Shown here one piece after another: positions 1 through 64,000 of a DNA stretch of 64,000 bases. Made by a program: the position numbers and the translations under genes. This stretch comes from Bacilli bacterium (GTDB taxonomy: Bacteria > Bacillota_I > Bacilli_A > RFN20 > CAG-826): NCBI GenBank assembly GCA_031556235.1, contig JAVBTH010000001.1, positions 590,763 to 654,762 of the forward strand, given 5' to 3'. Each line of letters opens with the position of its first letter. Position 1 is the first letter of the stretch. Below the pieces are notes generated by a model. It made no database searches. It was not told the DNA's origin and worked only from the letters and a program-made list of their open reading frames with translations.

Positions 1-74
1 ATCAAAAAAATTCAAACGGAAATTATGCGCTTGGAAAAATTGATTCTAGTTTTAGGAATTCCTATGTTTTCTTT

Positions 75-434
75 GTGAATAATAAAGGCTGGAATGATGC
101 AGTTACATGTTTTATTATAAGTGCCTGCTCAGGATTGTTATCTATTGTAATGGCAAGTATTCTATATAAACGTTATAAAAAAACAAAAGGATTCTTTAGT
201 AAAAACGCTCGAGAATTGTTAATGGGAATTTTCATTATTGGATTACTCGGGTCTACTTTAATTATGTTTAGCCTAAAAGGATTACCGATTTCTGAAGGTA
301 TTAATGTGCCATATGATGGTGCTTGGCAATCAGTTATTTCAATAGCGGTAATGGTAATATTGTTCTTAATTATTTCTATTGGTGTGCCAATAATATGTAA
401 AGACAAGAAAATGAAAGTGGTTCGAAAAAAATAA
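75..434 (+). CDS. hypothetical small membrane protein
   Basis: 119-codon ORF with a GTG start and three hydrophobic helices. No recognisable motif and no clear SD, so the start is uncertain. Confidence 0.35.
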   Translation: MNNKGWNDAVTCFIISACSGLLSIVMASILYKRYKKTKGFFSKNARELLMGIFIIGLLGSTLIMFSLKGLPISEGINVPYDGAWQSVISIAVMVILFLIISIGVPIICKDKKMKVVRKK

Positions 435-441
435 ATCTATT

Positions 442-1305
442 TTAGAATCTTGGAAGAATTATAATTGTATTTTTGACTTTTGATTTATAATCCACATAAT
501 GTGGTCTAGTTTTTAAAATGTGTTTTTCCATTAAGGGAACACTAATAAAATAGAATAATAGGATCATCGAAACTGGTCCTAGTAGAGTTATATAGGCAAA
601 ATTCGCTAGGCAAGAAACAAATAAACCAATCCATACCATAATCTCTCCAAAATAATTTGGATGACGCGAATATTTCCATAATCCAGAATAAATTAATGCC
701 GATTTGTCAGTGCTTTGCTTTTTAAATCTCTTTAATTGTATATCTGAAATTGCTTGCATAAAAGTTGCAATTAAAATTATGAATCCTGAGATTATGCAGT
801 AAAGAAGATTGATAGGTCCGGTTATTAAGTAGAAAAATGGAATCATGCCCGCAAAAACAATTAGCGTGGGGAAAAACATTATCCCAGTAAATACTATTAA
901 TTCGGAGATTCTTGGAAAATCTGTTTTAAATTTCTTATATCTCCAATCTTCCCATTTAAGATTATCAAACCCTATTGCCCAGTTCACTGTTAAACGAATT
1001 GCCCAAATGAGTAAAGGTAATAAGACGATTAGGTGCAGAGGATTAAAAGCTGTCTTTGAAAAATAGTAATAGCCAATTGCAATAAAGGGAGGTAAAACGC
1101 TCCAGTAAGGATCGTAAACACTGGCATTTTTAAAAATCAGATTTGCAATAAAAACTACGATTGTTGCGGCAATATCGCTGACTAATAAAAGTAAAATAGT
1201 GTTTTCAATCCATTTTTTTAACACTATTGCTACAATCGCACCGACGGCTAGAGCTATAATATAAATAAAGAGAATAATTAATAACGAAGTTGATTTTTTT
1301 TGCAT
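442..1305 (-). CDS. DUF1295 / steroid-5-alpha-reductase-like polytopic membrane protein
   Basis: 287 aa with many TM helices. The C-terminal motif YSRHPNYFGEIMVWIGLF is typical of the DUF1295/ICMT-like fold. Confidence 0.65.
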   Translation of the reverse strand: MQKKSTSLLIILFIYIIALAVGAIVAIVLKKWIENTILLLLVSDIAATIVVFIANLIFKNASVYDPYWSVLPPFIAIGYYYFSKTAFNPLHLIVLLPLLIWAIRLTVNWAIGFDNLKWEDWRYKKFKTDFPRISELIVFTGIMFFPTLIVFAGMIPFFYLITGPINLLYCIISGFIILIATFMQAISDIQLKRFKKQSTDKSALIYSGLWKYSRHPNYFGEIMVWIGLFVSCLANFAYITLLGPVSMILLFYFISVPLMEKHILKTRPHYVDYKSKVKNTIIILPRF

Positions 1306-1333
1306 ACTTAATTCCTCATTAGACTACTTACTA

Positions 1334-1368
1334 TAAAAAAAGACAATCAGTAAGTCAACTAATTGTCT
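1334..1368 (-). terminator. intrinsic terminator after the aminopeptidase gene
   Basis: On the minus strand, stem AGACAAT/ATTGTCT is followed by a T-run (plus-strand A-run 1335-1340). Confidence 0.6.
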
Positions 1369-1378
1369 CATTTTTTAT

Positions 1379-2605
1379 TTAAAAAGCCCAATTACCATTT
1401 TTAAAGATTTGAACAGTTTTCCCATCTCTTGTTTTTCCCACAATTGATAAATCCTCGTTACCAATCATAAAGTCGACGTGAATCATTGATTCATTAACGC
1501 CCATTTCGAGGAATTCTTTTTGTGAGTATTTACCGTAATCTTTAATCGAATTTGTGAAGCCGCGACCTAAGGCTAAATGGCAACTTGCATTTTCATCAAA
1601 TAGAGTTTCGTAGAATAAGATGTTAGATTTAGAAATAGGTGAATCGACTGGTACTAAAGCAACCTCGCCAAGCATTGAGGCGCCTTCATCCATGGAAATC
1701 ATTTGCTTTAAGACATCCTCATTAGTTTTAGCGTGTGCCTCAACTATTTTTCCATCTTTAAAAATAAAATAAAAGTCTTCGATCAATTGCCCTTGGTATG
1801 AAAGTGGTTTAGTTGAAACGACTTTTCCTTCAATTACACCCTTTTTAGGAGTTATGAAACATTCTTCAGTTGGCATATTTGGATTAAAATATACGCCGCT
1901 TCCTAATGCGGTTTCTCCACCACCTAAGAATAATGCGTTTTCAATCATACCTACTGTGAAATCTGTTCCATTGCTGCTTTTGTATGTTAGTGATTCTAAA
2001 CCAAGAGAATTTAGATAATTGCATTTACTAGAAAGATTCTCGTTATGCTTATCCCATTCTTTAATGGGATCATCCGTCACTCTAGCGGTTGTAAGAATGG
2101 CTTCCCAAAGTTTTTCAATGGCTTGTTTAACGCTCACGTTTGGAAATACTTTTTTAGCCCATTTAGCACCTGGCACTGCCACAATAGTCCATTGTTGCTT
2201 ATTGTCCATAGCATCTCTAAAAGGTTTAACAACTGGATATCTCATTTTAGCGGCTTTAGCCATCTTTTCTTGATTAATACCATCTAAGCCATCCGGATCT
2301 TCGCTAACGATGTGAATGAGTGCCGGAAGAGCGTCGACGTTGTGAATATATCTTTCTATTTCCCATTTTTCTAAAGTTCCTTGAGTTTTGACGGAACGAT
2401 ACTTAACATGAATTTTAGTAAGCGGTTGATATCCCCAATCAACAGTAACTTTTTTAGCACCAGCTTTATATGCATATTCAACGACAAACTTAACAAATTC
2501 TGGTTGATCTAATTCAGCGTAAACAATAACTTCTTGGCCCTTTTGGACGTTAACGCCTTTTTTAACAATTAGTTCAGCGTATTTTTTTAAAATTGCTTTT
2601 TTCAT
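1379..2605 (-). CDS. M29-family aminopeptidase (AmpS/PepS-like)
   Basis: 408 aa. The N-terminus MKKAILKKYAELIVKKGVNVQKGQEV and the overall length are typical of thermophilic-type aminopeptidase II. Confidence 0.85.
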   Translation of the reverse strand: MKKAILKKYAELIVKKGVNVQKGQEVIVYAELDQPEFVKFVVEYAYKAGAKKVTVDWGYQPLTKIHVKYRSVKTQGTLEKWEIERYIHNVDALPALIHIVSEDPDGLDGINQEKMAKAAKMRYPVVKPFRDAMDNKQQWTIVAVPGAKWAKKVFPNVSVKQAIEKLWEAILTTARVTDDPIKEWDKHNENLSSKCNYLNSLGLESLTYKSSNGTDFTVGMIENALFLGGGETALGSGVYFNPNMPTEECFITPKKGVIEGKVVSTKPLSYQGQLIEDFYFIFKDGKIVEAHAKTNEDVLKQMISMDEGASMLGEVALVPVDSPISKSNILFYETLFDENASCHLALGRGFTNSIKDYGKYSQKEFLEMGVNESMIHVDFMIGNEDLSIVGKTRDGKTVQIFKNGNWAF

Positions 2606-2717
2606 AAAAATCTCCTTGTGTTCTATATTATAGAACGTTTTTTGAAATTTGAAAGCGTTTTAATAATTTCTTCTTCTAGTAACGAATCGTGTTAGAATAT
2701 AGAAAGAGGTGAAGACT

Positions 2718-3299
2718 ATGTTCAAAAAAATTCGTTCAATTCGCAAAATGGAAAAAAGTTTAGAAACTAAAACTTTGCAGGCACTAGAAGATGCCGCTAA
2801 TTCCGGAGGCGTAGTTGATATAAAAATACCTAATTCATATAGTCCAATTGTTCCATTTTCTTACGGAAACAATTATGCACTGGATCCGAATTTAACTGAC
2901 TATATTGAAAAGAATGTTTTAACGCTTCCGATTAAAGGAAGACTCACACTTAGAATGCATCATCAAATGAATTTTGATGAGAATACGAGGGAAATCATTA
3001 GAAGAGCTTTTGTAAGTCATTATGATAATAAATTAACGCATATTACTCAACATAAAATTTTCAATAGGTGGAAAGGTTTTTTCTGTATTATAGCGGCCAT
3101 TGTGGTTTTTGCAATCGTGGTACTTCTAGACCATTACAATCAAAATCAAATTCTATTTGAGAGTATAAGTGTTGTCGCTTGGGTATTTATGTGGGAAGCA
3201 ACTGATATAATGATTTTTGCAAATGCAAGTACACGGAAAAATATTTTCCTCAATTATCGATTAAAGACCGCTAATATCCAGTTTATTCAAGAAGATTAA
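2718..3299 (+). CDS. hypothetical membrane protein (soluble N-domain plus 2 C-terminal TM helices)
   Basis: The ORF track begins at GTG 2709. ATG 2718 lies 8 nt after SD AAAGAGG. No recognisable motif. Confidence 0.5.
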   Translation: MFKKIRSIRKMEKSLETKTLQALEDAANSGGVVDIKIPNSYSPIVPFSYGNNYALDPNLTDYIEKNVLTLPIKGRLTLRMHHQMNFDENTREIIRRAFVSHYDNKLTHITQHKIFNRWKGFFCIIAAIVVFAIVVLLDHYNQNQILFESISVVAWVFMWEATDIMIFANASTRKNIFLNYRLKTANIQFIQED

Positions 3300-3383
3300 T
3301 AATTCATTGATAATTATGAAGAAAACTATAGGTTGAAAAAAAGTGACTATAATGTTAAAATCTTTACTATTGGAGTTGATTTT

Positions 3384-3986
3384 ATGCCATTTTTAGAGAT
3401 TCTTCTTTTTGGACTAACACTTGCAATTGACGCTACCGCAGTGTCGATTACTAATGGGTTGACTTATAAAAAATTAACGAAGAAAAATGCTCTTATTTGC
3501 GCTATTATGTTTGGAGTGTTTCAAGCACTAATGCCATTAGCGGGATACTATGCGATGTATTTAGTGGGTCTTAATGATTCATTACAGGAATTAATATCTG
3601 ATGGCGCTAAATGGATTGCGTTTGTTCTATTAGGAATTCTTGGTATTAAAATGATTTTTGATGCGATTAAAGAAATGCGCAGTAAAGAAGAAATTGAAGT
3701 TAAAGAGAATATTACTTTCAATCAAATACTCACTCAAGCAATTGCAACAAGTATTGATGCTCTTGCGGTAGGGTTTGGATTTTATGCGACAGCGCAAATT
3801 GCAAAGCAAAATAATGAGGATTTTAATATATTTATTATCGTCTTTGTGATTATGATTGTCACATTTGCTTTATCGCTTTTAGGAACTGTGTTTGGCAAAA
3901 AGTTTGGTAATATTTTTAAAAAAGTTGCGCCTATCATTGGCGGATCGGTCTTGTTTGCAATAGGATTATTTATTCTTATTGGATAA
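3384..3986 (+). CDS. mntP: manganese efflux pump MntP family
   Basis: The N-terminus MPFLEILLFGLTLAIDATAVSITNGL and a duplicated 3-TM architecture (second half AIATSIDALAVGFG) fit the family. SD GGAG precedes ATG 3384; the upstream TTG of the track is unlikely to be the start. Confidence 0.75.
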   Translation: MPFLEILLFGLTLAIDATAVSITNGLTYKKLTKKNALICAIMFGVFQALMPLAGYYAMYLVGLNDSLQELISDGAKWIAFVLLGILGIKMIFDAIKEMRSKEEIEVKENITFNQILTQAIATSIDALAVGFGFYATAQIAKQNNEDFNIFIIVFVIMIVTFALSLLGTVFGKKFGNIFKKVAPIIGGSVLFAIGLFILIG

Positions 3987-4010
3987 AGTGTTACGTTTAT
4001 AAAATCTATT

Positions 4011-4036
4011 GAGCATTACTAAAATGCTCTTTTTTT
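4011..4036 (+). terminator. intrinsic terminator after mntP
   Basis: Stem GAGCATT/AATGCTC with a 5-nt loop, followed by T7. Confidence 0.8.
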
Positions 4037-4084
4037 ATAAAAAAACACACATTTAGTGATATAATATTTTTGGAGAGAACACTT

Positions 4085-5233
4085 ATGAAAAAAGTAATCA
4101 GAATATTTTTAAAAACAATTATATCGATTTTAGTTGCCTCGGTTGCAATCGTTGTAGTTTATGTTGGCTACGTAATGGTCCAATATAGTAGGATAAAGGA
4201 TAATCAGCAACTCAGTATTGACGTAAAAAGTCAAGAAACTTTATCTCTTAATAAAGATAAAACTTTTAGTGTGTCAACATACAATATTGGATTTGGTGCT
4301 TATAGGCCTGAGTTTGATTTTTTTATGGACACTGGATATTTGGCGGATGGTACACCTACCAAGGGACATAGTTCTCGCGCTATATCTAAAGCTTCGGTAA
4401 TTGAGGCAACTGAGGGAGTTATTTCTACGTTAAAGGATAAAAATATTGATTTTATGTTATACCAAGAAGTAGACACAAGTAGCGATCGGTCCCATCATGT
4501 TAATCAACATACTATGCTTTCTGAAGCATATGAAAACTATGATGCTGTTCATGCTTCAAACTTCCATTCAGCGTATTTGTTTTATCCAATAACGAATCCA
4601 CATGGAAAATCAAACTCTGGTATTACTACATTAAGTAAATATAAAGTTGATGAATCAGTCAGGCGCTCTTTTCCAGTGACCAGTGCCTTTCCAGCAAAGT
4701 TTTTCGATCTAGACAGATGTTTCTCTGTTAGCAGATATAACATTGATTCAGACACGCAGCTAGTGCTTATAAATTTACATATGTCTGCTTACGACAAAGG
4801 TGGCACGATTAGAGCTAAGCAAATTAAAATGATTAAAGAAGTGTTTACGGAAGAATATAGTAAAGGCAATTATATTGTAATGGGTGGAGATTTTAATCAC
4901 GATCTGCTTAAAAACAATCCTGAATTTCAATATGAAAATGAAGAGGATAAACCATCGTGGATGGGCTTTACGCAATTAAAACCAGATTGGCTTCAATTTA
5001 TTGATTTTGACAATGATTTGACTGCGAATATGAAAGTTGGAACTGATGATACAACATCAACATGTCGAGGCTCAGATATGCCTTGGATAGGGAATGAAGA
5101 TATTATATATACTGCAGTAATTGATGGATTTATCGTTTCTGATAATATTGATATTGTAAATGTTACAAATATTGACAATAACTATTTATATAGTGATCAC
5201 CAACCAGTTGTAATGGAATTCAAATTTAAATAA
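4085..5233 (+). CDS. membrane-anchored endonuclease/exonuclease/phosphatase (EEP) family protein
   Basis: N-terminal TM helix, then STYNIGFG near the N-terminus of the fold and YSDHQPVVMEF at the C-terminus (EEP signatures). SD GGAGAG precedes ATG 4085. Confidence 0.7.
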   Translation: MKKVIRIFLKTIISILVASVAIVVVYVGYVMVQYSRIKDNQQLSIDVKSQETLSLNKDKTFSVSTYNIGFGAYRPEFDFFMDTGYLADGTPTKGHSSRAISKASVIEATEGVISTLKDKNIDFMLYQEVDTSSDRSHHVNQHTMLSEAYENYDAVHASNFHSAYLFYPITNPHGKSNSGITTLSKYKVDESVRRSFPVTSAFPAKFFDLDRCFSVSRYNIDSDTQLVLINLHMSAYDKGGTIRAKQIKMIKEVFTEEYSKGNYIVMGGDFNHDLLKNNPEFQYENEEDKPSWMGFTQLKPDWLQFIDFDNDLTANMKVGTDDTTSTCRGSDMPWIGNEDIIYTAVIDGFIVSDNIDIVNVTNIDNNYLYSDHQPVVMEFKFK

Positions 5234-5239
5234 AAAAGA

Positions 5240-5265
5240 AAAGCCATAAATTTGGCTTTTTTTTA
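5240..5265 (+). terminator. intrinsic terminator after the EEP gene
   Basis: Stem AAAGCCA/TGGCTTT followed by a T-run. Confidence 0.75.
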
Positions 5266-5313
5266 CTATCTTACTTCGGTTGAGCATATTCATGTTATAT
5301 GAAGGAGTATGCT

Positions 5314-7938
5314 ATGTACCACGCAAAAGAAATAAATCAAGTATTAAACGAAGTAGAAACTACATCACTTGGCTTAACAAACATTGAAGCAAAGAAAAGA
5401 ATTGGTAAAAAGGGATATAACGAACTAGTTTCGAAAAAACAAAAAAGTGTCTTAGGAATGCTTGTTGCGCAACTCAATGACACAATGGTAATTATTTTAG
5501 CGATTGCGGCTTTTCTGTCGTTTCTTTTCGCAGACTTACTAGAAGGGTTTGTCATCATATTCATCATAATTATTGATGCTCTTGTAGGTGTTTGGCAAGA
5601 AAACCGCGCCAAAAATGCCATACTTTCTTTACGAAAATTAGCGCCGTCAACTTGCAAGGTTTTGCGTGACGATAAAGAAACTCTTTTGGAGAGTAAATAT
5701 ATTGTCGAAGGCGACATTGTTATAATTGAAGAAGGAGACTTAATTCCGGCAGATATAAGACTTATAGAAACACATGGGTTACGATTAATCGAGTCTTCAC
5801 TTACTGGAGAAGCGTTAGCAATAAATAAAGAAGCCAATAAAATATGTGATATTGCCTCACCAATTATGGAGAGGAGCAATATGGCATATTCATCTTCACT
5901 TGCGACTTACGGACATGGTGTTGGTGTTGTGGTCAAAACTGGAATGGAGACTGAAGTTGGAAGAATTGCGCATATGTTAAACTCTACAGCTAAATTTGAT
6001 ACTCCCTTAAAAAAGAAATTAAATAAGGTTGCGAAAATATTAAGTGTAGTAGGAATCTTGGTCTGTATTGTAATTATGGCAATAGGACTTTTGCACCACA
6101 AGCCATGGCATCCATTGTTGATGGTAGCTATCGCACTAGCGATATCGATAATTCCAGAAGGTCTTCCTGCCACGTCGACGATTGTTCTTGCGCTTGGTGT
6201 TGAAAGAATGGCCAAGAAACAAGCCCTTATCAGAAATCTTCCAGCGGTTGAAACACTTGGTTCTACTAGTGTAATTTGTACAGATAAAACAGGAACTTTA
6301 ACCGCAAATATGACTGAAGTAATTGCAATAGTAGAAATAAATCGAGTAACGAATTTAAAAAATTATAGTGAAAATGTCATAAATAAAGAAATTCTTATGT
6401 GTTCAGCTTTATGCAATAATGTACGCTTACAGAATGATGCCCTAGTAGGAGATCCAACAGAAATTGCACTCGCAAAAATGGTAAACAAAAGTTATGAAAC
6501 ACTTAGAGAAAAGTTTAGCCGTCAATTAGAAATACCGTTTGATGCTGAGCGCAAGATAATGACTTCAGTTAATAAAATCTTTGACCAAGATATTGCGTAT
6601 ATAAAAGGAGCTCCTGAAGAAATAATTAAAAAGTGTGATTATATTTTAGAAGGAAATATGATTAGGCGGATTACTGAAATAGATATTAAATATTTCTTAC
6701 AGCAAGTTAATGAATTCTCTGATAAAGCTTGTAGAATTATCTCTTTTGCAAAAAAAGAATTAAGCAATAAACAAGAGTTAAACCGAATAGAAGAAGGATT
6801 AACATTTCTAGGGTTGTGCGCGATGATTGATCCTCCACGTAAGGAAATTAAAAGTACGATTGAAGCAACCGATCGCGCTGGAATTAAAACAGTTATTATT
6901 ACGGGCGATTATCTAAAGACAGCTCAAGTTGTTGGGGAAGCGGTTGGAATAATAGATAAAGAACCTGTTTTAGGATATGAGTTAGTCAATATGGATGACG
7001 AACAACTAGCGTCATTAGTTAAAAAGCACACCATTTTTGCACGTATTTCTCCTTACGATAAGTTGCGGATTGTTCGAGCTTTTCAAAAAAATGGTGAAAT
7101 CGTGGCAATGACTGGAGATGGAGTTAATGATGCTCCTTCATTAAAAGCCGCTGACATCGGAATTGCTATGGGAAAAAGCGGGACAGAAGTTGCTAAAGAT
7201 GCCGCCGATATGATATTACTTGATGATAATTATTCTAACATTGTTGAAGCGGTATTTGAGGGTCGAAGAGTATACAAAAATATCGAAAAAGTAATTCAAT
7301 TCTTACTGGCTGGAAATGTTGCAGAAATCATGACATTATTAATAGCCACAATTTTTAATTTTAAATATATGCCACTTTTGGCAATTCATGTGTTGTGGAT
7401 TAATTTAGTTACTGACACTCTTCCAGCTTTAGCTTTAGGAGTCGATGAAGCTAGTCGAGAACTTTTAGAAGAAAAACCACGTAAAAAAAGCAGTCTATTT
7501 ACAAAAACTATGGTGTATCGGATTATTTTCCATGGAGCATTAATATCCTTTGCAACATTGGCAGCTTACTTCATTGGATATAGTAAAAGTATGGCACTCT
7601 CAGGAATGGAAGTTTTTGCAAATAGTGTAGCTCAAACAATGGCGTTTGCTGTATTAGCTTTATCACAATTAATTCACGCATTTAATCAAAGGTCAAATGT
7701 TGAATCAATTTTTAAAAAGCCAACTAAACATAATAAATATTTGAATTACGCTATGATTGTTTCGATTGCGCTTTTAATCACTATTCTCTTTGTACCAAAA
7801 TGTCGTGAGATATTTAATTTTGAAGTTCTAAATCTGAAAGATTGGTGGATTGTGCTTCTTTGTTCTTTTGTACCGCTTGCTGGCGTTGAAACTTCTAAAC
7901 TTATTATACGTATCAAGAAGAAAAGAAAAAAGCGCTAA
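5314..7938 (+). CDS. P2-type cation (Ca2+) transporting P-type ATPase
   Basis: Motifs [21 protein letters not shown] and [21 protein letters not shown] are present. SD AAGGAG precedes ATG 5314. Confidence 0.9.
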
Positions 7939-7944
7939 GCGCTT

Positions 7945-9282
7945 TTATTTATCTAGATATTTTGATAACTCCCATTCGGTGACAACTCGCCGGTATTCAT
8001 CCCATTCTTGTTCTTTGGCGGAAATATATTTTTTAAAAGTATGTTGGCCAAGTGTGCGAATAATTAGTGGGTCTTTACGCATTTCTTTAATCGCGTCCTT
8101 CAAGTTTTCTGGTAAATTGATTATTCCTTTTTCTTCGCGTTCTTCACGAGTTAAATCAAAGATATTATCATAAACAGGCGGAACTAACTCTGCGTCTTCC
8201 TCAATGCCGTCTAATCCAGCATTTAAAATAGCAGCTAAAGCTAAATAAGGATTTGCCATCGGATCAACGTTTCTAATTTCAGTTCTTGTAGCAGAACCGC
8301 GAGCGGCAGGAATTCTTATCATTGCACTACGATTTGCATCACTCCAGCAAGCGTAGCAAGGAGCTTCGTATCCTGGAATAATCCGTTTGTATGAATTGAT
8401 TGTTGGATTGCATAAGCCTGCTAGAGACCTTGCATGCTTTAAAATTCCATTGATCCATTTTCTACAAGTAATCGATAATTGAAAAGGTTCTTTTTCATCA
8501 AAGAAAATATTTTTTCCTTCATAATTTGCTAGTGAGCAATTGGTGTGCATTCCGCTACCACTTATTCCAGCAATGGGTTTTGGCATGAAAGATGCAGTTA
8601 ATCCATGTCTTCTAGCAATATGTTTTACGACTTGCTTAAAGGTTTGTACATTATCACAAGCTGATAATACATCAGCGAAATGAAAGCAGATTTCATGTTG
8701 CCCTGGAGCAACTTCGTGATGATTTGCCTCAACAACGAACCCTAATTTTTCAAGTTCAAGTGTAATATCACGACGGCAGTATTCAGCACCATCGATGGGT
8801 GACATGTCAAAGTATCCGCCATTATCAGAAGTCATTAAAGTTGGTTGACCGTTAGAGTCGTTTTTGAAAAGAAAGAACTCGGGTTCAAATCCGATATTAA
8901 GAGTTGCGAATCCCATTTCATTCATTCTTTTTATCGCGGCTTTTAATATGTAACGCGATGCTCCTTCAAATGGTTTTCCATCTGGAGTATGGATATCACA
9001 AATTAATCTGGCAACTTTGCCATATGAATCATCCTCAAAACTTAAAATCAGCCAAGTATTTAAATCTGGTTTTAAAAACATGTCTGCTTCTTTAATTCTG
9101 ACGAATCCTTCAATACTAGAGCCATCAAACATTACGCGATTATTTAATGCATCTTCGAGTCGAGAAAAGGGAATCTCTACACATTTCACAGTGCCAAGCA
9201 TATCGCTGAATTGGAGTCTTATATATCTGACGTCTTCAGATTTGGCGAGTTTTAATATGTCTTCTTTTGTGTAATTTGTCAT
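7945..9282 (-). CDS. glnA: glutamine synthetase type I
   Basis: 445 aa with full-length GS-I signatures, for example FDGSSIEGF, GSGMHTNCSL and NPYLALAAIL. Confidence 0.95.
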   Translation of the reverse strand: MTNYTKEDILKLAKSEDVRYIRLQFSDMLGTVKCVEIPFSRLEDALNNRVMFDGSSIEGFVRIKEADMFLKPDLNTWLILSFEDDSYGKVARLICDIHTPDGKPFEGASRYILKAAIKRMNEMGFATLNIGFEPEFFLFKNDSNGQPTLMTSDNGGYFDMSPIDGAEYCRRDITLELEKLGFVVEANHHEVAPGQHEICFHFADVLSACDNVQTFKQVVKHIARRHGLTASFMPKPIAGISGSGMHTNCSLANYEGKNIFFDEKEPFQLSITCRKWINGILKHARSLAGLCNPTINSYKRIIPGYEAPCYACWSDANRSAMIRIPAARGSATRTEIRNVDPMANPYLALAAILNAGLDGIEEDAELVPPVYDNIFDLTREEREEKGIINLPENLKDAIKEMRKDPLIIRTLGQHTFKKYISAKEQEWDEYRRVVTEWELSKYLDK

Positions 9283-9586
9283 ATTAATTACCTCATTTCT
9301 ATTATTTAATTTTAAAGTAATACTATACGTATGTAAATGTTTTTATATAACTTTGCTCGACAAACATCGCATATTTTGATAAATGTTTATTAATAAAGAT
9401 ATTTTCGTATAGAAAAATATATCGTTTTGAAAATTTTGTTTAGATTTACTAAATGATTTTCTTACAATTTAATTTGAAAGAATAATAGAGCTATTAAGGA
9501 GTGTTTTGTCAAATAATCATTTGCGTTTCGCCTTTTATATGATTAATAAAGATGGTATAATTTCTTTTAAATGGGAGTGCTTAATT

Positions 9587-10774
9587 ATGAAAATATTTAC
9601 TTATAACTTAATTAGTTATGGAAGTACTGGCTCAATTGCTCAAAACACCGTTAATGAATCAAAGAAACAAGGATATGAGAATGTGTTTTTTTGTGGAAGA
9701 GGTCAAAAAAGAAGTGCTGATGGAGTTATTAATAGAAATAAAATTCTGCTTAAATTAAATATTATTCTTAGTCGCTTAACTGGGAAACAAGGCAGTTTTC
9801 ATATGATTGCAACGAAAAAACTGATTCGCGCTATCAAAAAATATAAACCGGATATTATCCAGTTGCACAATCTACATGGGGATCACGTTAACATTAATAT
9901 GTTGTTTAAATTTATAAAAAAAGAGAATATCCCTACTGTAATTACTTTGCACGATTGCTGGGCTTTTACCGGTCATTGTGTGCATTTTGATGTTATTGGA
10001 TGTGAAAAATGGAAGACAGCATGTAGAAAGTGTCCGCAATATAAAGCCTATCCGCATTCTTGGTTCTTTGATACATCTAAATCTACTTTTAAAAAGAAAG
10101 CAAAACTTTTTAACAGTGTAAATAATCTTACTATTGTCTCTCCCTCACATTGGTTAGATGACTTTGTTGCGCAATCTAATCTAAAAAGTAAACAGCATTT
10201 AGTGATTAATAACGGAATTAGTTTAGAAAAATTTTACCCAGAAGTTTCGGATTTTAAAACGCAACATAATATTGAAGGAAAAAAAGTTATATTAGGTGTT
10301 TCTTCTCCATGGACTTCTTCAAAAGGATTAAATGTTTTTAATGACTTGGCTGATTTGTTAGATGATTCATATCAAATTGTTGTAGTGGGAGCAAACAAAG
10401 AATATTTTAACCCGAAGATAATCAAGTTTGGACGAGTTGAAGCTGACAAAATGAGAGAATTATACAGCAATTCTGATGTCTTTTTAAACCCAACGATGTC
10501 GGATAATTATCCGACAGTCAATTTAGAGGCACAAGCATGTGGCTTACCTGTGATTGCGTTTAATACAGGAGGCTGTAAGGAACAAGTGGATAAAGAATTT
10601 GGAATGATACTTAATGAAAGAAATACTAGAGGAGCATTTGAAGCTATAAATGAATTTTTTACTAGAAAATCTGCAGCAAAAGCAGAGATATCTAACACGA
10701 TGCTTAGCCACACGATAACTAAAATGACCAACGAATATATCAAACTTTACAAGCAAATACTAAACAAGAAATAG
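9587..10774 (+). CDS. GT4-family (GT-B) glycosyltransferase with a Cys-rich insert
   Basis: C-terminal half contains NPTMSDNYPTVNLEAQACGLPVIAF (EX7E-like). SD GGGAG precedes ATG 9587; the 27 upstream codons of the track ORF are unlikely to be translated. Confidence 0.8.
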   Translation: MKIFTYNLISYGSTGSIAQNTVNESKKQGYENVFFCGRGQKRSADGVINRNKILLKLNIILSRLTGKQGSFHMIATKKLIRAIKKYKPDIIQLHNLHGDHVNINMLFKFIKKENIPTVITLHDCWAFTGHCVHFDVIGCEKWKTACRKCPQYKAYPHSWFFDTSKSTFKKKAKLFNSVNNLTIVSPSHWLDDFVAQSNLKSKQHLVINNGISLEKFYPEVSDFKTQHNIEGKKVILGVSSPWTSSKGLNVFNDLADLLDDSYQIVVVGANKEYFNPKIIKFGRVEADKMRELYSNSDVFLNPTMSDNYPTVNLEAQACGLPVIAFNTGGCKEQVDKEFGMILNERNTRGAFEAINEFFTRKSAAKAEISNTMLSHTITKMTNEYIKLYKQILNKK

Positions 10775-10861
10775 TTTTGACTTGAAAATTAAATTCGGTG
10801 ATAGATTTATTAGGGTAGTAAAAATAATTATGTTATAATTACTTTTAAGGTGGGTGTTAAA

Positions 10862-11689
10862 ATGACTAAAAAGATTATTATTCTTTTAAATATAATTGGA
10901 TTATTCCTAATATTTGTTTCGTTTTTTGCTGGAGTGTCATTGCAGGCTATCCGCAACATGAAAACTAATGTGGGGCAAATTAATACGCAGTCATGGCTGC
11001 TACTGTTTGGCTGTATTTTATCATTACCACTTTTTATTAACAGTTTCTTTAAAGTGAAGAGACTTGATGTGAAAATTGTCGCTTTAGTTACGAGTTTAAT
11101 TCTTGCTTTGCAATTAATTATTTCTATTTATTTCATATTTAAACATGCTGGCATAAAGACTAATCAGGAGTACTACAACATCATTTATGTGACTAAAAAG
11201 TCATTTTATATTGTCGCAGCGACAATGAGATATTTATTGTCATTGATATTTGTTCCTGCACTTGGAATATTTGCTTTATTCAATACTCCAAGTAAGAAAA
11301 AGATTAATTATTCGCAAATATTTGGATTTACTTTGTTCTTTGCATCGGCAGTGTTTTTATTGATGATTAGCGTGACTTGTTTAAAGGGAATGCAACAATC
11401 GCTAACTGTGATTTCGCGTGTTGCTGATGAAGCTAATAATACAGTTGTCAACATTTCTGAATTGAGACTCTATAATATTTGTGGCATTTCATTTCAGCAA
11501 GTTGGCTTAATTAATGATTTAAGAGTTGGGTTAATATCTAGTGGAGATATTACTAAATTAGCTTGTAATTTTGCTAATGCAATTTTAATTACTTATATTT
11601 GTTGTGTAGGGATTAGTATTTGTTGGTCAATATGTCAGTTTATTGAAGAGCTTACTAAAAGTGGGGAGGACAAAGCATGTCAGAACTAG
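10862..11689 (+). CDS. hypothetical polytopic membrane protein with a Cys-rich C-terminus
   Basis: SD AAGGTGG precedes ATG 10862. About 6 TM helices, no known motif. Its end overlaps the rmuC start by 13 nt. Confidence 0.5.
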   Translation: MTKKIIILLNIIGLFLIFVSFFAGVSLQAIRNMKTNVGQINTQSWLLLFGCILSLPLFINSFFKVKRLDVKIVALVTSLILALQLIISIYFIFKHAGIKTNQEYYNIIYVTKKSFYIVAATMRYLLSLIFVPALGIFALFNTPSKKKINYSQIFGFTLFFASAVFLLMISVTCLKGMQQSLTVISRVADEANNTVVNISELRLYNICGISFQQVGLINDLRVGLISSGDITKLACNFANAILITYICCVGISICWSICQFIEELTKSGEDKACQN

Positions 11690-12831
11690 AAATTGCCCTA
11701 TTAGTTGTTGTAATTGTGATGTTTCTAGCAGTAATGGCTCTAATTATTTATTTTGTCTTAAATAAGAAAAAAAAGCCCGAAAGTAGTAAAGTGAATGAAA
11801 TGAATGTTCGCGAGATTATGTCTTCCTTTAGTGCGACGATAGAGAGTTTTAACTCAACGCTTAACGCACAGACGCAAAAAAACAATGAACAACTAATAAG
11901 TTTTGAAAGAGCTGTGAAGACCGAAATTGATAAGATGAATGAGAAAGTTGAAAATCGTATTACTGATTTAAACGCTCAAGTTAATAAAAACATTGCTAAA
12001 AACGCTGAAGATACTGGCGTTAGAATGGAAAAAATCGCTGAACAAATTGGAGAAGTTAAGCAAGCCCAAAGTCAATTAGGCAATTTACATAGCGACATCA
12101 ACGGGTTGCAACGTATACTACAGGGGAACCAAACTAGAGGACAATATGGCGAGAGAACTCTTAGCTTGATTTTATTCAACGTTTTTGGTGAGTCTGGTGT
12201 GTATGAAGAACAGTATTCAATCAAAAATAATAGTGGAGAAGTTCTTAAACCGGATGCAGTGGTGTTTTGTCCAGAGCCATACAATTTGATATGCATAGAC
12301 TCTAAATTTCCGTTTGCGCAATATGAGGTTATCGTTAACTCTAATGATGAAGAACGAAGCCGTGCGGTTAGTGAATTTGAAAAAGCTGTAAAGTTACATA
12401 TTGATGTGGTTTCTAAAAAATATATTATTAATGGCAAAACTGCCCCATTTGCGTTCCTTTTTATTCCTAATGACGCTATATTTATGTTTCTGCATAGTGA
12501 AGCTGATAAAATAATTGACTACGCTGAAAAGAAAAAAGTGATCTTAACTTCACCTTCAACTCTTTATCCTTTTCTTTCAACCATCTATACACTTAACATC
12601 GATTATAAAAGATCAAAGAATATTCAAAAAATGATGGAATCATTTGAAAAAGTTTTTAAAGAATTTGAAACTTTACAGAATAGTTGGGACGGATGTAAGA
12701 CAACTCTTTTAACTTTCCAAAAAAAGGTAGATGATGTTGATACTAGGATAAACCGCTCTATTAAGGCAGTTAAGAGCATTGAAGGAATAGACACACAGCA
12801 AGAAATAGAAAACTTTGTTGAAAGTAAATGA
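11677..12831 (+). CDS. rmuC: DNA recombination protein RmuC
   Basis: N-terminal TM helix, a coiled-coil, then an RmuC-type nuclease region (NQTRGQYGERTL, FCPEPYNLICIDSKFP). Confidence 0.8.
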   Translation: MSELEIALLVVVIVMFLAVMALIIYFVLNKKKKPESSKVNEMNVREIMSSFSATIESFNSTLNAQTQKNNEQLISFERAVKTEIDKMNEKVENRITDLNAQVNKNIAKNAEDTGVRMEKIAEQIGEVKQAQSQLGNLHSDINGLQRILQGNQTRGQYGERTLSLILFNVFGESGVYEEQYSIKNNSGEVLKPDAVVFCPEPYNLICIDSKFPFAQYEVIVNSNDEERSRAVSEFEKAVKLHIDVVSKKYIINGKTAPFAFLFIPNDAIFMFLHSEADKIIDYAEKKKVILTSPSTLYPFLSTIYTLNIDYKRSKNIQKMMESFEKVFKEFETLQNSWDGCKTTLLTFQKKVDDVDTRINRSIKAVKSIEGIDTQQEIENFVESK

Positions 12832-12873
12832 CTAGTAGATTATTATATTAATTAGTATTAAGGAAGTGATATT

Positions 12874-13707
12874 ATGATGCTAAGCGCCGCTTCAATCATC
12901 AATACGATATTTAATTTGCCCCTCGTTCTAGATATTATTATCATTCTTTTTTTGTTGATTTCAACTTCTTTAGGATGTGCAAAAGGATTTTGGAGAGGGA
13001 CTTTTAGATTTTTGTTCGTTGTTTTAATGCTTGTTATTGCTTGGTTCTTCCTTGTTGAACCTGTTGCACTTTATGTTCGTGATGAGTTATTTGTGGCATT
13101 AGGAATCAAGCAGACCTTAAGCGATGGTACAGTTGCAACTTCTTTAGGTCAAATAATTGAATCTTTATTTAGTAAAGCTGCTCTAGATCCAAGTGTTGAT
13201 CCTAAATATTTAGATGCAAACTACATTGCTGGTTTCGTTTTGTCACTTTGCAGAACTATTTCATGGCTGTTACTTGTAATTGTAATTCAATTTGTAAGTT
13301 GGATTGTTTCTTCATTAATTTATTTTTTGTTGATAAGATTAATCATTCCAAAGAAAGTTCGCGAAGTAAAATTGCGTCTTTTAGGAGGATTAATGGGGTT
13401 ATTACAAGGAGTAGTTATTACATTTGCGCTAATGCTATCATTTTCAACTCTATCTCCGGCAGTGGCCGCAATTAAGAATCCAGGCGAAGGCGAATATAAA
13501 TGGTTGAATTCATATACCGCCGCTGTAATAGTGGGACTAGATCCTCAAAAATCAATGCTTGCCCCATACGCTGATTCATTAGGAGAATCATTAACAGATA
13601 GTTTAGTCAAATTTGAAGTAGGAGAAGACATTTATTCTATCAAACAAGAAATTGTGACTTTTGTCGAATATATCTTAAGTTTAGATGAAGAAGTAATAAT
13701 TCCTTAA
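12874..13707 (+). CDS. CvpA-family membrane protein (extended)
   Basis: N-terminus LDIIIILFLLISTSLGCAKGFWRG resembles the Colicin V production (CvpA) family. SD AAGGAAG is present. At 277 aa it is longer than typical CvpA. Confidence 0.5.
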   Translation: MMLSAASIINTIFNLPLVLDIIIILFLLISTSLGCAKGFWRGTFRFLFVVLMLVIAWFFLVEPVALYVRDELFVALGIKQTLSDGTVATSLGQIIESLFSKAALDPSVDPKYLDANYIAGFVLSLCRTISWLLLVIVIQFVSWIVSSLIYFLLIRLIIPKKVREVKLRLLGGLMGLLQGVVITFALMLSFSTLSPAVAAIKNPGEGEYKWLNSYTAAVIVGLDPQKSMLAPYADSLGESLTDSLVKFEVGEDIYSIKQEIVTFVEYILSLDEEVIIP

Positions 13708-13729
13708 AATAATTAAAAGAAAATGAATG

Positions 13730-13761
13730 AAAAGGTTAAGAGACACGCTCTTAACCTTTTT
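13730..13761. terminator. bidirectional intrinsic terminator
   Basis: Perfect 13-bp stem AAAAGGTTAAGAG/CTCTTAACCTTTT with a 5-nt loop, lying between convergent genes. Confidence 0.8.
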
Positions 13762-14440
13762 AATTGTTAATACTTTTTGGGATGTTATCTAAATTTTTCG
13801 TATAAACATCAACACTCATTTTTCTTATCCTTAACGCTCTTGCAATAAAAGCTTGAATGTTTACCATATACATTATAGCTCCAACAGTGAGCAATGGAAC
13901 GGTTACATAACTTACCCAAGCGCTAAAACTATCGTATAAAAAATGTGGTGTATGCGTGACAGGCGGCCATTGTTCTGGAATGAATGTATGAATGCCAAGT
14001 AAAGTAGCTCTTGGAACACCCTTCCAATCAAATGTATAAAATAAACTTGCAAAACCCTCATCTTGAGAAAATAGCACGCGTAAGTCGGTGTTTTTACTAA
14101 TTCCCATATAAACTCCAATTATTATAATAGCAATCACAAAAAGCAACATCGGTTTTCTAGCTTGTTTGAATAAGAGGACACGACTTCTGGCGCTCGCGAC
14201 TTTTCTAAAATGCTTTGTGTTATCAACTACTTTCGTGTCGACTAAATCGAACATGAATGTATCAATTGCTTTGCCTTGACGTTTCATTGTTCTTTTAATT
14301 AATAAGACAATGTAACCAACTAAGATAAGTAACAAAATTACAATTATTAGAAGAGCGATGAATAAGCGCTTATCATTTTCTGTGAGTTTGATTAAACTAA
14401 TCATTGCCATCACCATCCTTAACGTCCATTTCAATAACAT
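13760..14440 (-). CDS. hypothetical membrane protein
   Basis: ORF of 226 codons with 3-4 TM helices. The real start is probably one of the internal ATGs at 14410 or 14404, which overlap the upstream stop (ATGATTAG). Confidence 0.45.
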   Translation of the reverse strand: MLLKWTLRMVMAMISLIKLTENDKRLFIALLIIVILLLILVGYIVLLIKRTMKRQGKAIDTFMFDLVDTKVVDNTKHFRKVASARSRVLLFKQARKPMLLFVIAIIIIGVYMGISKNTDLRVLFSQDEGFASLFYTFDWKGVPRATLLGIHTFIPEQWPPVTHTPHFLYDSFSAWVSYVTVPLLTVGAIMYMVNIQAFIARALRIRKMSVDVYTKNLDNIPKSINN

Positions 14441-14810
14441 TTATTGGTGGTTGCTGAATTTGTGTAGGTTGTTGGTATTGTGGAGGCAATTGATTTGGAT
14501 AAGGATAAGGATAAGGATAAGGTTGCTGATATAAACCTGGGTTGGGATTTATGTATTGTGGAGAAGGTTGGTTCGGTGTAACAACAGTTTTTCTTGCCTC
14601 AATTATTTTATGTGCCTCAATTTCTTCCTCAGTAGGATCAAAAATGCTTTTGCCTTTGAAAAAAAGTAATGTGGCTTTAAAAAACATAATGATAAAAACT
14701 GCCGTAGAATATACTGCGTAAATCGCAAAAAACGCTAAAATAAATGGTGATAAAAGGAGATACAAAAGACCTAAACCACACGTCTTCAGAAAATCCATCA
14801 TGCTAATCAC
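14397..14810 (-). CDS. hypothetical 2-TM protein with a Pro/Tyr/Gln-rich tail
   Basis: 137 aa. Two N-terminal TM helices are followed by QQPYPYPYPYPNQLPPQYQQPTQIQQPP and an acidic C-terminus. Confidence 0.5.
   Translation of the reverse strand: MISMMDFLKTCGLGLLYLLLSPFILAFFAIYAVYSTAVFIIMFFKATLLFFKGKSIFDPTEEEIEAHKIIEARKTVVTPNQPSPQYINPNPGLYQQPYPYPYPYPNQLPPQYQQPTQIQQPPINVIEMDVKDGDGND
14497..14522. repeat. (GGATAA)4 hexanucleotide microsatellite
   Basis: Four perfect tandem GGATAA units plus GG. They are in frame and encode PYPYPYPY on the minus strand. Confidence 0.9.
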
Positions 14811-14824
14811 CTCTTCCTTCTATT

Positions 14825-15730
14825 TTACCCACATTTTTTGCTATTAGTAAATGATTTTTTCTTAATATGACTTATAAAGTCATAACTTGATGTTAAAATA
14901 ATAAAGAAATTAAATGAAAGTAGATTGTATGGTGAAGATATAAAATCATGAGATGCAGCGAATAAGAAAATATTTAGGATAAATATAATAGAGATAGAAA
15001 TAATAAATGTCTTATTATTTTTACTGATTTGGTTAGTAATGGTTAAACTGACAAAAGTTATCGACATTGCAAAAAAGAGGTATGAGATTTCTTTGATTGT
15101 TAAAGCAAAAATTATCGAAAGTAGACAAAATACTATCGCGGCTATCGAATAGAGATATGGTGATGATATGTCTAAGTTGGGTTTGATATTAAACTTTTTT
15201 AATTCGTTTGAAGAAATTATGTAGCTAATCGTAGATTGAGCTAGCGAAATTGCGTAAATAAAGGGTAAGAAAGAAATACTAACTAATGCTTTATCGGTTA
15301 TGTTCAATAATGCTCCAAAGGCATCAAACATATTGACAGAGTATAGAGCAGTAATTAATGGAATTGTAGCCCAGGACAAAAGAAACTGAAAGAAGGCAGC
15401 AGATATACAAATAAATGCAGCGTTTATTCTTTTAAGGCTCATTATACCGAACACCACTCCCGTGACAAGCGCGGGAAGAATTGTGAAAATTGTCATATCG
15501 AGATTTGCCATATTGATTAGCGCAGAAATAATCAAGGTTGATATTATGTAAATTGAAATAAACTGCTTTTTGCAGTAGATAACTGTCAAAGCAGTTATTA
15601 ATGGCAGAAGAAAAATGATTAAAATGGCGAGAACTGGAATGAATTGTGATAACAAAGATAAGACCGCGTTTATCGCGGAAACTATGGCAATGAATGCTAT
15701 ATTTTGAACAGATGTTTCTCTTTTTTTCAT
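14825..15730 (-). CDS. hypothetical polytopic membrane protein (about 9 TM helices)
   Basis: SD AAGGAG lies 7 nt before ATG 15730 (MKKRETSVQNIAFIAIVSAINAVLS). No known motif. Confidence 0.5.
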   Translation of the reverse strand: MKKRETSVQNIAFIAIVSAINAVLSLLSQFIPVLAILIIFLLPLITALTVIYCKKQFISIYIISTLIISALINMANLDMTIFTILPALVTGVVFGIMSLKRINAAFICISAAFFQFLLSWATIPLITALYSVNMFDAFGALLNITDKALVSISFLPFIYAISLAQSTISYIISSNELKKFNIKPNLDISSPYLYSIAAIVFCLLSIIFALTIKEISYLFFAMSITFVSLTITNQISKNNKTFIISISIIFILNIFLFAASHDFISSPYNLLSFNFFIILTSSYDFISHIKKKSFTNSKKCG

Positions 15731-15813
15731 ATATTCTCCTTTAATAATTCTAGCATAAATATAAATATTCTTCATTATTTTCAAAAAAACGACAAAATCG
15801 ACTGGTATTATAT

Positions 15814-16272
15814 ATGTGGGTGATGAACTTGAAAAAGATATTGATTATGAATTTGTGTGTGCTTGTTTTGTTTTCTTCATCATGCGATGTCATAAACGGA
15901 ACATCTTCAACACTTGATAGCCGCGATTATGATGAAGTAAGCAATTTAACTATTAACGCAAATCAAATGTTTGAAATAACCGCTAATCTATATTATGTGT
16001 ACTTTTTCTCGATAAACTGTTCGCATTGTATTTCACTCAAAGATTATGTAATAGACTTTGCAATTAAATATCCAGAGACTTTTTATTTTGTTGATGAGAA
16101 CACAACAGATTCGATTCCTACGACGATTAATATGGAATTAAATATCGGAGCTAGTAAGTTTGCGGATATTTATTTGAGAGGCTATCCAACTTTAATGAAA
16201 ATAGATAACCACATTGTATCCGCGATATATACAGGGGTTGCTCAGATAAGAGCAACGCTATCACTGAGTTGA
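15814..16272 (+). CDS. thioredoxin-fold lipoprotein (CxxC)
   Basis: Signal peptide with lipobox-like LFSSSC. YFFSINCSHCISLK is a CxxC motif in thioredoxin-like context. Confidence 0.55.
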   Translation: MWVMNLKKILIMNLCVLVLFSSSCDVINGTSSTLDSRDYDEVSNLTINANQMFEITANLYYVYFFSINCSHCISLKDYVIDFAIKYPETFYFVDENTTDSIPTTINMELNIGASKFADIYLRGYPTLMKIDNHIVSAIYTGVAQIRATLSLS

Positions 16273-16361
16273 AAACTATTTGAAAAAGTGCTCTTTTATG
16301 TTGGTCCCAACGGGCTTATGTGGTAAAATGAGAGTACTAATCTAAAGAAGTAGGTGATGAT

Positions 16362-20523
<4,162 letters not shown>

Positions 20524-20553
20524 TAATATAAAATAAATAAAGCAGGTGATTTT

Positions 20554-20850
20554 ATGGAAAAAATTAAAGAAGAAACACTTAGAGAATGTGCTGATAGACT
20601 GATGTTTGATATGTCTGATGCGCAATATCAAATGTTAGAAAAAGAATTTGAAATTGTCATAAAACAAATGGAACTTATCGGAAAAAACACGGAACTAGCA
20701 ATGCTTGAGCCGATGACTTTTCCTTTTGCAATATCTTGCACTTATTTGCGTGAAGACATCCCTGAAGATCCTTTAACTAGAGAAGACGTCTTAAAGAATG
20801 TTAAAGATGCATTGGATGGACAAATAAAACTACCAAAGGTGGTGAACTAA
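20554..20850 (+). CDS. gatC: Asp/Glu-tRNA amidotransferase subunit C
   Basis: 98 aa, immediately upstream of and abutting gatA. Confidence 0.85.
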   Translation: MEKIKEETLRECADRLMFDMSDAQYQMLEKEFEIVIKQMELIGKNTELAMLEPMTFPFAISCTYLREDIPEDPLTREDVLKNVKDALDGQIKLPKVVN

Positions 20851-22311
20851 ATGAGCTACTTGGATTTAACGATTAAAGAGATACATGAAGCTTTGGTTAG
20901 TAAAAAAACTACACCTCTTGAATTGACACTTGAAGCAATCAAACGAGCTAATGAAGATAGTTGCAATGCTTTTGAAACTATTGCAGCTGAAGAAGCAATT
21001 GCTTTTGCAAAAACTCTAATTAACCCAGAAATTGATAATGAATTATGGGGCGTTCCGTTTGTAGCAAAAGATAATATTTCAACAAAAAATATAAAAACTA
21101 CAGGCAGTAGTAAAATTCTGAGTGATTATGTTCCCGTTTTTGATGCCACTGTGATTAAAAAATTAAAAGAGCGTAACGCTATTTTAATTGCAAAAGCAAC
21201 ATTGGATGAACTTGCAATGGGAGGAACCGGCACAACGGGTCACTTAGGTAAAACATTTAATCCTTATGATTCATCTCACGCACGAATGATTGGTGGATCA
21301 AGTTCGGGATCCGCTGCAAGCGTGGCTGAATGCGTGGTGCCATTTTCATTAGGAACAGACACTGGAGATTCGATAAGAAAACCAGCATCTTTTGCAGGAC
21401 TTGTGGGAATGAAGCCAACTTGGGGAAGAATTTCTCGTTATGGAGTTTTTCCATTCGCACCTTCACTGGATCACGTGGGCTATTTTACGAGGAGTGTCTT
21501 AGATAGCGCTATTTTATTAAGCGCTTTAAGTGGAAGAGATTCAAATGATTCAACCTCCTCTATGATTCAAGACAGTGATTATATCTCTGAAATAAATAAA
21601 GGTGTAAAGGGTCTTAAAATAGCGGTTATTGAAGAAATTATTAACTCTATTAGCGATAAAGATGTTAAAAATAGTTTTGAAGTTCTTTTGGCAAAATTAA
21701 TTGAACAAGGAGCACTCGTTGAAAAGGTTTCAATAAAAAAAGAAATTTTAGAAACTTTATATCCCACATACATGATTATTTCTTGTGCGGAAGCCACTAG
21801 TAATAATGCTAATCTTGATGGAATTCGCTTTGGACCAAGACCTGAAGGAAAAACTTATCAAGAGATTATGAAAAAAGCTAGAACTGAAGGATTTGGAGAG
21901 TTAATTAAACGTAGATTTGTGATTGGAAGTTTTGCACTTATGCGTGATAATATCGAATTGTTGTTTTTAAACGCCCAAAGAAATCGTCGGCTAATTGTTA
22001 ATGAAATTAATAAAATTTTAGCAAAATTCGATGCTTTAATAGCTCCAGCCGCTCCAAGTATTGCCCCAAAGTTTGATGAGTTTCAAAGTAGACTATCGAA
22101 CGAATATTTAATTGCTGATAACCATTTATTGTTAGGTAATTTTGCCGGATTACCATCGATTACAATTCCGATGATTCTAAAAGATAATATGCCGGTTGGC
22201 GTTAATATTATGGGAAGAGCTTTTGACGAAAAAACAGTATTTGAAATTGCTCAAGCAATTGAAAATAATACTGGGCTCTTTAATTTAAATGCAAAGAAGG
22301 TGTCAATATGA
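20851..22311 (+). CDS. gatA: Asp/Glu-tRNA amidotransferase subunit A
   Basis: Amidase signature GGSSSGSAASVA and GTDTGDSIRKPA. Confidence 0.95.
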   Translation: MSYLDLTIKEIHEALVSKKTTPLELTLEAIKRANEDSCNAFETIAAEEAIAFAKTLINPEIDNELWGVPFVAKDNISTKNIKTTGSSKILSDYVPVFDATVIKKLKERNAILIAKATLDELAMGGTGTTGHLGKTFNPYDSSHARMIGGSSSGSAASVAECVVPFSLGTDTGDSIRKPASFAGLVGMKPTWGRISRYGVFPFAPSLDHVGYFTRSVLDSAILLSALSGRDSNDSTSSMIQDSDYISEINKGVKGLKIAVIEEIINSISDKDVKNSFEVLLAKLIEQGALVEKVSIKKEILETLYPTYMIISCAEATSNNANLDGIRFGPRPEGKTYQEIMKKARTEGFGELIKRRFVIGSFALMRDNIELLFLNAQRNRRLIVNEINKILAKFDALIAPAAPSIAPKFDEFQSRLSNEYLIADNHLLLGNFAGLPSITIPMILKDNMPVGVNIMGRAFDEKTVFEIAQAIENNTGLFNLNAKKVSI

Positions 22312-23735
22312 ACTTTGAAGCAGTAATTGGTATTGAAATACACGTTGAAATGAAAACTAAAAGTAAAATGTTTTCGCCTGCTCCAGTTGCGTTTGGATGC
22401 ACGCCTAACACTTTAGTAAGTGTTGTGGATATGGCATTTCCAGGCACATTGCCAACAGTAAATAAGCAAGCGGTTATTAATGCAATCCGAGTATCAAATG
22501 CACTTTCAATGCAAATTGATGATGAACTATGGTTTGACCGCAAAAACTATTTTTATCCTGATTTGCCTAAAGGTTATCAGATTACTCAAGACAAACGTCC
22601 AATTGGTAAAAATGGGTTCATTAAGATTCCAACACCAAACGGAATAAAGCATATTGATATTGAAAGAGTGCACCTTGAAGAAGACACATGTAAACAACTT
22701 CATATGGCGGATTATTCTTTGCTTGATGTTAATCGAGCAGGCACCGCATTAATTGAAATAGTTTCTAAGCCTGACATTCGAAATGGGTATGAAGCGATGA
22801 AATATGTTGAAACGATTCGCTCAATTGTCCAGTACACCGAAACTAGCGATGGTAAAATGGAGGCGGGATCACTGAGATGTGATATCAATATATCTATTAG
22901 ACCATATGGAAGTGAAAAACTTGGAACAAAAGTTGAAATTAAAAATCTTAACTCGTTATCTAACGTCGAGAAATCAATTGAATATGAAATAGAACGGCAA
23001 AGCAAACTATTGCTTAGTGGCCAAAGCATTGATCAAGAGACTCGGAGATTTGATGAAATAACAAAATCTACGGTGTTAATGCGCAAAAAAACAAGTGCAG
23101 TTGATTATAAATATTATACTGAACCAAATATTACTCCTATTAAATTGAGTAATGAATTTATTAAGAACGCAATCGAAACTTGTCCAGAACTTGCTAGTGA
23201 AAAAAGATTGAAATATGTCGATCAAATGGGACTCACGGAGTATGATGCAGATATTTTACTTCAAGATAAAGATATAGCGGCATATTTCGAAAAAGCCGTC
23301 GAATTGAAGGCAAATCCTAAACAAATGTGTAACTTTTTAATGGGTGATGTTGCTAGTTATCTGAACAAAACAGCTTTAACAATTAATGAAATGAAACTGT
23401 CAGTTGAAAATATTGTTAAACTGATTGGGATGGTCGAAAAAGGCGAAATATCTCTTAAACAAGCAAGAGAACTCTTTTTAGAAATTGTTGAGAGCAATGA
23501 AAATCCGGTTGAAATTGCAGCTAAACGGAATATGACACAAATCTCTGATGAAAAAACAATTAAATTGCTTGTAGAAGAAGTATTAAATGAATTTCCACAG
23601 TCAATTGAAGACTTTAAAGCTGGTAAAGATCGCGCTGTAGGTTTTTTAGTAGGCAACATTATGAAAAAATCACTTGGAAAAGCGAATCCAGCTCTAACTT
23701 CTAAAATATTAATTGAAGTTTTGAAATCTAAGTAG
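22308..23735 (+). CDS. gatB: Asp/Glu-tRNA amidotransferase subunit B
   Basis: N-terminus MNFEAVIGIEIHVE, RCDINISIR and a C-terminal YqeY-like tail. Overlaps gatA by 4 nt. Confidence 0.95.
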   Translation: MNFEAVIGIEIHVEMKTKSKMFSPAPVAFGCTPNTLVSVVDMAFPGTLPTVNKQAVINAIRVSNALSMQIDDELWFDRKNYFYPDLPKGYQITQDKRPIGKNGFIKIPTPNGIKHIDIERVHLEEDTCKQLHMADYSLLDVNRAGTALIEIVSKPDIRNGYEAMKYVETIRSIVQYTETSDGKMEAGSLRCDINISIRPYGSEKLGTKVEIKNLNSLSNVEKSIEYEIERQSKLLLSGQSIDQETRRFDEITKSTVLMRKKTSAVDYKYYTEPNITPIKLSNEFIKNAIETCPELASEKRLKYVDQMGLTEYDADILLQDKDIAAYFEKAVELKANPKQMCNFLMGDVASYLNKTALTINEMKLSVENIVKLIGMVEKGEISLKQARELFLEIVESNENPVEIAAKRNMTQISDEKTIKLLVEEVLNEFPQSIEDFKAGKDRAVGFLVGNIMKKSLGKANPALTSKILIEVLKSK

Positions 23736-23822
23736 ATAGTTCGATTACCAACTTGTTACATTTGTTTGAGTAATGATGTTGAGAGTGATACAATTATAAA
23801 TAATAAAAGGTAGGATGAATTT

Positions 23823-24761
23823 ATGGAAAAGGTCGTTTACTCAATAGTCGTTCCTGTATTTAACGAGGAAGAAGTTTTACCAGTTTTTTATGACACCATT
23901 GTTCCAATTATGGAAAAGTTAAATGAAACTTTTGAGATAGTTTTTGTTAATGATGGTAGCAAGGACAAAACTGAATCAATATTAAGAAAGCTGGCTAAAA
24001 AAGATAGACGCGTTATCGCGGTTAATTTTTCTCGCAATTTTGGGCAACAAGCAGCAATACATGCAGCCCTCAAATATTCTCGAGGCGAGGCAATGATTGT
24101 AATGGATGTTGATTTGCAAGATCCCCCAGAAGTTGCAGTAGAGATGACAAAAAAATGGAAAGAAGGCTATGACATTGTTCACGGAAAACGTGGAAAGCGT
24201 CGAGGAGAAACCATTTTCAAAAAGATTACTGCTTTTTTCTATTACCGTTTTTTAAGAAAGATTACAAACATGGATATCCCTGCAGATACAGGTGAATTTA
24301 AGTTATATGATCGTAAAGTTGTAGATGCTATTTTAGCGCTTCCAGAACATAATAGATATTTGCGCGGATTATCTACTTGGGTTGGCTTTAAGCAAACATT
24401 TGTTGAGTTTGAACGTCCAGAGCGCACAGTTGGTGTGACAAAATGGACAGTACGTAAAATGATTAGACTTGCTGGCGATGGAATTATCGCTAATAGTGCA
24501 TATCCCTTGTATCTTACCTTTAAAATGGGATTGTTTTTATCAATTATGTCTGTCGCTGCATTCATAACTTTCGTGGTATTAATTCTTGTAGGAATTGCAA
24601 TTCCTTTAGTTGCTTGGTTGTTCCCAACCATTACCCTAATTGGTGGATTAATTATGATTTATCAAGGATTAGGAAATTTATACATCTCTCGTATTTATGA
24701 CGAAGTTAAAGATCGTCCAATTTATATTGTTAGAGAATCTTTAAATAGAGATATTATTTAA
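23823..24761 (+). CDS. GT2 polyprenol-phosphate glycosyltransferase (GtrB/ArnC/CsbB-like)
   Basis: IVVPVFNEEE, VNDGSKDKT, MDVDLQDPPE, and two C-terminal TM helices. Confidence 0.85.
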   Translation: MEKVVYSIVVPVFNEEEVLPVFYDTIVPIMEKLNETFEIVFVNDGSKDKTESILRKLAKKDRRVIAVNFSRNFGQQAAIHAALKYSRGEAMIVMDVDLQDPPEVAVEMTKKWKEGYDIVHGKRGKRRGETIFKKITAFFYYRFLRKITNMDIPADTGEFKLYDRKVVDAILALPEHNRYLRGLSTWVGFKQTFVEFERPERTVGVTKWTVRKMIRLAGDGIIANSAYPLYLTFKMGLFLSIMSVAAFITFVVLILVGIAIPLVAWLFPTITLIGGLIMIYQGLGNLYISRIYDEVKDRPIYIVRESLNRDII

Positions 24762-24763
24762 AA

Positions 24764-25768
24764 ATGAAAGTACTATTACATTTTGAAAAAGAGAAGTTAC
24801 TACGACAAAGTGGTATTGGTCGTGCTTTAAGGCATCAAAAGAAAGCACTGCGAAGTGCTGGTATTGAATATACGCAAAGCACTACTGATTCATTTGATTT
24901 AGTACACACGAATACTCTTTTTGGAAAGTCTTTTAGAATGATGCGAAAGTTTCAAAAAAAAGGTGTGCCTGTTATTGTACATGGACATTCTACAATTGAA
25001 GATTTCCGCAACTCTTTTAGAGCTTGGAAGTTAATGGCGCCATTTTTTAATCGGATGATTTTAAAGATGTATCGTAACGCTGATTTGATTATTACACCTA
25101 CTCCTTACTCGAAAAATTTAATCGAAAACTATAAAGGTGTTAGATGCCCAGTCGTAGATGTTTCAAATGGCATCGACTTAGATGAATATACTTACAGTGA
25201 AGAGAAAATAAATAATTTTCGTCAGCACTTTAATTTGTATGATGAAAAAGTAGTTATTGGAATCGGATTATTTTTTGATCGCAAAGGAATTCGCGACTTT
25301 TTTGAAATCGCGAGCCAAATGCCAGAGATAAGATTTATTTGGTTTGGTCATTTAGGAAAATTGTTGACAACTCATAAAGTTAATAAAGCTATTAAAAGAA
25401 GGCCAAAAAATGTCATAATGCCAGGATATATTGATGGCGACATCATCAAAGGTGCTTTGCTAGATGCGGATGCAGTCTTATTTCCAAGTTATGAAGAAAC
25501 AGAAGGAATTGTTATTCTTGAAGGATTAGCTTCAAAAACTCCTGTTATAGTTCGTGATATACCTGTCTATTTTCCATGGTTAAAGCATGATGAAAATGTT
25601 TTAATGGCTAAAAATAATAACGAGTTTATCAACATGATTAATCGTGCAATTAATAAAGATATGTCTGCACTTGTTGAAAATGGCTATAAAGTTGTGCAAG
25701 CAAGAACAATTGAATTAGTTGGAGAAAGATTTAAAGAAGTGTATGAAAAAGTTTTAAAGGCGAATTAA
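24764..25768 (+). CDS. GT4-family glycosyltransferase
   Basis: GT-B fold with FPSYEETEGIVILEGLASKTPVIV (EX7E). Confidence 0.8.
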   Translation: MKVLLHFEKEKLLRQSGIGRALRHQKKALRSAGIEYTQSTTDSFDLVHTNTLFGKSFRMMRKFQKKGVPVIVHGHSTIEDFRNSFRAWKLMAPFFNRMILKMYRNADLIITPTPYSKNLIENYKGVRCPVVDVSNGIDLDEYTYSEEKINNFRQHFNLYDEKVVIGIGLFFDRKGIRDFFEIASQMPEIRFIWFGHLGKLLTTHKVNKAIKRRPKNVIMPGYIDGDIIKGALLDADAVLFPSYEETEGIVILEGLASKTPVIVRDIPVYFPWLKHDENVLMAKNNNEFINMINRAINKDMSALVENGYKVVQARTIELVGERFKEVYEKVLKAN

Positions 25769-26595
25769 AAGATAAAAGAGATTAAAATTGTCAGTGTTCC
25801 TGCAATTAAACAATATATAGAGAAATACCAGAGTTTACCTTTACTAATTATTTTTAAAAGTAATTTTAAACTTAAATAAGTAGTGAGAGCACTTATGATA
25901 ATGCCTATCAAATATGGAATTAAGAGATCGTAATTAAAGGAGGAGACTCCTTTTTTTATATCTAATAATTCTACAAATAATGCGCCCACTGTAATAGGAA
26001 TGAACATTAGAAAAGCGTATTTTGCTGAATCGCTATTTGTAATCTTTTGGTTTTTTGCTCCCGATATTGTTATCCCACTTCGCGAAATGCCAGGCACTAT
26101 ACCAACAGCTTGAAAAAGGCCAATAATCACTGCGTTTTTATAAGTCATTTCATTAATAGATTTACTTCCTTTTATCTTTCCGCTGAAATAAAGGATGGTT
26201 GCTGTAATAATTAAGCCGATTCCTATAAAAATAATGTTGGCAAAAACGCTCTCAATTGCCGATTTAAGCAACATACCTAATAACGCAGCGGGAATTGTAG
26301 ACACGATTAATAATGTGCCAAGTTTAAAATTTTTAAACGACTTATCGCGAGTTTTTTTAATAAAAATATAAGAACAAAAATCTACAGCAATCTCACGTAG
26401 CTCTTTAAAATAAAATATCAACACCGCAATCAGCGATCCAAGGTGTAAAAATATGCTGAGAGTTAAATCGCTAATATTCATACCAAAAAGATATTGAAAT
26501 ATTTGTAGATGACCTGAAGAAGATATGGGGAGTACCTCAGCGATACCCTGCACGATTGCAAGTAAAATGTATTGTAAGTATTCAATGATATGCAT
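25765..26595 (-). CDS. uppP: undecaprenyl-diphosphate phosphatase
   Basis: VLPISSSGHL and PGISRSGITISG motifs; 8-TM protein of 276 aa. Confidence 0.9.
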   Translation of the reverse strand: MHIIEYLQYILLAIVQGIAEVLPISSSGHLQIFQYLFGMNISDLTLSIFLHLGSLIAVLIFYFKELREIAVDFCSYIFIKKTRDKSFKNFKLGTLLIVSTIPAALLGMLLKSAIESVFANIIFIGIGLIITATILYFSGKIKGSKSINEMTYKNAVIIGLFQAVGIVPGISRSGITISGAKNQKITNSDSAKYAFLMFIPITVGALFVELLDIKKGVSSFNYDLLIPYLIGIIISALTTYLSLKLLLKIISKGKLWYFSIYCLIAGTLTILISFIF

Positions 26596-26663
26596 ATTTA
26601 TGTTCCTTTCTTAATCAGTTTATATTATTATTAATATAATTATACGAAAAGAGGTATAAATGT

Positions 26664-27566
26664 ATGAGTAAAGAACAAATTCAATTGACTTGCAAAGATG
26701 GTTTTGTAATTCGTGGACTGGCTTGGAACGTAGAAAAGGCTATTGGTAATGTTGTAATAATTACAGGTATGCAAGAGCATTCTGGCCGTTATGAGGATTT
26801 TGCTAAGTTTTTAAATGAGCATAAGCTTAGTGTTTTCTGCTTGGATCACTTTAATCAAGGTGAAAATGTGCTGGAAGAAGGTATGCTAGGTAAATGGGAA
26901 AAAAGTGGTTTTAGGAAAATGGTCAATCGCGTAGATGAATTAGTTGAAAGATTGAGAATAACTTGCCACCCAACTTATTTATTAGGTCATTCGCTCGGAT
27001 CGTTTATTGCTCAAGATTATATTGAACGTTATAGTACACACATTAAAAAAGTAATCTTAATGGGTAGCTGTGGACCAAGATTTATTACAAAAGTCGGCGG
27101 ATTACTTTCTAGAATAATGGTGCACAATAGCAATTATCACAAAGATGCTAAACTATTGAAAACACTTACTTTCGGATCTTTTAACAAAAAAGTTCAAAAT
27201 AAGAAAACTGAATTTGACTGGCTCTCTGTGAATGAAGAAAACGTTCAAAACTATAGTTCTGACCCACTCTGTGGCGTCGACGTGAGTAATGGATTTTACA
27301 AAGAATTTCTTAAAGGCTTGAATCGTCTAAACATCCCAAGATTTCTAAGAAAAATCAGAAGAAGCCTGCCAATCCTTATTGTTTCAGGAAAAGAAGATCC
27401 TGTCGGATTATATGGAAAAGGCGTTGAAAAACTTGCAAAAGTCTATAGAAAACAAGATATTGTAAACTTAGAAGTAATTATTTATGATAATATGCGTCAT
27501 GAAATACTATTTGAGGAAAACAAGGAACGAGTCTATCAAGATATTTTGGAATTTATATTGAAATAA
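26664..27566 (+). CDS. alpha/beta hydrolase (lysophospholipase/monoacylglycerol-lipase-like)
   Basis: Nucleophile elbow GHSLGS and a C-terminal H in DNMRHEIL. Confidence 0.75.
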   Translation: MSKEQIQLTCKDGFVIRGLAWNVEKAIGNVVIITGMQEHSGRYEDFAKFLNEHKLSVFCLDHFNQGENVLEEGMLGKWEKSGFRKMVNRVDELVERLRITCHPTYLLGHSLGSFIAQDYIERYSTHIKKVILMGSCGPRFITKVGGLLSRIMVHNSNYHKDAKLLKTLTFGSFNKKVQNKKTEFDWLSVNEENVQNYSSDPLCGVDVSNGFYKEFLKGLNRLNIPRFLRKIRRSLPILIVSGKEDPVGLYGKGVEKLAKVYRKQDIVNLEVIIYDNMRHEILFEENKERVYQDILEFILK

Positions 27567-27602
27567 TATGGATTTGCTGAAGTAAACAACTATATTAACA
27601 AG

Positions 27603-27628
27603 AAAATACCGCAGGTGCGGTATTTTTA
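27603..27628. terminator. bidirectional intrinsic terminator
   Basis: AAAATACCGC-AGGT-GCGGTATTTT between convergent genes. Confidence 0.8.
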
Positions 27629-28009
27629 TTTCTTATAATAGTAAACTTCAGGATTTGAATTTTTAACTTTCATCGCGCTACCTTCATATACGACATATAA
27701 TACGGAAACGTGTCCGTCCACTAGAGGATTTGGTTTTCGAATATCGACGACATTTTTGAAATCTGCTGTAGCGTTTCTTTGCCAGGTGCACCATGGCTCA
27801 GAAGTCACATTAATTTCTCCGTTTGGAAGATGTTCGTTATATGTAAATGAACAAGTATTATCTATTTTAAGCACAAAAGTACTTACTAATTTATTTCCAT
27901 TTTTATTTGTACTTTCATTTTCGTATGTCCCTAAAATGCTGTCACAAGAAGTGGCTAGTGTTGATAAAATGATTACTCCTGAAATTAAAGCAAGGTTTTT
28001 AATATTCAT
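27626..28009 (-). CDS. hypothetical lipoprotein
   Basis: SD AGGAG lies 7 nt before ATG 28009. Signal peptide with lipobox LATSC. Confidence 0.55.
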   Translation of the reverse strand: MNIKNLALISGVIILSTLATSCDSILGTYENESTNKNGNKLVSTFVLKIDNTCSFTYNEHLPNGEINVTSEPWCTWQRNATADFKNVVDIRKPNPLVDGHVSVLYVVYEGSAMKVKNSNPEVYYYKK

Positions 28010-28112
28010 AAGAATTCTCCTATTGAAAATATTATATAGCATTTTTTGTTAAAACACAAAGCCATTTTAATAAAGTCAAAAATGCACTAAAGTGCTGCCT
28101 ATATAGCGTAAA

Positions 28113-28132
28113 ATAATAATATATATTATTAT
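28113..28132. promoter_or_regulatory. perfect 20-nt AT palindrome (candidate operator)
   Basis: ATAATAATATATATTATTAT is its own reverse complement. It ends 1 nt before the -35 of the glycan-locus promoter. Confidence 0.4.
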
Positions 28133-28133
28133 A

Positions 28134-28162
28134 TTGCAGTTAATTCGTTATTTTACTATAAT
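28134..28162 (+). promoter_or_regulatory. sigma-A-type promoter of the glycan locus
   Basis: TTGCAG, 17-nt spacer, TATAAT, lying 27 nt upstream of ATG 28189. Confidence 0.55.
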
Positions 28163-28188
28163 TAAATAATAGGCCGGAGGTCGTCAAT

Positions 28189-31100
28189 ATGAATAGTATT
28201 TTAACGAGTTTTAATGGAAAAGTTAAGAATATAGCAAAGAGCATTAAATCAAAGTTGAATTTAAATAAACTATATAGCATTTTAATATTCTCTTTAATGT
28301 TCCTATATGGCTTAGATTTTCTTTCTGTTTCCTCTGTGTTTCTAGTCTTATTAATTGTCGTTTTTTCAATCAAAATGATTTTTACGGGTGAAATAGTAAC
28401 ATCACCGTATTTTTTTATCATTGCGATTTTTGGCATATCATATTTTGCGCTAGATGCGTTTAATTTTGGATTTAAAATCAACCATTTTATTCAATATTGC
28501 ATCGCTCCAGTAGTTTTCTATGAAATGGGACTTAATATATACAAGACTTATAAAGACAAGAATAAAGCACTATTTAATATGATATTTGCCTTTTTGCTAG
28601 GATTTACTATGCACGGACTCTTAAATATGGTCGCAAGAGTATTTGGTTTCGGGCTTTTGGGAAACGCTCGCGCTGCAATTGACATTTGGACTGGTGAAAT
28701 CGTTGTATCTACTGGCGTTGGTTCGATCTTATCGCCGTTAGCGTCTTTATTTTTTCCGATAGTTTTTATTAGGTTCAATGGCAAAAGATGGTACCACGTT
28801 TTGGGAATCATATTTATATTTGTCGCGACATTGTGGTCCGCGCTTTCACTTTCTAACCGCGGAGAATTAGTGATACTGATTCTTGGTCCAATGATTGGAC
28901 TACTTTACGTGCTTATTAGTGATAAAAAGCAACGTCGTAAAGTATTGATCGTTTTAGGAATTGTGCTAGTTGGAATTATAGGCGCTGTTGTCGCTTACAA
29001 AATGAATTTATTTGGAATTGAAAAAATTCTGGCAAAAATTCCAATTGTTCAACGGATTCTTAAAAACCCTATGTCGTTTTTTGATACTCCTAGATTAAAG
29101 ATATATAGCGATTTTCTCAAACAATTCCTTAATTTCCCACTTGGTGGAAAGAAGATTACACTGCCGGCAGGCGAAGGATATTGCCATAATGTTTGGCTAG
29201 ATATTTACTATACTGTAGGCGCTATACCAGCAGGATTATTCTTAATAATAACTTTTGCGTTTGTTAAACGCATTATAACTATTTGCATCTTAGGAAAAGA
29301 TACTTTCATTAAAGTTGTTACTGTCTGTCTTATGTCGACCATGTTCTTAGTATTCATGATCGAACCAATTATGCAATCTTCTATTTATCTGTTCTTATTT
29401 ATTTTCGTAGTATTTGGCATGATGGACGCAATGCACAAAGATTTGGTTGGTGTGTTTATAACGCGTTATCGTCGTCCACTTCCTGAAGATGGCAAATTGA
29501 AAGTAGCGTTTGTGTCAAATCACTTATCTATTCATCAAGTTACCTTATGTAAGGAACTAATAAGAATATATGGTGAAAACTTTACTTTTGTTGAAAGACA
29601 ATCACATGAAAATAGATTAATATCTTTAGATGAACATTCTTACATCATTGAGCAATGCGCTGTCAACATGTCTGATAACTCTGAAAAAGCAAAGCAAGTC
29701 ATTGACGATGCTGATATTTTGATATATGGTTCAGCTCCAAGTAAGGCAATTTTAAGACAGCTTAAAAGAGGTAAAGTTGTGTTTAGATATTCTGAAAGAC
29801 TTTATAAAACCGGTAAAATGTATGAATACTTTTCGCCAAGAGCGATTATTAGTCAGTTTAGAAATTATCACCGCTTAAGTAGATATAAACTTTATTACTT
29901 ATGCGCAAGCGCTTATACCTCATACGATTTATCAAGATTCGGAACAAGTGAAAATAGATGTTATAAATGGGGATATTATTCAATTGATAGTCAATTTGAA
30001 AGTTTTGAAGAACTTTTTGCACAAAAGAACAAAACTGAAACGACAGAAATATTATTTATCAACCGATTGCTTGACTGGAAACATCCAGAAAAATGTATTG
30101 TTGTGGCAAGGCACCTTAAAGAAAAAAACATTCCATTTAATATGAAAATAGTCGGCAAGGGCGAAGAAAAAATGGTAAGTTTTTTACAAAACGAAATTCT
30201 TATAGCAGGACTGAGAGATTTTGTCACATTAGTCGGTGCGGTTAGCAATGCGGAAGTTTTGGAAATGATGAAAAACGCGAATATAGTTTTTGCAAGTTCT
30301 GATTATGGCGAAGGATGGGGCGTTTGTGTCAACGAGGGAATGAGCAATGGCTGCGTTGTTGTAGCTAGTCATTCGCATGGATCGGTGCCATATTTGATTG
30401 AAGACAAAGTAAATGGTATTGTTTATAATTTCGACGATGATAAAGACATGTGCCGTCAAGTTGAAAGAATATGTAATGATAAAATGCTGCAAGAAGAAAT
30501 TGGTCGAAATGCTTTTAATACAATGAAAGAAAAGTGGAATGCGAAATACGCAGCAGATAAATTGAGCTACGTTATTGATCAAATTGTGCATAATCTACCA
30601 ATAGAAATTGAAGACCAATCAGGTCCGTTAGGAAAAGCAGAGGTTATTAAGCAAAATTGGTTTAGTAGAAAGAAAAGAAAGAATGTAATAGCTAATTCAG
30701 TTGATAAAGTAAATAAGACTGTAGAAAGCGGATCACAAATAAAAAAAGCTGCAGTCGTTTCTTACATTGCTGTATTCGTGAATATTATCACTGGACTACT
30801 TTATTTGCCTTGGATGGTCAAAACTATTGGCGAAGAAAAGTACGGAATATATTTAATCGCGCTTTCAATAATTAGTATGATTGCTTTGGACTTTGGGCTT
30901 GGCGATGCGATTGCCAAATTCTTAGCAAAATTCAAAGCAGAAAATGATACTCGTAAAGCTAGTGATTTCTTAGGTGTAATTTATAAAATATTCTTTATTC
31001 TCGGATTTATTATATTCGTAATACTCCTTGTGATATTTATTTTTATTAAGACGCTTTATGGAAAAAATCTCAGCGCTGAGTTGTTGCATCAACTTAAAGT

Positions 31101-32262
31101 AGTCTTTGTAATTGTTGGCTCTTTCTCAGTATTCTCGTTTGTGTGTCGCCCAATGGATTCGATTTTTGTAGCCAATGAAAAATTTACCGCTCAAAAGATT
31201 ATTAATCTTATTCATCGAATTCTGATTGTAGTTCTTGTTGTTGTATCGCTTTTACTTGGTGGAGACTTATATGCAGTCGTTCTTGCAAACGTGGTATCAG
31301 GTTTAGTTACAATCGTCATGAGATATTTCTATTTAAAGAAAAATGTAAATATCAAAATTAATTTTAAAAAGCGAGATCCTGAAATAGTAAAAACGATATT
31401 TAGCTTTACAGTTTGGGTAACCATTACGATGTTAGCTCAAAGATTAATTCTTAACATAACACCGACGATACTTAAAAATATGAGTACAGATTACGAATTA
31501 ACTAGATGGGGTCTAGGTGCCTCAATTGAATCATATGTCTTTATCTTATCTTCAACACTCAATGGATTATTACTTCCAAAACTGAGCAGAATGGATGCCA
31601 GTAATGCAACTTCTGAACAGTATACAAAGTTATTAATTCGCGTTGGACGTATACAAATGTTTGTATCTTGTTTGCTTGTGGGAGGGTTTATTGCACTTGG
31701 AAGAGGATTCGTGACTGTTTGGATGAAATCGCCAAATTACGATGTCACTTATTATGTAACAATGTTTTTAATAATTCCAAGTTTAGTGACAAATTCCTTA
31801 CATACTGGACTGACACTCTTAGTTGTTAAAAATAAGATTAAGTATCAAACTATTAGCGTTGTAGTCAGCGCAGTCATATGTCTTGTTGCTAATGTATTGT
31901 TATCAGGACCATATGGCGCGACCGGCTCTGCAATTGGAATTATGGCTGGGTTATTGATTGGAAACGTAGTATTACAAAGTTTTTTCCTTTCAAAACAAGC
32001 TAACATAAAAATGTTTTCTTTCTATAAATCTGTACATTTAAAATACATTCTCCAATTTGCCGTTATTGTCGCGATTGGCTTAGGAATTGAATATGTTATT
32101 CCAACTCAAGGATGGATGTTCTTCGTGATAAAAGGATGTATGTTCGTAATTGTTTATGGAGTTATTACGTGGTTTACCGCGATGAACAAAGAAGAAAAGA
32201 GCATTATTTTACCAGCAATTAGACAAATCAGTAATATTTTGGACAAGGTTAATGAATATTAA
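28189..32262 (+). CDS. tripartite fusion: O-antigen ligase/polymerase-like (Wzy_C) + GT-B glycosyltransferase + Wzx/MOP flippase
   Basis: Single 1357-codon ORF with SD GGAGG. Contains LSNRGE and GYCHNVWLDIYYTVGAIPAG (Wzy_C-like), EGWGVCVNEGMSNG (EX7E), and a C-terminal ~500-aa polytopic Polysacc_synt-like region. Confidence 0.8.
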   Translation: MNSILTSFNGKVKNIAKSIKSKLNLNKLYSILIFSLMFLYGLDFLSVSSVFLVLLIVVFSIKMIFTGEIVTSPYFFIIAIFGISYFALDAFNFGFKINHFIQYCIAPVVFYEMGLNIYKTYKDKNKALFNMIFAFLLGFTMHGLLNMVARVFGFGLLGNARAAIDIWTGEIVVSTGVGSILSPLASLFFPIVFIRFNGKRWYHVLGIIFIFVATLWSALSLSNRGELVILILGPMIGLLYVLISDKKQRRKVLIVLGIVLVGIIGAVVAYKMNLFGIEKILAKIPIVQRILKNPMSFFDTPRLKIYSDFLKQFLNFPLGGKKITLPAGEGYCHNVWLDIYYTVGAIPAGLFLIITFAFVKRIITICILGKDTFIKVVTVCLMSTMFLVFMIEPIMQSSIYLFLFIFVVFGMMDAMHKDLVGVFITRYRRPLPEDGKLKVAFVSNHLSIHQVTLCKELIRIYGENFTFVERQSHENRLISLDEHSYIIEQCAVNMSDNSEKAKQVIDDADILIYGSAPSKAILRQLKRGKVVFRYSERLYKTGKMYEYFSPRAIISQFRNYHRLSRYKLYYLCASAYTSYDLSRFGTSENRCYKWGYYSIDSQFESFEELFAQKNKTETTEILFINRLLDWKHPEKCIVVARHLKEKNIPFNMKIVGKGEEKMVSFLQNEILIAGLRDFVTLVGAVSNAEVLEMMKNANIVFASSDYGEGWGVCVNEGMSNGCVVVASHSHGSVPYLIEDKVNGIVYNFDDDKDMCRQVERICNDKMLQEEIGRNAFNTMKEKWNAKYAADKLSYVIDQIVHNLPIEIEDQSGPLGKAEVIKQNWFSRKKRKNVIANSVDKVNKTVESGSQIKKAAVVSYIAVFVNIITGLLYLPWMVKTIGEEKYGIYLIALSIISMIALDFGLGDAIAKFLAKFKAENDTRKASDFLGVIYKIFFILGFIIFVILLVIFIFIKTLYGKNLSAELLHQLKVVFVIVGSFSVFSFVCRPMDSIFVANEKFTAQKIINLIHRILIVVLVVVSLLLGGDLYAVVLANVVSGLVTIVMRYFYLKKNVNIKINFKKRDPEIVKTIFSFTVWVTITMLAQRLILNITPTILKNMSTDYELTRWGLGASIESYVFILSSTLNGLLLPKLSRMDASNATSEQYTKLLIRVGRIQMFVSCLLVGGFIALGRGFVTVWMKSPNYDVTYYVTMFLIIPSLVTNSLHTGLTLLVVKNKIKYQTISVVVSAVICLVANVLLSGPYGATGSAIGIMAGLLIGNVVLQSFFLSKQANIKMFSFYKSVHLKYILQFAVIVAIGLGIEYVIPTQGWMFFVIKGCMFVIVYGVITWFTAMNKEEKSIILPAIRQISNILDKVNEY

Positions 32263-32297
32263 AAATTGTTTAAACAATGAAAATGGAGGATTAAAAC

Positions 32298-33308
32298 ATG
32301 GAATTTAAAAACAAAGTACTCATGGTTGTTGGTGGAACAGGATCGTTTGGTAACGCAGTAGTTAAGAGATTCTTGAAGACTGACATTAAAGAAATACGTA
32401 TCTTATCGCGAGATGAGAAAAAGCAAGATGATATGCGTAAGTTTTATAATAATGATAAGTTGAAATTCTATATTGGAGATGTGCGAGATTATGCATCGAT
32501 TGATAATGCTTTTCGCGGTGTTGATTATGTATTTCACGCTGCTGCTTTAAAGCAAGTCCCATCTTGTGAATTCTATCCAATGGAAGCTGTTAAAACAAAT
32601 ATCATCGGCAGTGATAATGTTATTACTGCTTGTGTTAACCATAGCGTGGAAAAAGCTATCTTTTTATCCACGGATAAAGCTGCTTATCCAATTAATGCGA
32701 TGGGAATATCAAAAGCAATGATGGAAAAAAATGTCGTAGCTAGAAGCCGTCAGTTATTACCGGGTGATACAGTTCTTTGTCTAACTCGTTACGGCAACGT
32801 GATGGCGTCACGTGGATCGGTTATTCCATTATTCTTAGAACAAATTGCTTTAAATCAACCGATAACAGTAACTAATCCAGAGATGACAAGATTTATGATG
32901 ACCCTTGATGAAGCGGTTGATCTAGTTCTCTATGCATTTGAATTTGGAGAACAGGGTGATTTATTCGTTCAAAAGGCTCCATCTGCGACCATTGACGTGT
33001 TAGCTAAAGCTGTTTTGTCTTTATGCAAATCCAACGTTGGCGTGTCATATATCGGCACAAGACATGGAGAAAAACTATATGAAGTTTTAGTCACTGCTGA
33101 AGAAATGTCAAAATCAAGTGACCTCGGCGAGTATTATCGCATTCCCGCTGACAATCGTGATTTGAATTATAATAAATATGTCGAGAAGGGTAATAAGCGT
33201 ATTGAAGTTGCACAAGAATATCATTCACATAATACGAAACTATTAACTGTCGAGGAAATGAAAAAGAAACTATTAGAACTTGACCTGTTTGAAGAAGAGG
33301 TACAATAA
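32298..33308 (+). CDS. fnlA: UDP-GlcNAc 4,6-dehydratase/5-epimerase (FnlA/CapE/WbjB-like)
   Basis: GGTGSFGN Rossmann motif; 336 aa; first gene of a conserved three-gene order. Confidence 0.88.
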   Translation: MEFKNKVLMVVGGTGSFGNAVVKRFLKTDIKEIRILSRDEKKQDDMRKFYNNDKLKFYIGDVRDYASIDNAFRGVDYVFHAAALKQVPSCEFYPMEAVKTNIIGSDNVITACVNHSVEKAIFLSTDKAAYPINAMGISKAMMEKNVVARSRQLLPGDTVLCLTRYGNVMASRGSVIPLFLEQIALNQPITVTNPEMTRFMMTLDEAVDLVLYAFEFGEQGDLFVQKAPSATIDVLAKAVLSLCKSNVGVSYIGTRHGEKLYEVLVTAEEMSKSSDLGEYYRIPADNRDLNYNKYVEKGNKRIEVAQEYHSHNTKLLTVEEMKKKLLELDLFEEEVQ

Positions 33309-34420
33309 TGAAAATACTAGTTACTGGTGCGAAAGGATTTGTTGGAAAGAATATAAGCCACGAACTTATTAACCAACAGTTTGAAGTGCTTCCGATTGAT
33401 ATTGATGATAATGAAGAAACTTTATCATCTTATATTAATGAAGCGGATTTTGTCGTGCATCTTGCAGGAGCAAATCGCCCATTGACTACCGAAGAATTCT
33501 ATTCTGGAAATGCAAATTTTACATTTAAGCTATGTGAATTGCTTAAAAAGGAAAATAGGCAAATCCCAATTATTTTTTCTTCAACAATTCAAGCCGCAAA
33601 AGACAACGATTATGGTAAAAGTAAAAAAATGGCGGAGGATTACTTAATAGATTTTGGAAAAAACAATAAGTGCCCCGTATATATATATAGATTGTCCAAT
33701 GTATTTGGCAAGTGGTGTCGCCCAAACTATAATTCGGTTGTAGCGACGTTTTGCCATAATATCACACATGATTTACCGATTACTATTAATGATGAAAACG
33801 CCTTAATTACATTTGTTTATATTGATGATATTGTTAAGGAATTTATTGATGTTATTAAAGGCTTTGTCAAAGTTGATGTTGCTTCTCAATATTTGGAAGT
33901 AAGACCATTATACGAAGTTACATTAGGCAAATTAGCGCAATTATTATATAAATTCAAAGAATCTCGTAAAACGCTAAATGTCGCAGATACGAGTGGAGGT
34001 TTTGAAACTAAATTATACGCAACATACCTAAGTTACATTGAACCAACAGACTATGCTTATGAACTTAAAATGAATGTTGATAATCGTGGATCATTTACTG
34101 AGTTTATAAAAACGGCAAGTGCTGGGCAATACTCAATTAATGTAGCGCATCCAGGAATTGCTAAAGGGCAACATTGGCATCATAGCAAAAATGAAAAGTT
34201 TTTAGTAGTTGCGGGGAAAGCTATCATAAAACTTCGACAAATAGATAGTGAAGAGATTTATGAATATATCGTATCTGGAGAAAAACTTACAGTAGTGGAT
34301 ATCCCTGTTGGATATACGCACTCAATCACAAATATTGGAGACGTCGATTTAGTGACAGTCATGTGGGCGAGTGAGTCGTTTAATAAAGATAAACCTGACA
34401 CATACTTTTTGGAGGTATAA
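33308..34420 (+). CDS. fnlB: FnlB/CapF/WbjC-like reductase-epimerase (SDR plus C-terminal cupin)
   Basis: ILVTGAKGFVGKN; C-terminal cupin-like GQHWHHSKNEKF; 370 aa. Start and stop overlap with fnlA. Confidence 0.82.
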   Translation: MKILVTGAKGFVGKNISHELINQQFEVLPIDIDDNEETLSSYINEADFVVHLAGANRPLTTEEFYSGNANFTFKLCELLKKENRQIPIIFSSTIQAAKDNDYGKSKKMAEDYLIDFGKNNKCPVYIYRLSNVFGKWCRPNYNSVVATFCHNITHDLPITINDENALITFVYIDDIVKEFIDVIKGFVKVDVASQYLEVRPLYEVTLGKLAQLLYKFKESRKTLNVADTSGGFETKLYATYLSYIEPTDYAYELKMNVDNRGSFTEFIKTASAGQYSINVAHPGIAKGQHWHHSKNEKFLVVAGKAIIKLRQIDSEEIYEYIVSGEKLTVVDIPVGYTHSITNIGDVDLVTVMWASESFNKDKPDTYFLEV

Positions 34421-34421
34421 C

Positions 34422-35546
34422 ATGAAAAAGTTCAAATTGATGACAATACTTGGCACTAGACCAGAGATCATTCGCTTGTCAGAAACTATAAAAGCTTGCG
34501 ATAAGTACTTTGATCATGTACTTGTGCATACAGGACAAAACTGGGATTATACTCTTAACGAAGTGTTTTTTGAAGACCTTAAATTAAGAGCTCCAGATTA
34601 TTACCTAGATTCGGTTGGTGAAAATCTTGGTCAAACAATGGGAAATATTATTGCGAAATCTTATGAAATTATTGCAAAAGAAAAACCAGATGCCTTACTA
34701 GTTTTAGGAGACACAAATAGTGCTTTAGCGGCGATTGCCGCTAAAAGACTTAAATGTCCAATTTTCCATATGGAAGCTGGCAATAGATGCTGGGACTGGA
34801 ACGTTTCTGAAATGATTAATCGTAAAATTGTTGATCACATTTCTGATATTAATTTGCCATATACTGAGCATTCACGTCGTTATTTGCTTAATGAAGGAAT
34901 TGATGGGAAAACTATTTTCGTGACTGGCTCACCAATGCATGAGGTAATTCTCGCGCACAAGGAAACAATTGAAAAAAGCGATGTTTTAGTTAAACTAGAA
35001 TTAAAGAAAAATAAATATATTCTTGTTTCTTCACATCGTGAAGAAAACATTGATTTAGAAGAAAACTTTATTTCACTTATGACATCGATTAATAATATTG
35101 CGGAAAAATATCAAGTGCCTGTAATATATTCGACCCATCCTAGAACACAAAAATTTATTGAAAAAAGAAAATTTGTTTTCCATCCGCTCGTAAAAAATCT
35201 CAAGCCTTTTGGATTTAATGATTATTGTAAATTGCAAATGAATGCACTCTGCGTGCTTTCTGATAGTGGTACTCTTTCTGAAGAAAGCGCAATGTTAGAT
35301 TTTCCTGCTGTTCTAATTAGAACATCAACAGAAAGACCAGAAGTATTAGATAAAGGAAGTATTGTCATTGGAGGCATTAAATCAATCGATGTTGAACAGG
35401 CGACTGATTTAGCTTTGTCTATGCACAATAATAAAGAACCGTTTGTTTTGGCAAATGATTATAAAGATCTAAATGTGTCTGTTAAAGTTGTTAAGATTAT
35501 TCAAAGCTACGCTCATATTGTTAATAAGACGACATGGTTAAAATAA
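34422..35546 (+). CDS. fnlC: UDP-N-acetylglucosamine 2-epimerase family (FnlC/CapG/WbjD-like)
   Basis: ILGTRPEIIRL; SD GGAGG precedes ATG 34422. Confidence 0.88.
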   Translation: MKKFKLMTILGTRPEIIRLSETIKACDKYFDHVLVHTGQNWDYTLNEVFFEDLKLRAPDYYLDSVGENLGQTMGNIIAKSYEIIAKEKPDALLVLGDTNSALAAIAAKRLKCPIFHMEAGNRCWDWNVSEMINRKIVDHISDINLPYTEHSRRYLLNEGIDGKTIFVTGSPMHEVILAHKETIEKSDVLVKLELKKNKYILVSSHREENIDLEENFISLMTSINNIAEKYQVPVIYSTHPRTQKFIEKRKFVFHPLVKNLKPFGFNDYCKLQMNALCVLSDSGTLSEESAMLDFPAVLIRTSTERPEVLDKGSIVIGGIKSIDVEQATDLALSMHNNKEPFVLANDYKDLNVSVKVVKIIQSYAHIVNKTTWLK

Positions 35547-35574
35547 CGCGGTAATCACCCGCGTTTATTTATTT
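35545..35574 (+). terminator. probable (leaky) intrinsic terminator
   Basis: Stem AACGCGG/CCGCGTT with a 7-nt loop, followed by an interrupted T-run TTTATTTATTT. Confidence 0.55.
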
Positions 35575-35585
35575 AGGTAAAGAAA

Positions 35586-37133
35586 ATGAAAAAAAGGACC
35601 AGAGTAATTACCGCATCAATCCTATTCGCATCTATAAATGCGTTAATTGTTTTTGAATCGCTCTTACCTGGGACTTTATCAACCTTACAGACGCAGTTCA
35701 TTACTAAACCGTTAATCGCGATAACGGAATTCTTTAGACCAAATACTTATAAAGTTATAGAACCTACTAGTATAGAAATTCGTGGCAAAAGCGAAGTGTA
35801 TCTGGGTGAAAAATTAAAATATGATGTCATTTTTGCACCACAAAAGATTACTTATCCTTCGGTAATATGGACTATTGACGACACTTCACTTGCTACGGTT
35901 GATTCGAATGGAACAATCACTGCTTTATCGGTTGGCCAAGTTATATTAACATGCCAATACGCTGGAGATGAAAGCATTAATACTAGTAAAACTATTGATA
36001 TCGTTGATGCCCCAATAGTAATACCAAGTACTTTACAAATCAGCTCTAAAGAATTAACAGTTCTAAAAGGTACATCAACAAAAGTTGATACTTTTGTTGA
36101 TAATGACGAAGAGTTTAACTATACCATTGATTTTTATAGTGAAAATGAAGCAATTGCGACAGTGAATGAATTTGGAATAATAAAGGCGCATAGTTATGGC
36201 GTAGTTGAGATTTCGGCGAGAATTAAAGATTACCCTGAAGTGGTTAGCAACACTATTACTCTTACGGTAGTTGAAGGTGAAGTGGTTAAACCAGCCTCAA
36301 TTGAATTCCTAGTTAGTGAAGACGTTTATGTTGGTAGACAAACTGTTCCAGAAGTGGCAATACTTCCATCAAACGCTACCGATGTAAAATATCGACTTGT
36401 AAGTAGCGATAGTAGCATAGCAAAAATTGATAGAAACAATGGCGTAGTTGGATTAAAATCAGGGACTGTGACAATTTCTGTCATACATAGCTATGATGAA
36501 TCGATTTCTTATAGTAAAACGATAGAGATAAAAGATGTTTTGCCTACAAGTCTAGATGTGAAAATTGTTGGCACAGATACTATTTTTGTCGCAGGAAAAA
36601 CAAAGCAACTAGAGGCTATTTTAACGCCGATTGATGTTACAAATAGAAAGATTATATGGAGTTCTAGTGATGAAAGTATAGCAAAAATTGATAATAATGG
36701 ATTGGTTTTCGTAGTTAAAGAGGGAACAGTAGAAATCACTGCGAAAACTGATGTAGATAATGAAATAAGTATTAATAAAACTTATCAAACACAAAAAGCT
36801 TCCGCTTTAAATGGCGATGAGCAGTCTGTATTTAGAAAATATTTCCGCAAGATTATTGGTCATTTTGGATTATACGCTGCCGACGGGATTGTTACTCTTT
36901 GGTTTTTTAAAGAGATAATAAGCGGGTTGAAAAAACCGATCATTGTTAGTGGAATTTTGGGTTTATCCATGGCGGTGGTAACTGAAGTTTTGCAATTAAT
37001 TCCTGGAGGTAGAGCTTCACAAATCTCCGATATGGCAATCAATTTTAGTGGCTTTTTGCTAGGGATAATTACATTTGTTTGCATTCTTTTATGCCACAAA
37101 AAGCGGACAAATAAAAAGAAAACTAGAGTTTAA
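35586..37133 (+). CDS. VanZ-like membrane protein carrying four Big_2 (bacterial Ig-like) domains
   Basis: N-terminal TM helix with FESLLPG. Four repeats of about 85 aa with the pattern D..ATVD.NG.ITA...G.V.I. C-terminal GHFGLYAADG...EVLQLIPGGRASQISDMAINFSGFLLG is VanZ-like. Confidence 0.75.
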   Translation: MKKRTRVITASILFASINALIVFESLLPGTLSTLQTQFITKPLIAITEFFRPNTYKVIEPTSIEIRGKSEVYLGEKLKYDVIFAPQKITYPSVIWTIDDTSLATVDSNGTITALSVGQVILTCQYAGDESINTSKTIDIVDAPIVIPSTLQISSKELTVLKGTSTKVDTFVDNDEEFNYTIDFYSENEAIATVNEFGIIKAHSYGVVEISARIKDYPEVVSNTITLTVVEGEVVKPASIEFLVSEDVYVGRQTVPEVAILPSNATDVKYRLVSSDSSIAKIDRNNGVVGLKSGTVTISVIHSYDESISYSKTIEIKDVLPTSLDVKIVGTDTIFVAGKTKQLEAILTPIDVTNRKIIWSSSDESIAKIDNNGLVFVVKEGTVEITAKTDVDNEISINKTYQTQKASALNGDEQSVFRKYFRKIIGHFGLYAADGIVTLWFFKEIISGLKKPIIVSGILGLSMAVVTEVLQLIPGGRASQISDMAINFSGFLLGIITFVCILLCHKKRTNKKKTRV

Positions 37134-37962
37134 TCACTTTTTTGAGATAATGACAAACGCCGTTATGCGAATTATCTTTAATTGATAATATTTTTGCTCT
37201 TTTTATCATTTTTTCTCGACCATTTTTCATTGTGACTCCTATGTGTGCGGCATCCAGCATATCTATATCGTTATAGGAATCGCCAAACGCTATTACGTGC
37301 TCATCTTGAATTCCGTGTTGCTTTTGTACTGCTTTCATAGCTTGACTTTTAGAATGATTGGCATTTGTTAATTGAAAATTATAAAAAGGGTTATCAACAG
37401 TTACGCCCCATGTGTAAAAAGAAAAACTAGCGTATTCTTCTTTTTTTAAAATTGTTTCAAAGGCTTCTTTATTCATTTCATTTATCGAAAACGAACACGC
37501 CAGCAACTCATCGTCGCCGAAAGTATCAATAAAATCTCCCATAATGACATTTTCTTCTTTTGGAGAATGGTATTTAATTATAAAATTTGGTGTAGTTTTA
37601 AGGTTGTATATGTAATGTTTTCGATTGCTAATCGCGATAGCATACTCAGTAATATCCTTGACTTCTTTATAAAAGCTGATGAAAGTATTTTTATCTATCA
37701 CCACACTTTCTTCGTGGATTATTTGATCGTTAGTATCTAATGTTACGATAGATGCGCCATTGATGATAGATAAAGGATACTTTAAAATCTTTAGACTTTT
37801 ATAAAATTTGAGTGCACCAGAAAGTGGACGCCCTGTGTTAATAATAATAACATGACCTTTGGAAGCTAATTTTCTTAAGTAACGTTTGCTCATAAAAGAA
37901 ATCTTTGCTTTTTTATTAAGTAAGGTTCCATCTAAATCAAGTGAGATTAAGTATTTATCCAT
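37123..37962 (-). CDS. Cof-type HAD-IIB phosphatase
   Basis: SLDLDGTLL and GDSYNDIDM. SD GGAGTG precedes ATG 37962. Confidence 0.8.
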   Translation of the reverse strand: MDKYLISLDLDGTLLNKKAKISFMSKRYLRKLASKGHVIIINTGRPLSGALKFYKSLKILKYPLSIINGASIVTLDTNDQIIHEESVVIDKNTFISFYKEVKDITEYAIAISNRKHYIYNLKTTPNFIIKYHSPKEENVIMGDFIDTFGDDELLACSFSINEMNKEAFETILKKEEYASFSFYTWGVTVDNPFYNFQLTNANHSKSQAMKAVQKQHGIQDEHVIAFGDSYNDIDMLDAAHIGVTMKNGREKMIKRAKILSIKDNSHNGVCHYLKKVIKL

Positions 37963-38061
37963 TGTAAGAATCACTCCGTTTTGTAATAGTGTTATTATAT
38001 TAAAATTATTTACAATTTTAAGCAAATACTATGTATAATATTTATGTAAGTAGGTGGCACG

Positions 38062-38532
38062 ATGAAAGAAACAGGAACTAAGTTAATTGCTAAGAACGCT
38101 AAAGCGAGTTTTAATTACTTTCTTAGTGATTTTTTAGAATGTGGCATTGAACTTAGAGGGACCGAAATCAAAGCCCTGCGAGTCCATGGAGCATCGATGT
38201 CTGATAGTTATGTTGTTTTTAAAAACGATGAAGCTTTTTTAATCAATATGCATATTGCACCATACGACAAAGGAAATATCTTTAATCATGAGCCGCTTAG
38301 AACAAGAAAACTTTTGTTGCATAAAAAAGAACTTATAAAGCTTGCTCAAAGAGCCAAGGAAAAATGCTTTACGGTTGTTCCGACTAAAATTTATTTTTCT
38401 TCGTCGAGAGTAAAAGTGGAAATCGCATTAGCAAAAGGCAAAAAACTATACGATAAACGCGATAGCGAAAAAGAGCGCGATGACAAGAGAAGCATTGACA
38501 AGGCGATGAAAAATATTAAATTCAGCGATTGA
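38062..38532 (+). CDS. smpB: SsrA-binding protein
   Basis: 156 aa with IAKNAKASFNY...GIELRGTEIKALR. Confidence 0.93.
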   Translation: MKETGTKLIAKNAKASFNYFLSDFLECGIELRGTEIKALRVHGASMSDSYVVFKNDEAFLINMHIAPYDKGNIFNHEPLRTRKLLLHKKELIKLAQRAKEKCFTVVPTKIYFSSSRVKVEIALAKGKKLYDKRDSEKERDDKRSIDKAMKNIKFSD

Positions 38533-38542
38533 TTCGCTGTTT

Positions 38543-39070
38543 TTATTTGGACAAATTAAGTTTTTTAAGTTTGCCGAGAGTAAAATAACATAAAGTAATG
38601 TTAACTATCGCGGTTAGCATTGAAAACAGAATCCTTATTCCCATTTCTGTAAGCACATATGGAGTTGGATAGCCAATTATTAGACCATCTAAATACATTG
38701 CAAGACTATTTGATCCTGTGACAATTAACGCCGTACACATAACTATAATAATAATATTAAATAATTTTAATTCCTTTTTAAACGCGCATGTGAGGAGCCC
38801 GCTGGTGAGACCCCACATTAAAGGAGCAATCATCCAAATGGCAGTAGTTGGACCGGGACCATATTGGAGCATTTGTGTGATGAAACCGACGACTAAACCA
38901 CTTAATCCGCCAATAAGTGGGCCAAACATCATTCCGGTTAATAAAAGTGGTAAACCGTATAGAGTGACTTGAGTTGTTCCAGTTCTTAAGCTTAATTGAT
39001 GGAAGATGATAGAAATATCTGCCATCACGGCGATTAACGCCATTTTTTGTGTAGTTGACCTTGTTTTCAT
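38543..39070 (-). CDS. folT: ECF transporter S component, folate family
   Basis: 175-aa 6-TM protein directly downstream of a THF riboswitch. The ECF module ecfA1A2T is encoded elsewhere in the window. Confidence 0.8.
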   Translation of the reverse strand: MKTRSTTQKMALIAVMADISIIFHQLSLRTGTTQVTLYGLPLLLTGMMFGPLIGGLSGLVVGFITQMLQYGPGPTTAIWMIAPLMWGLTSGLLTCAFKKELKLFNIIIIVMCTALIVTGSNSLAMYLDGLIIGYPTPYVLTEMGIRILFSMLTAIVNITLCYFTLGKLKKLNLSK

Positions 39071-39074
39071 AATA

Positions 39075-39202
39075 AAATGACCTCCTGTATAGAGGTCCGC
39101 TTGTGTTTTACAGCGGACGCACTAGAAAACCGCCACTGAGTGTTCGTCTATGTTCAACTTCCCATAACATAGCACTTAACGCTTTCTAGTTACTCTGCAA
39201 GG
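39075..39202 (-). promoter_or_regulatory. THF (folT-motif) riboswitch with SD-sequestering expression platform
   Basis: The minus-strand RNA is UUGCAGAGUAACUAGAAAGCGUUAAGUGCUAUGUUAUGGGAAGUUGAACAUAGACGAACACUCAGUGGCGGUUUUCUAGUGCGUCCGCUGUAA. It carries the conserved blocks AGAGUA, GCGUUAAGUG, AUGGGA, ACGAA, GCGG and UGCGUCCGCU. Helices are P1 UUGCAG/CUGUAA, P2 CUAGAAA/UUUUCUAG and P3 CUAUGUU/AACAUAG. Confidence 0.88.
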
Positions 39203-39205
39203 ATG

Positions 39206-39233
39206 AGTATAACAAAAGTTGCGGAAAAGTAAA
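39206..39233 (-). promoter_or_regulatory. promoter of the THF riboswitch-folT unit
   Basis: On the minus strand: TTTACT, 16-nt spacer, TGT-TATACT (extended -10). The predicted TSS falls at the P1 stem. Confidence 0.5.
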
Positions 39234-39350
39234 ATATTTTTGCAAAAAAAGTAAAAAAAGAAAAATATGAAAAAAGCGCTTACAGAGCCACTTTTTATTA
39301 CATGCATTATATATATATATAATATAGCCAAAAAAAACCATCATTTTTTC

Positions 39351-39379
39351 TTGACCACTTTCATTTAATGTATTATTAT
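39351..39379 (+). promoter_or_regulatory. strong sigma-A-type promoter of the surface-protein gene
   Basis: TTGACC, 17-nt spacer, TATTAT. This predicts a 5' UTR of about 125 nt. Confidence 0.55.
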
Positions 39380-39511
39380 TACATTAGCCGAAGAGTCGAT
39401 TTTTTTGTGAATCAATTAATTAATGCCAATGTAGCACATTAGTTAAGGAATCGAAACGATCCACGACAAACAAAAAGGTTGATTCAAAATTGGTAACTTA
39501 GGAGGAACATT

Positions 39512-42370
39512 ATGAATAAGTTAACTAAAAAACTAGGAGTACTATTCTTAGGCATGGTAACGGCTTTAGGAATAGGTCTTACCGGGGGAGCGGAAAAGAA
39601 AGGTGTAAAGGCTGAAGAATTAACATCTTCAATTAGTTGTACTGCTGGTACTATTGTCAGCAACACAATGACCTTTAAAACCGCTGATGATGCTTTTACG
39701 ATTGTTCACGCGAAAGGTTCTGACTCGAACTTTGCGTCGTATTCTTCGTGGAGAGTATATACTGCCAACACCGTTACATTTACACCAAACATTGAAATTT
39801 TGAGCATTAAGAAAATCGCAATTACTGCTGACACTGCAGCCTACGCTACAGCGGCACAAAATGGAACGATTAAAGCTGGTGCAAATTCAAGTGCTGGTAC
39901 AGTAACTGGAAAAGGTTCAGTATCTGGCTCAGTTGCCACTATTGATTTGTCTTCAATGGAAAACGTTCAATATGTCAACATTAAACCAAGTGCACAATCA
40001 AGATGGGCAAGTATTGTTATCACATACGAAACCGCAACTGTTGATTTGCAACCTGATGCTGATGCGTTCATGCTTAAAGTTGACGCATTAGTTGGAAAAG
40101 TCACTGTCGACTCAGGTGCAGACATTGCTGCTCTTGAAGAAGAGTATGCTGAATTAGCCGAGGGCGTTCAAGTTTTAGTTGATGCTGCTGATTATGTTGC
40201 TAAAATGGCACAAATCAAAGCTGACTATGCTACTGCTCTTGAATCTGCTGCAGATGAAATCGCTGATGCATTTATGGAACAAGTCGATGCATTAGTCGGA
40301 AACGTCGCTGCTACAGATGGCGAAAAAATTGATGAGTTAGAAACAGTTTATGCTACATACACCGGAACAGTAAAAGACTTAATTGATGGTGCTGGCTATG
40401 TTGCAAAGATGACACAAATCAAAATTGATTATGAAGCAGCCGTTGAAGCTGTTGCTGTTGCAGCTGACCAAGCTAAAGCAGATGAATTTATGGTTAGAGT
40501 CGATGCATTACATGAAAAAGAAATTACTGTTGATGATGCTGCTACAATTACTGGATTAGAAAACGAATACGCATTATTCTCAGAAAGAGTAAAAACTTTT
40601 GTTAATAGCGCTGGCTATGTTGCTAAAATGGTAGAAATCAAAGCTGCTCACAAAGCCGCTGATGATGCTGCAAAACAAGCATTAGCAGATGTCGTAATTG
40701 ACATGATTGCTGAATTACCAGCTGTTGAATTATTAGTACCTGGAGATGCCGCAAAAGTTAAAGAAGCCCGTGCTGCTTATGAAGCACTAGCGGCTGCTGT
40801 TCAAGCATTTGTTACAAATCTTGAAGACTTAGTTGCTGCTGAAGCAAAAATTAAAGAAATTTCTCCTACATACGAAATTGCCTTTACAAATGCCTTATCT
40901 AGCGATGGTAGTACAGGACTTAACTCAACGACATTCCAAACAAAATATCCTTTACCAACAGGACTTAGTTTATCCGCAATTAATGGATACATTTACGAAG
41001 GTAAAGGCTCTACATTAAAGGTTTCTTCTGGTTCGAATAACGGAACGTTTACCTTAGCTGTAGGATCTGACAAATATATTACCTCTGTTGTTGTTACAGC
41101 TTCCAAATATGGTTCTGATACAGGAACAATCAAAGTAAATAGTGGCGCAGCTCAAACTGTACCTGCTACTGTTGGAGAATTAGAGTTTGATATATCTGCT
41201 CAAAAAACAAATTTAGCTAAATTTGACTTTACCGCTAGATCTTATATTCACTCAATCGTAATTGGCTTTGCTACCTTAGTTTCAGAAATTTCTGTTACTG
41301 GCGTAGAAATTACTCCAGCTACATTAGATTTAGATCTTGGTGGTACTGCAACAATTGCTGTTAATGTTTTACCATCAAACGCTACAGATGGTACTTATGC
41401 TTTAGTTTCAGATGATGAAAGTGTTGCTACCGTTACTTCTGCTGGATTAGTTACTGCAGTCGGAATTGGTGAAGCTACCATTACAGCTACAACAAATGAT
41501 GGTGCTAAAACCGCTACATGTGCTGTTAAAGTTCTTGCACCTGCAACAATTAAAAAAGATGTAACTGCCTCATTCCCAGGTGGAGCGGGACTTACATTTG
41601 ATACAGATTTCGCAGGATTGAAATTCCACGTCACATATGGTGAACACGTCTATCGTGCTTATACCGCTGAAAAAGGCGCACAAATGGGTTCTGCTACAAC
41701 TACTGGCGAAATTAAATTTGCAACCAAGATTGCTAGATTTAATCCAGGTGATGTAGAAAGAGTCGCTGTTACTGCTTCACTTTCAAGTGCAACAGGCGTC
41801 GCAACCCTTAAAGTTATGGTTGGCGGAACACAAATTGGTGAAACCGTTAATCTTACAAACACTTCAACTCAATACATATTTGAAGGTGCACAAGTAAGTG
41901 CTGTTAAGAGAGCCTTAGGCGAAGATGCAGGAGCGTTAGAGATTATTACTTCTGGTAATGGTGTCTGCTTCAAATCCTTCTCAGTCTATGGTGCTGCTGA
42001 AGAAATTGCACTCGCACAATCTACTGCAGTTACAGATTTCCTTGCTGAAATGCACTCAGTAGATACATGTGAAGATTTCGAATTAAGCTCATTACTCAGA
42101 GAAATGTATGATGATTTAACTGCTGAAGAACAAGCTTTAGTAGACTTACAAACTTATACAACTGCTACTGGAACTGAAGAAACAATCATGAGCAAACTTG
42201 CATACATGGAGCTTCTTGCTGCACAAGCTGAAGCCGAAGCTGCTGGTTCACAATCATTATTGGATATCGTTAGTTCAGATAACATGACTGCAATTATTGT
42301 CATCGCAGTTCTTGGATTATCAGCTTTACTCGGATACTATATCTTAGAAAAGAAAAAGTTAGTTGCTTAA
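39512..42370 (+). CDS. Ala/Thr-rich repeat-containing cell-surface protein with C-terminal TM anchor
   Basis: 952 aa with SD TAGGAGGAA and a signal peptide. It has helical repeats, one clear Big_2 domain (VTGVEITPATLDLDLGGTATI...ATCAVKV), and a C-terminal hydrophobic helix followed by KKK. Confidence 0.8.
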   Translation: MNKLTKKLGVLFLGMVTALGIGLTGGAEKKGVKAEELTSSISCTAGTIVSNTMTFKTADDAFTIVHAKGSDSNFASYSSWRVYTANTVTFTPNIEILSIKKIAITADTAAYATAAQNGTIKAGANSSAGTVTGKGSVSGSVATIDLSSMENVQYVNIKPSAQSRWASIVITYETATVDLQPDADAFMLKVDALVGKVTVDSGADIAALEEEYAELAEGVQVLVDAADYVAKMAQIKADYATALESAADEIADAFMEQVDALVGNVAATDGEKIDELETVYATYTGTVKDLIDGAGYVAKMTQIKIDYEAAVEAVAVAADQAKADEFMVRVDALHEKEITVDDAATITGLENEYALFSERVKTFVNSAGYVAKMVEIKAAHKAADDAAKQALADVVIDMIAELPAVELLVPGDAAKVKEARAAYEALAAAVQAFVTNLEDLVAAEAKIKEISPTYEIAFTNALSSDGSTGLNSTTFQTKYPLPTGLSLSAINGYIYEGKGSTLKVSSGSNNGTFTLAVGSDKYITSVVVTASKYGSDTGTIKVNSGAAQTVPATVGELEFDISAQKTNLAKFDFTARSYIHSIVIGFATLVSEISVTGVEITPATLDLDLGGTATIAVNVLPSNATDGTYALVSDDESVATVTSAGLVTAVGIGEATITATTNDGAKTATCAVKVLAPATIKKDVTASFPGGAGLTFDTDFAGLKFHVTYGEHVYRAYTAEKGAQMGSATTTGEIKFATKIARFNPGDVERVAVTASLSSATGVATLKVMVGGTQIGETVNLTNTSTQYIFEGAQVSAVKRALGEDAGALEIITSGNGVCFKSFSVYGAAEEIALAQSTAVTDFLAEMHSVDTCEDFELSSLLREMYDDLTAEEQALVDLQTYTTATGTEETIMSKLAYMELLAAQAEAEAAGSQSLLDIVSSDNMTAIIVIAVLGLSALLGYYILEKKKLVA
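40055..40861 (+). repeat. four tandem, diverged ~60-75-codon helical repeats inside the surface-protein gene
   Basis: The peptide pattern (A)DAFM..VDAL.G.V...D...I..LE..Y......V..L.D.AGYVAKM.QIK.DY recurs. The DNA core GCTGGCTATGTTGCNAARATG recurs near 40190, 40390 and 40610. Confidence 0.8.
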
Positions 42371-42385
42371 TTAACTAAAACTAAA

Positions 42386-42412
42386 GTCTAACCGAAAGGT
42401 TAGGCTTTTTTT
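42386..42412 (+). terminator. intrinsic terminator after the surface-protein gene
   Basis: GTCTAACC-GAAA-GGTTAGGC followed by T7. Confidence 0.85.
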
Positions 42413-42419
42413 ATGCATT

Positions 42420-42447
42420 GAAAAACCGTATCAAAGGATACGGTTTA
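42420..42447 (-). terminator. intrinsic terminator after the Mrr-like gene
   Basis: 9-bp stem AACCGTATC/GATACGGTT, followed on the minus strand by T5. Confidence 0.8.
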
Positions 42448-42448
42448 G

Positions 42449-43657
42449 TTAAAATGTTTTATAGAAGTTATTGTTGTACTTTATAATAATCTCCTTAAGT
42501 TCCTCTAATCCAAGTAATTTAATATTTGTAGTTTGGGCGAGTTCTATGGCCTGTTTGGTGTATGAGGTATTTGTTATTAACCACGCCTCAAACGCTCCTT
42601 CAAGCGATTGTATCGCCTTCAATTCTTTAACTACGGTGCTATTAATAGGATCGTTATGTCTTTTAACTTGTATTACGACATGACCTAAGTTTTGCTCATC
42701 AATAAATGTTAAGTAATTTCCATATTCGGAATTTGATTTTTGAATAATATCAATGTTGTAGATTGATTTAAGTGCCGATTGTACATAACTGCTAAATTTT
42801 GGTCCGCTCATTGTCTCAATTTTTTTTAGACTACTGTCATATACTTTTTCTAAGTGCTCGTATTTTATAAAAGCATCTTTGATCGAGGATACATCTTTAT
42901 ACATTTCGTAGTTGTGTGTAATTTTAAGTAATTCTTCATATTCATTTATTTGCTCTCTACGCGCACGCGTATATAAGGTAAATAGGAATCGCGATTTACT
43001 ATTCAGTATTAACACATAATCAGTTTTTCTTTTTGATTGAGCATCTATTTCAATAATTGGGTCAACATGATCGTAATGAATTACTGAAGGGTTGAGCAAA
43101 TTTGATTCAATTGTAGTTTGTAGCATAATGTCGTTATAAATGAATATGTGCTTTTTGCGTAATCTTATGTGATTATTCGGGCCAAATATTTTTTTAAGAT
43201 ATACATCGCTTAAGTAATGGCTAGTTTTACTAACAAACATTAGCATCAAATCCTTCATTAACATCTTTTCTGATGAATCGATGAACTCACTCATATCAAC
43301 AAGATTTGGAACACTTGGCAGATTATTTAACAATTCAACGACTTCATTTGTATTAAGGCTTCTCTGCATATTTTTAATTTTAAACAATTCACTTACTGAT
43401 TTATTTATAGTGGCAAGCGATTCTAAATTTCTATGTATATAAGCAATGCTTGGCCTTGAAGTAGTCTTAAAGCGAATCTTTTTATCGACTAAGTTCACTT
43501 TATATTTGTTTTCATATGAGATTAATAATTTATTATACTTGTGATATGACAAGTTATGGCGATGTCGGTAAATATATAAGCGAATTAGTAAATAAACTAA
43601 GGAGGTAAATAATAAAACTGATACGGAAATAAGAATTGTCAACTCAATTGCGCCCAT
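42449..43657 (-). CDS. membrane-anchored protein with C-terminal restriction-endonuclease (Mrr_cat, PD-(D/E)xK) domain
   Basis: N-terminal TM helix followed by RHRH, then about 270 aa of unknown domain. The C-terminus FSSYVQSALKSIY...SEYGNYLTFID...GHVVIQVKRHN...V.EL...LITNTSYTKQAIELA matches the Mrr-type pattern. The start could be ATG 43657 or GTG 43669. Confidence 0.65.
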   Translation of the reverse strand: MGAIELTILISVSVLLFTSLVYLLIRLYIYRHRHNLSYHKYNKLLISYENKYKVNLVDKKIRFKTTSRPSIAYIHRNLESLATINKSVSELFKIKNMQRSLNTNEVVELLNNLPSVPNLVDMSEFIDSSEKMLMKDLMLMFVSKTSHYLSDVYLKKIFGPNNHIRLRKKHIFIYNDIMLQTTIESNLLNPSVIHYDHVDPIIEIDAQSKRKTDYVLILNSKSRFLFTLYTRARREQINEYEELLKITHNYEMYKDVSSIKDAFIKYEHLEKVYDSSLKKIETMSGPKFSSYVQSALKSIYNIDIIQKSNSEYGNYLTFIDEQNLGHVVIQVKRHNDPINSTVVKELKAIQSLEGAFEAWLITNTSYTKQAIELAQTTNIKLLGLEELKEIIIKYNNNFYKTF

Positions 43658-43720
43658 ATATTTATTCACCGCCCTCTATAAAATATTATAACTGATAGTA
43701 AAAGGAAATATAAGACTTGA

Positions 43721-43751
43721 AAAAAAGAAGTTATACCGATTGGTATAACTT
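43721..43751 (-). terminator. intrinsic terminator after the ABC operon
   Basis: 10-bp stem AAGTTATACC/GGTATAACTT with a 4-nt loop, flanked by A/T runs. Confidence 0.85.
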
Positions 43752-43758
43752 TTTTGAA

Positions 43759-44538
43759 TTATTCTACATCAATTTTAAAGTCCATTAGATAAGTAGTTAA
43801 GAAGAAGCCTCCGATTATAAATGCAAGGTTGAATACTATCTCAATTAGAGCATTAACTAAATATGCATCGGTGTTCACACAAGCTTTAGCCGCTACGATA
43901 AGTACTCGGGATGCTAGTAAATAAAGAATGAATACCACAACAGTGCGACCAGCATTGGTTTTTCTAGTAATATTAGAATGGACGGTTGAAGAACTAAGGG
44001 GAATAAGGATTATAAACCAAAGACTGGATAGAATGAACGAAACTATAGATAACGTTCTAACTAATGTATCGGATACATTAGTAACATCAACGCCAGATGT
44101 CCAAATGAATAATAAGATATCAAACATTCCAAGTAAGGAAGAAATGCTTTCGTTAAATATATGTGACATTTCTAAAACCATTATAAATCCGCCTAAACTA
44201 ACTGATATAGTATAAACGGTAAGCCATAGAGTTCCAGTAAGTATTTTTGAAAATAATATTTCTTTACTTGTCGCGGGAAGTGTAAAGGTCAAATAGCCTT
44301 CTGATTTATAGAATGAATCATGTAATGACTTAGAAATTTTAACAAACATAAATGCTGAACTGAAAAGCATAACTATTACAAAAAGCAACAGGAAAAGAAT
44401 TGGCAAAAGTATGTTTGTGCTATCCACTTCCATAAACATCAAAGGTAATGTAGACATCGCAACAAGAGATATTAAGGACAAAAATAGAAATACTTTATAA
44501 GAATTCTTTATGTCATGCTTGAGTAGTTTTCTTAACAT
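43759..44538 (-). CDS. ABC-2-type transporter permease (hypothetical)
   Basis: 6-TM protein translationally coupled (7-nt overlap) to the upstream ATPase gene. Confidence 0.6.
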   Translation of the reverse strand: MLRKLLKHDIKNSYKVFLFLSLISLVAMSTLPLMFMEVDSTNILLPILFLLLFVIVMLFSSAFMFVKISKSLHDSFYKSEGYLTFTLPATSKEILFSKILTGTLWLTVYTISVSLGGFIMVLEMSHIFNESISSLLGMFDILLFIWTSGVDVTNVSDTLVRTLSIVSFILSSLWFIILIPLSSSTVHSNITRKTNAGRTVVVFILYLLASRVLIVAAKACVNTDAYLVNALIEIVFNLAFIIGGFFLTTYLMDFKIDVE

Positions 44539-45233
44539 TTGAATACCTCCTTAAATAATTCATTAATAGATTTTTGATGAATTTCTTTTAAAGTAGAGGT
44601 AATCTCATTAACAACGATATTGCCGTTTTTTAGAAAAATTACGCGATCAAGAATCGGCTCTATATCCTCAAGTAAATGAGTGCTTACAATGACTAAGGCA
44701 TCTTTAGCGTAGTTTCCTAAGATAGTTTCGATAATAAACTCTCTAGCTGCAGGATCGACGCCACCAATTGGTTCGTCGAGAATGTAAATCATAGCCTTGC
44801 GGGAAAGAACAAGTGCTAATTGCATTTTTTCTTTGTTACCTTTAGACAGTGCTTTAATTTTTACATTTGTGTCAATTTTCATGCGATTAAGCAGAGAATG
44901 CATCGTGTCCTTATTAAAATCCCTATACATATCTGCGAATAAAGCAATCGCGTCCGCAACCTTTATCTCGAGAGGTAAATATGTATTATCAGGTAAATAA
45001 CTTACGATTGATTTTGTATATGGGTCTACTGCGTGTCCATCAATTAAAACATTGCCTTCATAATTCTTTAGTAAACCATTTAGTATTTTAATTAATGTAG
45101 TCTTACCAGAACCGTTGGGACCAATTAATCCTACGATTTGGCCTCCATGAAGAGATAAATTAATATTATCAAGTGCAAAAAAACTAGATTCTTTATATTT
45201 TTTTGATAAATTCTTTATTTCAATTAACGCCAT
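44532..45233 (-). CDS. ABC transporter ATP-binding protein (YtrB-like)
   Basis: Walker A GPNGSGKTT, variant signature LSKGNKEK and Walker B ILDEP. SD GGAGG precedes ATG 45233. Confidence 0.9.
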   Translation of the reverse strand: MALIEIKNLSKKYKESSFFALDNINLSLHGGQIVGLIGPNGSGKTTLIKILNGLLKNYEGNVLIDGHAVDPYTKSIVSYLPDNTYLPLEIKVADAIALFADMYRDFNKDTMHSLLNRMKIDTNVKIKALSKGNKEKMQLALVLSRKAMIYILDEPIGGVDPAAREFIIETILGNYAKDALVIVSTHLLEDIEPILDRVIFLKNGNIVVNEITSTLKEIHQKSINELFKEVFKC

Positions 45234-45450
45234 AAAATGCCTCCTATATATAAGATATATTACCATATTATAGGTAATAAGTGGTAACCATGATAATTAA
45301 AAGAAAGCAAATAATTGTCGCTCGTCTTTCTACTTAAATGAGGGTGAGAAGTATATGTTTTAAAACAGTCGCAAATTTATTTCTTATGGTAATAATATTC
45401 GCATGAAGAAAAAAATCGTGGTATAATTAACAAAGTTAAGAGGTGGCAAT

Positions 45451-45924
45451 ATGAAACGATTAGATTATATAACTTGGGATGAATATTTTATGGGGATTGC
45501 TAAACTTTCTGCACAAAGAAGTAAAGACCCATCAACACAAGTGGGAGCTTGTATTGTAAGTGAAGATAATAAAGTAGTGAGTATTGGCTACAATGGTATG
45601 CCTTGTGGGTGTAATGACGATGATATGCCATGGCTTAATGGTGAAGAACTAGAATCTAAGTATCTATATGTTTGCCACGCAGAATTTAACGCAATACTTA
45701 ATAGCCCAACTCCAGTGTTAAAAGGGACTAAATTGTATGTTACTTTGTTTCCATGTAATGAATGCGCTAAAGCAGTTATTCAGTCGGGAATTAAGGAAAT
45801 AATCTTTTTAGATGATAAATATCATGACACTATCGAGTGTCGTGCTAGTAGAAGAATGTTTGACCTTGCCAAGGTAAAATACCACAAGTTTGCTGGTAAA
45901 ATTTTAGAAATATCGGTAAAGTAA
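45451..45924 (+). CDS. comEB: dCMP deaminase
   Basis: Zinc motifs CHAEFNAI and PCNECAK. Confidence 0.9.
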
Positions 45925-45925
45925 T

Positions 45926-46141
45926 ATGAATAAAAAGAAAAAAGGTGTTGGGCGTCGATTCGTACTACTTCTCATTGTTTATGCGATGCTTGTAGGCGTA
46001 ATTGTTGCCGGACTTGCTGATATGTTTCCTAAAGGTTTCAGTGAATTATGGGTTAAACTTCTTGTCGCAGGCGTCGCGGTAGGTTTGTTTTTGATGCTAT
46101 TTTTATACGTTGAACATTTAAATGATAAAAAAGGGAGGTAA
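45926..46141 (+). CDS. small 2-TM membrane protein
   Basis: 71 aa, tightly packed between comEB and ecfA1. Confidence 0.45.
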   Translation: MNKKKKGVGRRFVLLLIVYAMLVGVIVAGLADMFPKGFSELWVKLLVAGVAVGLFLMLFLYVEHLNDKKGR

Positions 46142-46145
46142 CTAA

Positions 46146-46958
46146 ATGGATATTCTGAAGATAAAGGATTTATGCTTTAGTTACGATGGAGAAAAGGAAG
46201 CCTTACATAATGTTTCATTTACGATAAAAGAAGGGCAATATGTCGCTATTTTGGGACATAATGGAAGTGGAAAATCTACACTCGCCAAATTAATCATCGG
46301 GTTATTGGAGAAAAAAAGCGGTGAAATAGTTTTTTGTGATGAAGAAATTACTTCTAAAAATATTTTAAAAATTAGAAATCGTATAGGTATTGTCTTTCAA
46401 AATCCAGACAACCAGTTTATTGGTGCGACAGTTCGAGATGATATAGCGTTTGGCTTAGAAAATCGTCAAGTACCGCATAATCAGATGGAGAATATAGTTG
46501 AAGAGTTTGCAAGAAAAGTTAAAATGGAAAAATTTCTTGATCAAGAGCCAAGTAAGTTATCAGGTGGTCAAAAACAAAGGGTTGCAATCGCTGGTGCCTT
46601 AGCAATGAAACCGGATATGATTATTTTTGATGAGGCTACGGTTATGTTAGATCCAAAAGGAAAGCAAGAAATTCGCTCATTAATATTGGAAATGCGCAAA
46701 GAAAATCCTAGATTGACTGTGTTATCAATTACCCATGATATTGAGGAAGCCGCTACAAGTGATGAAGTCATTGTTCTTAATGAAGGAAAGATTTATTTAA
46801 ATGGCTTGCCGCATGAGATTTTTGAACTAGGTGAAAAACTTGTTAAAGTTGGGTTAGATAGACCTTTCATTGCTCACTTAGAAGATGCACTTCGTAGATG
46901 TGGGCTAGATTGTCATGCAAAAAATATAGAAGAGTTGGTGGATGAAATATGCCAATAG
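46146..46958 (+). CDS. ecfA1: ECF transporter ATPase component A1
   Basis: GHNGSGKST, LSGGQKQRVAIA, IFDEAT. Confidence 0.9.
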   Translation: MDILKIKDLCFSYDGEKEALHNVSFTIKEGQYVAILGHNGSGKSTLAKLIIGLLEKKSGEIVFCDEEITSKNILKIRNRIGIVFQNPDNQFIGATVRDDIAFGLENRQVPHNQMENIVEEFARKVKMEKFLDQEPSKLSGGQKQRVAIAGALAMKPDMIIFDEATVMLDPKGKQEIRSLILEMRKENPRLTVLSITHDIEEAATSDEVIVLNEGKIYLNGLPHEIFELGEKLVKVGLDRPFIAHLEDALRRCGLDCHAKNIEELVDEICQ

Positions 46959-47809
46959 AATTTAAAAATGTATTTCATATATACTCTAAAAACTCACCTT
47001 TTGAGCAAATTGGGTTAGATGATATTAATCTTAAACTTGATGGTGAGCATCATTTTGTCGCGCTTGTTGGACATACCGGAAGTGGAAAATCTACACTTGC
47101 TCAACATATCAATGGATTACTTATTCCAACAAGTGGAGAAATTGAAATTGAACAATTTAAAATAACTAGTAAAAAGAAAAAGAATCGCAATGTTAAGGAA
47201 TTAAGAAAACACGCCGGACTTGTTTTTCAATTTCCCGAATATCAATTATTTGAAGATACTGTTTTAAAAGATATTGCATTCGGTCCTAAAAATTTCGGAG
47301 ACGATATTGAAACTGCAAAAACCAAGGCAAAAGCAGCCTTAAATAGTGTTGGAATAGGTGAAGAGTATTATGACCGTTCACCGTTTGAGTTAAGTGGCGG
47401 AGAAAAAAGAAGAGTCGCTATCGCGGGAATTATTGCAATTAAACCGGCTTTATTAATTCTTGATGAACCAACGGCGGGATTAGATCCAAAAGGCGTCAAG
47501 CAATTAATGCAACTATTTAAACTTATTCAAGCTTCTGGAACTAACATAATTTTTATTACCCATAACATGGACCAAGTTCTAGAATATTGTGATTATGGGA
47601 TAGTGATGCAAGATGGCAAAATTGTTAGAACGGCCACGCCAATAGAATTATTTAGTGATGATTTGATAGCTAATTTATCTCTTGAAATGCCTATGGTTTA
47701 TGATGTGGCAAAAAAACTTATCGCTAAAGGAATGAATTTAGATCTTAGTAAGATTCACAATGTTGATTCACTAGCGCTTGAAATAGCAAAAGCGAGGGGA
47801 AAAATATGA
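46949..47809 (+). CDS. ecfA2: ECF transporter ATPase component A2
   Basis: GHTGSGKST, LSGGEKRRVAIA, ILDEPT. Confidence 0.9.
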   Translation: MPIEFKNVFHIYSKNSPFEQIGLDDINLKLDGEHHFVALVGHTGSGKSTLAQHINGLLIPTSGEIEIEQFKITSKKKKNRNVKELRKHAGLVFQFPEYQLFEDTVLKDIAFGPKNFGDDIETAKTKAKAALNSVGIGEEYYDRSPFELSGGEKRRVAIAGIIAIKPALLILDEPTAGLDPKGVKQLMQLFKLIQASGTNIIFITHNMDQVLEYCDYGIVMQDGKIVRTATPIELFSDDLIANLSLEMPMVYDVAKKLIAKGMNLDLSKIHNVDSLALEIAKARGKI

Positions 47810-48666
47810 ATAATATCACCCTAGGCCGCTACGTTCCTCATAATTCTTTTATTCATCGATTAGATCCAAGAAGCAAATTACTAGGAATGATTTTGTTGAT
47901 GACGACGATTTTTATAAGATTTACTAATGTAGCAACGAATTTTATTATTTATGGAGTAATCGCGGTTATTATCTTTGCTTTAATGATAATTGCAAAAGTC
48001 TCATTTAAATCTTTTTTTAAATCACTAAAGTCCCTTTGGATAATGGTGATATTCTTACTTATTATTAATCTTTTGATACCTAACACTGGCGAATTTTTCA
48101 TGGTTTTTAAAACAATTAAAATCTACTACAATGCCTTATATCAGACAGGATATATATTTTTAAGATTAATTTTAATGCTCAGTTTGACTACGATATTAAC
48201 AACTACGACTAGACCAATGGATTTAACATATGGACTTGAATGGTTTATTAGCCCATTAAAAATAGTGAGATTTCCTGTTCATGAAACCGCAATGACGATC
48301 AGCTTGGCTTTGAGATTTATTCCAACTCTTTTAGATGAAACAGATCGAATAATGAAAGCACAAGCAAGTCGCGGTGTTGATTTTGTAAATGGCAAGATTA
48401 GAGAAAAGCTTAGAGCATTAGTCTCTTTAATTGTTCCTTTATTTATTTCTGCTTTACAGCGTAGCGAAGAATTAGCGAACGCTATGGAGGCAAGAGGCTA
48501 TAATCCATCTGGAAAAAGAACAAGATACCGTATTATGTCGTGGAGAATGCGCGATACTTTTTCAGTCTTATTTTTAATGGCTTTATTAGCAGCTGTCATT
48601 TATATATCAGTAGACAAAATCGATTTAGTATTAGTTTTTTCTTCTTTGTTTAAAGGAGGAAATTAA
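47806..48666 (+). CDS. ecfT: ECF transporter transmembrane component T
   Basis: Polytopic protein with KAQASRGVDF and ANAMEARGY (the two ARG coupling motifs). Confidence 0.9.
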   Translation: MNNITLGRYVPHNSFIHRLDPRSKLLGMILLMTTIFIRFTNVATNFIIYGVIAVIIFALMIIAKVSFKSFFKSLKSLWIMVIFLLIINLLIPNTGEFFMVFKTIKIYYNALYQTGYIFLRLILMLSLTTILTTTTRPMDLTYGLEWFISPLKIVRFPVHETAMTISLALRFIPTLLDETDRIMKAQASRGVDFVNGKIREKLRALVSLIVPLFISALQRSEELANAMEARGYNPSGKRTRYRIMSWRMRDTFSVLFLMALLAAVIYISVDKIDLVLVFSSLFKGGN

Positions 48667-48667
48667 T

Positions 48668-49426
48668 ATGCGCATTAAAATGGTGTTTGCCTATGATGGA
48701 CACAACTTTTTTGGATTTCAACGCCAACCGCAAGGAAGAACTATTCAAGGCGAGATTGAAGCGGTTCTATCAAAAATATTTAATGAACAAACTTTAATTA
48801 TTGCTTCGGGCAGAACCGACATTGGTGTTCACGCTCTTGCACAAGTTGCACATTTTGACGTCAATAAAGATGTAGAAGATTTGGGAAAGTTAAGATACTC
48901 GCTTAATCGCTTATTACCTAAAGATATTCATATTAATACCTTAAGTTTTGTAAGCGTGGACTTCCATGCTCGCGCAAGTGCAATTAGTAAAACTTACAGA
49001 TATATTCTCAGTATGGCGGAGGCAAATCCGTTTTACGAGAATTACCGACATGAGCTTAAACTTCAACTAGACATAGAAAAGATGAAAGAAGCTGCAACTA
49101 GTTTTTTAGGCAAGCATTTTTATCGTAATTTTTGTACTAAAGAAGAAACGGACTTGCAAGAATATATACGTGAAATATATAGATTTGATGTAAAAAATGA
49201 TCAAGATATCGTGACCTTTGAGGTAGAAGGTTCGGGATTTATGCGGCATATGGTTCGGATGATGGTTGGAGCTTTAGTGGCTATTGGACTAGGTAAAGAA
49301 AAAGTTGATTTTATTAGTCAAACCTTATTAGCGCCAGTTCATCCAATTAATTATAAAGTACCTGGATGTGGACTTTACTTAGTAGAAGTTCATTATAAAG
49401 AAGGTGAAAATTATGATTCCATATAA
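48668..49426 (+). CDS. truA: tRNA pseudouridine(38-40) synthase
   Basis: Catalytic motif SGRTDIGVHA. Confidence 0.9.
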   Translation: MRIKMVFAYDGHNFFGFQRQPQGRTIQGEIEAVLSKIFNEQTLIIASGRTDIGVHALAQVAHFDVNKDVEDLGKLRYSLNRLLPKDIHINTLSFVSVDFHARASAISKTYRYILSMAEANPFYENYRHELKLQLDIEKMKEAATSFLGKHFYRNFCTKEETDLQEYIREIYRFDVKNDQDIVTFEVEGSGFMRHMVRMMVGALVAIGLGKEKVDFISQTLLAPVHPINYKVPGCGLYLVEVHYKEGENYDSI

Positions 49427-50195
49427 TTTTCATACACACACAAAAAGATGTGGACACGCGGTAGGAGAAGACGAAGACTACGTGATTGAAGCCATTGCAG
49501 CGGGGGTAAGAGTATTAGGGTTTAGTGATCATATCATGCAACCTGGTGTCGTTCAAAATGGAATAAGGGGCACATTTGATGAATTGCCAGGGTATTTAGA
49601 AAGTATTCGAAGTTTAAAACATAAATATCAAGATAGAATCAAGATTATGATTGGTTTTGAGGCCGAATATGCAGTTGCTTTTGTAGATTTTTATAAAGAG
49701 TTATTAGAGACAAAACAAGTCGATTATTTGATATTAGGACAACATTATAAATATCGTGAAAAAACGATCATCAATTATTTTGGCAATGCCCATGAAAAAG
49801 AATCACTTTATGAATATCGTGACTTAGTCGTTGCGGCTCTTCATAGCGGAATGTTTAAATGTGTCGCTCATCCAGATTTATATATGGCAAGCTATACAAG
49901 TTTTGATACTCACGCCAAAAAAGTGGCGATTGATATTTGCAAAGCATCACTAGAAACAGATGTTCCTTTAGAAATTAATTTAGCAGGACTTCGTTATGGC
50001 CTAAGGACAATTGGGGGGATACAGCGTTATACATATCCGTTTACGCAATTTTGGAAAGTAGCTGCAAAAATGGGCTGTAAAGTGATTATAGGAGTCGATG
50101 CACATAATCCTAACGACTTTAAAACCAACGAATATAGCATTGCGCTTAAACTTATCCGCGAACTAGGATTAAATCATGTATCTAGTATTTTGTAG
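49413..50195 (+). CDS. PHP-family histidinol-phosphatase-like hydrolase
   Basis: FHTHTKRCGHA N-terminal metal motif plus downstream H/D/E ligands. ATG 49413 follows SD AAGGTG. Confidence 0.7.
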   Translation: MIPYNFHTHTKRCGHAVGEDEDYVIEAIAAGVRVLGFSDHIMQPGVVQNGIRGTFDELPGYLESIRSLKHKYQDRIKIMIGFEAEYAVAFVDFYKELLETKQVDYLILGQHYKYREKTIINYFGNAHEKESLYEYRDLVVAALHSGMFKCVAHPDLYMASYTSFDTHAKKVAIDICKASLETDVPLEINLAGLRYGLRTIGGIQRYTYPFTQFWKVAAKMGCKVIIGVDAHNPNDFKTNEYSIALKLIRELGLNHVSSIL

Positions 50196-50271
50196 AAATA
50201 TGAGCAAATATTTGCTTAAAAACGCATAAGTAGTTATTATATATTAAGAATTAAAGAAAAAAGGTGAAAAT

Positions 50272-50988
50272 ATGGGAAGAGCGTATGAAGTAAGAAAGAA
50301 TTCAATGGCGGCATCTGCAGCAAAAAAATCCGCTTTGTTTATGCGTGCCAGTAAAGAGATTTATATGGCGGCAAAATCTGGCGAGCCAAATCCAGATTCA
50401 AACTTAACATTAAGAAGCGCGATTGAAAAATATAAAGGCATGAGTATTCCTAAAGATGTCGTGGAAAGAGCGATTAAAAAAGCACAAGGTGGCGTTGATG
50501 AAACTTATGTTGCGGGACGCTATGAAGGCATCGCTCAAGGTGGAGCTTATGTTGTAATTGATACACTTTCAGATAACCCTACTAGAGCTTTTGTTGAAGT
50601 TAGAACTCTAGTAACCAAAAAAGGTGGACGTTTAGGTGTGCCAGGATCAGTGGCTTTTAATTTTACAGAAGTTGGCTTGATAGTCATTGCAACCGATAAA
50701 TATAGCGAAATTGAAGAAGCATTAATACTTGGAGATGTTGAAATTATTGAGGTTATTAACGATGAAGGACAAGTCGTCGTAAAAACTGCACCAACTGCAC
50801 TTAATGCCGCGAAGATTGTAATTAATGATTTAGGAATTACCGAGTTTGAGGTTTTCGAGATAACGATGTTGCCTAATGAACTTGTAAAACTTACCGGCGA
50901 AGATTTAGATAAATTTAAACAAGTTATTGATGGACTTGAAGAATTACAAGACGTGCAAAACATCTACCATAACGTTGAATTAGAATAA
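50272..50988 (+). CDS. yebC: YebC/PmpR (TACO1) family transcriptional/translational regulator
   Basis: 238 aa with the family-typical N-terminus MGRAYEVRKNSMAASAAKKS..F.R..KEI..A. Confidence 0.88.
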   Translation: MGRAYEVRKNSMAASAAKKSALFMRASKEIYMAAKSGEPNPDSNLTLRSAIEKYKGMSIPKDVVERAIKKAQGGVDETYVAGRYEGIAQGGAYVVIDTLSDNPTRAFVEVRTLVTKKGGRLGVPGSVAFNFTEVGLIVIATDKYSEIEEALILGDVEIIEVINDEGQVVVKTAPTALNAAKIVINDLGITEFEVFEITMLPNELVKLTGEDLDKFKQVIDGLEELQDVQNIYHNVELE

Positions 50989-50999
50989 ATAAAATTACT

Positions 51000-51023
51000 G
51001 CGACTCATTAAAGTCGCTTTTTT
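51000..51023 (+). terminator. intrinsic terminator after yebC
   Basis: GCGACT-CATTAA-AGTCGC followed by T6. Confidence 0.8.
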
Positions 51024-51090
51024 GATGGAGATGCACGCGACTGTTTAAAAAAAATATTGCATATGGCATAATAGTTAAGAGGGCTAAAAC

Positions 51091-52254
51091 ATGATAATTG
51101 ACATAATAAGAGTGCGTAACGCTTTAAGTAATGAAGCAGAAGTTGAAGCAGATAATACAAAGTTCCTGAAGTCTTTATTTTTAGGCACTGAAATTAGAAT
51201 TGGCACAAATGATAAACAAGATTTTTCGTTATTGCTAATTGAAACCGGAGGAACAGAAGAAAAGTTTGTTAAATTGCTCCCAAGTTTGAAAAAGAATATT
51301 TATCTTCTGACCAATGGAAATAACAATTCTCTAGCGGCTTCTTTAGAAATTCTTACCTATCTACAAAGAATGAATTATTCTGGTGAGGTTATTCATGGTG
51401 ATGTTTTAACTGTTAGAAATAAAATAATTTCTATTTCTAAAAAGCAAAAACAAGATTCTCGTAAGATAGAAAAATTAGGAGTTGTTGGTAAACCTTCCAA
51501 TTGGTTAATAGCGAGTGATGTAAATCGGGAAGCTCTTCTTCAAAAGTTTTCAGTTGAATTAGTTGATATTTCGATGGACGAATTTAAAGAAGAAATTGAT
51601 AAAAATCAATATACTGATAATAAATATACGCTTGAATTAAAAGGTAAAGCGTTTAATAAAAGAGTGCTTGAGAAGGCACTACAAATCTATGGTGCACTGA
51701 AAAGAATAATCGTTAAATATGAGTTAGTAGGACTAACTGTAAGGTGCTTTGATCTTCTAAGTATTTATAAGAATACATCTTGTTTAGCTTTAGCAATATT
51801 AAATTCAGAAGGATATGTGGCCACTTGTGAAGGCGACACAACGACGATGATTACGATGTATGTAGTTAGAAAAGAACTCGGATTAGCATCATTTCAAGCC
51901 AATCCTTCAAGAATTGATGTTGAAAATAAAACCGCTGTCTTTGCGCATTGTACATTGCCGCTATCGATGACAAACGAATATTGCTTAAATACGCACTTTG
52001 AGTCTGATTTAGGTGTTGCAGTAAAAGGTGAAATGAAAATTGGAGACATAACATTATTAAAACTCAATTCTGAATTAAGCGAACTTTTCATTGTCGAAGG
52101 CGTAATTATAAAAAATTTAGCTTCTTCACAATTATGCCGGACGCAAATTGAGATGAGATTTGATGAAGATATATCAAAACTATTAACTAAACCAAATGGT
52201 AATCATCATGTTGTCGTGTATGGACGTCACAAGGAAAAGTTAATTAAAATTTAA
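51091..52254 (+). CDS. L-fucose/L-arabinose isomerase-like family protein (tentative)
   Basis: 387 aa. An N-terminal flavodoxin-like swivel region and a central TCEGDTTTMITMYV resemble COG2407-type sugar isomerases. This is recognition from memory only. Confidence 0.4.
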   Translation: MIIDIIRVRNALSNEAEVEADNTKFLKSLFLGTEIRIGTNDKQDFSLLLIETGGTEEKFVKLLPSLKKNIYLLTNGNNNSLAASLEILTYLQRMNYSGEVIHGDVLTVRNKIISISKKQKQDSRKIEKLGVVGKPSNWLIASDVNREALLQKFSVELVDISMDEFKEEIDKNQYTDNKYTLELKGKAFNKRVLEKALQIYGALKRIIVKYELVGLTVRCFDLLSIYKNTSCLALAILNSEGYVATCEGDTTTMITMYVVRKELGLASFQANPSRIDVENKTAVFAHCTLPLSMTNEYCLNTHFESDLGVAVKGEMKIGDITLLKLNSELSELFIVEGVIIKNLASSQLCRTQIEMRFDEDISKLLTKPNGNHHVVVYGRHKEKLIKI

Positions 52255-52317
52255 GGCTATGGAATAATTTCGGATAGCGAAAAAAGATGCAGAATGCTTA
52301 AAAGGGGGGAACGTTAT

Positions 52318-52866
52318 ATGGAAGTTGAACAAATGCAAACAGCGGTTTTAAAGATAAAGAATGGTCTAAGTAAATATTTATACATTATGGAGAGGCTAAA
52401 TAAAACTGATGTAAGTCAAGATGAGGATTTTCAACGTTGTTTTAATGGATTTTATAGGATGAGGCAAAGATCAAAACTTTATTATACTGAATACTTCAAT
52501 TTGCTTGAGAAACACAAAGCGGAATCAGTTAGTTTTGATTATATATTAGACATCTTATACCAAAAAACAGGAAGAATTGAGGCGTCCTTCGCAAGTAAAA
52601 TGTTGGCGACGATTAATGATGACATGCCAATTCTAGATTCCTTAGTGTTAAAGAACCTTAATATGAGTCTTCCATATTATTCTGATAAGAATAGAATGAA
52701 AAAGATAAGCAAAGTTTACATAGAAATTTGTAAATGGTATGAAGATTTCTTGAAAACAGAAGTTTCAAAGTTAGCTATTAAAATATTTGATGAAAGTTAT
52801 CCTGAGTCTAAAATTAGCGATGTTAAAAAAATAGATTTTATCCTTTGGCAAATAAGAGAAGAATAA
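52318..52866 (+). CDS. hypothetical protein
   Basis: SD GGGGGGA lies 7 nt before ATG 52318. Helical, no motif I can name. Contains RIEASFASKMLATINDDMPILDSLVLKNL. Confidence 0.45.
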   Translation: MEVEQMQTAVLKIKNGLSKYLYIMERLNKTDVSQDEDFQRCFNGFYRMRQRSKLYYTEYFNLLEKHKAESVSFDYILDILYQKTGRIEASFASKMLATINDDMPILDSLVLKNLNMSLPYYSDKNRMKKISKVYIEICKWYEDFLKTEVSKLAIKIFDESYPESKISDVKKIDFILWQIREE

Positions 52867-52920
52867 AAAATCAGAAGTTGTCTTGCTTAAATTTTTAAAA
52901 ATGAAATGGAGATTAAAAAC

Positions 52921-53382
52921 ATGGCAAAAGCAGAATGGTATGAAGGAAAAAATGGCAAAGCTGAGCACCTTGTTTATTTAAATGATAAGGCAAAAGAATT
53001 GCAAAAACTTTTGAACAAAGAAAAAACAATGATTATTAGAGGGGCAGCAGGTAAGAAGTGTCCTTTAGGTGGAAGAGCTAAAGTTAATGATGTAATTTAT
53101 TTTGTAGAAACTGGCGGAGATATGGTTGTCACTCATCGTGGTGTTATATCTCAAGTCATTGAAAGTGAAAAAATGGCAGAAGAAGAATCAGTTGCGTTTA
53201 TAAAGAAATATGAAAAAGAATTGAACTTATCAAAAGATCAATATGCAAGATGGGCAGGTAAGAAGTTTTTAGCAGTCTTTGAAATATCCAATCTTGAGAA
53301 GATTGAATCATTCAAATACAATCGCGAGACAAATATGGATGATTGGATTATTACAGACGATATTAATAAAATAAAACTATAG
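52921..53382 (+). CDS. ASCH/PUA-like domain protein (tentative)
   Basis: KEKTMIIRGAAGKK...VNDVIYFVE resembles the ASCH core (K-T-x-x-I-R ... GD.I.F). SD GGAG lies 9 nt before ATG 52921. Confidence 0.4.
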   Translation: MAKAEWYEGKNGKAEHLVYLNDKAKELQKLLNKEKTMIIRGAAGKKCPLGGRAKVNDVIYFVETGGDMVVTHRGVISQVIESEKMAEEESVAFIKKYEKELNLSKDQYARWAGKKFLAVFEISNLEKIESFKYNRETNMDDWIITDDINKIKL

Positions 53383-53419
53383 AGTGTTTAAAAAATCAAA
53401 TCTAAAATAGGAGATTTTT

Positions 53420-54079
53420 ATGTGGTATCAAGAAATGTTTGAGGTTCTTGAAAGTAATTGCAATCAAAAACAAGCTCAAAAAATGCAAAAGTATATGAAA
53501 GACAATTTTCTTTATTTAGGAATTCCAACTCCTTTAAGAAAACAACTGACTAAGGATTTTTTGTTACATGCAAAAAAAACAAAAGTTATTGATTATGGCT
53601 TCATTAAGTTATGTTTTGAAAAAGAATATCGCGAGGCAGTTTACGTAGCAATTGACTATATTACGCTTAAGAAAAATCTTTTTGAAGTGAAAGACATTGA
53701 ATTTTTAAAGTCCTTGATAGTAACAAAATCATGGTGGGATAGTGTTGATGGGCTAGATGTAATAATTGGTACGCTAGTGACTAAATATAAAGAGTTGAAA
53801 AAAACAATGATTGAATGGTCTAAGAGCGATAATATTTGGTTGAAAAGAGTGGCAATAGATCATCAGTTGCAAATGAAAGACATGACAGATAAGGATTTGC
53901 TTTCAGAAATAATTATTAATTGCATGGGAAGTAATGAGTTTTTTATTAATAAAGCTATTGGATGGAGTTTAAGAGAATATAGTAAAAGCAATAAAAGCTG
54001 GGTTAAAGATTTTATTGTTCAACATGCTGATGGATTGAGTAAATTGAGCATAAGAGAAGCAAGCATTTATATAAAATGA
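53420..54079 (+). CDS. DNA alkylation repair enzyme family (AlkD-like HEAT-repeat protein)
   Basis: 219 aa with KMQKYMKDNFLYLGIPTPLRKQL and INKAIGWSLREYSK, typical of this family. Confidence 0.72.
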   Translation: MWYQEMFEVLESNCNQKQAQKMQKYMKDNFLYLGIPTPLRKQLTKDFLLHAKKTKVIDYGFIKLCFEKEYREAVYVAIDYITLKKNLFEVKDIEFLKSLIVTKSWWDSVDGLDVIIGTLVTKYKELKKTMIEWSKSDNIWLKRVAIDHQLQMKDMTDKDLLSEIIINCMGSNEFFINKAIGWSLREYSKSNKSWVKDFIVQHADGLSKLSIREASIYIK

Positions 54080-54121
54080 TAAGCAAGATAATAAGTAAGA
54101 TAATAAGCAAGATGAATGTAA
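54078..54121. repeat. short tandem repeat GATAATAAG(Y)AA with degenerate flanking copies
   Basis: GATAAGCAA GATAATAAGTAA GATAATAAGCAA GATGAATGTAA, lying immediately upstream of the fic promoter. Confidence 0.8.
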
Positions 54122-54136
54122 ATTTTATTGTAAATG

Positions 54137-54145
54137 TGATATAAT
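54137..54145 (+). promoter_or_regulatory. extended -10 promoter element for fic
   Basis: TGATATAAT (TGn-TATAAT) lies 19 nt upstream of ATG 54164, with only a weak -35. Confidence 0.45.
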
Positions 54146-54163
54146 AGTAAGGGAGATAAAAGT

Positions 54164-55156
54164 ATGGAAAAGTACACACCACCTTACAAAATAACAAATC
54201 AAATAATGAAATATATAACTTTTATTATGGAAAAAATTGGGAAACTCACAAACTATGGCGACTTCGATCGCTTTCCTATTTTGAGAAAGAATAATAGAAT
54301 TTTTTCGATTCATTCTTCTTTAGCGATTGAAGCAAATTCTTTGTCGCTAAACCAAGTTAAAGATGCAATTGACGGTAAATTGGTAATTGGTGAACAAAAA
54401 GAAATTCAAGAAGTTAAAAATATTTATAAAGCCTATGAAGAAATTGATAAAGTAAATCCATATAATATTAAAGATTTGAAAAGAATTCATGGAATCATGA
54501 CATTTTTAATAGAAAACGAATCTGGTAAATTTAGAAGTGGCGAAGAAGGAGTGTTTGATGGAGACAAATGTATATTTATGGCTCCTCCACAAAAAATGGT
54601 GGATACATGCATGCGTCAACTTTTTGAATGGATGGAAAATGAAAAAAATAATGTTCATCCTTTAATATTATCTTCAATTTTCCATTATGAGTTTGTATTT
54701 ATTCATCCTTTTACAGATGGAAATGGTAGAATGGCAAGACTTTGGCAAAATACGCTTCTATCAAAGTGGAAAAGTCTTTTTAAATATGTGCCGATAGAAA
54801 GCCAAATCAAAAAATATCAAGCTGACTATTATGACGCAATTGCCAAGTGTCATAACACTGGAGAATCAACAGACTTTATTGAATTTATGCTCAAGATGAT
54901 TAATGAAACATTAGAAGAATTAATAGCTAATTCACTGATTCAAATTAACCATACAAGTGAATATCTTAAAAAGTTACTTGCCATAATGGAAGAGGGGGTA
55001 TTTATGTCGTCAAATGAAATACTTGAAAAATTAGGTTTAAAATCTAAAGAAACACTTAGAAAAAATTACCTAAATCCCGCAATTGAACTTGGTTTATTAG
55101 AGTTATCTTATCCTGATAAGCCTACTAGCAAGAACCAAAGATATCGAAAAAAATAG
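54164..55156 (+). CDS. fic: Fic-family protein (AMPylase-type) with C-terminal winged-helix-like tail
   Basis: Canonical Fic motif HPFTDGNGRMARL. The N-terminal Fic_N-like helix contains SLAIEAN. Confidence 0.9.
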   Translation: MEKYTPPYKITNQIMKYITFIMEKIGKLTNYGDFDRFPILRKNNRIFSIHSSLAIEANSLSLNQVKDAIDGKLVIGEQKEIQEVKNIYKAYEEIDKVNPYNIKDLKRIHGIMTFLIENESGKFRSGEEGVFDGDKCIFMAPPQKMVDTCMRQLFEWMENEKNNVHPLILSSIFHYEFVFIHPFTDGNGRMARLWQNTLLSKWKSLFKYVPIESQIKKYQADYYDAIAKCHNTGESTDFIEFMLKMINETLEELIANSLIQINHTSEYLKKLLAIMEEGVFMSSNEILEKLGLKSKETLRKNYLNPAIELGLLELSYPDKPTSKNQRYRKK

Positions 55157-55204
55157 AATCATTAACTATATGAGAAACTATTTAGAGATTAGTTTCGAAA
55201 ATCG

Positions 55205-55233
55205 TTGACTTTTACCAATAATATATATATTAT
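55205..55233 (+). promoter_or_regulatory. promoter of rplM-rpsI
   Basis: TTGACT, 17-nt spacer, TATTAT. Confidence 0.55.
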
Positions 55234-55303
55234 TCTATATGGCACTAATTTGCCTAAATTGTAGTCCCGGTAAGACAAACAATTTGGTAAGGAGGATTCA
55301 ATT

Positions 55304-55744
55304 ATGCAACGTCAAACAACTATTGCAAAACCAAATGAAATGGATCGTAAGTGGTTCATCGTTGATGCAACAAACAAACCTTTAGGTCGTTTAGCATCAG
55401 AAATTGCGATTATTCTCATCGGAAAGAATAAACCAATATTTACACCAAACGTTGATTGTGGTGACAATGTCATTATCATCAATGCCGAAAAAGTGGGATT
55501 ATCTGGCGATAAACTTCACACAAAGAAATACTATAACGTTTCTCAATATGCTGGTGGTTTAAGAACCCGTACAGCAGAAACAATGGTAAAGGATTATCCA
55601 GTAGAAATGGTCGAAAGAGCAGTCTGGGGTATGTTACCAAAGGGACGCTTAGGACGTCAAATCTATAAAAAGTTATTCGTTTATGAAGGACCAAAACACA
55701 AGCATGAGGCGCAAAACCCAGTCGTGCTTGAAGTAAAGTGCTAG
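55304..55744 (+). CDS. rplM: 50S ribosomal protein L13
   Basis: 146 aa with [17 protein letters not shown]. Confidence 0.97.
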
Positions 55745-55756
55745 GAGGAAAATAAA

Positions 55757-56161
55757 ATGGCAGCTAAAACAAAAACCGCTATCCAATACTATGGTACTGG
55801 ACGTAGAAAAAGCTCAGTTGCGCGTGTATTCTTACTTCCTGGTAAAGGAAAAATCACTGTTAATGACAGAGATGTAAATGAATATATGCCATACGCAACA
55901 CTCGTTATGGATTTAAAACAACCACTTGAAATGACAGGAAACACCGAAAAATTTGATGTTAAATGTACAGTCAAGGGTGGCGGATTCACCGGACAAGCCG
56001 GCGCAATTCGTTTAGGAATCGCTCGTGCTTTATTACAAGCAACCGATACCCGCGCAACCTTAAAGGCCGCTGGTATGCTTACTCGTAATGCTCGTGCTAA
56101 GGAACGTAAGAAATACGGTCTTAAAGCCGCACGTCGTGCTCCACAATTCTCAAAACGTTAG
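55757..56161 (+). CDS. rpsI: 30S ribosomal protein S9
   Basis: 134 aa with [19 protein letters not shown] and a C-terminus ending ...SKR. Confidence 0.97.
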
Positions 56162-56173
56162 TTTATCTAAAGA

Positions 56174-56200
56174 GCTCATGCATAATGCATGGGCTTTTTT
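56174..56200 (+). terminator. intrinsic terminator after rpsI
   Basis: 9-bp stem GCTCATGCA/TGCATGGGC followed by T6. Confidence 0.8.
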
Positions 56201-56223
56201 CATACCTTTAATAAGGAAAATAT

Positions 56224-56901
56224 ATGAAAACACTTAAGAAATGGATTATCTTTTTAGCAGTAGCGGTTCTTTCTGTAATCGCGATAATTAAACTACCAAC
56301 TTATGCGGTGACTTCCTCTTCGCTAACAGGACGCGTGATTTTTATCGATCCGGGTCATGGCGGTAAAGACGATGGTGCCAGTAGATCAGGTGTTGTTGAA
56401 GATGAGATTAATTTACATATCGCTAGTTACTTATTAGAGCAATGCATGGAAAATGGTGCGAAAGCAATTATAACCCGCACAGGAGATTACGATTTAGCGT
56501 CACTCTACGCGACTAACAGAAAAAGAGAAGATTTAGCAAAAAGGGTATCCCATATTAATGAAAGTGGCGCTAATTTCTTTATTAGTTTACATGTCAATGC
56601 ACTTAATAATGAAGCAGTTAATGGACCGATGGTTTATTATAAAAAGAATTGTGATACTTCACTAGCAATTGGTCAATCGGTTGCAAAGGAATTAAATGAG
56701 TTTTCCGGCAAAGATAAACCTTTACACGCTGAAGATTATTATTTATTTAAAAAAACTACCATACCAGGAATTCTAGTAGAATGCGGTTTTCTTTCAAATA
56801 CGCAAGAGAGAAACAAATTAATTAATTCTAACTATCAAAATGAAATAAGCAAGGCAATTTGTCTAGGAATCATCAATTATTTCAAAGGCATACGTATATA
56901 A
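56224..56901 (+). CDS. N-acetylmuramoyl-L-alanine amidase (Amidase_3, CwlD-like)
   Basis: N-terminal TM helix; IFIDPGHGGKDDGA; SLHVNA; VECGFLSN. Confidence 0.85.
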   Translation: MKTLKKWIIFLAVAVLSVIAIIKLPTYAVTSSSLTGRVIFIDPGHGGKDDGASRSGVVEDEINLHIASYLLEQCMENGAKAIITRTGDYDLASLYATNRKREDLAKRVSHINESGANFFISLHVNALNNEAVNGPMVYYKKNCDTSLAIGQSVAKELNEFSGKDKPLHAEDYYLFKKTTIPGILVECGFLSNTQERNKLINSNYQNEISKAICLGIINYFKGIRI

Positions 56902-56957
56902 ATATTTATTTTTTTCCGCAAAAATGGTAACCTATCTACATAGAATTAGGTGAAGTT

Positions 56958-58019
56958 ATGGAAGAAAATGAAATTAAAAAAGAAAAGTCAGTAAAAGACT
57001 TTTTTGCAAGATCGTGGAAATTTATTATTAAATCGTCAAATGGGATGGCTCTCGGGCTTTTTGCTACACTCATTGTCGGCACGATTATAAAAACTCTAGC
57101 AGGATTTTTACCTGTTGATACTTTAATTTTTGGCTTTGATGTTAAAAATAGAGTTTTAGATTTGGCTATATTATTGATTGGCTTAATGGGAATTGGAATT
57201 GGCGTTGGCGCAGGGATGAGTGTTTTTAAATCTCCTATTCATATCCTTGCTATTGGAATAGCGGGAGCTATCGGAACACTAATTAGTAAAGGTAATCCCT
57301 TAATGGCTTATATATGCGCTGTAACTGGTATGGTAATAATTAAATACGTGTTTAAAAAGAAAACGCCTGTTGATATCATAATTATCCCATTGCTCATTGC
57401 GATTGCGGCCTTTATTGTTGGATGGCTCTTTAAGTTTCCGATTGAATGGCTCATAGATGGATTAGCAAAAATTATAGATTACTTTGCAGCTGAGCAACCA
57501 TTTATTATGGGGATAATTGTTTCGGTGTTAATGGGTATGGCACTTACCGCTCCAATTAGTTCTGTGGCAATTGCGACTTCAATCGGATTATCTGGTATAG
57601 CGGGTGGTGCTGCTGTCGTAGGTTGTAGTGTACAGATGATCGGATTTGCAGTTATGACCTTAAAGGATAAAGAAAATGGTATTGGTAAAGCAATTTCAGT
57701 TGGGGTTGGAACTTCAATGCTACAATTTAAAAACATTGTTAAAAACCCGTTAATTTGGTTGCCAACGATTATTACTTCAGCAATATTAGGACCTCTTGCT
57801 ACTTGTGTCTTCAAAATGGAATCAAGTGTTGCAGGAAGCGGAATGGGAACCTGCGCACTTGTTGGGCAAATTGGAACCATCGAAGTAATGAATGACAAAC
57901 AGATGATGATTCTTGGCATCATTCTCTTACATTTTGTTTTGCCAATCGTAATGGTGTTTGCTTTGGATTATCTTTTTAGAAAATGGAAATTAATTAGACC
58001 TGGCGATTTAGTGCTATAA
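56958..58019 (+). CDS. PTS EIIC_2-family membrane protein (orphan)
   Basis: 353-aa polytopic protein with Gly-rich helices. The N-terminal SNGMALGLFATLIVGTIIKTLAG is typical of that family, from memory. Confidence 0.5.
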   Translation: MEENEIKKEKSVKDFFARSWKFIIKSSNGMALGLFATLIVGTIIKTLAGFLPVDTLIFGFDVKNRVLDLAILLIGLMGIGIGVGAGMSVFKSPIHILAIGIAGAIGTLISKGNPLMAYICAVTGMVIIKYVFKKKTPVDIIIIPLLIAIAAFIVGWLFKFPIEWLIDGLAKIIDYFAAEQPFIMGIIVSVLMGMALTAPISSVAIATSIGLSGIAGGAAVVGCSVQMIGFAVMTLKDKENGIGKAISVGVGTSMLQFKNIVKNPLIWLPTIITSAILGPLATCVFKMESSVAGSGMGTCALVGQIGTIEVMNDKQMMILGIILLHFVLPIVMVFALDYLFRKWKLIRPGDLVL

Positions 58020-58071
58020 ATTATGTTATAATATAATTAGAATCTAAATAAATCACATTGGAGAATTATTT

Positions 58072-59349
58072 ATGAAAATATGCATCGTTGGCGCTGGATA
58101 TGTCGGCTTAATTAGTGCGTTGTGTTTCAAAAAGAATGGACACGACATTGTTTGCGTGGAAAAAGACCTAGATAAGTTAAATCAACTGAAGAAAAATATC
58201 GCGCCATTCTTTGAGCCAAAACTACAAGAACTACTTAATGAAGTTGGTGAACAAATAACTTGGTCAAATAGTATAACTAAAAGTATTTCGGACGCTGAGG
58301 CGATAGTCATATGTGTGGGAACTCCAGAAAAGGAAGATGGATCTGTAGATCTTTCTGTTTTTAATAATGTCATTGATAAGATAATTGATAATGCACAAAA
58401 GGACACGGTTATTGTCATAAAATCCACTGTACCAGTAGGAACAGCGAGCTTAGTTAAGGAAACTTGTAAAAGAAGTAAATATAAATTTAGCATTATCTCA
58501 AATCCAGAGTTTTTATCGCAAGGAACTGCCATCAGCGATACTATGAATCCTGAACGAATTATTGTTGGCGTTAACGGAGATAATGAAATTAAATTAATTA
58601 AAGAGATGTATAGTGGTGTTTCGTCTCCATTGTTATTTATGAATAACGAAAGTGCTGAGTTAGTCAAATATGCTTCAAATGACTTTTTAGCGCTTAAACT
58701 ATCGTTTATTAATGAAATAGCTAACCTTTGTGAAGTTGTAGGCGCTGACATAAGTGAAGTAAGCCTAGGCATGGGCCATGATTCTAGAATCGGTAATAAG
58801 TTTTTAAAAGCCGGAGTGGGATATGGTGGCAGTTGCTTTCCTAAAGACACAAAAGCGACACATTGGCTTGCATCGGTCCATGGACATGAACTAAAAACGA
58901 TTAAGGCGACAATTGAAGTTAATGAGCAGCAAAAAATGGTTCTTTTAAATAAGGCAAGAAAGCATATTAAAAGTTTTAAAAATGTGAAAGTTGCTATTTT
59001 AGGTGCAACATTTAAACCAAATACAGATGACTTAAGAGAAGCGCCTGCGATTAACAATATTTCGCAGTTGCTAGCAGAAGGGGCGAAAGTTCATGTTTTT
59101 GATCCAATAGCAAATAAACAAGTTAAAGCATTGTTTCCGGATGTTATTTGTGAAGATAGCATAGAAGAGGCGATTGCTAATGCGGATATATGTTTCATAT
59201 TTACAGAATGGAATGAAATAATGCAATTTGATGTAAAAAAATACGTTACTCTAATGAAAACTCCTTTAGTCTTGGATGGTCGTAACTGTTATGATGTTAA
59301 GACGATGAAACAAAATCAGATAATATATGAAAGTATCGGTAGAGTATAG
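58072..59349 (+). CDS. ugd: UDP-glucose 6-dehydrogenase
   Basis: IVGAGYVGL Rossmann motif and the catalytic GYGGSCFPKD. Confidence 0.92.
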   Translation: MKICIVGAGYVGLISALCFKKNGHDIVCVEKDLDKLNQLKKNIAPFFEPKLQELLNEVGEQITWSNSITKSISDAEAIVICVGTPEKEDGSVDLSVFNNVIDKIIDNAQKDTVIVIKSTVPVGTASLVKETCKRSKYKFSIISNPEFLSQGTAISDTMNPERIIVGVNGDNEIKLIKEMYSGVSSPLLFMNNESAELVKYASNDFLALKLSFINEIANLCEVVGADISEVSLGMGHDSRIGNKFLKAGVGYGGSCFPKDTKATHWLASVHGHELKTIKATIEVNEQQKMVLLNKARKHIKSFKNVKVAILGATFKPNTDDLREAPAINNISQLLAEGAKVHVFDPIANKQVKALFPDVICEDSIEEAIANADICFIFTEWNEIMQFDVKKYVTLMKTPLVLDGRNCYDVKTMKQNQIIYESIGRV

Positions 59350-59401
59350 TTGTTTTCATATGTTGTTATTAAGATAAAGAAATAAAAAAGAAAAAATAAT
59401 G

Positions 59402-59430
59402 TTGCATTAAATTATATCTTATAGTATATT
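59402..59430 (+). promoter_or_regulatory. putative promoter of the stand-alone tRNA-Ile
   Basis: TTGCAT, 17-nt spacer, TATATT. Confidence 0.4.
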
Positions 59431-59448
59431 TATTTAATGTAATGCGAA

Positions 59449-59525
<77 letters not shown>

Positions 59526-59538
59526 TTTCGATTAAAAT

Positions 59539-59558
59539 GCCCGTTACGGGCTTTTTTA
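59539..59558 (+). terminator. intrinsic terminator after tRNA-Ile
   Basis: GCCCG-TTA-CGGGC followed by T6. Confidence 0.75.
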
Positions 59559-59571
59559 TTAGCAAGGAGAA

Positions 59572-60966
59572 ATGATGATGAAGACACTTAAAAATCTATT
59601 TAAAGATAAGAAATTTCTTAAGTCCTTTTTTGTAATTGCTTTTCCAGTTATGCTACAAACGCTCGTTTCTTTTATCGTTAATTTTGTTGATAATTTGATG
59701 GTTGGCGGTGTATCTAACGCTGCTGTATCAGCAGTTTATGCTGCTAATCAAGCAACATTTTTATTTATCATTGCGGCTTATGGCGTGACAGCCGGAGCCG
59801 GAATATTTATTCAACAGTTTTTCGCGGCAAAAGACGAGGAACATATTAAACAAGCCTTTAGATATAAATTAATCATGACTATTGGACTATTAATAGTATT
59901 AATTCCAATCTATTACATTTGGGGTGAGAAACTCATTTGGTTTTATTGCAAAGCAGATAAAGAAGCCCAAGAAGTTTTGCGATTGGGTAAAGAATATTTA
60001 AATATCATTATATTGAGTTATGTGCCTTACGCGGTAAGTGTCGTTTACTCTAATACATTAAGAGAAATGGGCAAAACTAAAATACCTTTATATACTGGCG
60101 TTGTTGCACTAGTTTGTAACATTGTTTTTAATGCCTTATTCATCTATGGTCTGGAGTTAGGGGTAGCAGGTGCTGCTTATGCAACTATAATCGCACGTGT
60201 TGTGGAATTAATTGTGATTATTGCGATTTCACATGGACGAAAAGAAGCGTTTTGCAGGCGGTTTTATATTAATTTTAAAATTGAAAAGAAATTAGCAAAA
60301 GATATTACAAGTAAAACAATTCCATTATTTATCAATGAAATGCTCTGGGCGCTAGGAATGATCTTCTTATCACTTGCTTATGCACAACGTGATTCAGTAC
60401 TATCGGCTTTAAGTGTCGTATCAACCGTATCTGAGATATTTGGTATCATTTTCCAAGGCCTTTCAGTTGGAACTGGAGTTATGGTGGGCGGTCTGCTTGG
60501 TGCTAACAAGATGGTGGAAGCAAAGGATAATGCTAAGAAACTATTTTTATTAGGCACTCTTATATCGCTTGCAGCGGGAGTATTGATGGCGGTGGCGTCA
60601 CCATTCATTCCAATGATGTTTAATAAAGTTGATGCAGGGCAAAAAGAGGTAGCGACGCAACTAATATTAGTTTATGCTTCGTTGTTATGGGCGTATAGTT
60701 TATGCGTCAGCAGTTATCAAACTTTAAGAGCAGGGGGTAATGCAAAACTTACATTGTTTTTGGAGTTCACTTGTATGTGGCTAGTGGCGGTGCCAGTAGG
60801 TTGGGTATTAGCAAGTTATACAGGGGTTGGGATTATCGTAATATACATTTGTGTTCAGGCTTGTGACATTATTAAAGCGGCTTTAGGATTATATCTAGTA
60901 AGTCGTGGAACTTGGATAAATAATCTAACAATTAAAAAAGAAGAAAATTTACCAGTTCTAGAATAA
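59572..60966 (+). CDS. MATE-family efflux transporter
   Basis: 12-TM protein of 464 aa with N-terminus FFVIAFPVMLQTLVSFIVNFVDNLMVG. Three consecutive ATGs follow SD AAGGAG, and the third (59578) has the best spacing. Confidence 0.85.
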   Translation: MMMKTLKNLFKDKKFLKSFFVIAFPVMLQTLVSFIVNFVDNLMVGGVSNAAVSAVYAANQATFLFIIAAYGVTAGAGIFIQQFFAAKDEEHIKQAFRYKLIMTIGLLIVLIPIYYIWGEKLIWFYCKADKEAQEVLRLGKEYLNIIILSYVPYAVSVVYSNTLREMGKTKIPLYTGVVALVCNIVFNALFIYGLELGVAGAAYATIIARVVELIVIIAISHGRKEAFCRRFYINFKIEKKLAKDITSKTIPLFINEMLWALGMIFLSLAYAQRDSVLSALSVVSTVSEIFGIIFQGLSVGTGVMVGGLLGANKMVEAKDNAKKLFLLGTLISLAAGVLMAVASPFIPMMFNKVDAGQKEVATQLILVYASLLWAYSLCVSSYQTLRAGGNAKLTLFLEFTCMWLVAVPVGWVLASYTGVGIIVIYICVQACDIIKAALGLYLVSRGTWINNLTIKKEENLPVLE

Positions 60967-60996
60967 TTATATCGTTTGTTTCTTATATATTTGGTG

Positions 60997-61025
60997 TTGA
61001 AATATCCGTGTAAGTTTGCTAAACT
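60997..61025 (+). promoter_or_regulatory. putative promoter of the tRNA cluster
   Basis: TTGAAA, 17-nt spacer, TAAACT. Confidence 0.4.
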
Positions 61026-61045
61026 AATTAAGCGTTAAGGTAATC

Positions 61046-61121
61046 GGACGCTTAGCTCAGTCGGGAGAGCGTTTCCTTCACACGGAAGAGGTCACAGGTT
61101 CGATCCCTGCAGCGTCCACCA
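61046..61121 (+). tRNA. tRNA-Val (anticodon CAC)
   Basis: Acceptor GGACGCT/AGCGTCC, anticodon loop TTCACAC, T-loop TTCGATC, encoded CCA. There is one A:C mismatch at the base of the T-stem. Confidence 0.85.
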
Positions 61122-61127
61122 TTTTAT

Positions 61128-61203
61128 GCCGACTTAGCTCAACTGGCAGAGCAATTGATTTGTAATCAATAGGTTGTAGGTTCAAGTCCTATAGTCGGCA
61201 CCA
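61128..61203 (+). tRNA. tRNA-Thr (anticodon UGU)
   Basis: Acceptor GCCGACT/AGTCGGC, anticodon stem ATTGA/TCAAT, loop TTTGTAA, encoded CCA. Confidence 0.9.
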
Positions 61204-61242
61204 TCTTATTTATTACCGCGCATTAGCGCATTTTATTTTTCC

Positions 61243-61327
61243 GGGCGTATGGCGGAATTGGCAGACGCGCTAGACTTAGGATCTAGTGGGGCAGCCCGTG
61301 CAGGTTCAACTCCTGTTACGCCCACCA
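61243..61327 (+). tRNA. tRNA-Leu (anticodon UAG)
   Basis: Acceptor GGGCGTA/TACGCCC, anticodon stem CTAGA/TCTAG, loop CTTAGGA, long variable arm, encoded CCA. Confidence 0.9.
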
Positions 61328-61338
61328 AGTTAAAAATT

Positions 61339-61366
61339 ACAAACTCAAGCAGAGTTTGTTTTTTTG
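61339..61366 (+). terminator. intrinsic terminator after the tRNA cluster
   Basis: ACAAACT-CAAGCAG-AGTTTGT followed by T7. Confidence 0.8.
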
Positions 61367-61431
61367 TTGTTATTGTGAGATATTTTAAAGAATGTTAGAA
61401 TAATTATAAATAAGTGCTAGGAGAATCTAAT

Positions 61432-61905
61432 ATGAAAAAAATAGGATTACTGTTTATTTTAATAGCTAGTTTCCTTTTAAGTTCTTGCGGATATGATACA
61501 GATTACTTTTTTTGCAATTTTCAAAACGAAAATAACGAAAATATTTATGTAAGTTCGCTATATGGAGAGCGCAAAGTTGGAACTGATACTGGCTTTATAA
61601 CCTATCTTGTTTTTAAAATCGAAAAGTTTGAGAATATTGATATAACTGTAATTGTTCCAAATAAAGTTTATGTAGAAAAATATGAAAAATATATTACATT
61701 ATATGCCTTAGGCGCTAAACCTGTTGTTGGAACGCCTGTACCGATAAAATCTCATATTGAAATTTATGTTAATCAAGAACATAATCCAGATGTTCATTAT
61801 AATTTTAATATTGACTGCAGCGGTTTAACAGTTGGAGGAGTAATAGAATCTGTTCACGCTTATGCTTTGAACGATGGTTTTGATTATTCATATTGTTTCG
61901 TTTAG
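61432..61905 (+). CDS. hypothetical lipoprotein
   Basis: SD AGGAG precedes ATG 61432. Signal peptide with lipobox LLSSC. Confidence 0.6.
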   Translation: MKKIGLLFILIASFLLSSCGYDTDYFFCNFQNENNENIYVSSLYGERKVGTDTGFITYLVFKIEKFENIDITVIVPNKVYVEKYEKYITLYALGAKPVVGTPVPIKSHIEIYVNQEHNPDVHYNFNIDCSGLTVGGVIESVHAYALNDGFDYSYCFV

Positions 61906-62014
61906 TTGGCAAGATGTTTTATAAGGTTATAATTTTATTTCGAAAGGTGCCAAACTGGTTCTTTATTTTTAAAATATTTAGTGCATAGAATAAAGTAGGG
62001 AAGGGAGATAATTT

Positions 62015-62677
62015 ATGAAATTTGGTTGTATACTTAAAGAAAAACGAATTGAGAAGAATTTGACCCAGGAAGAACTTGCTGATTTGTTATATGTAACACG
62101 ACAAACTATTTCAAAATGGGAAAATGGATTGAGATACCCTGATTATGAAACATTAAATAAAATCTCTTTGATACTAGAAGTCTCTGCAAACGAACTTTTA
62201 GGTCAAAGTGAGATAAATAATCTTACGATTGAGGTCGCAAATAGCCAAAAAAAGAAGAAGCATCGTTCGATTATTGCAATAATGCTCAATTTAATAAGTT
62301 TCTCAATGGTTATCGTTGCTTCGTTAACTATGGCACCAAAATTATTTTCCAATTACAGTAATATAGAAGATTATCTTGAGTATTATAAGTTAAGTGATGG
62401 TAAAGGGATTGAAGTTTATTGTTGGCAAAATAACCAAAAATGGTTTTGTGGTGCATTGAGTGGGACAAATAGATTAAAGACACCAGAAGAAGTTAATTCT
62501 TTAGCACCTATAACGCTCAACAAAATGAAATCCATATTAAAAACTTATAATTTACCAAAGGAGACGTTTATCGTTCATGCTGTATCATATCCTTGTGAAC
62601 AATATGATATTTCGGTCGGAATGTGGGGAAATACTGAATTTCTTGATTTCTTGAATGAAAAACTGGGATTAATATAA
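62015..62677 (+). CDS. membrane-anchored XRE-family HTH transcriptional regulator
   Basis: N-terminal HTH LTQEELADLLYVTRQTISKWENG, a central TM helix (IIAIMLNLISFSMVIVASL), and an extracytoplasmic domain of about 110 aa. Confidence 0.8.
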   Translation: MKFGCILKEKRIEKNLTQEELADLLYVTRQTISKWENGLRYPDYETLNKISLILEVSANELLGQSEINNLTIEVANSQKKKKHRSIIAIMLNLISFSMVIVASLTMAPKLFSNYSNIEDYLEYYKLSDGKGIEVYCWQNNQKWFCGALSGTNRLKTPEEVNSLAPITLNKMKSILKTYNLPKETFIVHAVSYPCEQYDISVGMWGNTEFLDFLNEKLGLI

Positions 62678-62708
62678 TTTAGTTTGTTTAATATCGAATT
62701 AATAAAAG

Positions 62709-62744
62709 TACCGAGCTCAAAAGGAGTTCGGTATTTATTATTTT
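62709..62744. terminator. bidirectional intrinsic terminator
   Basis: 10-bp stem TACCGAGCTC/GAGTTCGGTA (one G:U pair) with T-rich flanks, lying between convergent genes. Confidence 0.7.
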
Positions 62745-62761
62745 GCAGACAAAAGTATCGT

Positions 62762-64000
62762 TTATTCTATCGATTTTAAAGAACTAATCGCGTCAATTTT
62801 TATTATTTTATTATAAAGCATTGCGTCAACGATGAACACGAATATAAAAGAGATTATTGCAGTCATAAACCATGATAATAAACTAACATCAGCTAAGGCA
62901 CCAAACTCTAGATATGTGAATACAAAATCTACAAAGAAATAGCCAAGTGGCAAACCACAAGCAATCCCGATGAAACAGAGTATAAAAACTTCTCGATAAA
63001 TATATCCCACAACTTCAAAGTTGTTATAGCCGAGAACTTTAAGCGTGGCAATTTCTCTTTTTCGTTCTTCGATATTCATATTAGTTAAATTAAATGTAAC
63101 TAAAATACTTAATATAGCGGCGCAGGCAATTATAATCCAGGCAATTAGTTCCACCATACCGCCCGCTCTAATGGTTGCATCTTTAATAGTTGCGTCTCTA
63201 AGACCTAATCCCGCAAAAACTAAGGCAGTTGAACCGGCAGTGGATAGGACAGTCATAAAGAATCTTTTTAAATAACGAAAGATATTTCGAAACGAAGATT
63301 TGTATTTGAATTTGAGACGATTCCATATAAACGGAATTCTCTCTAGAAAAACTTTTCCGCCAGTTTTTGGTGCTTTAACATTGAACAGTTGACATGGTTT
63401 TTCTTTAAAAAACTTATTTAAGACGGAATTGGTTATAATTAACGCTACTAAAGCAATCACACCAAAAGATATTAGCCCAAAATTAACATTGATGATTGGA
63501 CTCATTTTTGGCATGTAGAATAAACCTGCAAATGAAACATAGATGGAGTTGGTTAATGTTAATTCTCCGACTATGATGCCAAGCAATCCGCCTAACAAGC
63601 AGCACAAACTTCCAAACAACAAGTATTTAAAACGAATGCTGCTTTTTTTGTATCCTAGAGATAAATAACAGCCAATTGTTTTACGTTCATCTTCGACTAG
63701 TCTAGTCATCGTCGTTAAAACCACTAAGCTAATGACGACAATAAAGAAAATTGGAAAAATATAACTAATGGAAATCATTTTCTTTATATTCTCTTTGTAA
63801 GCTTTAAGGCTAATCATTTCCTCGTGTGTTAAATAAACTAAATCATCTGAGCTTAGTTCGCTCTCAAAAACCTCAATTTTTTGTTCAATGTATTCTTGAT
63901 ATTTATTCGTGAAGATATTATTAGAGTCAGATCTATTTAGCTTTAAGAAAATATCACTAACGATTGGTAGTTGAGAGTATTTATTATCAAAGCATAGTAT
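62762..64000 (-). CDS. FtsX/MacB-type ABC transporter permease, 5'-truncated by the window edge
   Basis: The track ORF starts at Met 63817, but I read the frame by hand and it stays open with no stop up to 64000. FtsX-domain helices are present twice (about aa 20-130 and 180-350 of the listed ORF). Confidence 0.75.
   Translation of the reverse strand: MLCFDNKYSQLPIVSDIFLKLNRSDSNNIFTNKYQEYIEQKIEVFESELSSDDLVYLTHEEMISLKAYKENIKKMISISYIFPIFFIVVISLVVLTTMTRLVEDERKTIGCYLSLGYKKSSIRFKYLLFGSLCCLLGGLLGIIVGELTLTNSIYVSFAGLFYMPKMSPIINVNFGLISFGVIALVALIITNSVLNKFFKEKPCQLFNVKAPKTGGKVFLERIPFIWNRLKFKYKSSFRNIFRYLKRFFMTVLSTAGSTALVFAGLGLRDATIKDATIRAGGMVELIAWIIIACAAILSILVTFNLTNMNIEERKREIATLKVLGYNNFEVVGYIYREVFILCFIGIACGLPLGYFFVDFVFTYLEFGALADVSLLSWFMTAIISFIFVFIVDAMLYNKIIKIDAISSLKSIE

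Follow-up and report, generated by a model that had tools for sequence, protein, structure and literature searches.

A predicted three-module Wzy_C-like–GT4–Wzx fusion protein in a Bacilli genome and its relatives

In bacterial surface-sugar assembly, separate proteins normally add a sugar, flip the lipid-linked unit across the membrane and join units outside. Does a single gene in the 64,000-nucleotide stretch of a Bacilli genome analysed here (the window) combine all three steps? The open reading frame at 28189..32262 (coordinates are window positions on the plus strand unless stated otherwise) starts with ATG, runs without an internal stop to TAA at 32260–32262 and encodes 1357 aa in the order Wzy_C-like, GT4 and Wzx, the product being predicted at about 155 kDa with some 26 TM helices. 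A Shine–Dalgarno sequence, GGAGG, lies 8 nt before the ATG (28176..28180), and the next gene begins at 32298 with its own GGAGG ahead. Both the uninterrupted frame and its ribosome-binding site had been claimed in the original prediction, and the motifs quoted there are all present in the translation: LSNRGE (aa 221–226), GYCHNVWLDIYYTVGAIPAG (aa 330–349), EGWGVCVNEGMSNG (aa 708–721) and FSRKKRKN (aa 825–832). The module limits proposed at that time (aa 30–415, 435–805 and 850–1345) agree with those set independently by stand-alone homologues. The DNA has 33% G+C, at which a 4-kb open frame could not have arisen by chance, and base composition is even over both junctions.

The N-terminal module (aa 1–436; 28189..29496) is, judging from modelling and from matches of its relatives, a divergent 12-TM domain of the Wzy_C/WaaL fold. 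The Pfam family Wzy_C (PF04932) covers WaaL, many Wzy polymerases, the PglL/PilO O-oligosaccharyltransferases and pneumococcal TacL. The module of the window gave no direct match to Pfam and NCBIfam profiles, none at E ≤ 1, and its assignment thus rests on transitivity and predicted structure. Wzy_C is matched by seven of the 12 family N-modules (best E 5.5e-10), and P0006 scores 36.6 bits, over the gathering cut-off of 31.7. In a Foldseek search with the AF2 model (pLDDT 83.9, pTM 0.83; the alignments under the AF2 models were shallow, 12 and 9 sequences), the top match was WaaL (7tpg_B, E 1.6e-5, probability 1.00, TM 0.54/0.57, 14% sequence identity), followed by the SEDS protein FtsW; since WaaL is the sole representative of its family among the PDB matches, this top rank does not discriminate a ligase from a polymerase. 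The predicted Wzy_C/WaaL type of the module is therefore upheld indirectly, by the relatives and by the likeness to 7TPG, but not by a direct match of the query. Like WaaL, the module has 12 TM segments, both ends inside (the basic N-tail, aa 1–24, and the basic C-end, aa 421–436, are predicted to be cytoplasmic) and a large outer loop that precedes the final three TM segments. This loop, between TM9 and TM10 (aa 272–344; 29002..29220), was delimited from alignment invariants, AF2 secondary structure and topology reasoning; it bears the family-invariant R289, R302, H333-N334 and G344, invariant Arg and His in this loop being another feature in common with WaaL and the Wzy_C family. The pattern H-N-X9-G at aa 333–344 is presumably the WaaL/PglL motif. 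Of the other invariant positions, R224 falls where TM8 reaches the outer face, and E392-P393 within the final outer loop. Unlike in WaaL, the C-end is fused to a cytoplasmic glycosyltransferase and, because the host is monoderm, lipid A-core would not be the acceptor.

Pfam directly confirms the other two modules, described in the original prediction as a GT-B transferase and a MOP/Wzx-like region. The GT module (aa 437–820; 29497..30648) has a predicted cytoplasmic GT-B fold and belongs to family GT4: Glycos_transf_1 matches aa 607–776 (E 7e-28, 97.7 bits versus a cut-off of 26.4), stand-alone transferases of 373–404 aa align over their full length to residues 437–~825, and the AF2 model matches HepE, BshA and PglA in Foldseek at TMt about 0.65–0.73. 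Its EX7E motif, E708 to E716 (30310..30336), is read from the translation, and both glutamates are family-invariant. The Wzx/MOP flippase module (aa 850–1357; 30736..32259) is matched by Polysacc_synt at aa 855–1133 (E 4e-18, 66.3 bits versus a cut-off of 28.2) and by Polysacc_synt_3. It resembles Wzx/MurJ of the MOP superfamily in its approximately 14 TM segments, cytoplasmic ends and fold (MurJ 6nc9, E 2.4e-9, TMt 0.75), and it differs in being preceded by two other modules and in lying far under the NCBIfam WZX_like cut-off (E 2.5e-13, but 49.9 bits versus 300). A structure of WzxE has reportedly been described (PMC11706664). Stand-alone Wzx proteins align from aa ~847 onward, and relatives of this kind in Planococcus and Exiguobacterium (33–41% identity) are annotated as 'oligosaccharide flippase family protein'. 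Between the GT and Wzx modules runs a basic linker (aa 821–849; 30649..30735), located from the AF2 model and the family junctions, which includes FSRKKRKN, has pLDDT <50 at model residues 438–455 (aa 832–849) and differs in length and sequence between relatives. The N-to-GT junction is short, with a helix running straight on from TM12. The predicted topology is 12 TM, cytoplasmic GT, 14 TM, with all termini inside, which places the GT on the correct face between the two membrane blocks, as had been anticipated; the inner loops of the N-module are basic, like its N-tail, and in the Wzx module, 27 K+R fall in predicted inner loops versus six in outer ones. The GT+Wzx model (pTM 0.50) is no reliable guide to module packing. 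Three modules are joined in one polypeptide.

The fusion recurs in related genomes. Collinear three-module proteins form eight further 50%-identity clusters, at 27–41% identity over aa ~10–1200, and three GTDB genomes (Erysipelotrichales and a MAG labelled Staphylococcaceae) encode uninterrupted copies of 1377–1395 aa; in each relative both junctions are in frame. The NCBI label for these relatives is merely 'glycosyltransferase'. Residues invariant across the family (R224, R289, R302, H333, E392, E708, E716 and the Wzx invariants) are intact in the window copy. In the Eubacteriales MAGs L012 and L013, the Wzy-like, GT and Wzx proteins are encoded by separate adjacent genes in the order of the fusion, providing Rosetta-stone support. 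Further permutations include Wzx-Wzy_C, GT-Wzx, Wzx-GT and a four-module form, and locus L007 carries an N-module+GT fusion beside a separate Wzy_C and Wzx pair, so that polymerisation may in some genomes fall to a protein other than the N-module. On these comparisons, the fusion is real and selected. We found no paper on such a Wzy-GT-Wzx fusion, in line with the earlier statement that a characterised example was lacking.

The genes around the fusion point to L-FucNAc. Directly downstream in its operon lie a UDP-GlcNAc 4,6-dehydratase/5-epimerase of the fnlA/capE type (32298..33308; Polysacc_synt_2, E 5e-101, and Polysacc_syn_2C), a fnlB/capF-type reductase (33308..34420; Epimerase and Polysacc_synt_C) and a fnlC/capG-type UDP-GlcNAc 2-epimerase (34371..35546; Epimerase_2, E 2e-85), the true start of which is probably 34422 (gene call at L001 9234). 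A terminator-like hairpin at 35545..35565, found by consensus scan only, would close the operon. In the window, as at six further distinct loci (L002, L003/L009, L011, L012, L014 and L017), the module set has the fnlABC trio as its neighbour. A partner GT4 (9506..10774; Pfam) is 48% identical to the product of the gene right after the L002 fusion; its orthologues stand directly beside the fusion or the unfused set in six other distinct loci, whereas in the window it is 18 kb from the fusion. Upstream, a GT2 (23823–24761) and a GT4 (24764–25768), both assigned by Pfam (23823..25768), are probable further repeat-unit transferases. On the minus strand, an UppP/BacA undecaprenyl-diphosphate phosphatase (25765..26595; BacA, E 5e-69) may be tied to the fusion through recycling of Und-PP released outside, and a predicted 138-aa lipoprotein with lipobox LATSC (27626..28042), divergent from the fusion, is weakly conserved beside it in L002 and L007. 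Downstream lies a conserved Big_2-VanZ membrane protein. In a polysaccharide cluster of cultured Robiginitalea (L017) that includes a Wzx, the scanned stretch contained a single Wzy_C protein, the N-module relative, with a GT4 gene and then fnlABC behind it, which favours the polymerase reading. None of the scanned window ORFs encodes a Wzz/CpsC chain-length regulator, an LCP transferase or a priming transferase.

Taken together, we consider it reasonably probable that the protein carries out three consecutive Wzx/Wzy-type steps for an L-FucNAc-containing surface polysaccharide of a Gram-positive, probably Erysipelotrichales-like member of Bacillota. At the inner face, the GT2 and GT4 would act with a priming transferase whose gene lies elsewhere to build an undecaprenyl-diphosphate-linked oligosaccharide. 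The GT4 module would then add a late, possibly the last, sugar, plausibly L-FucNAc or one added onto L-FucNAc, which the co-transcribed fnlABC would supply; it is co-location that links the module to this sugar. The finished unit would be handed over to the tethered 14-TM Wzx module and flipped, the outward Arg/His loop of the N-module (R224, R289, R302, H333) would pass the growing chain to the incoming unit, and the Und-PP released by polymerisation would be recycled by the neighbouring UppP. Fusion in a presumably uncleaved chain would fix a 1:1:1 stoichiometry and hold the three sites close. The description of the protein as a self-contained glycan assembly line goes too far: it provides no priming phosphoglycosyl transferase, no further repeat-unit transferases, no sugar-nucleotide synthesis and no attachment step, functions that are encoded elsewhere (upstream GT2/GT4, partner GT4, downstream fnlABC) or absent from the window.

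Compared by gene roles, the closest known system is cap5/cap8 of Staphylococcus aureus, in which CapE/F/G synthesize UDP-L-FucNAc, CapL and CapI are GT4 transferases, CapK is the flippase, CapJ the polymerase and CapM/CapD perform priming. Its Wzx/Wzy-dependent pathway has reportedly been reconstituted (PMC6441080). Shared are the Gram-positive host, the fnlABC/capEFG trio, GT4s, Wzx and a Wzy-type membrane protein, and the L002 locus additionally encodes a CapD-like dehydratase, a small Bac_transf priming enzyme and a UDP-sugar dehydrogenase. In S. aureus, however, each step is a separate protein, whereas the window joins polymerase-like module, GT and flippase, and no CapA/B-type regulator, LCP or priming enzyme was found among its scanned ORFs. 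A conceptual parallel, by analogy and not homology, is MprF, an aminoacyl-phospholipid synthase fused to its own flippase: in both, one polypeptide would unite a synthase domain in the cytoplasm with the flippase for its lipid-linked product. MprF has other folds, acts on a phospholipid rather than an Und-PP-glycan and contains no third, outward-facing catalytic module.

We infer a polymerase role for the N-module, the alternative being that of a ligase akin to TacL, WaaL or an O-OTase. The latter, which we regard as rather unlikely, would turn the same architecture into a transferase-flippase-ligase that moves the Und-PP-linked glycan en bloc, after flipping, to an acceptor. This could be a glycolipid anchor, the kind used by pneumococcal TacL, a surface protein, as with O-oligosaccharyltransferases of the PglL/WsaB type, or some other component of the envelope. 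The closest structure is indeed a ligase, but as the lone family member among the PDB matches it does not discriminate. Travelling with repeat-unit genes is typical of structure-specific Wzy polymerases, ligases being usually glycan-relaxed and encoded elsewhere; here, the partner GT4 and fnlABC accompany the N-module and its stand-alone relatives, a pattern that extends to a polysaccharide cluster of Bacteroidota and argues for polymerisation. LicD transfers phosphocholine or phospho-alcohol, as in pneumococcal teichoic acid; the licD genes that accompany relatives in L002, L003, L007 and L012 would suit a ligase, but the window itself has none. The ligase reading is also favoured by the separate Wzy_C and Wzx of L007, by the fact that no Wzz/CpsC-type co-polymerase or LCP gene was found among the scanned window ORFs and, speculatively, by the Big_2-VanZ protein as a possible acceptor. 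Proteins with a Wzy_C domain do serve as ligases in Gram-positives, TacL being a precedent (PMC5727136).

Two other explanations concern the chain itself. That the frame is an assembly or sequencing artefact hiding a frameshift or stop, or a recent pseudo-fusion with one or more inactive modules, is very improbable. The unfused order in relatives means that a single stop loss could create it, and the sole second assembly of the exact sequence, that of run SRR23967709 in Logan (0 mismatches over 10,074 bases, the entire ORF among them), may derive from the same reads and so represents agreement between assemblers, not an independent sample. Against this stand the diverged in-frame fusions of at least eight other clusters and three GTDB genomes, the intact invariant residues, candidate catalytic ones included, and the even composition over the junctions. 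These comparative data largely refute the artefact reading and answer the earlier worry about assembly error; by sequence criteria, the ORF is real. Alternatively, the chain might be cleaved or internally started to give the Wzy-like, GT and Wzx parts as individual proteins, the fusion ensuring only co-expression and co-insertion. The basic, poorly conserved and predicted disordered GT-to-Wzx linker would permit this, but neither junction has nearby an in-frame ATG/GTG/TTG accompanied by an SD-like sequence, the Wzx module has its first Met only inside TM1, the N-to-GT helix is continuous, and neither a protease site nor a partner protease was identified, making such processing improbable.

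Thus, with transfer, flipping and joining predicted in a single chain, the recurrence of this rare fusion in a few uncultured gut-type Firmicutes argues for the three steps taking place in physical contact.

The gene at 28189-32262 on the forward strand is one open reading frame, as the original prediction had it: the ORF listing and translation give 1357 codons from an ATG, preceded by GGAGG 8 nt upstream, to a TAA stop codon, with no internal stop, and the four peptide strings quoted in that prediction are each found at the residues given for them. G+C content around the gene is ~33%, with no break in composition over the ORF, and at this composition an ORF of 4 kb could not have arisen by chance. 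The identical 10,074 bases, with 0 mismatches, also occur in a Logan assembly of run SRR23967709, possibly derived from the same read set; this match shows only that two assemblers agree. An assembly artefact was rejected on comparative grounds, since collinear fusions recur in other clusters and genomes, and is excluded for practical purposes. Internal translation starts at the module junctions were also sought, and neither junction of the window gene has an in-frame start codon with an SD-like sequence near it.

The protein consists of an N-terminal membrane module (N-module, aa 1-436), a glycosyltransferase (GT, aa 437-820) and a Wzx module (aa 850-1357), and the assignment of the latter two is upheld by Pfam and by predicted structure. 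In the GT module, Pfam Glycos_transf_1 matches aa 607-776 with 97.7 bits (cut-off 26.4) and Glyco_trans_1_4 reaches 61.1 bits (cut-off 27); Glyco_transf_4 gave no match in the N-terminal half. The EX7E motif lies in the C-terminal Rossmann domain, and its two glutamates, E708 and E716, are invariant in 9 full-length fusions. Furthermore, strand-helix units alternate over aa ~439-800 in the AlphaFold2 (AF2) model, corresponding to two Rossmann-like domains, and Foldseek matches this part to HepE, BshA, PglA and MshA, all GT4 enzymes of the GT-B fold (TMt 0.65-0.73). None of the NCBIfam equivalogs reaches its cut-off against the GT module, which is putatively linked to L-FucNAc only through co-location with fnlABC, the capE/F/G-type genes for UDP-L-FucNAc synthesis, in the window and at six other distinct loci. 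The Wzx module matches Polysacc_synt (PF01943) at aa 855-1133 with 66.3 bits (cut-off 28.2) and Polysacc_synt_3 with 43.1 bits (cut-off 23). NCBIfam WZX_like (NF041503) scores 49.9 bits over aa 857-1242, below its cut-off of 300, and by these profile scores the module is a Wzx-type protein outside that curated subfamily. In agreement with the Pfam matches, the predicted fold is MurJ-like: Foldseek places the Wzx part of the AF2 model of aa 395-1357 (GT and Wzx; pLDDT 77.7, pTM 0.50) among MurJ flippases (best 6nc9, E 2.4e-9; TMt up to 0.75).

The N-module had been credited with a Wzy_C signature, and here the outcome is divided. Direct HMM support is missing, as the 434 N-terminal residues have no Pfam or NCBIfam match even at E<=1, so that the window sequence fails Wzy_C (PF04932) membership by gathering score and only its relatives attain it. 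Searches of PDB sequences with the N-module as a single sequence gave no match at E<=10, and single sequence and profile alike yielded noise only. Indirect support holds up. In an alignment of the N-modules of 12 family members, 7/12 match Wzy_C (best E 5.5e-10), and Wzy_C scores 36.6 bits (cut-off 31.7) in the four-module relative P0006 and 35.4 bits in a stand-alone relative from Robiginitalea (L017). The AF2 model built on this alignment (pLDDT 83.9, pTM 0.83) has 12 TM helices and a TM9-TM10 loop at aa 272-344, and its best PDB match by Foldseek is WaaL (7tpg_B; E 1.6e-5, probability 1.00, TM 0.54/0.57). The predicted structure displays the features of a WaaL-like fold, namely about 12 TM helices, both ends cytoplasmic and a large outer TM9-TM10 loop. 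The next Foldseek matches are to FtsW, a SEDS polymerase of similar fold; a SEDS (FtsW/RodA) identity was rejected, as these matches have E of about 0.2, far weaker than WaaL, and the family matches Wzy_C. The assignment of the N-module to the Wzy_C/WaaL type thus stands, through transitivity and predicted structure.

Basic residues set the predicted orientation of the N-module as N-in/C-in: its N-terminal tail (aa 1-24) has six lysines, the segment that follows TM12 is basic (RYRR), and so are the short loops behind TM4 (YKDKNK), TM6 (RFNGKR) and TM8 (DKKQRRK). This orientation puts R224, R289, R302, H333-N334 and E392, which are invariant in the 12 sequences and predicted to lie in outer loops or at helix ends, on the outer face, where the conserved Arg and His residues are candidates for Und-PP binding and catalysis according to the model. 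The 73-residue loop of the N-module has its counterpart in WaaL, in which an outer loop likewise lies between TM9 and TM10. With the C-terminal end of the N-module inside, the GT begins in the cytoplasm; the possibility that it lies on the wrong side of the membrane was looked at, and the GT is predicted on the cytoplasmic side. In the Wzx module, with ~14 TM helices, Lys and Arg number 27 in the predicted inner loops vs 6 in the outer loops, which is consistent with both ends being cytoplasmic and with a MOP fold of 12-14 TM.

The family was collected with HMMER, searching 1.84 billion representatives exhaustively with residues 1-1200 as query. Eight other proteins of 1350-1766 aa (P0003-P0008, P0010 and P0011) top the list, collinear with aa ~10-1200 at 27-41% identity, and a scan of GTDB species genomes with a 4-sequence alignment as query revealed uninterrupted frames of 1377-1395 aa in three MAGs, of which two are Erysipelotrichales and the third is labelled Staphylococcaceae (L009-L011), so that the fusion is indeed present in related genomes. 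The same scan with the window protein alone found no relative, and no contig exactly matching P0011 was found. The fusion is rare, accounting for 9 clusters (50% identity) within the best matches from the 1.84 billion representatives, and appears to be confined to uncultured Bacillota. Below the eight full fusions, shorter relatives end at module boundaries: N-module and GT in P0009, P0031 and P0040, GT and Wzx in P0015 and P0017. Alignments of stand-alone GTs start exactly at aa 437 and those of stand-alone Wzx proteins at aa ~847. Moreover, two Eubacteriales MAGs (L012 and L013) have one gene per module, close together and ordered as in the fusion, for a Wzy-like protein (394/412 aa), a GT (381/393 aa) and, after one inserted gene, a Wzx (517/553 aa). 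Other arrangements are Wzy_C-GT-Wzx-GT4 of about 1760 aa (P0006, confirmed by Pfam, and P0008, assigned by length and alignment only), GT-Wzx-GT4 (P0015), Wzx-GT4 (P0016), Wzx-Wzy_C in reverse order and without GT (P0042, P0106) and Wzx-Glyphos_transf (P0002). Among metagenomic Bacillota, fusion of Wzx with other proteins of its pathway seems to recur. P0009/P0160, an N-module-GT protein of 792 aa (L007/L008 7001-9379), has a degenerate EX7E region (DYDPEFSMITTSGMENG), and its locus also holds a separate Wzy_C and Wzx pair; it may therefore represent a paralogue whose GT is inactive.

Hairpins detected by a consensus scan lie 5' of the fusion (27602-27627) and 3' of fnlC (35545-35565, terminator-like), delimiting an operon of the fusion followed by fnlA, fnlB and fnlC of the UDP-L-FucNAc pathway. 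The listed start of fnlC is GTG 34371, which overlaps fnlB by 50 nt; the start called on the identical Logan contig, at window position 34422 (374 aa), is more likely. Upstream of the fusion are GT2 and GT4 genes, an alpha/beta hydrolase, a small lipoprotein gene and, on the other strand between the GT genes and the fusion, UppP/BacA (25765-26595, reverse strand), an undecaprenyl-diphosphate phosphatase that is a plausible carrier-lipid recycling partner. Housekeeping genes (pcrA, ligA, gatCAB, smpB) surround the locus. A 138-aa ORF (27626-28042, reverse strand) with a signal peptide and lipobox (…LATSC) has no Pfam match and may be a conserved accessory lipoprotein. Beside the fusion in L002, the locus of the nearest relative, and L007, weak homologues (29-31% identity) are likewise encoded divergently; in L003, a lipobox-bearing 142-aa ORF with no detectable similarity to it lies just 5' of the fusion on the same strand. 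Downstream of the operon lies a protein of 515 aa (35586-37133, forward strand) that combines four Big_2 domains with a VanZ domain at its C-terminus; it could be a putative acceptor or accessory in the glycan system and is kept just 3' of the locus in L002 and L007 (29% identity). Three proteins further downstream are unrelated to the fusion: one of 952 aa whose sole Pfam match is a single Big_2 domain (39512-42370, forward strand), a Mrr_cat-type restriction-endonuclease-like protein (42449-43669, reverse strand) and a Fic-domain protein (54164-55156, forward strand).

At related loci, fnlABC adjoins the module set, whether fused or not, in L002, L003/L009, L011, L012, L014 and L017, and a partner GT4 directly flanks the set in L002, L003/L009, L011, L012, L013 and L014. 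The window orthologue of this GT4 (48% identical; 9506-10774, forward strand) sits beside glutamine synthetase, 18 kb from the fusion, and the locus has therefore been rearranged in the window genome. L002 also encodes a CapD-like dehydratase, a Bac_transf priming enzyme and a UDP-sugar dehydrogenase. Taken together, these genes are reminiscent of a S. aureus cap5/8-type capsule locus. Related loci also carry LicD, an APH/LicA-like kinase and a cytidylyltransferase (L012 4491-5492, L003 17572-17991; LicD in L002, L003, L007 and L012), none of which is in the window, where tblastn found no LicD either; by analogy with pneumococcal teichoic acid, this suggests decoration with phosphocholine or another phospho-alcohol at those loci. 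The fusion had been proposed as a self-contained assembly line, a claim that does not survive: the window ORFs scanned include no LicD, no priming phosphoglycosyl transferase (Bac_transf or other family; none by tblastn), no Wzz/CpsC-D chain-length regulator and no LCP attachment enzyme. The priming transferase may be encoded outside the 64-kb window, and the fusion is one station of a pathway.

At this station, on the interpretation with most support, the cytoplasmic GT4 would add a late sugar to an L-FucNAc-containing Und-PP-linked unit, the tethered Wzx would then flip that unit, and the Wzy_C-fold module would act last, on the flipped unit outside. This last step would be either polymerization or ligation. 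We favour a putative polymerase, which seems the probable reading, because repeat-unit genes are inherited along with the N-module and with its stand-alone relatives, and because in cultured Robiginitalea (L017) the relative, placed just before a GT4 gene and fnlABC, is the sole Wzy_C protein found where a cluster containing Wzx was scanned in part. A putative ligase of the WaaL/TacL/PglL type is a distinctly less likely candidate, even with several observations on its side: the sole solved relative found for the N-module, WaaL, is a ligase, LicD genes accompany several relatives, and L007 has an additional Wzy_C and Wzx pair. Among Wzy_C proteins of Gram-positives, TacL provides a ligase precedent (PMC5727136).

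The absence of a characterised three-module example, as originally stated, agrees with our literature search on Wzx/Wzy/GT fusions, in which no description was found. The sequences are public under uninformative names: NCBI relatives are titled just 'glycosyltransferase' (MCH5180309.1 from Erysipelotrichales, HMM00286.1/MCH3976595.1 from Bacilli) and one relative is named 'O-antigen/teichoic acid export membrane protein/glycosyltransferase' in IMG, an annotation gap to which the escape of the N-module from Pfam adds. The novelty lies in how the parts are covalently joined; the three families are well known and the type of pathway is a textbook one. Proteins that are neighbours in a pathway are often fused, and no new chemistry is implied here.

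A Wzx-Wzy(-GT) complex has long been postulated. To our knowledge, direct evidence for contact among Wzx, Wzy and the GTs of Wzx/Wzy pathways is scarce, which leaves flippase specificity for complete units and the coupling of flipping to polymerization poorly explained. Maintenance of the fusion at 27-41% identity, the unfused neighbours in the same order and the permuted arrangements together constitute classical Rosetta-stone evidence, which supports the view that GT, Wzx and Wzy act in physical proximity. More speculatively, and with low confidence, the fusion might do more than ensure co-expression: the Wzx and Wzy_C modules might be packed against each other in the membrane above a docked GT, the Und-PP unit being handed from GT to flippase and on to the polymerase and never mixing with the bulk lipid, and the many independent permutations might reflect repeated selection for contact. 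For cryo-EM and biochemistry the protein makes an attractive target, since one chain fixes the stoichiometry at 1:1:1 and all three sites could be seen in one particle; it might also serve glycoengineering as a compact part. If the proposed contacts are real, the fusion would be a natural, covalently locked form of the postulated Wzx-Wzy(-GT) complex.
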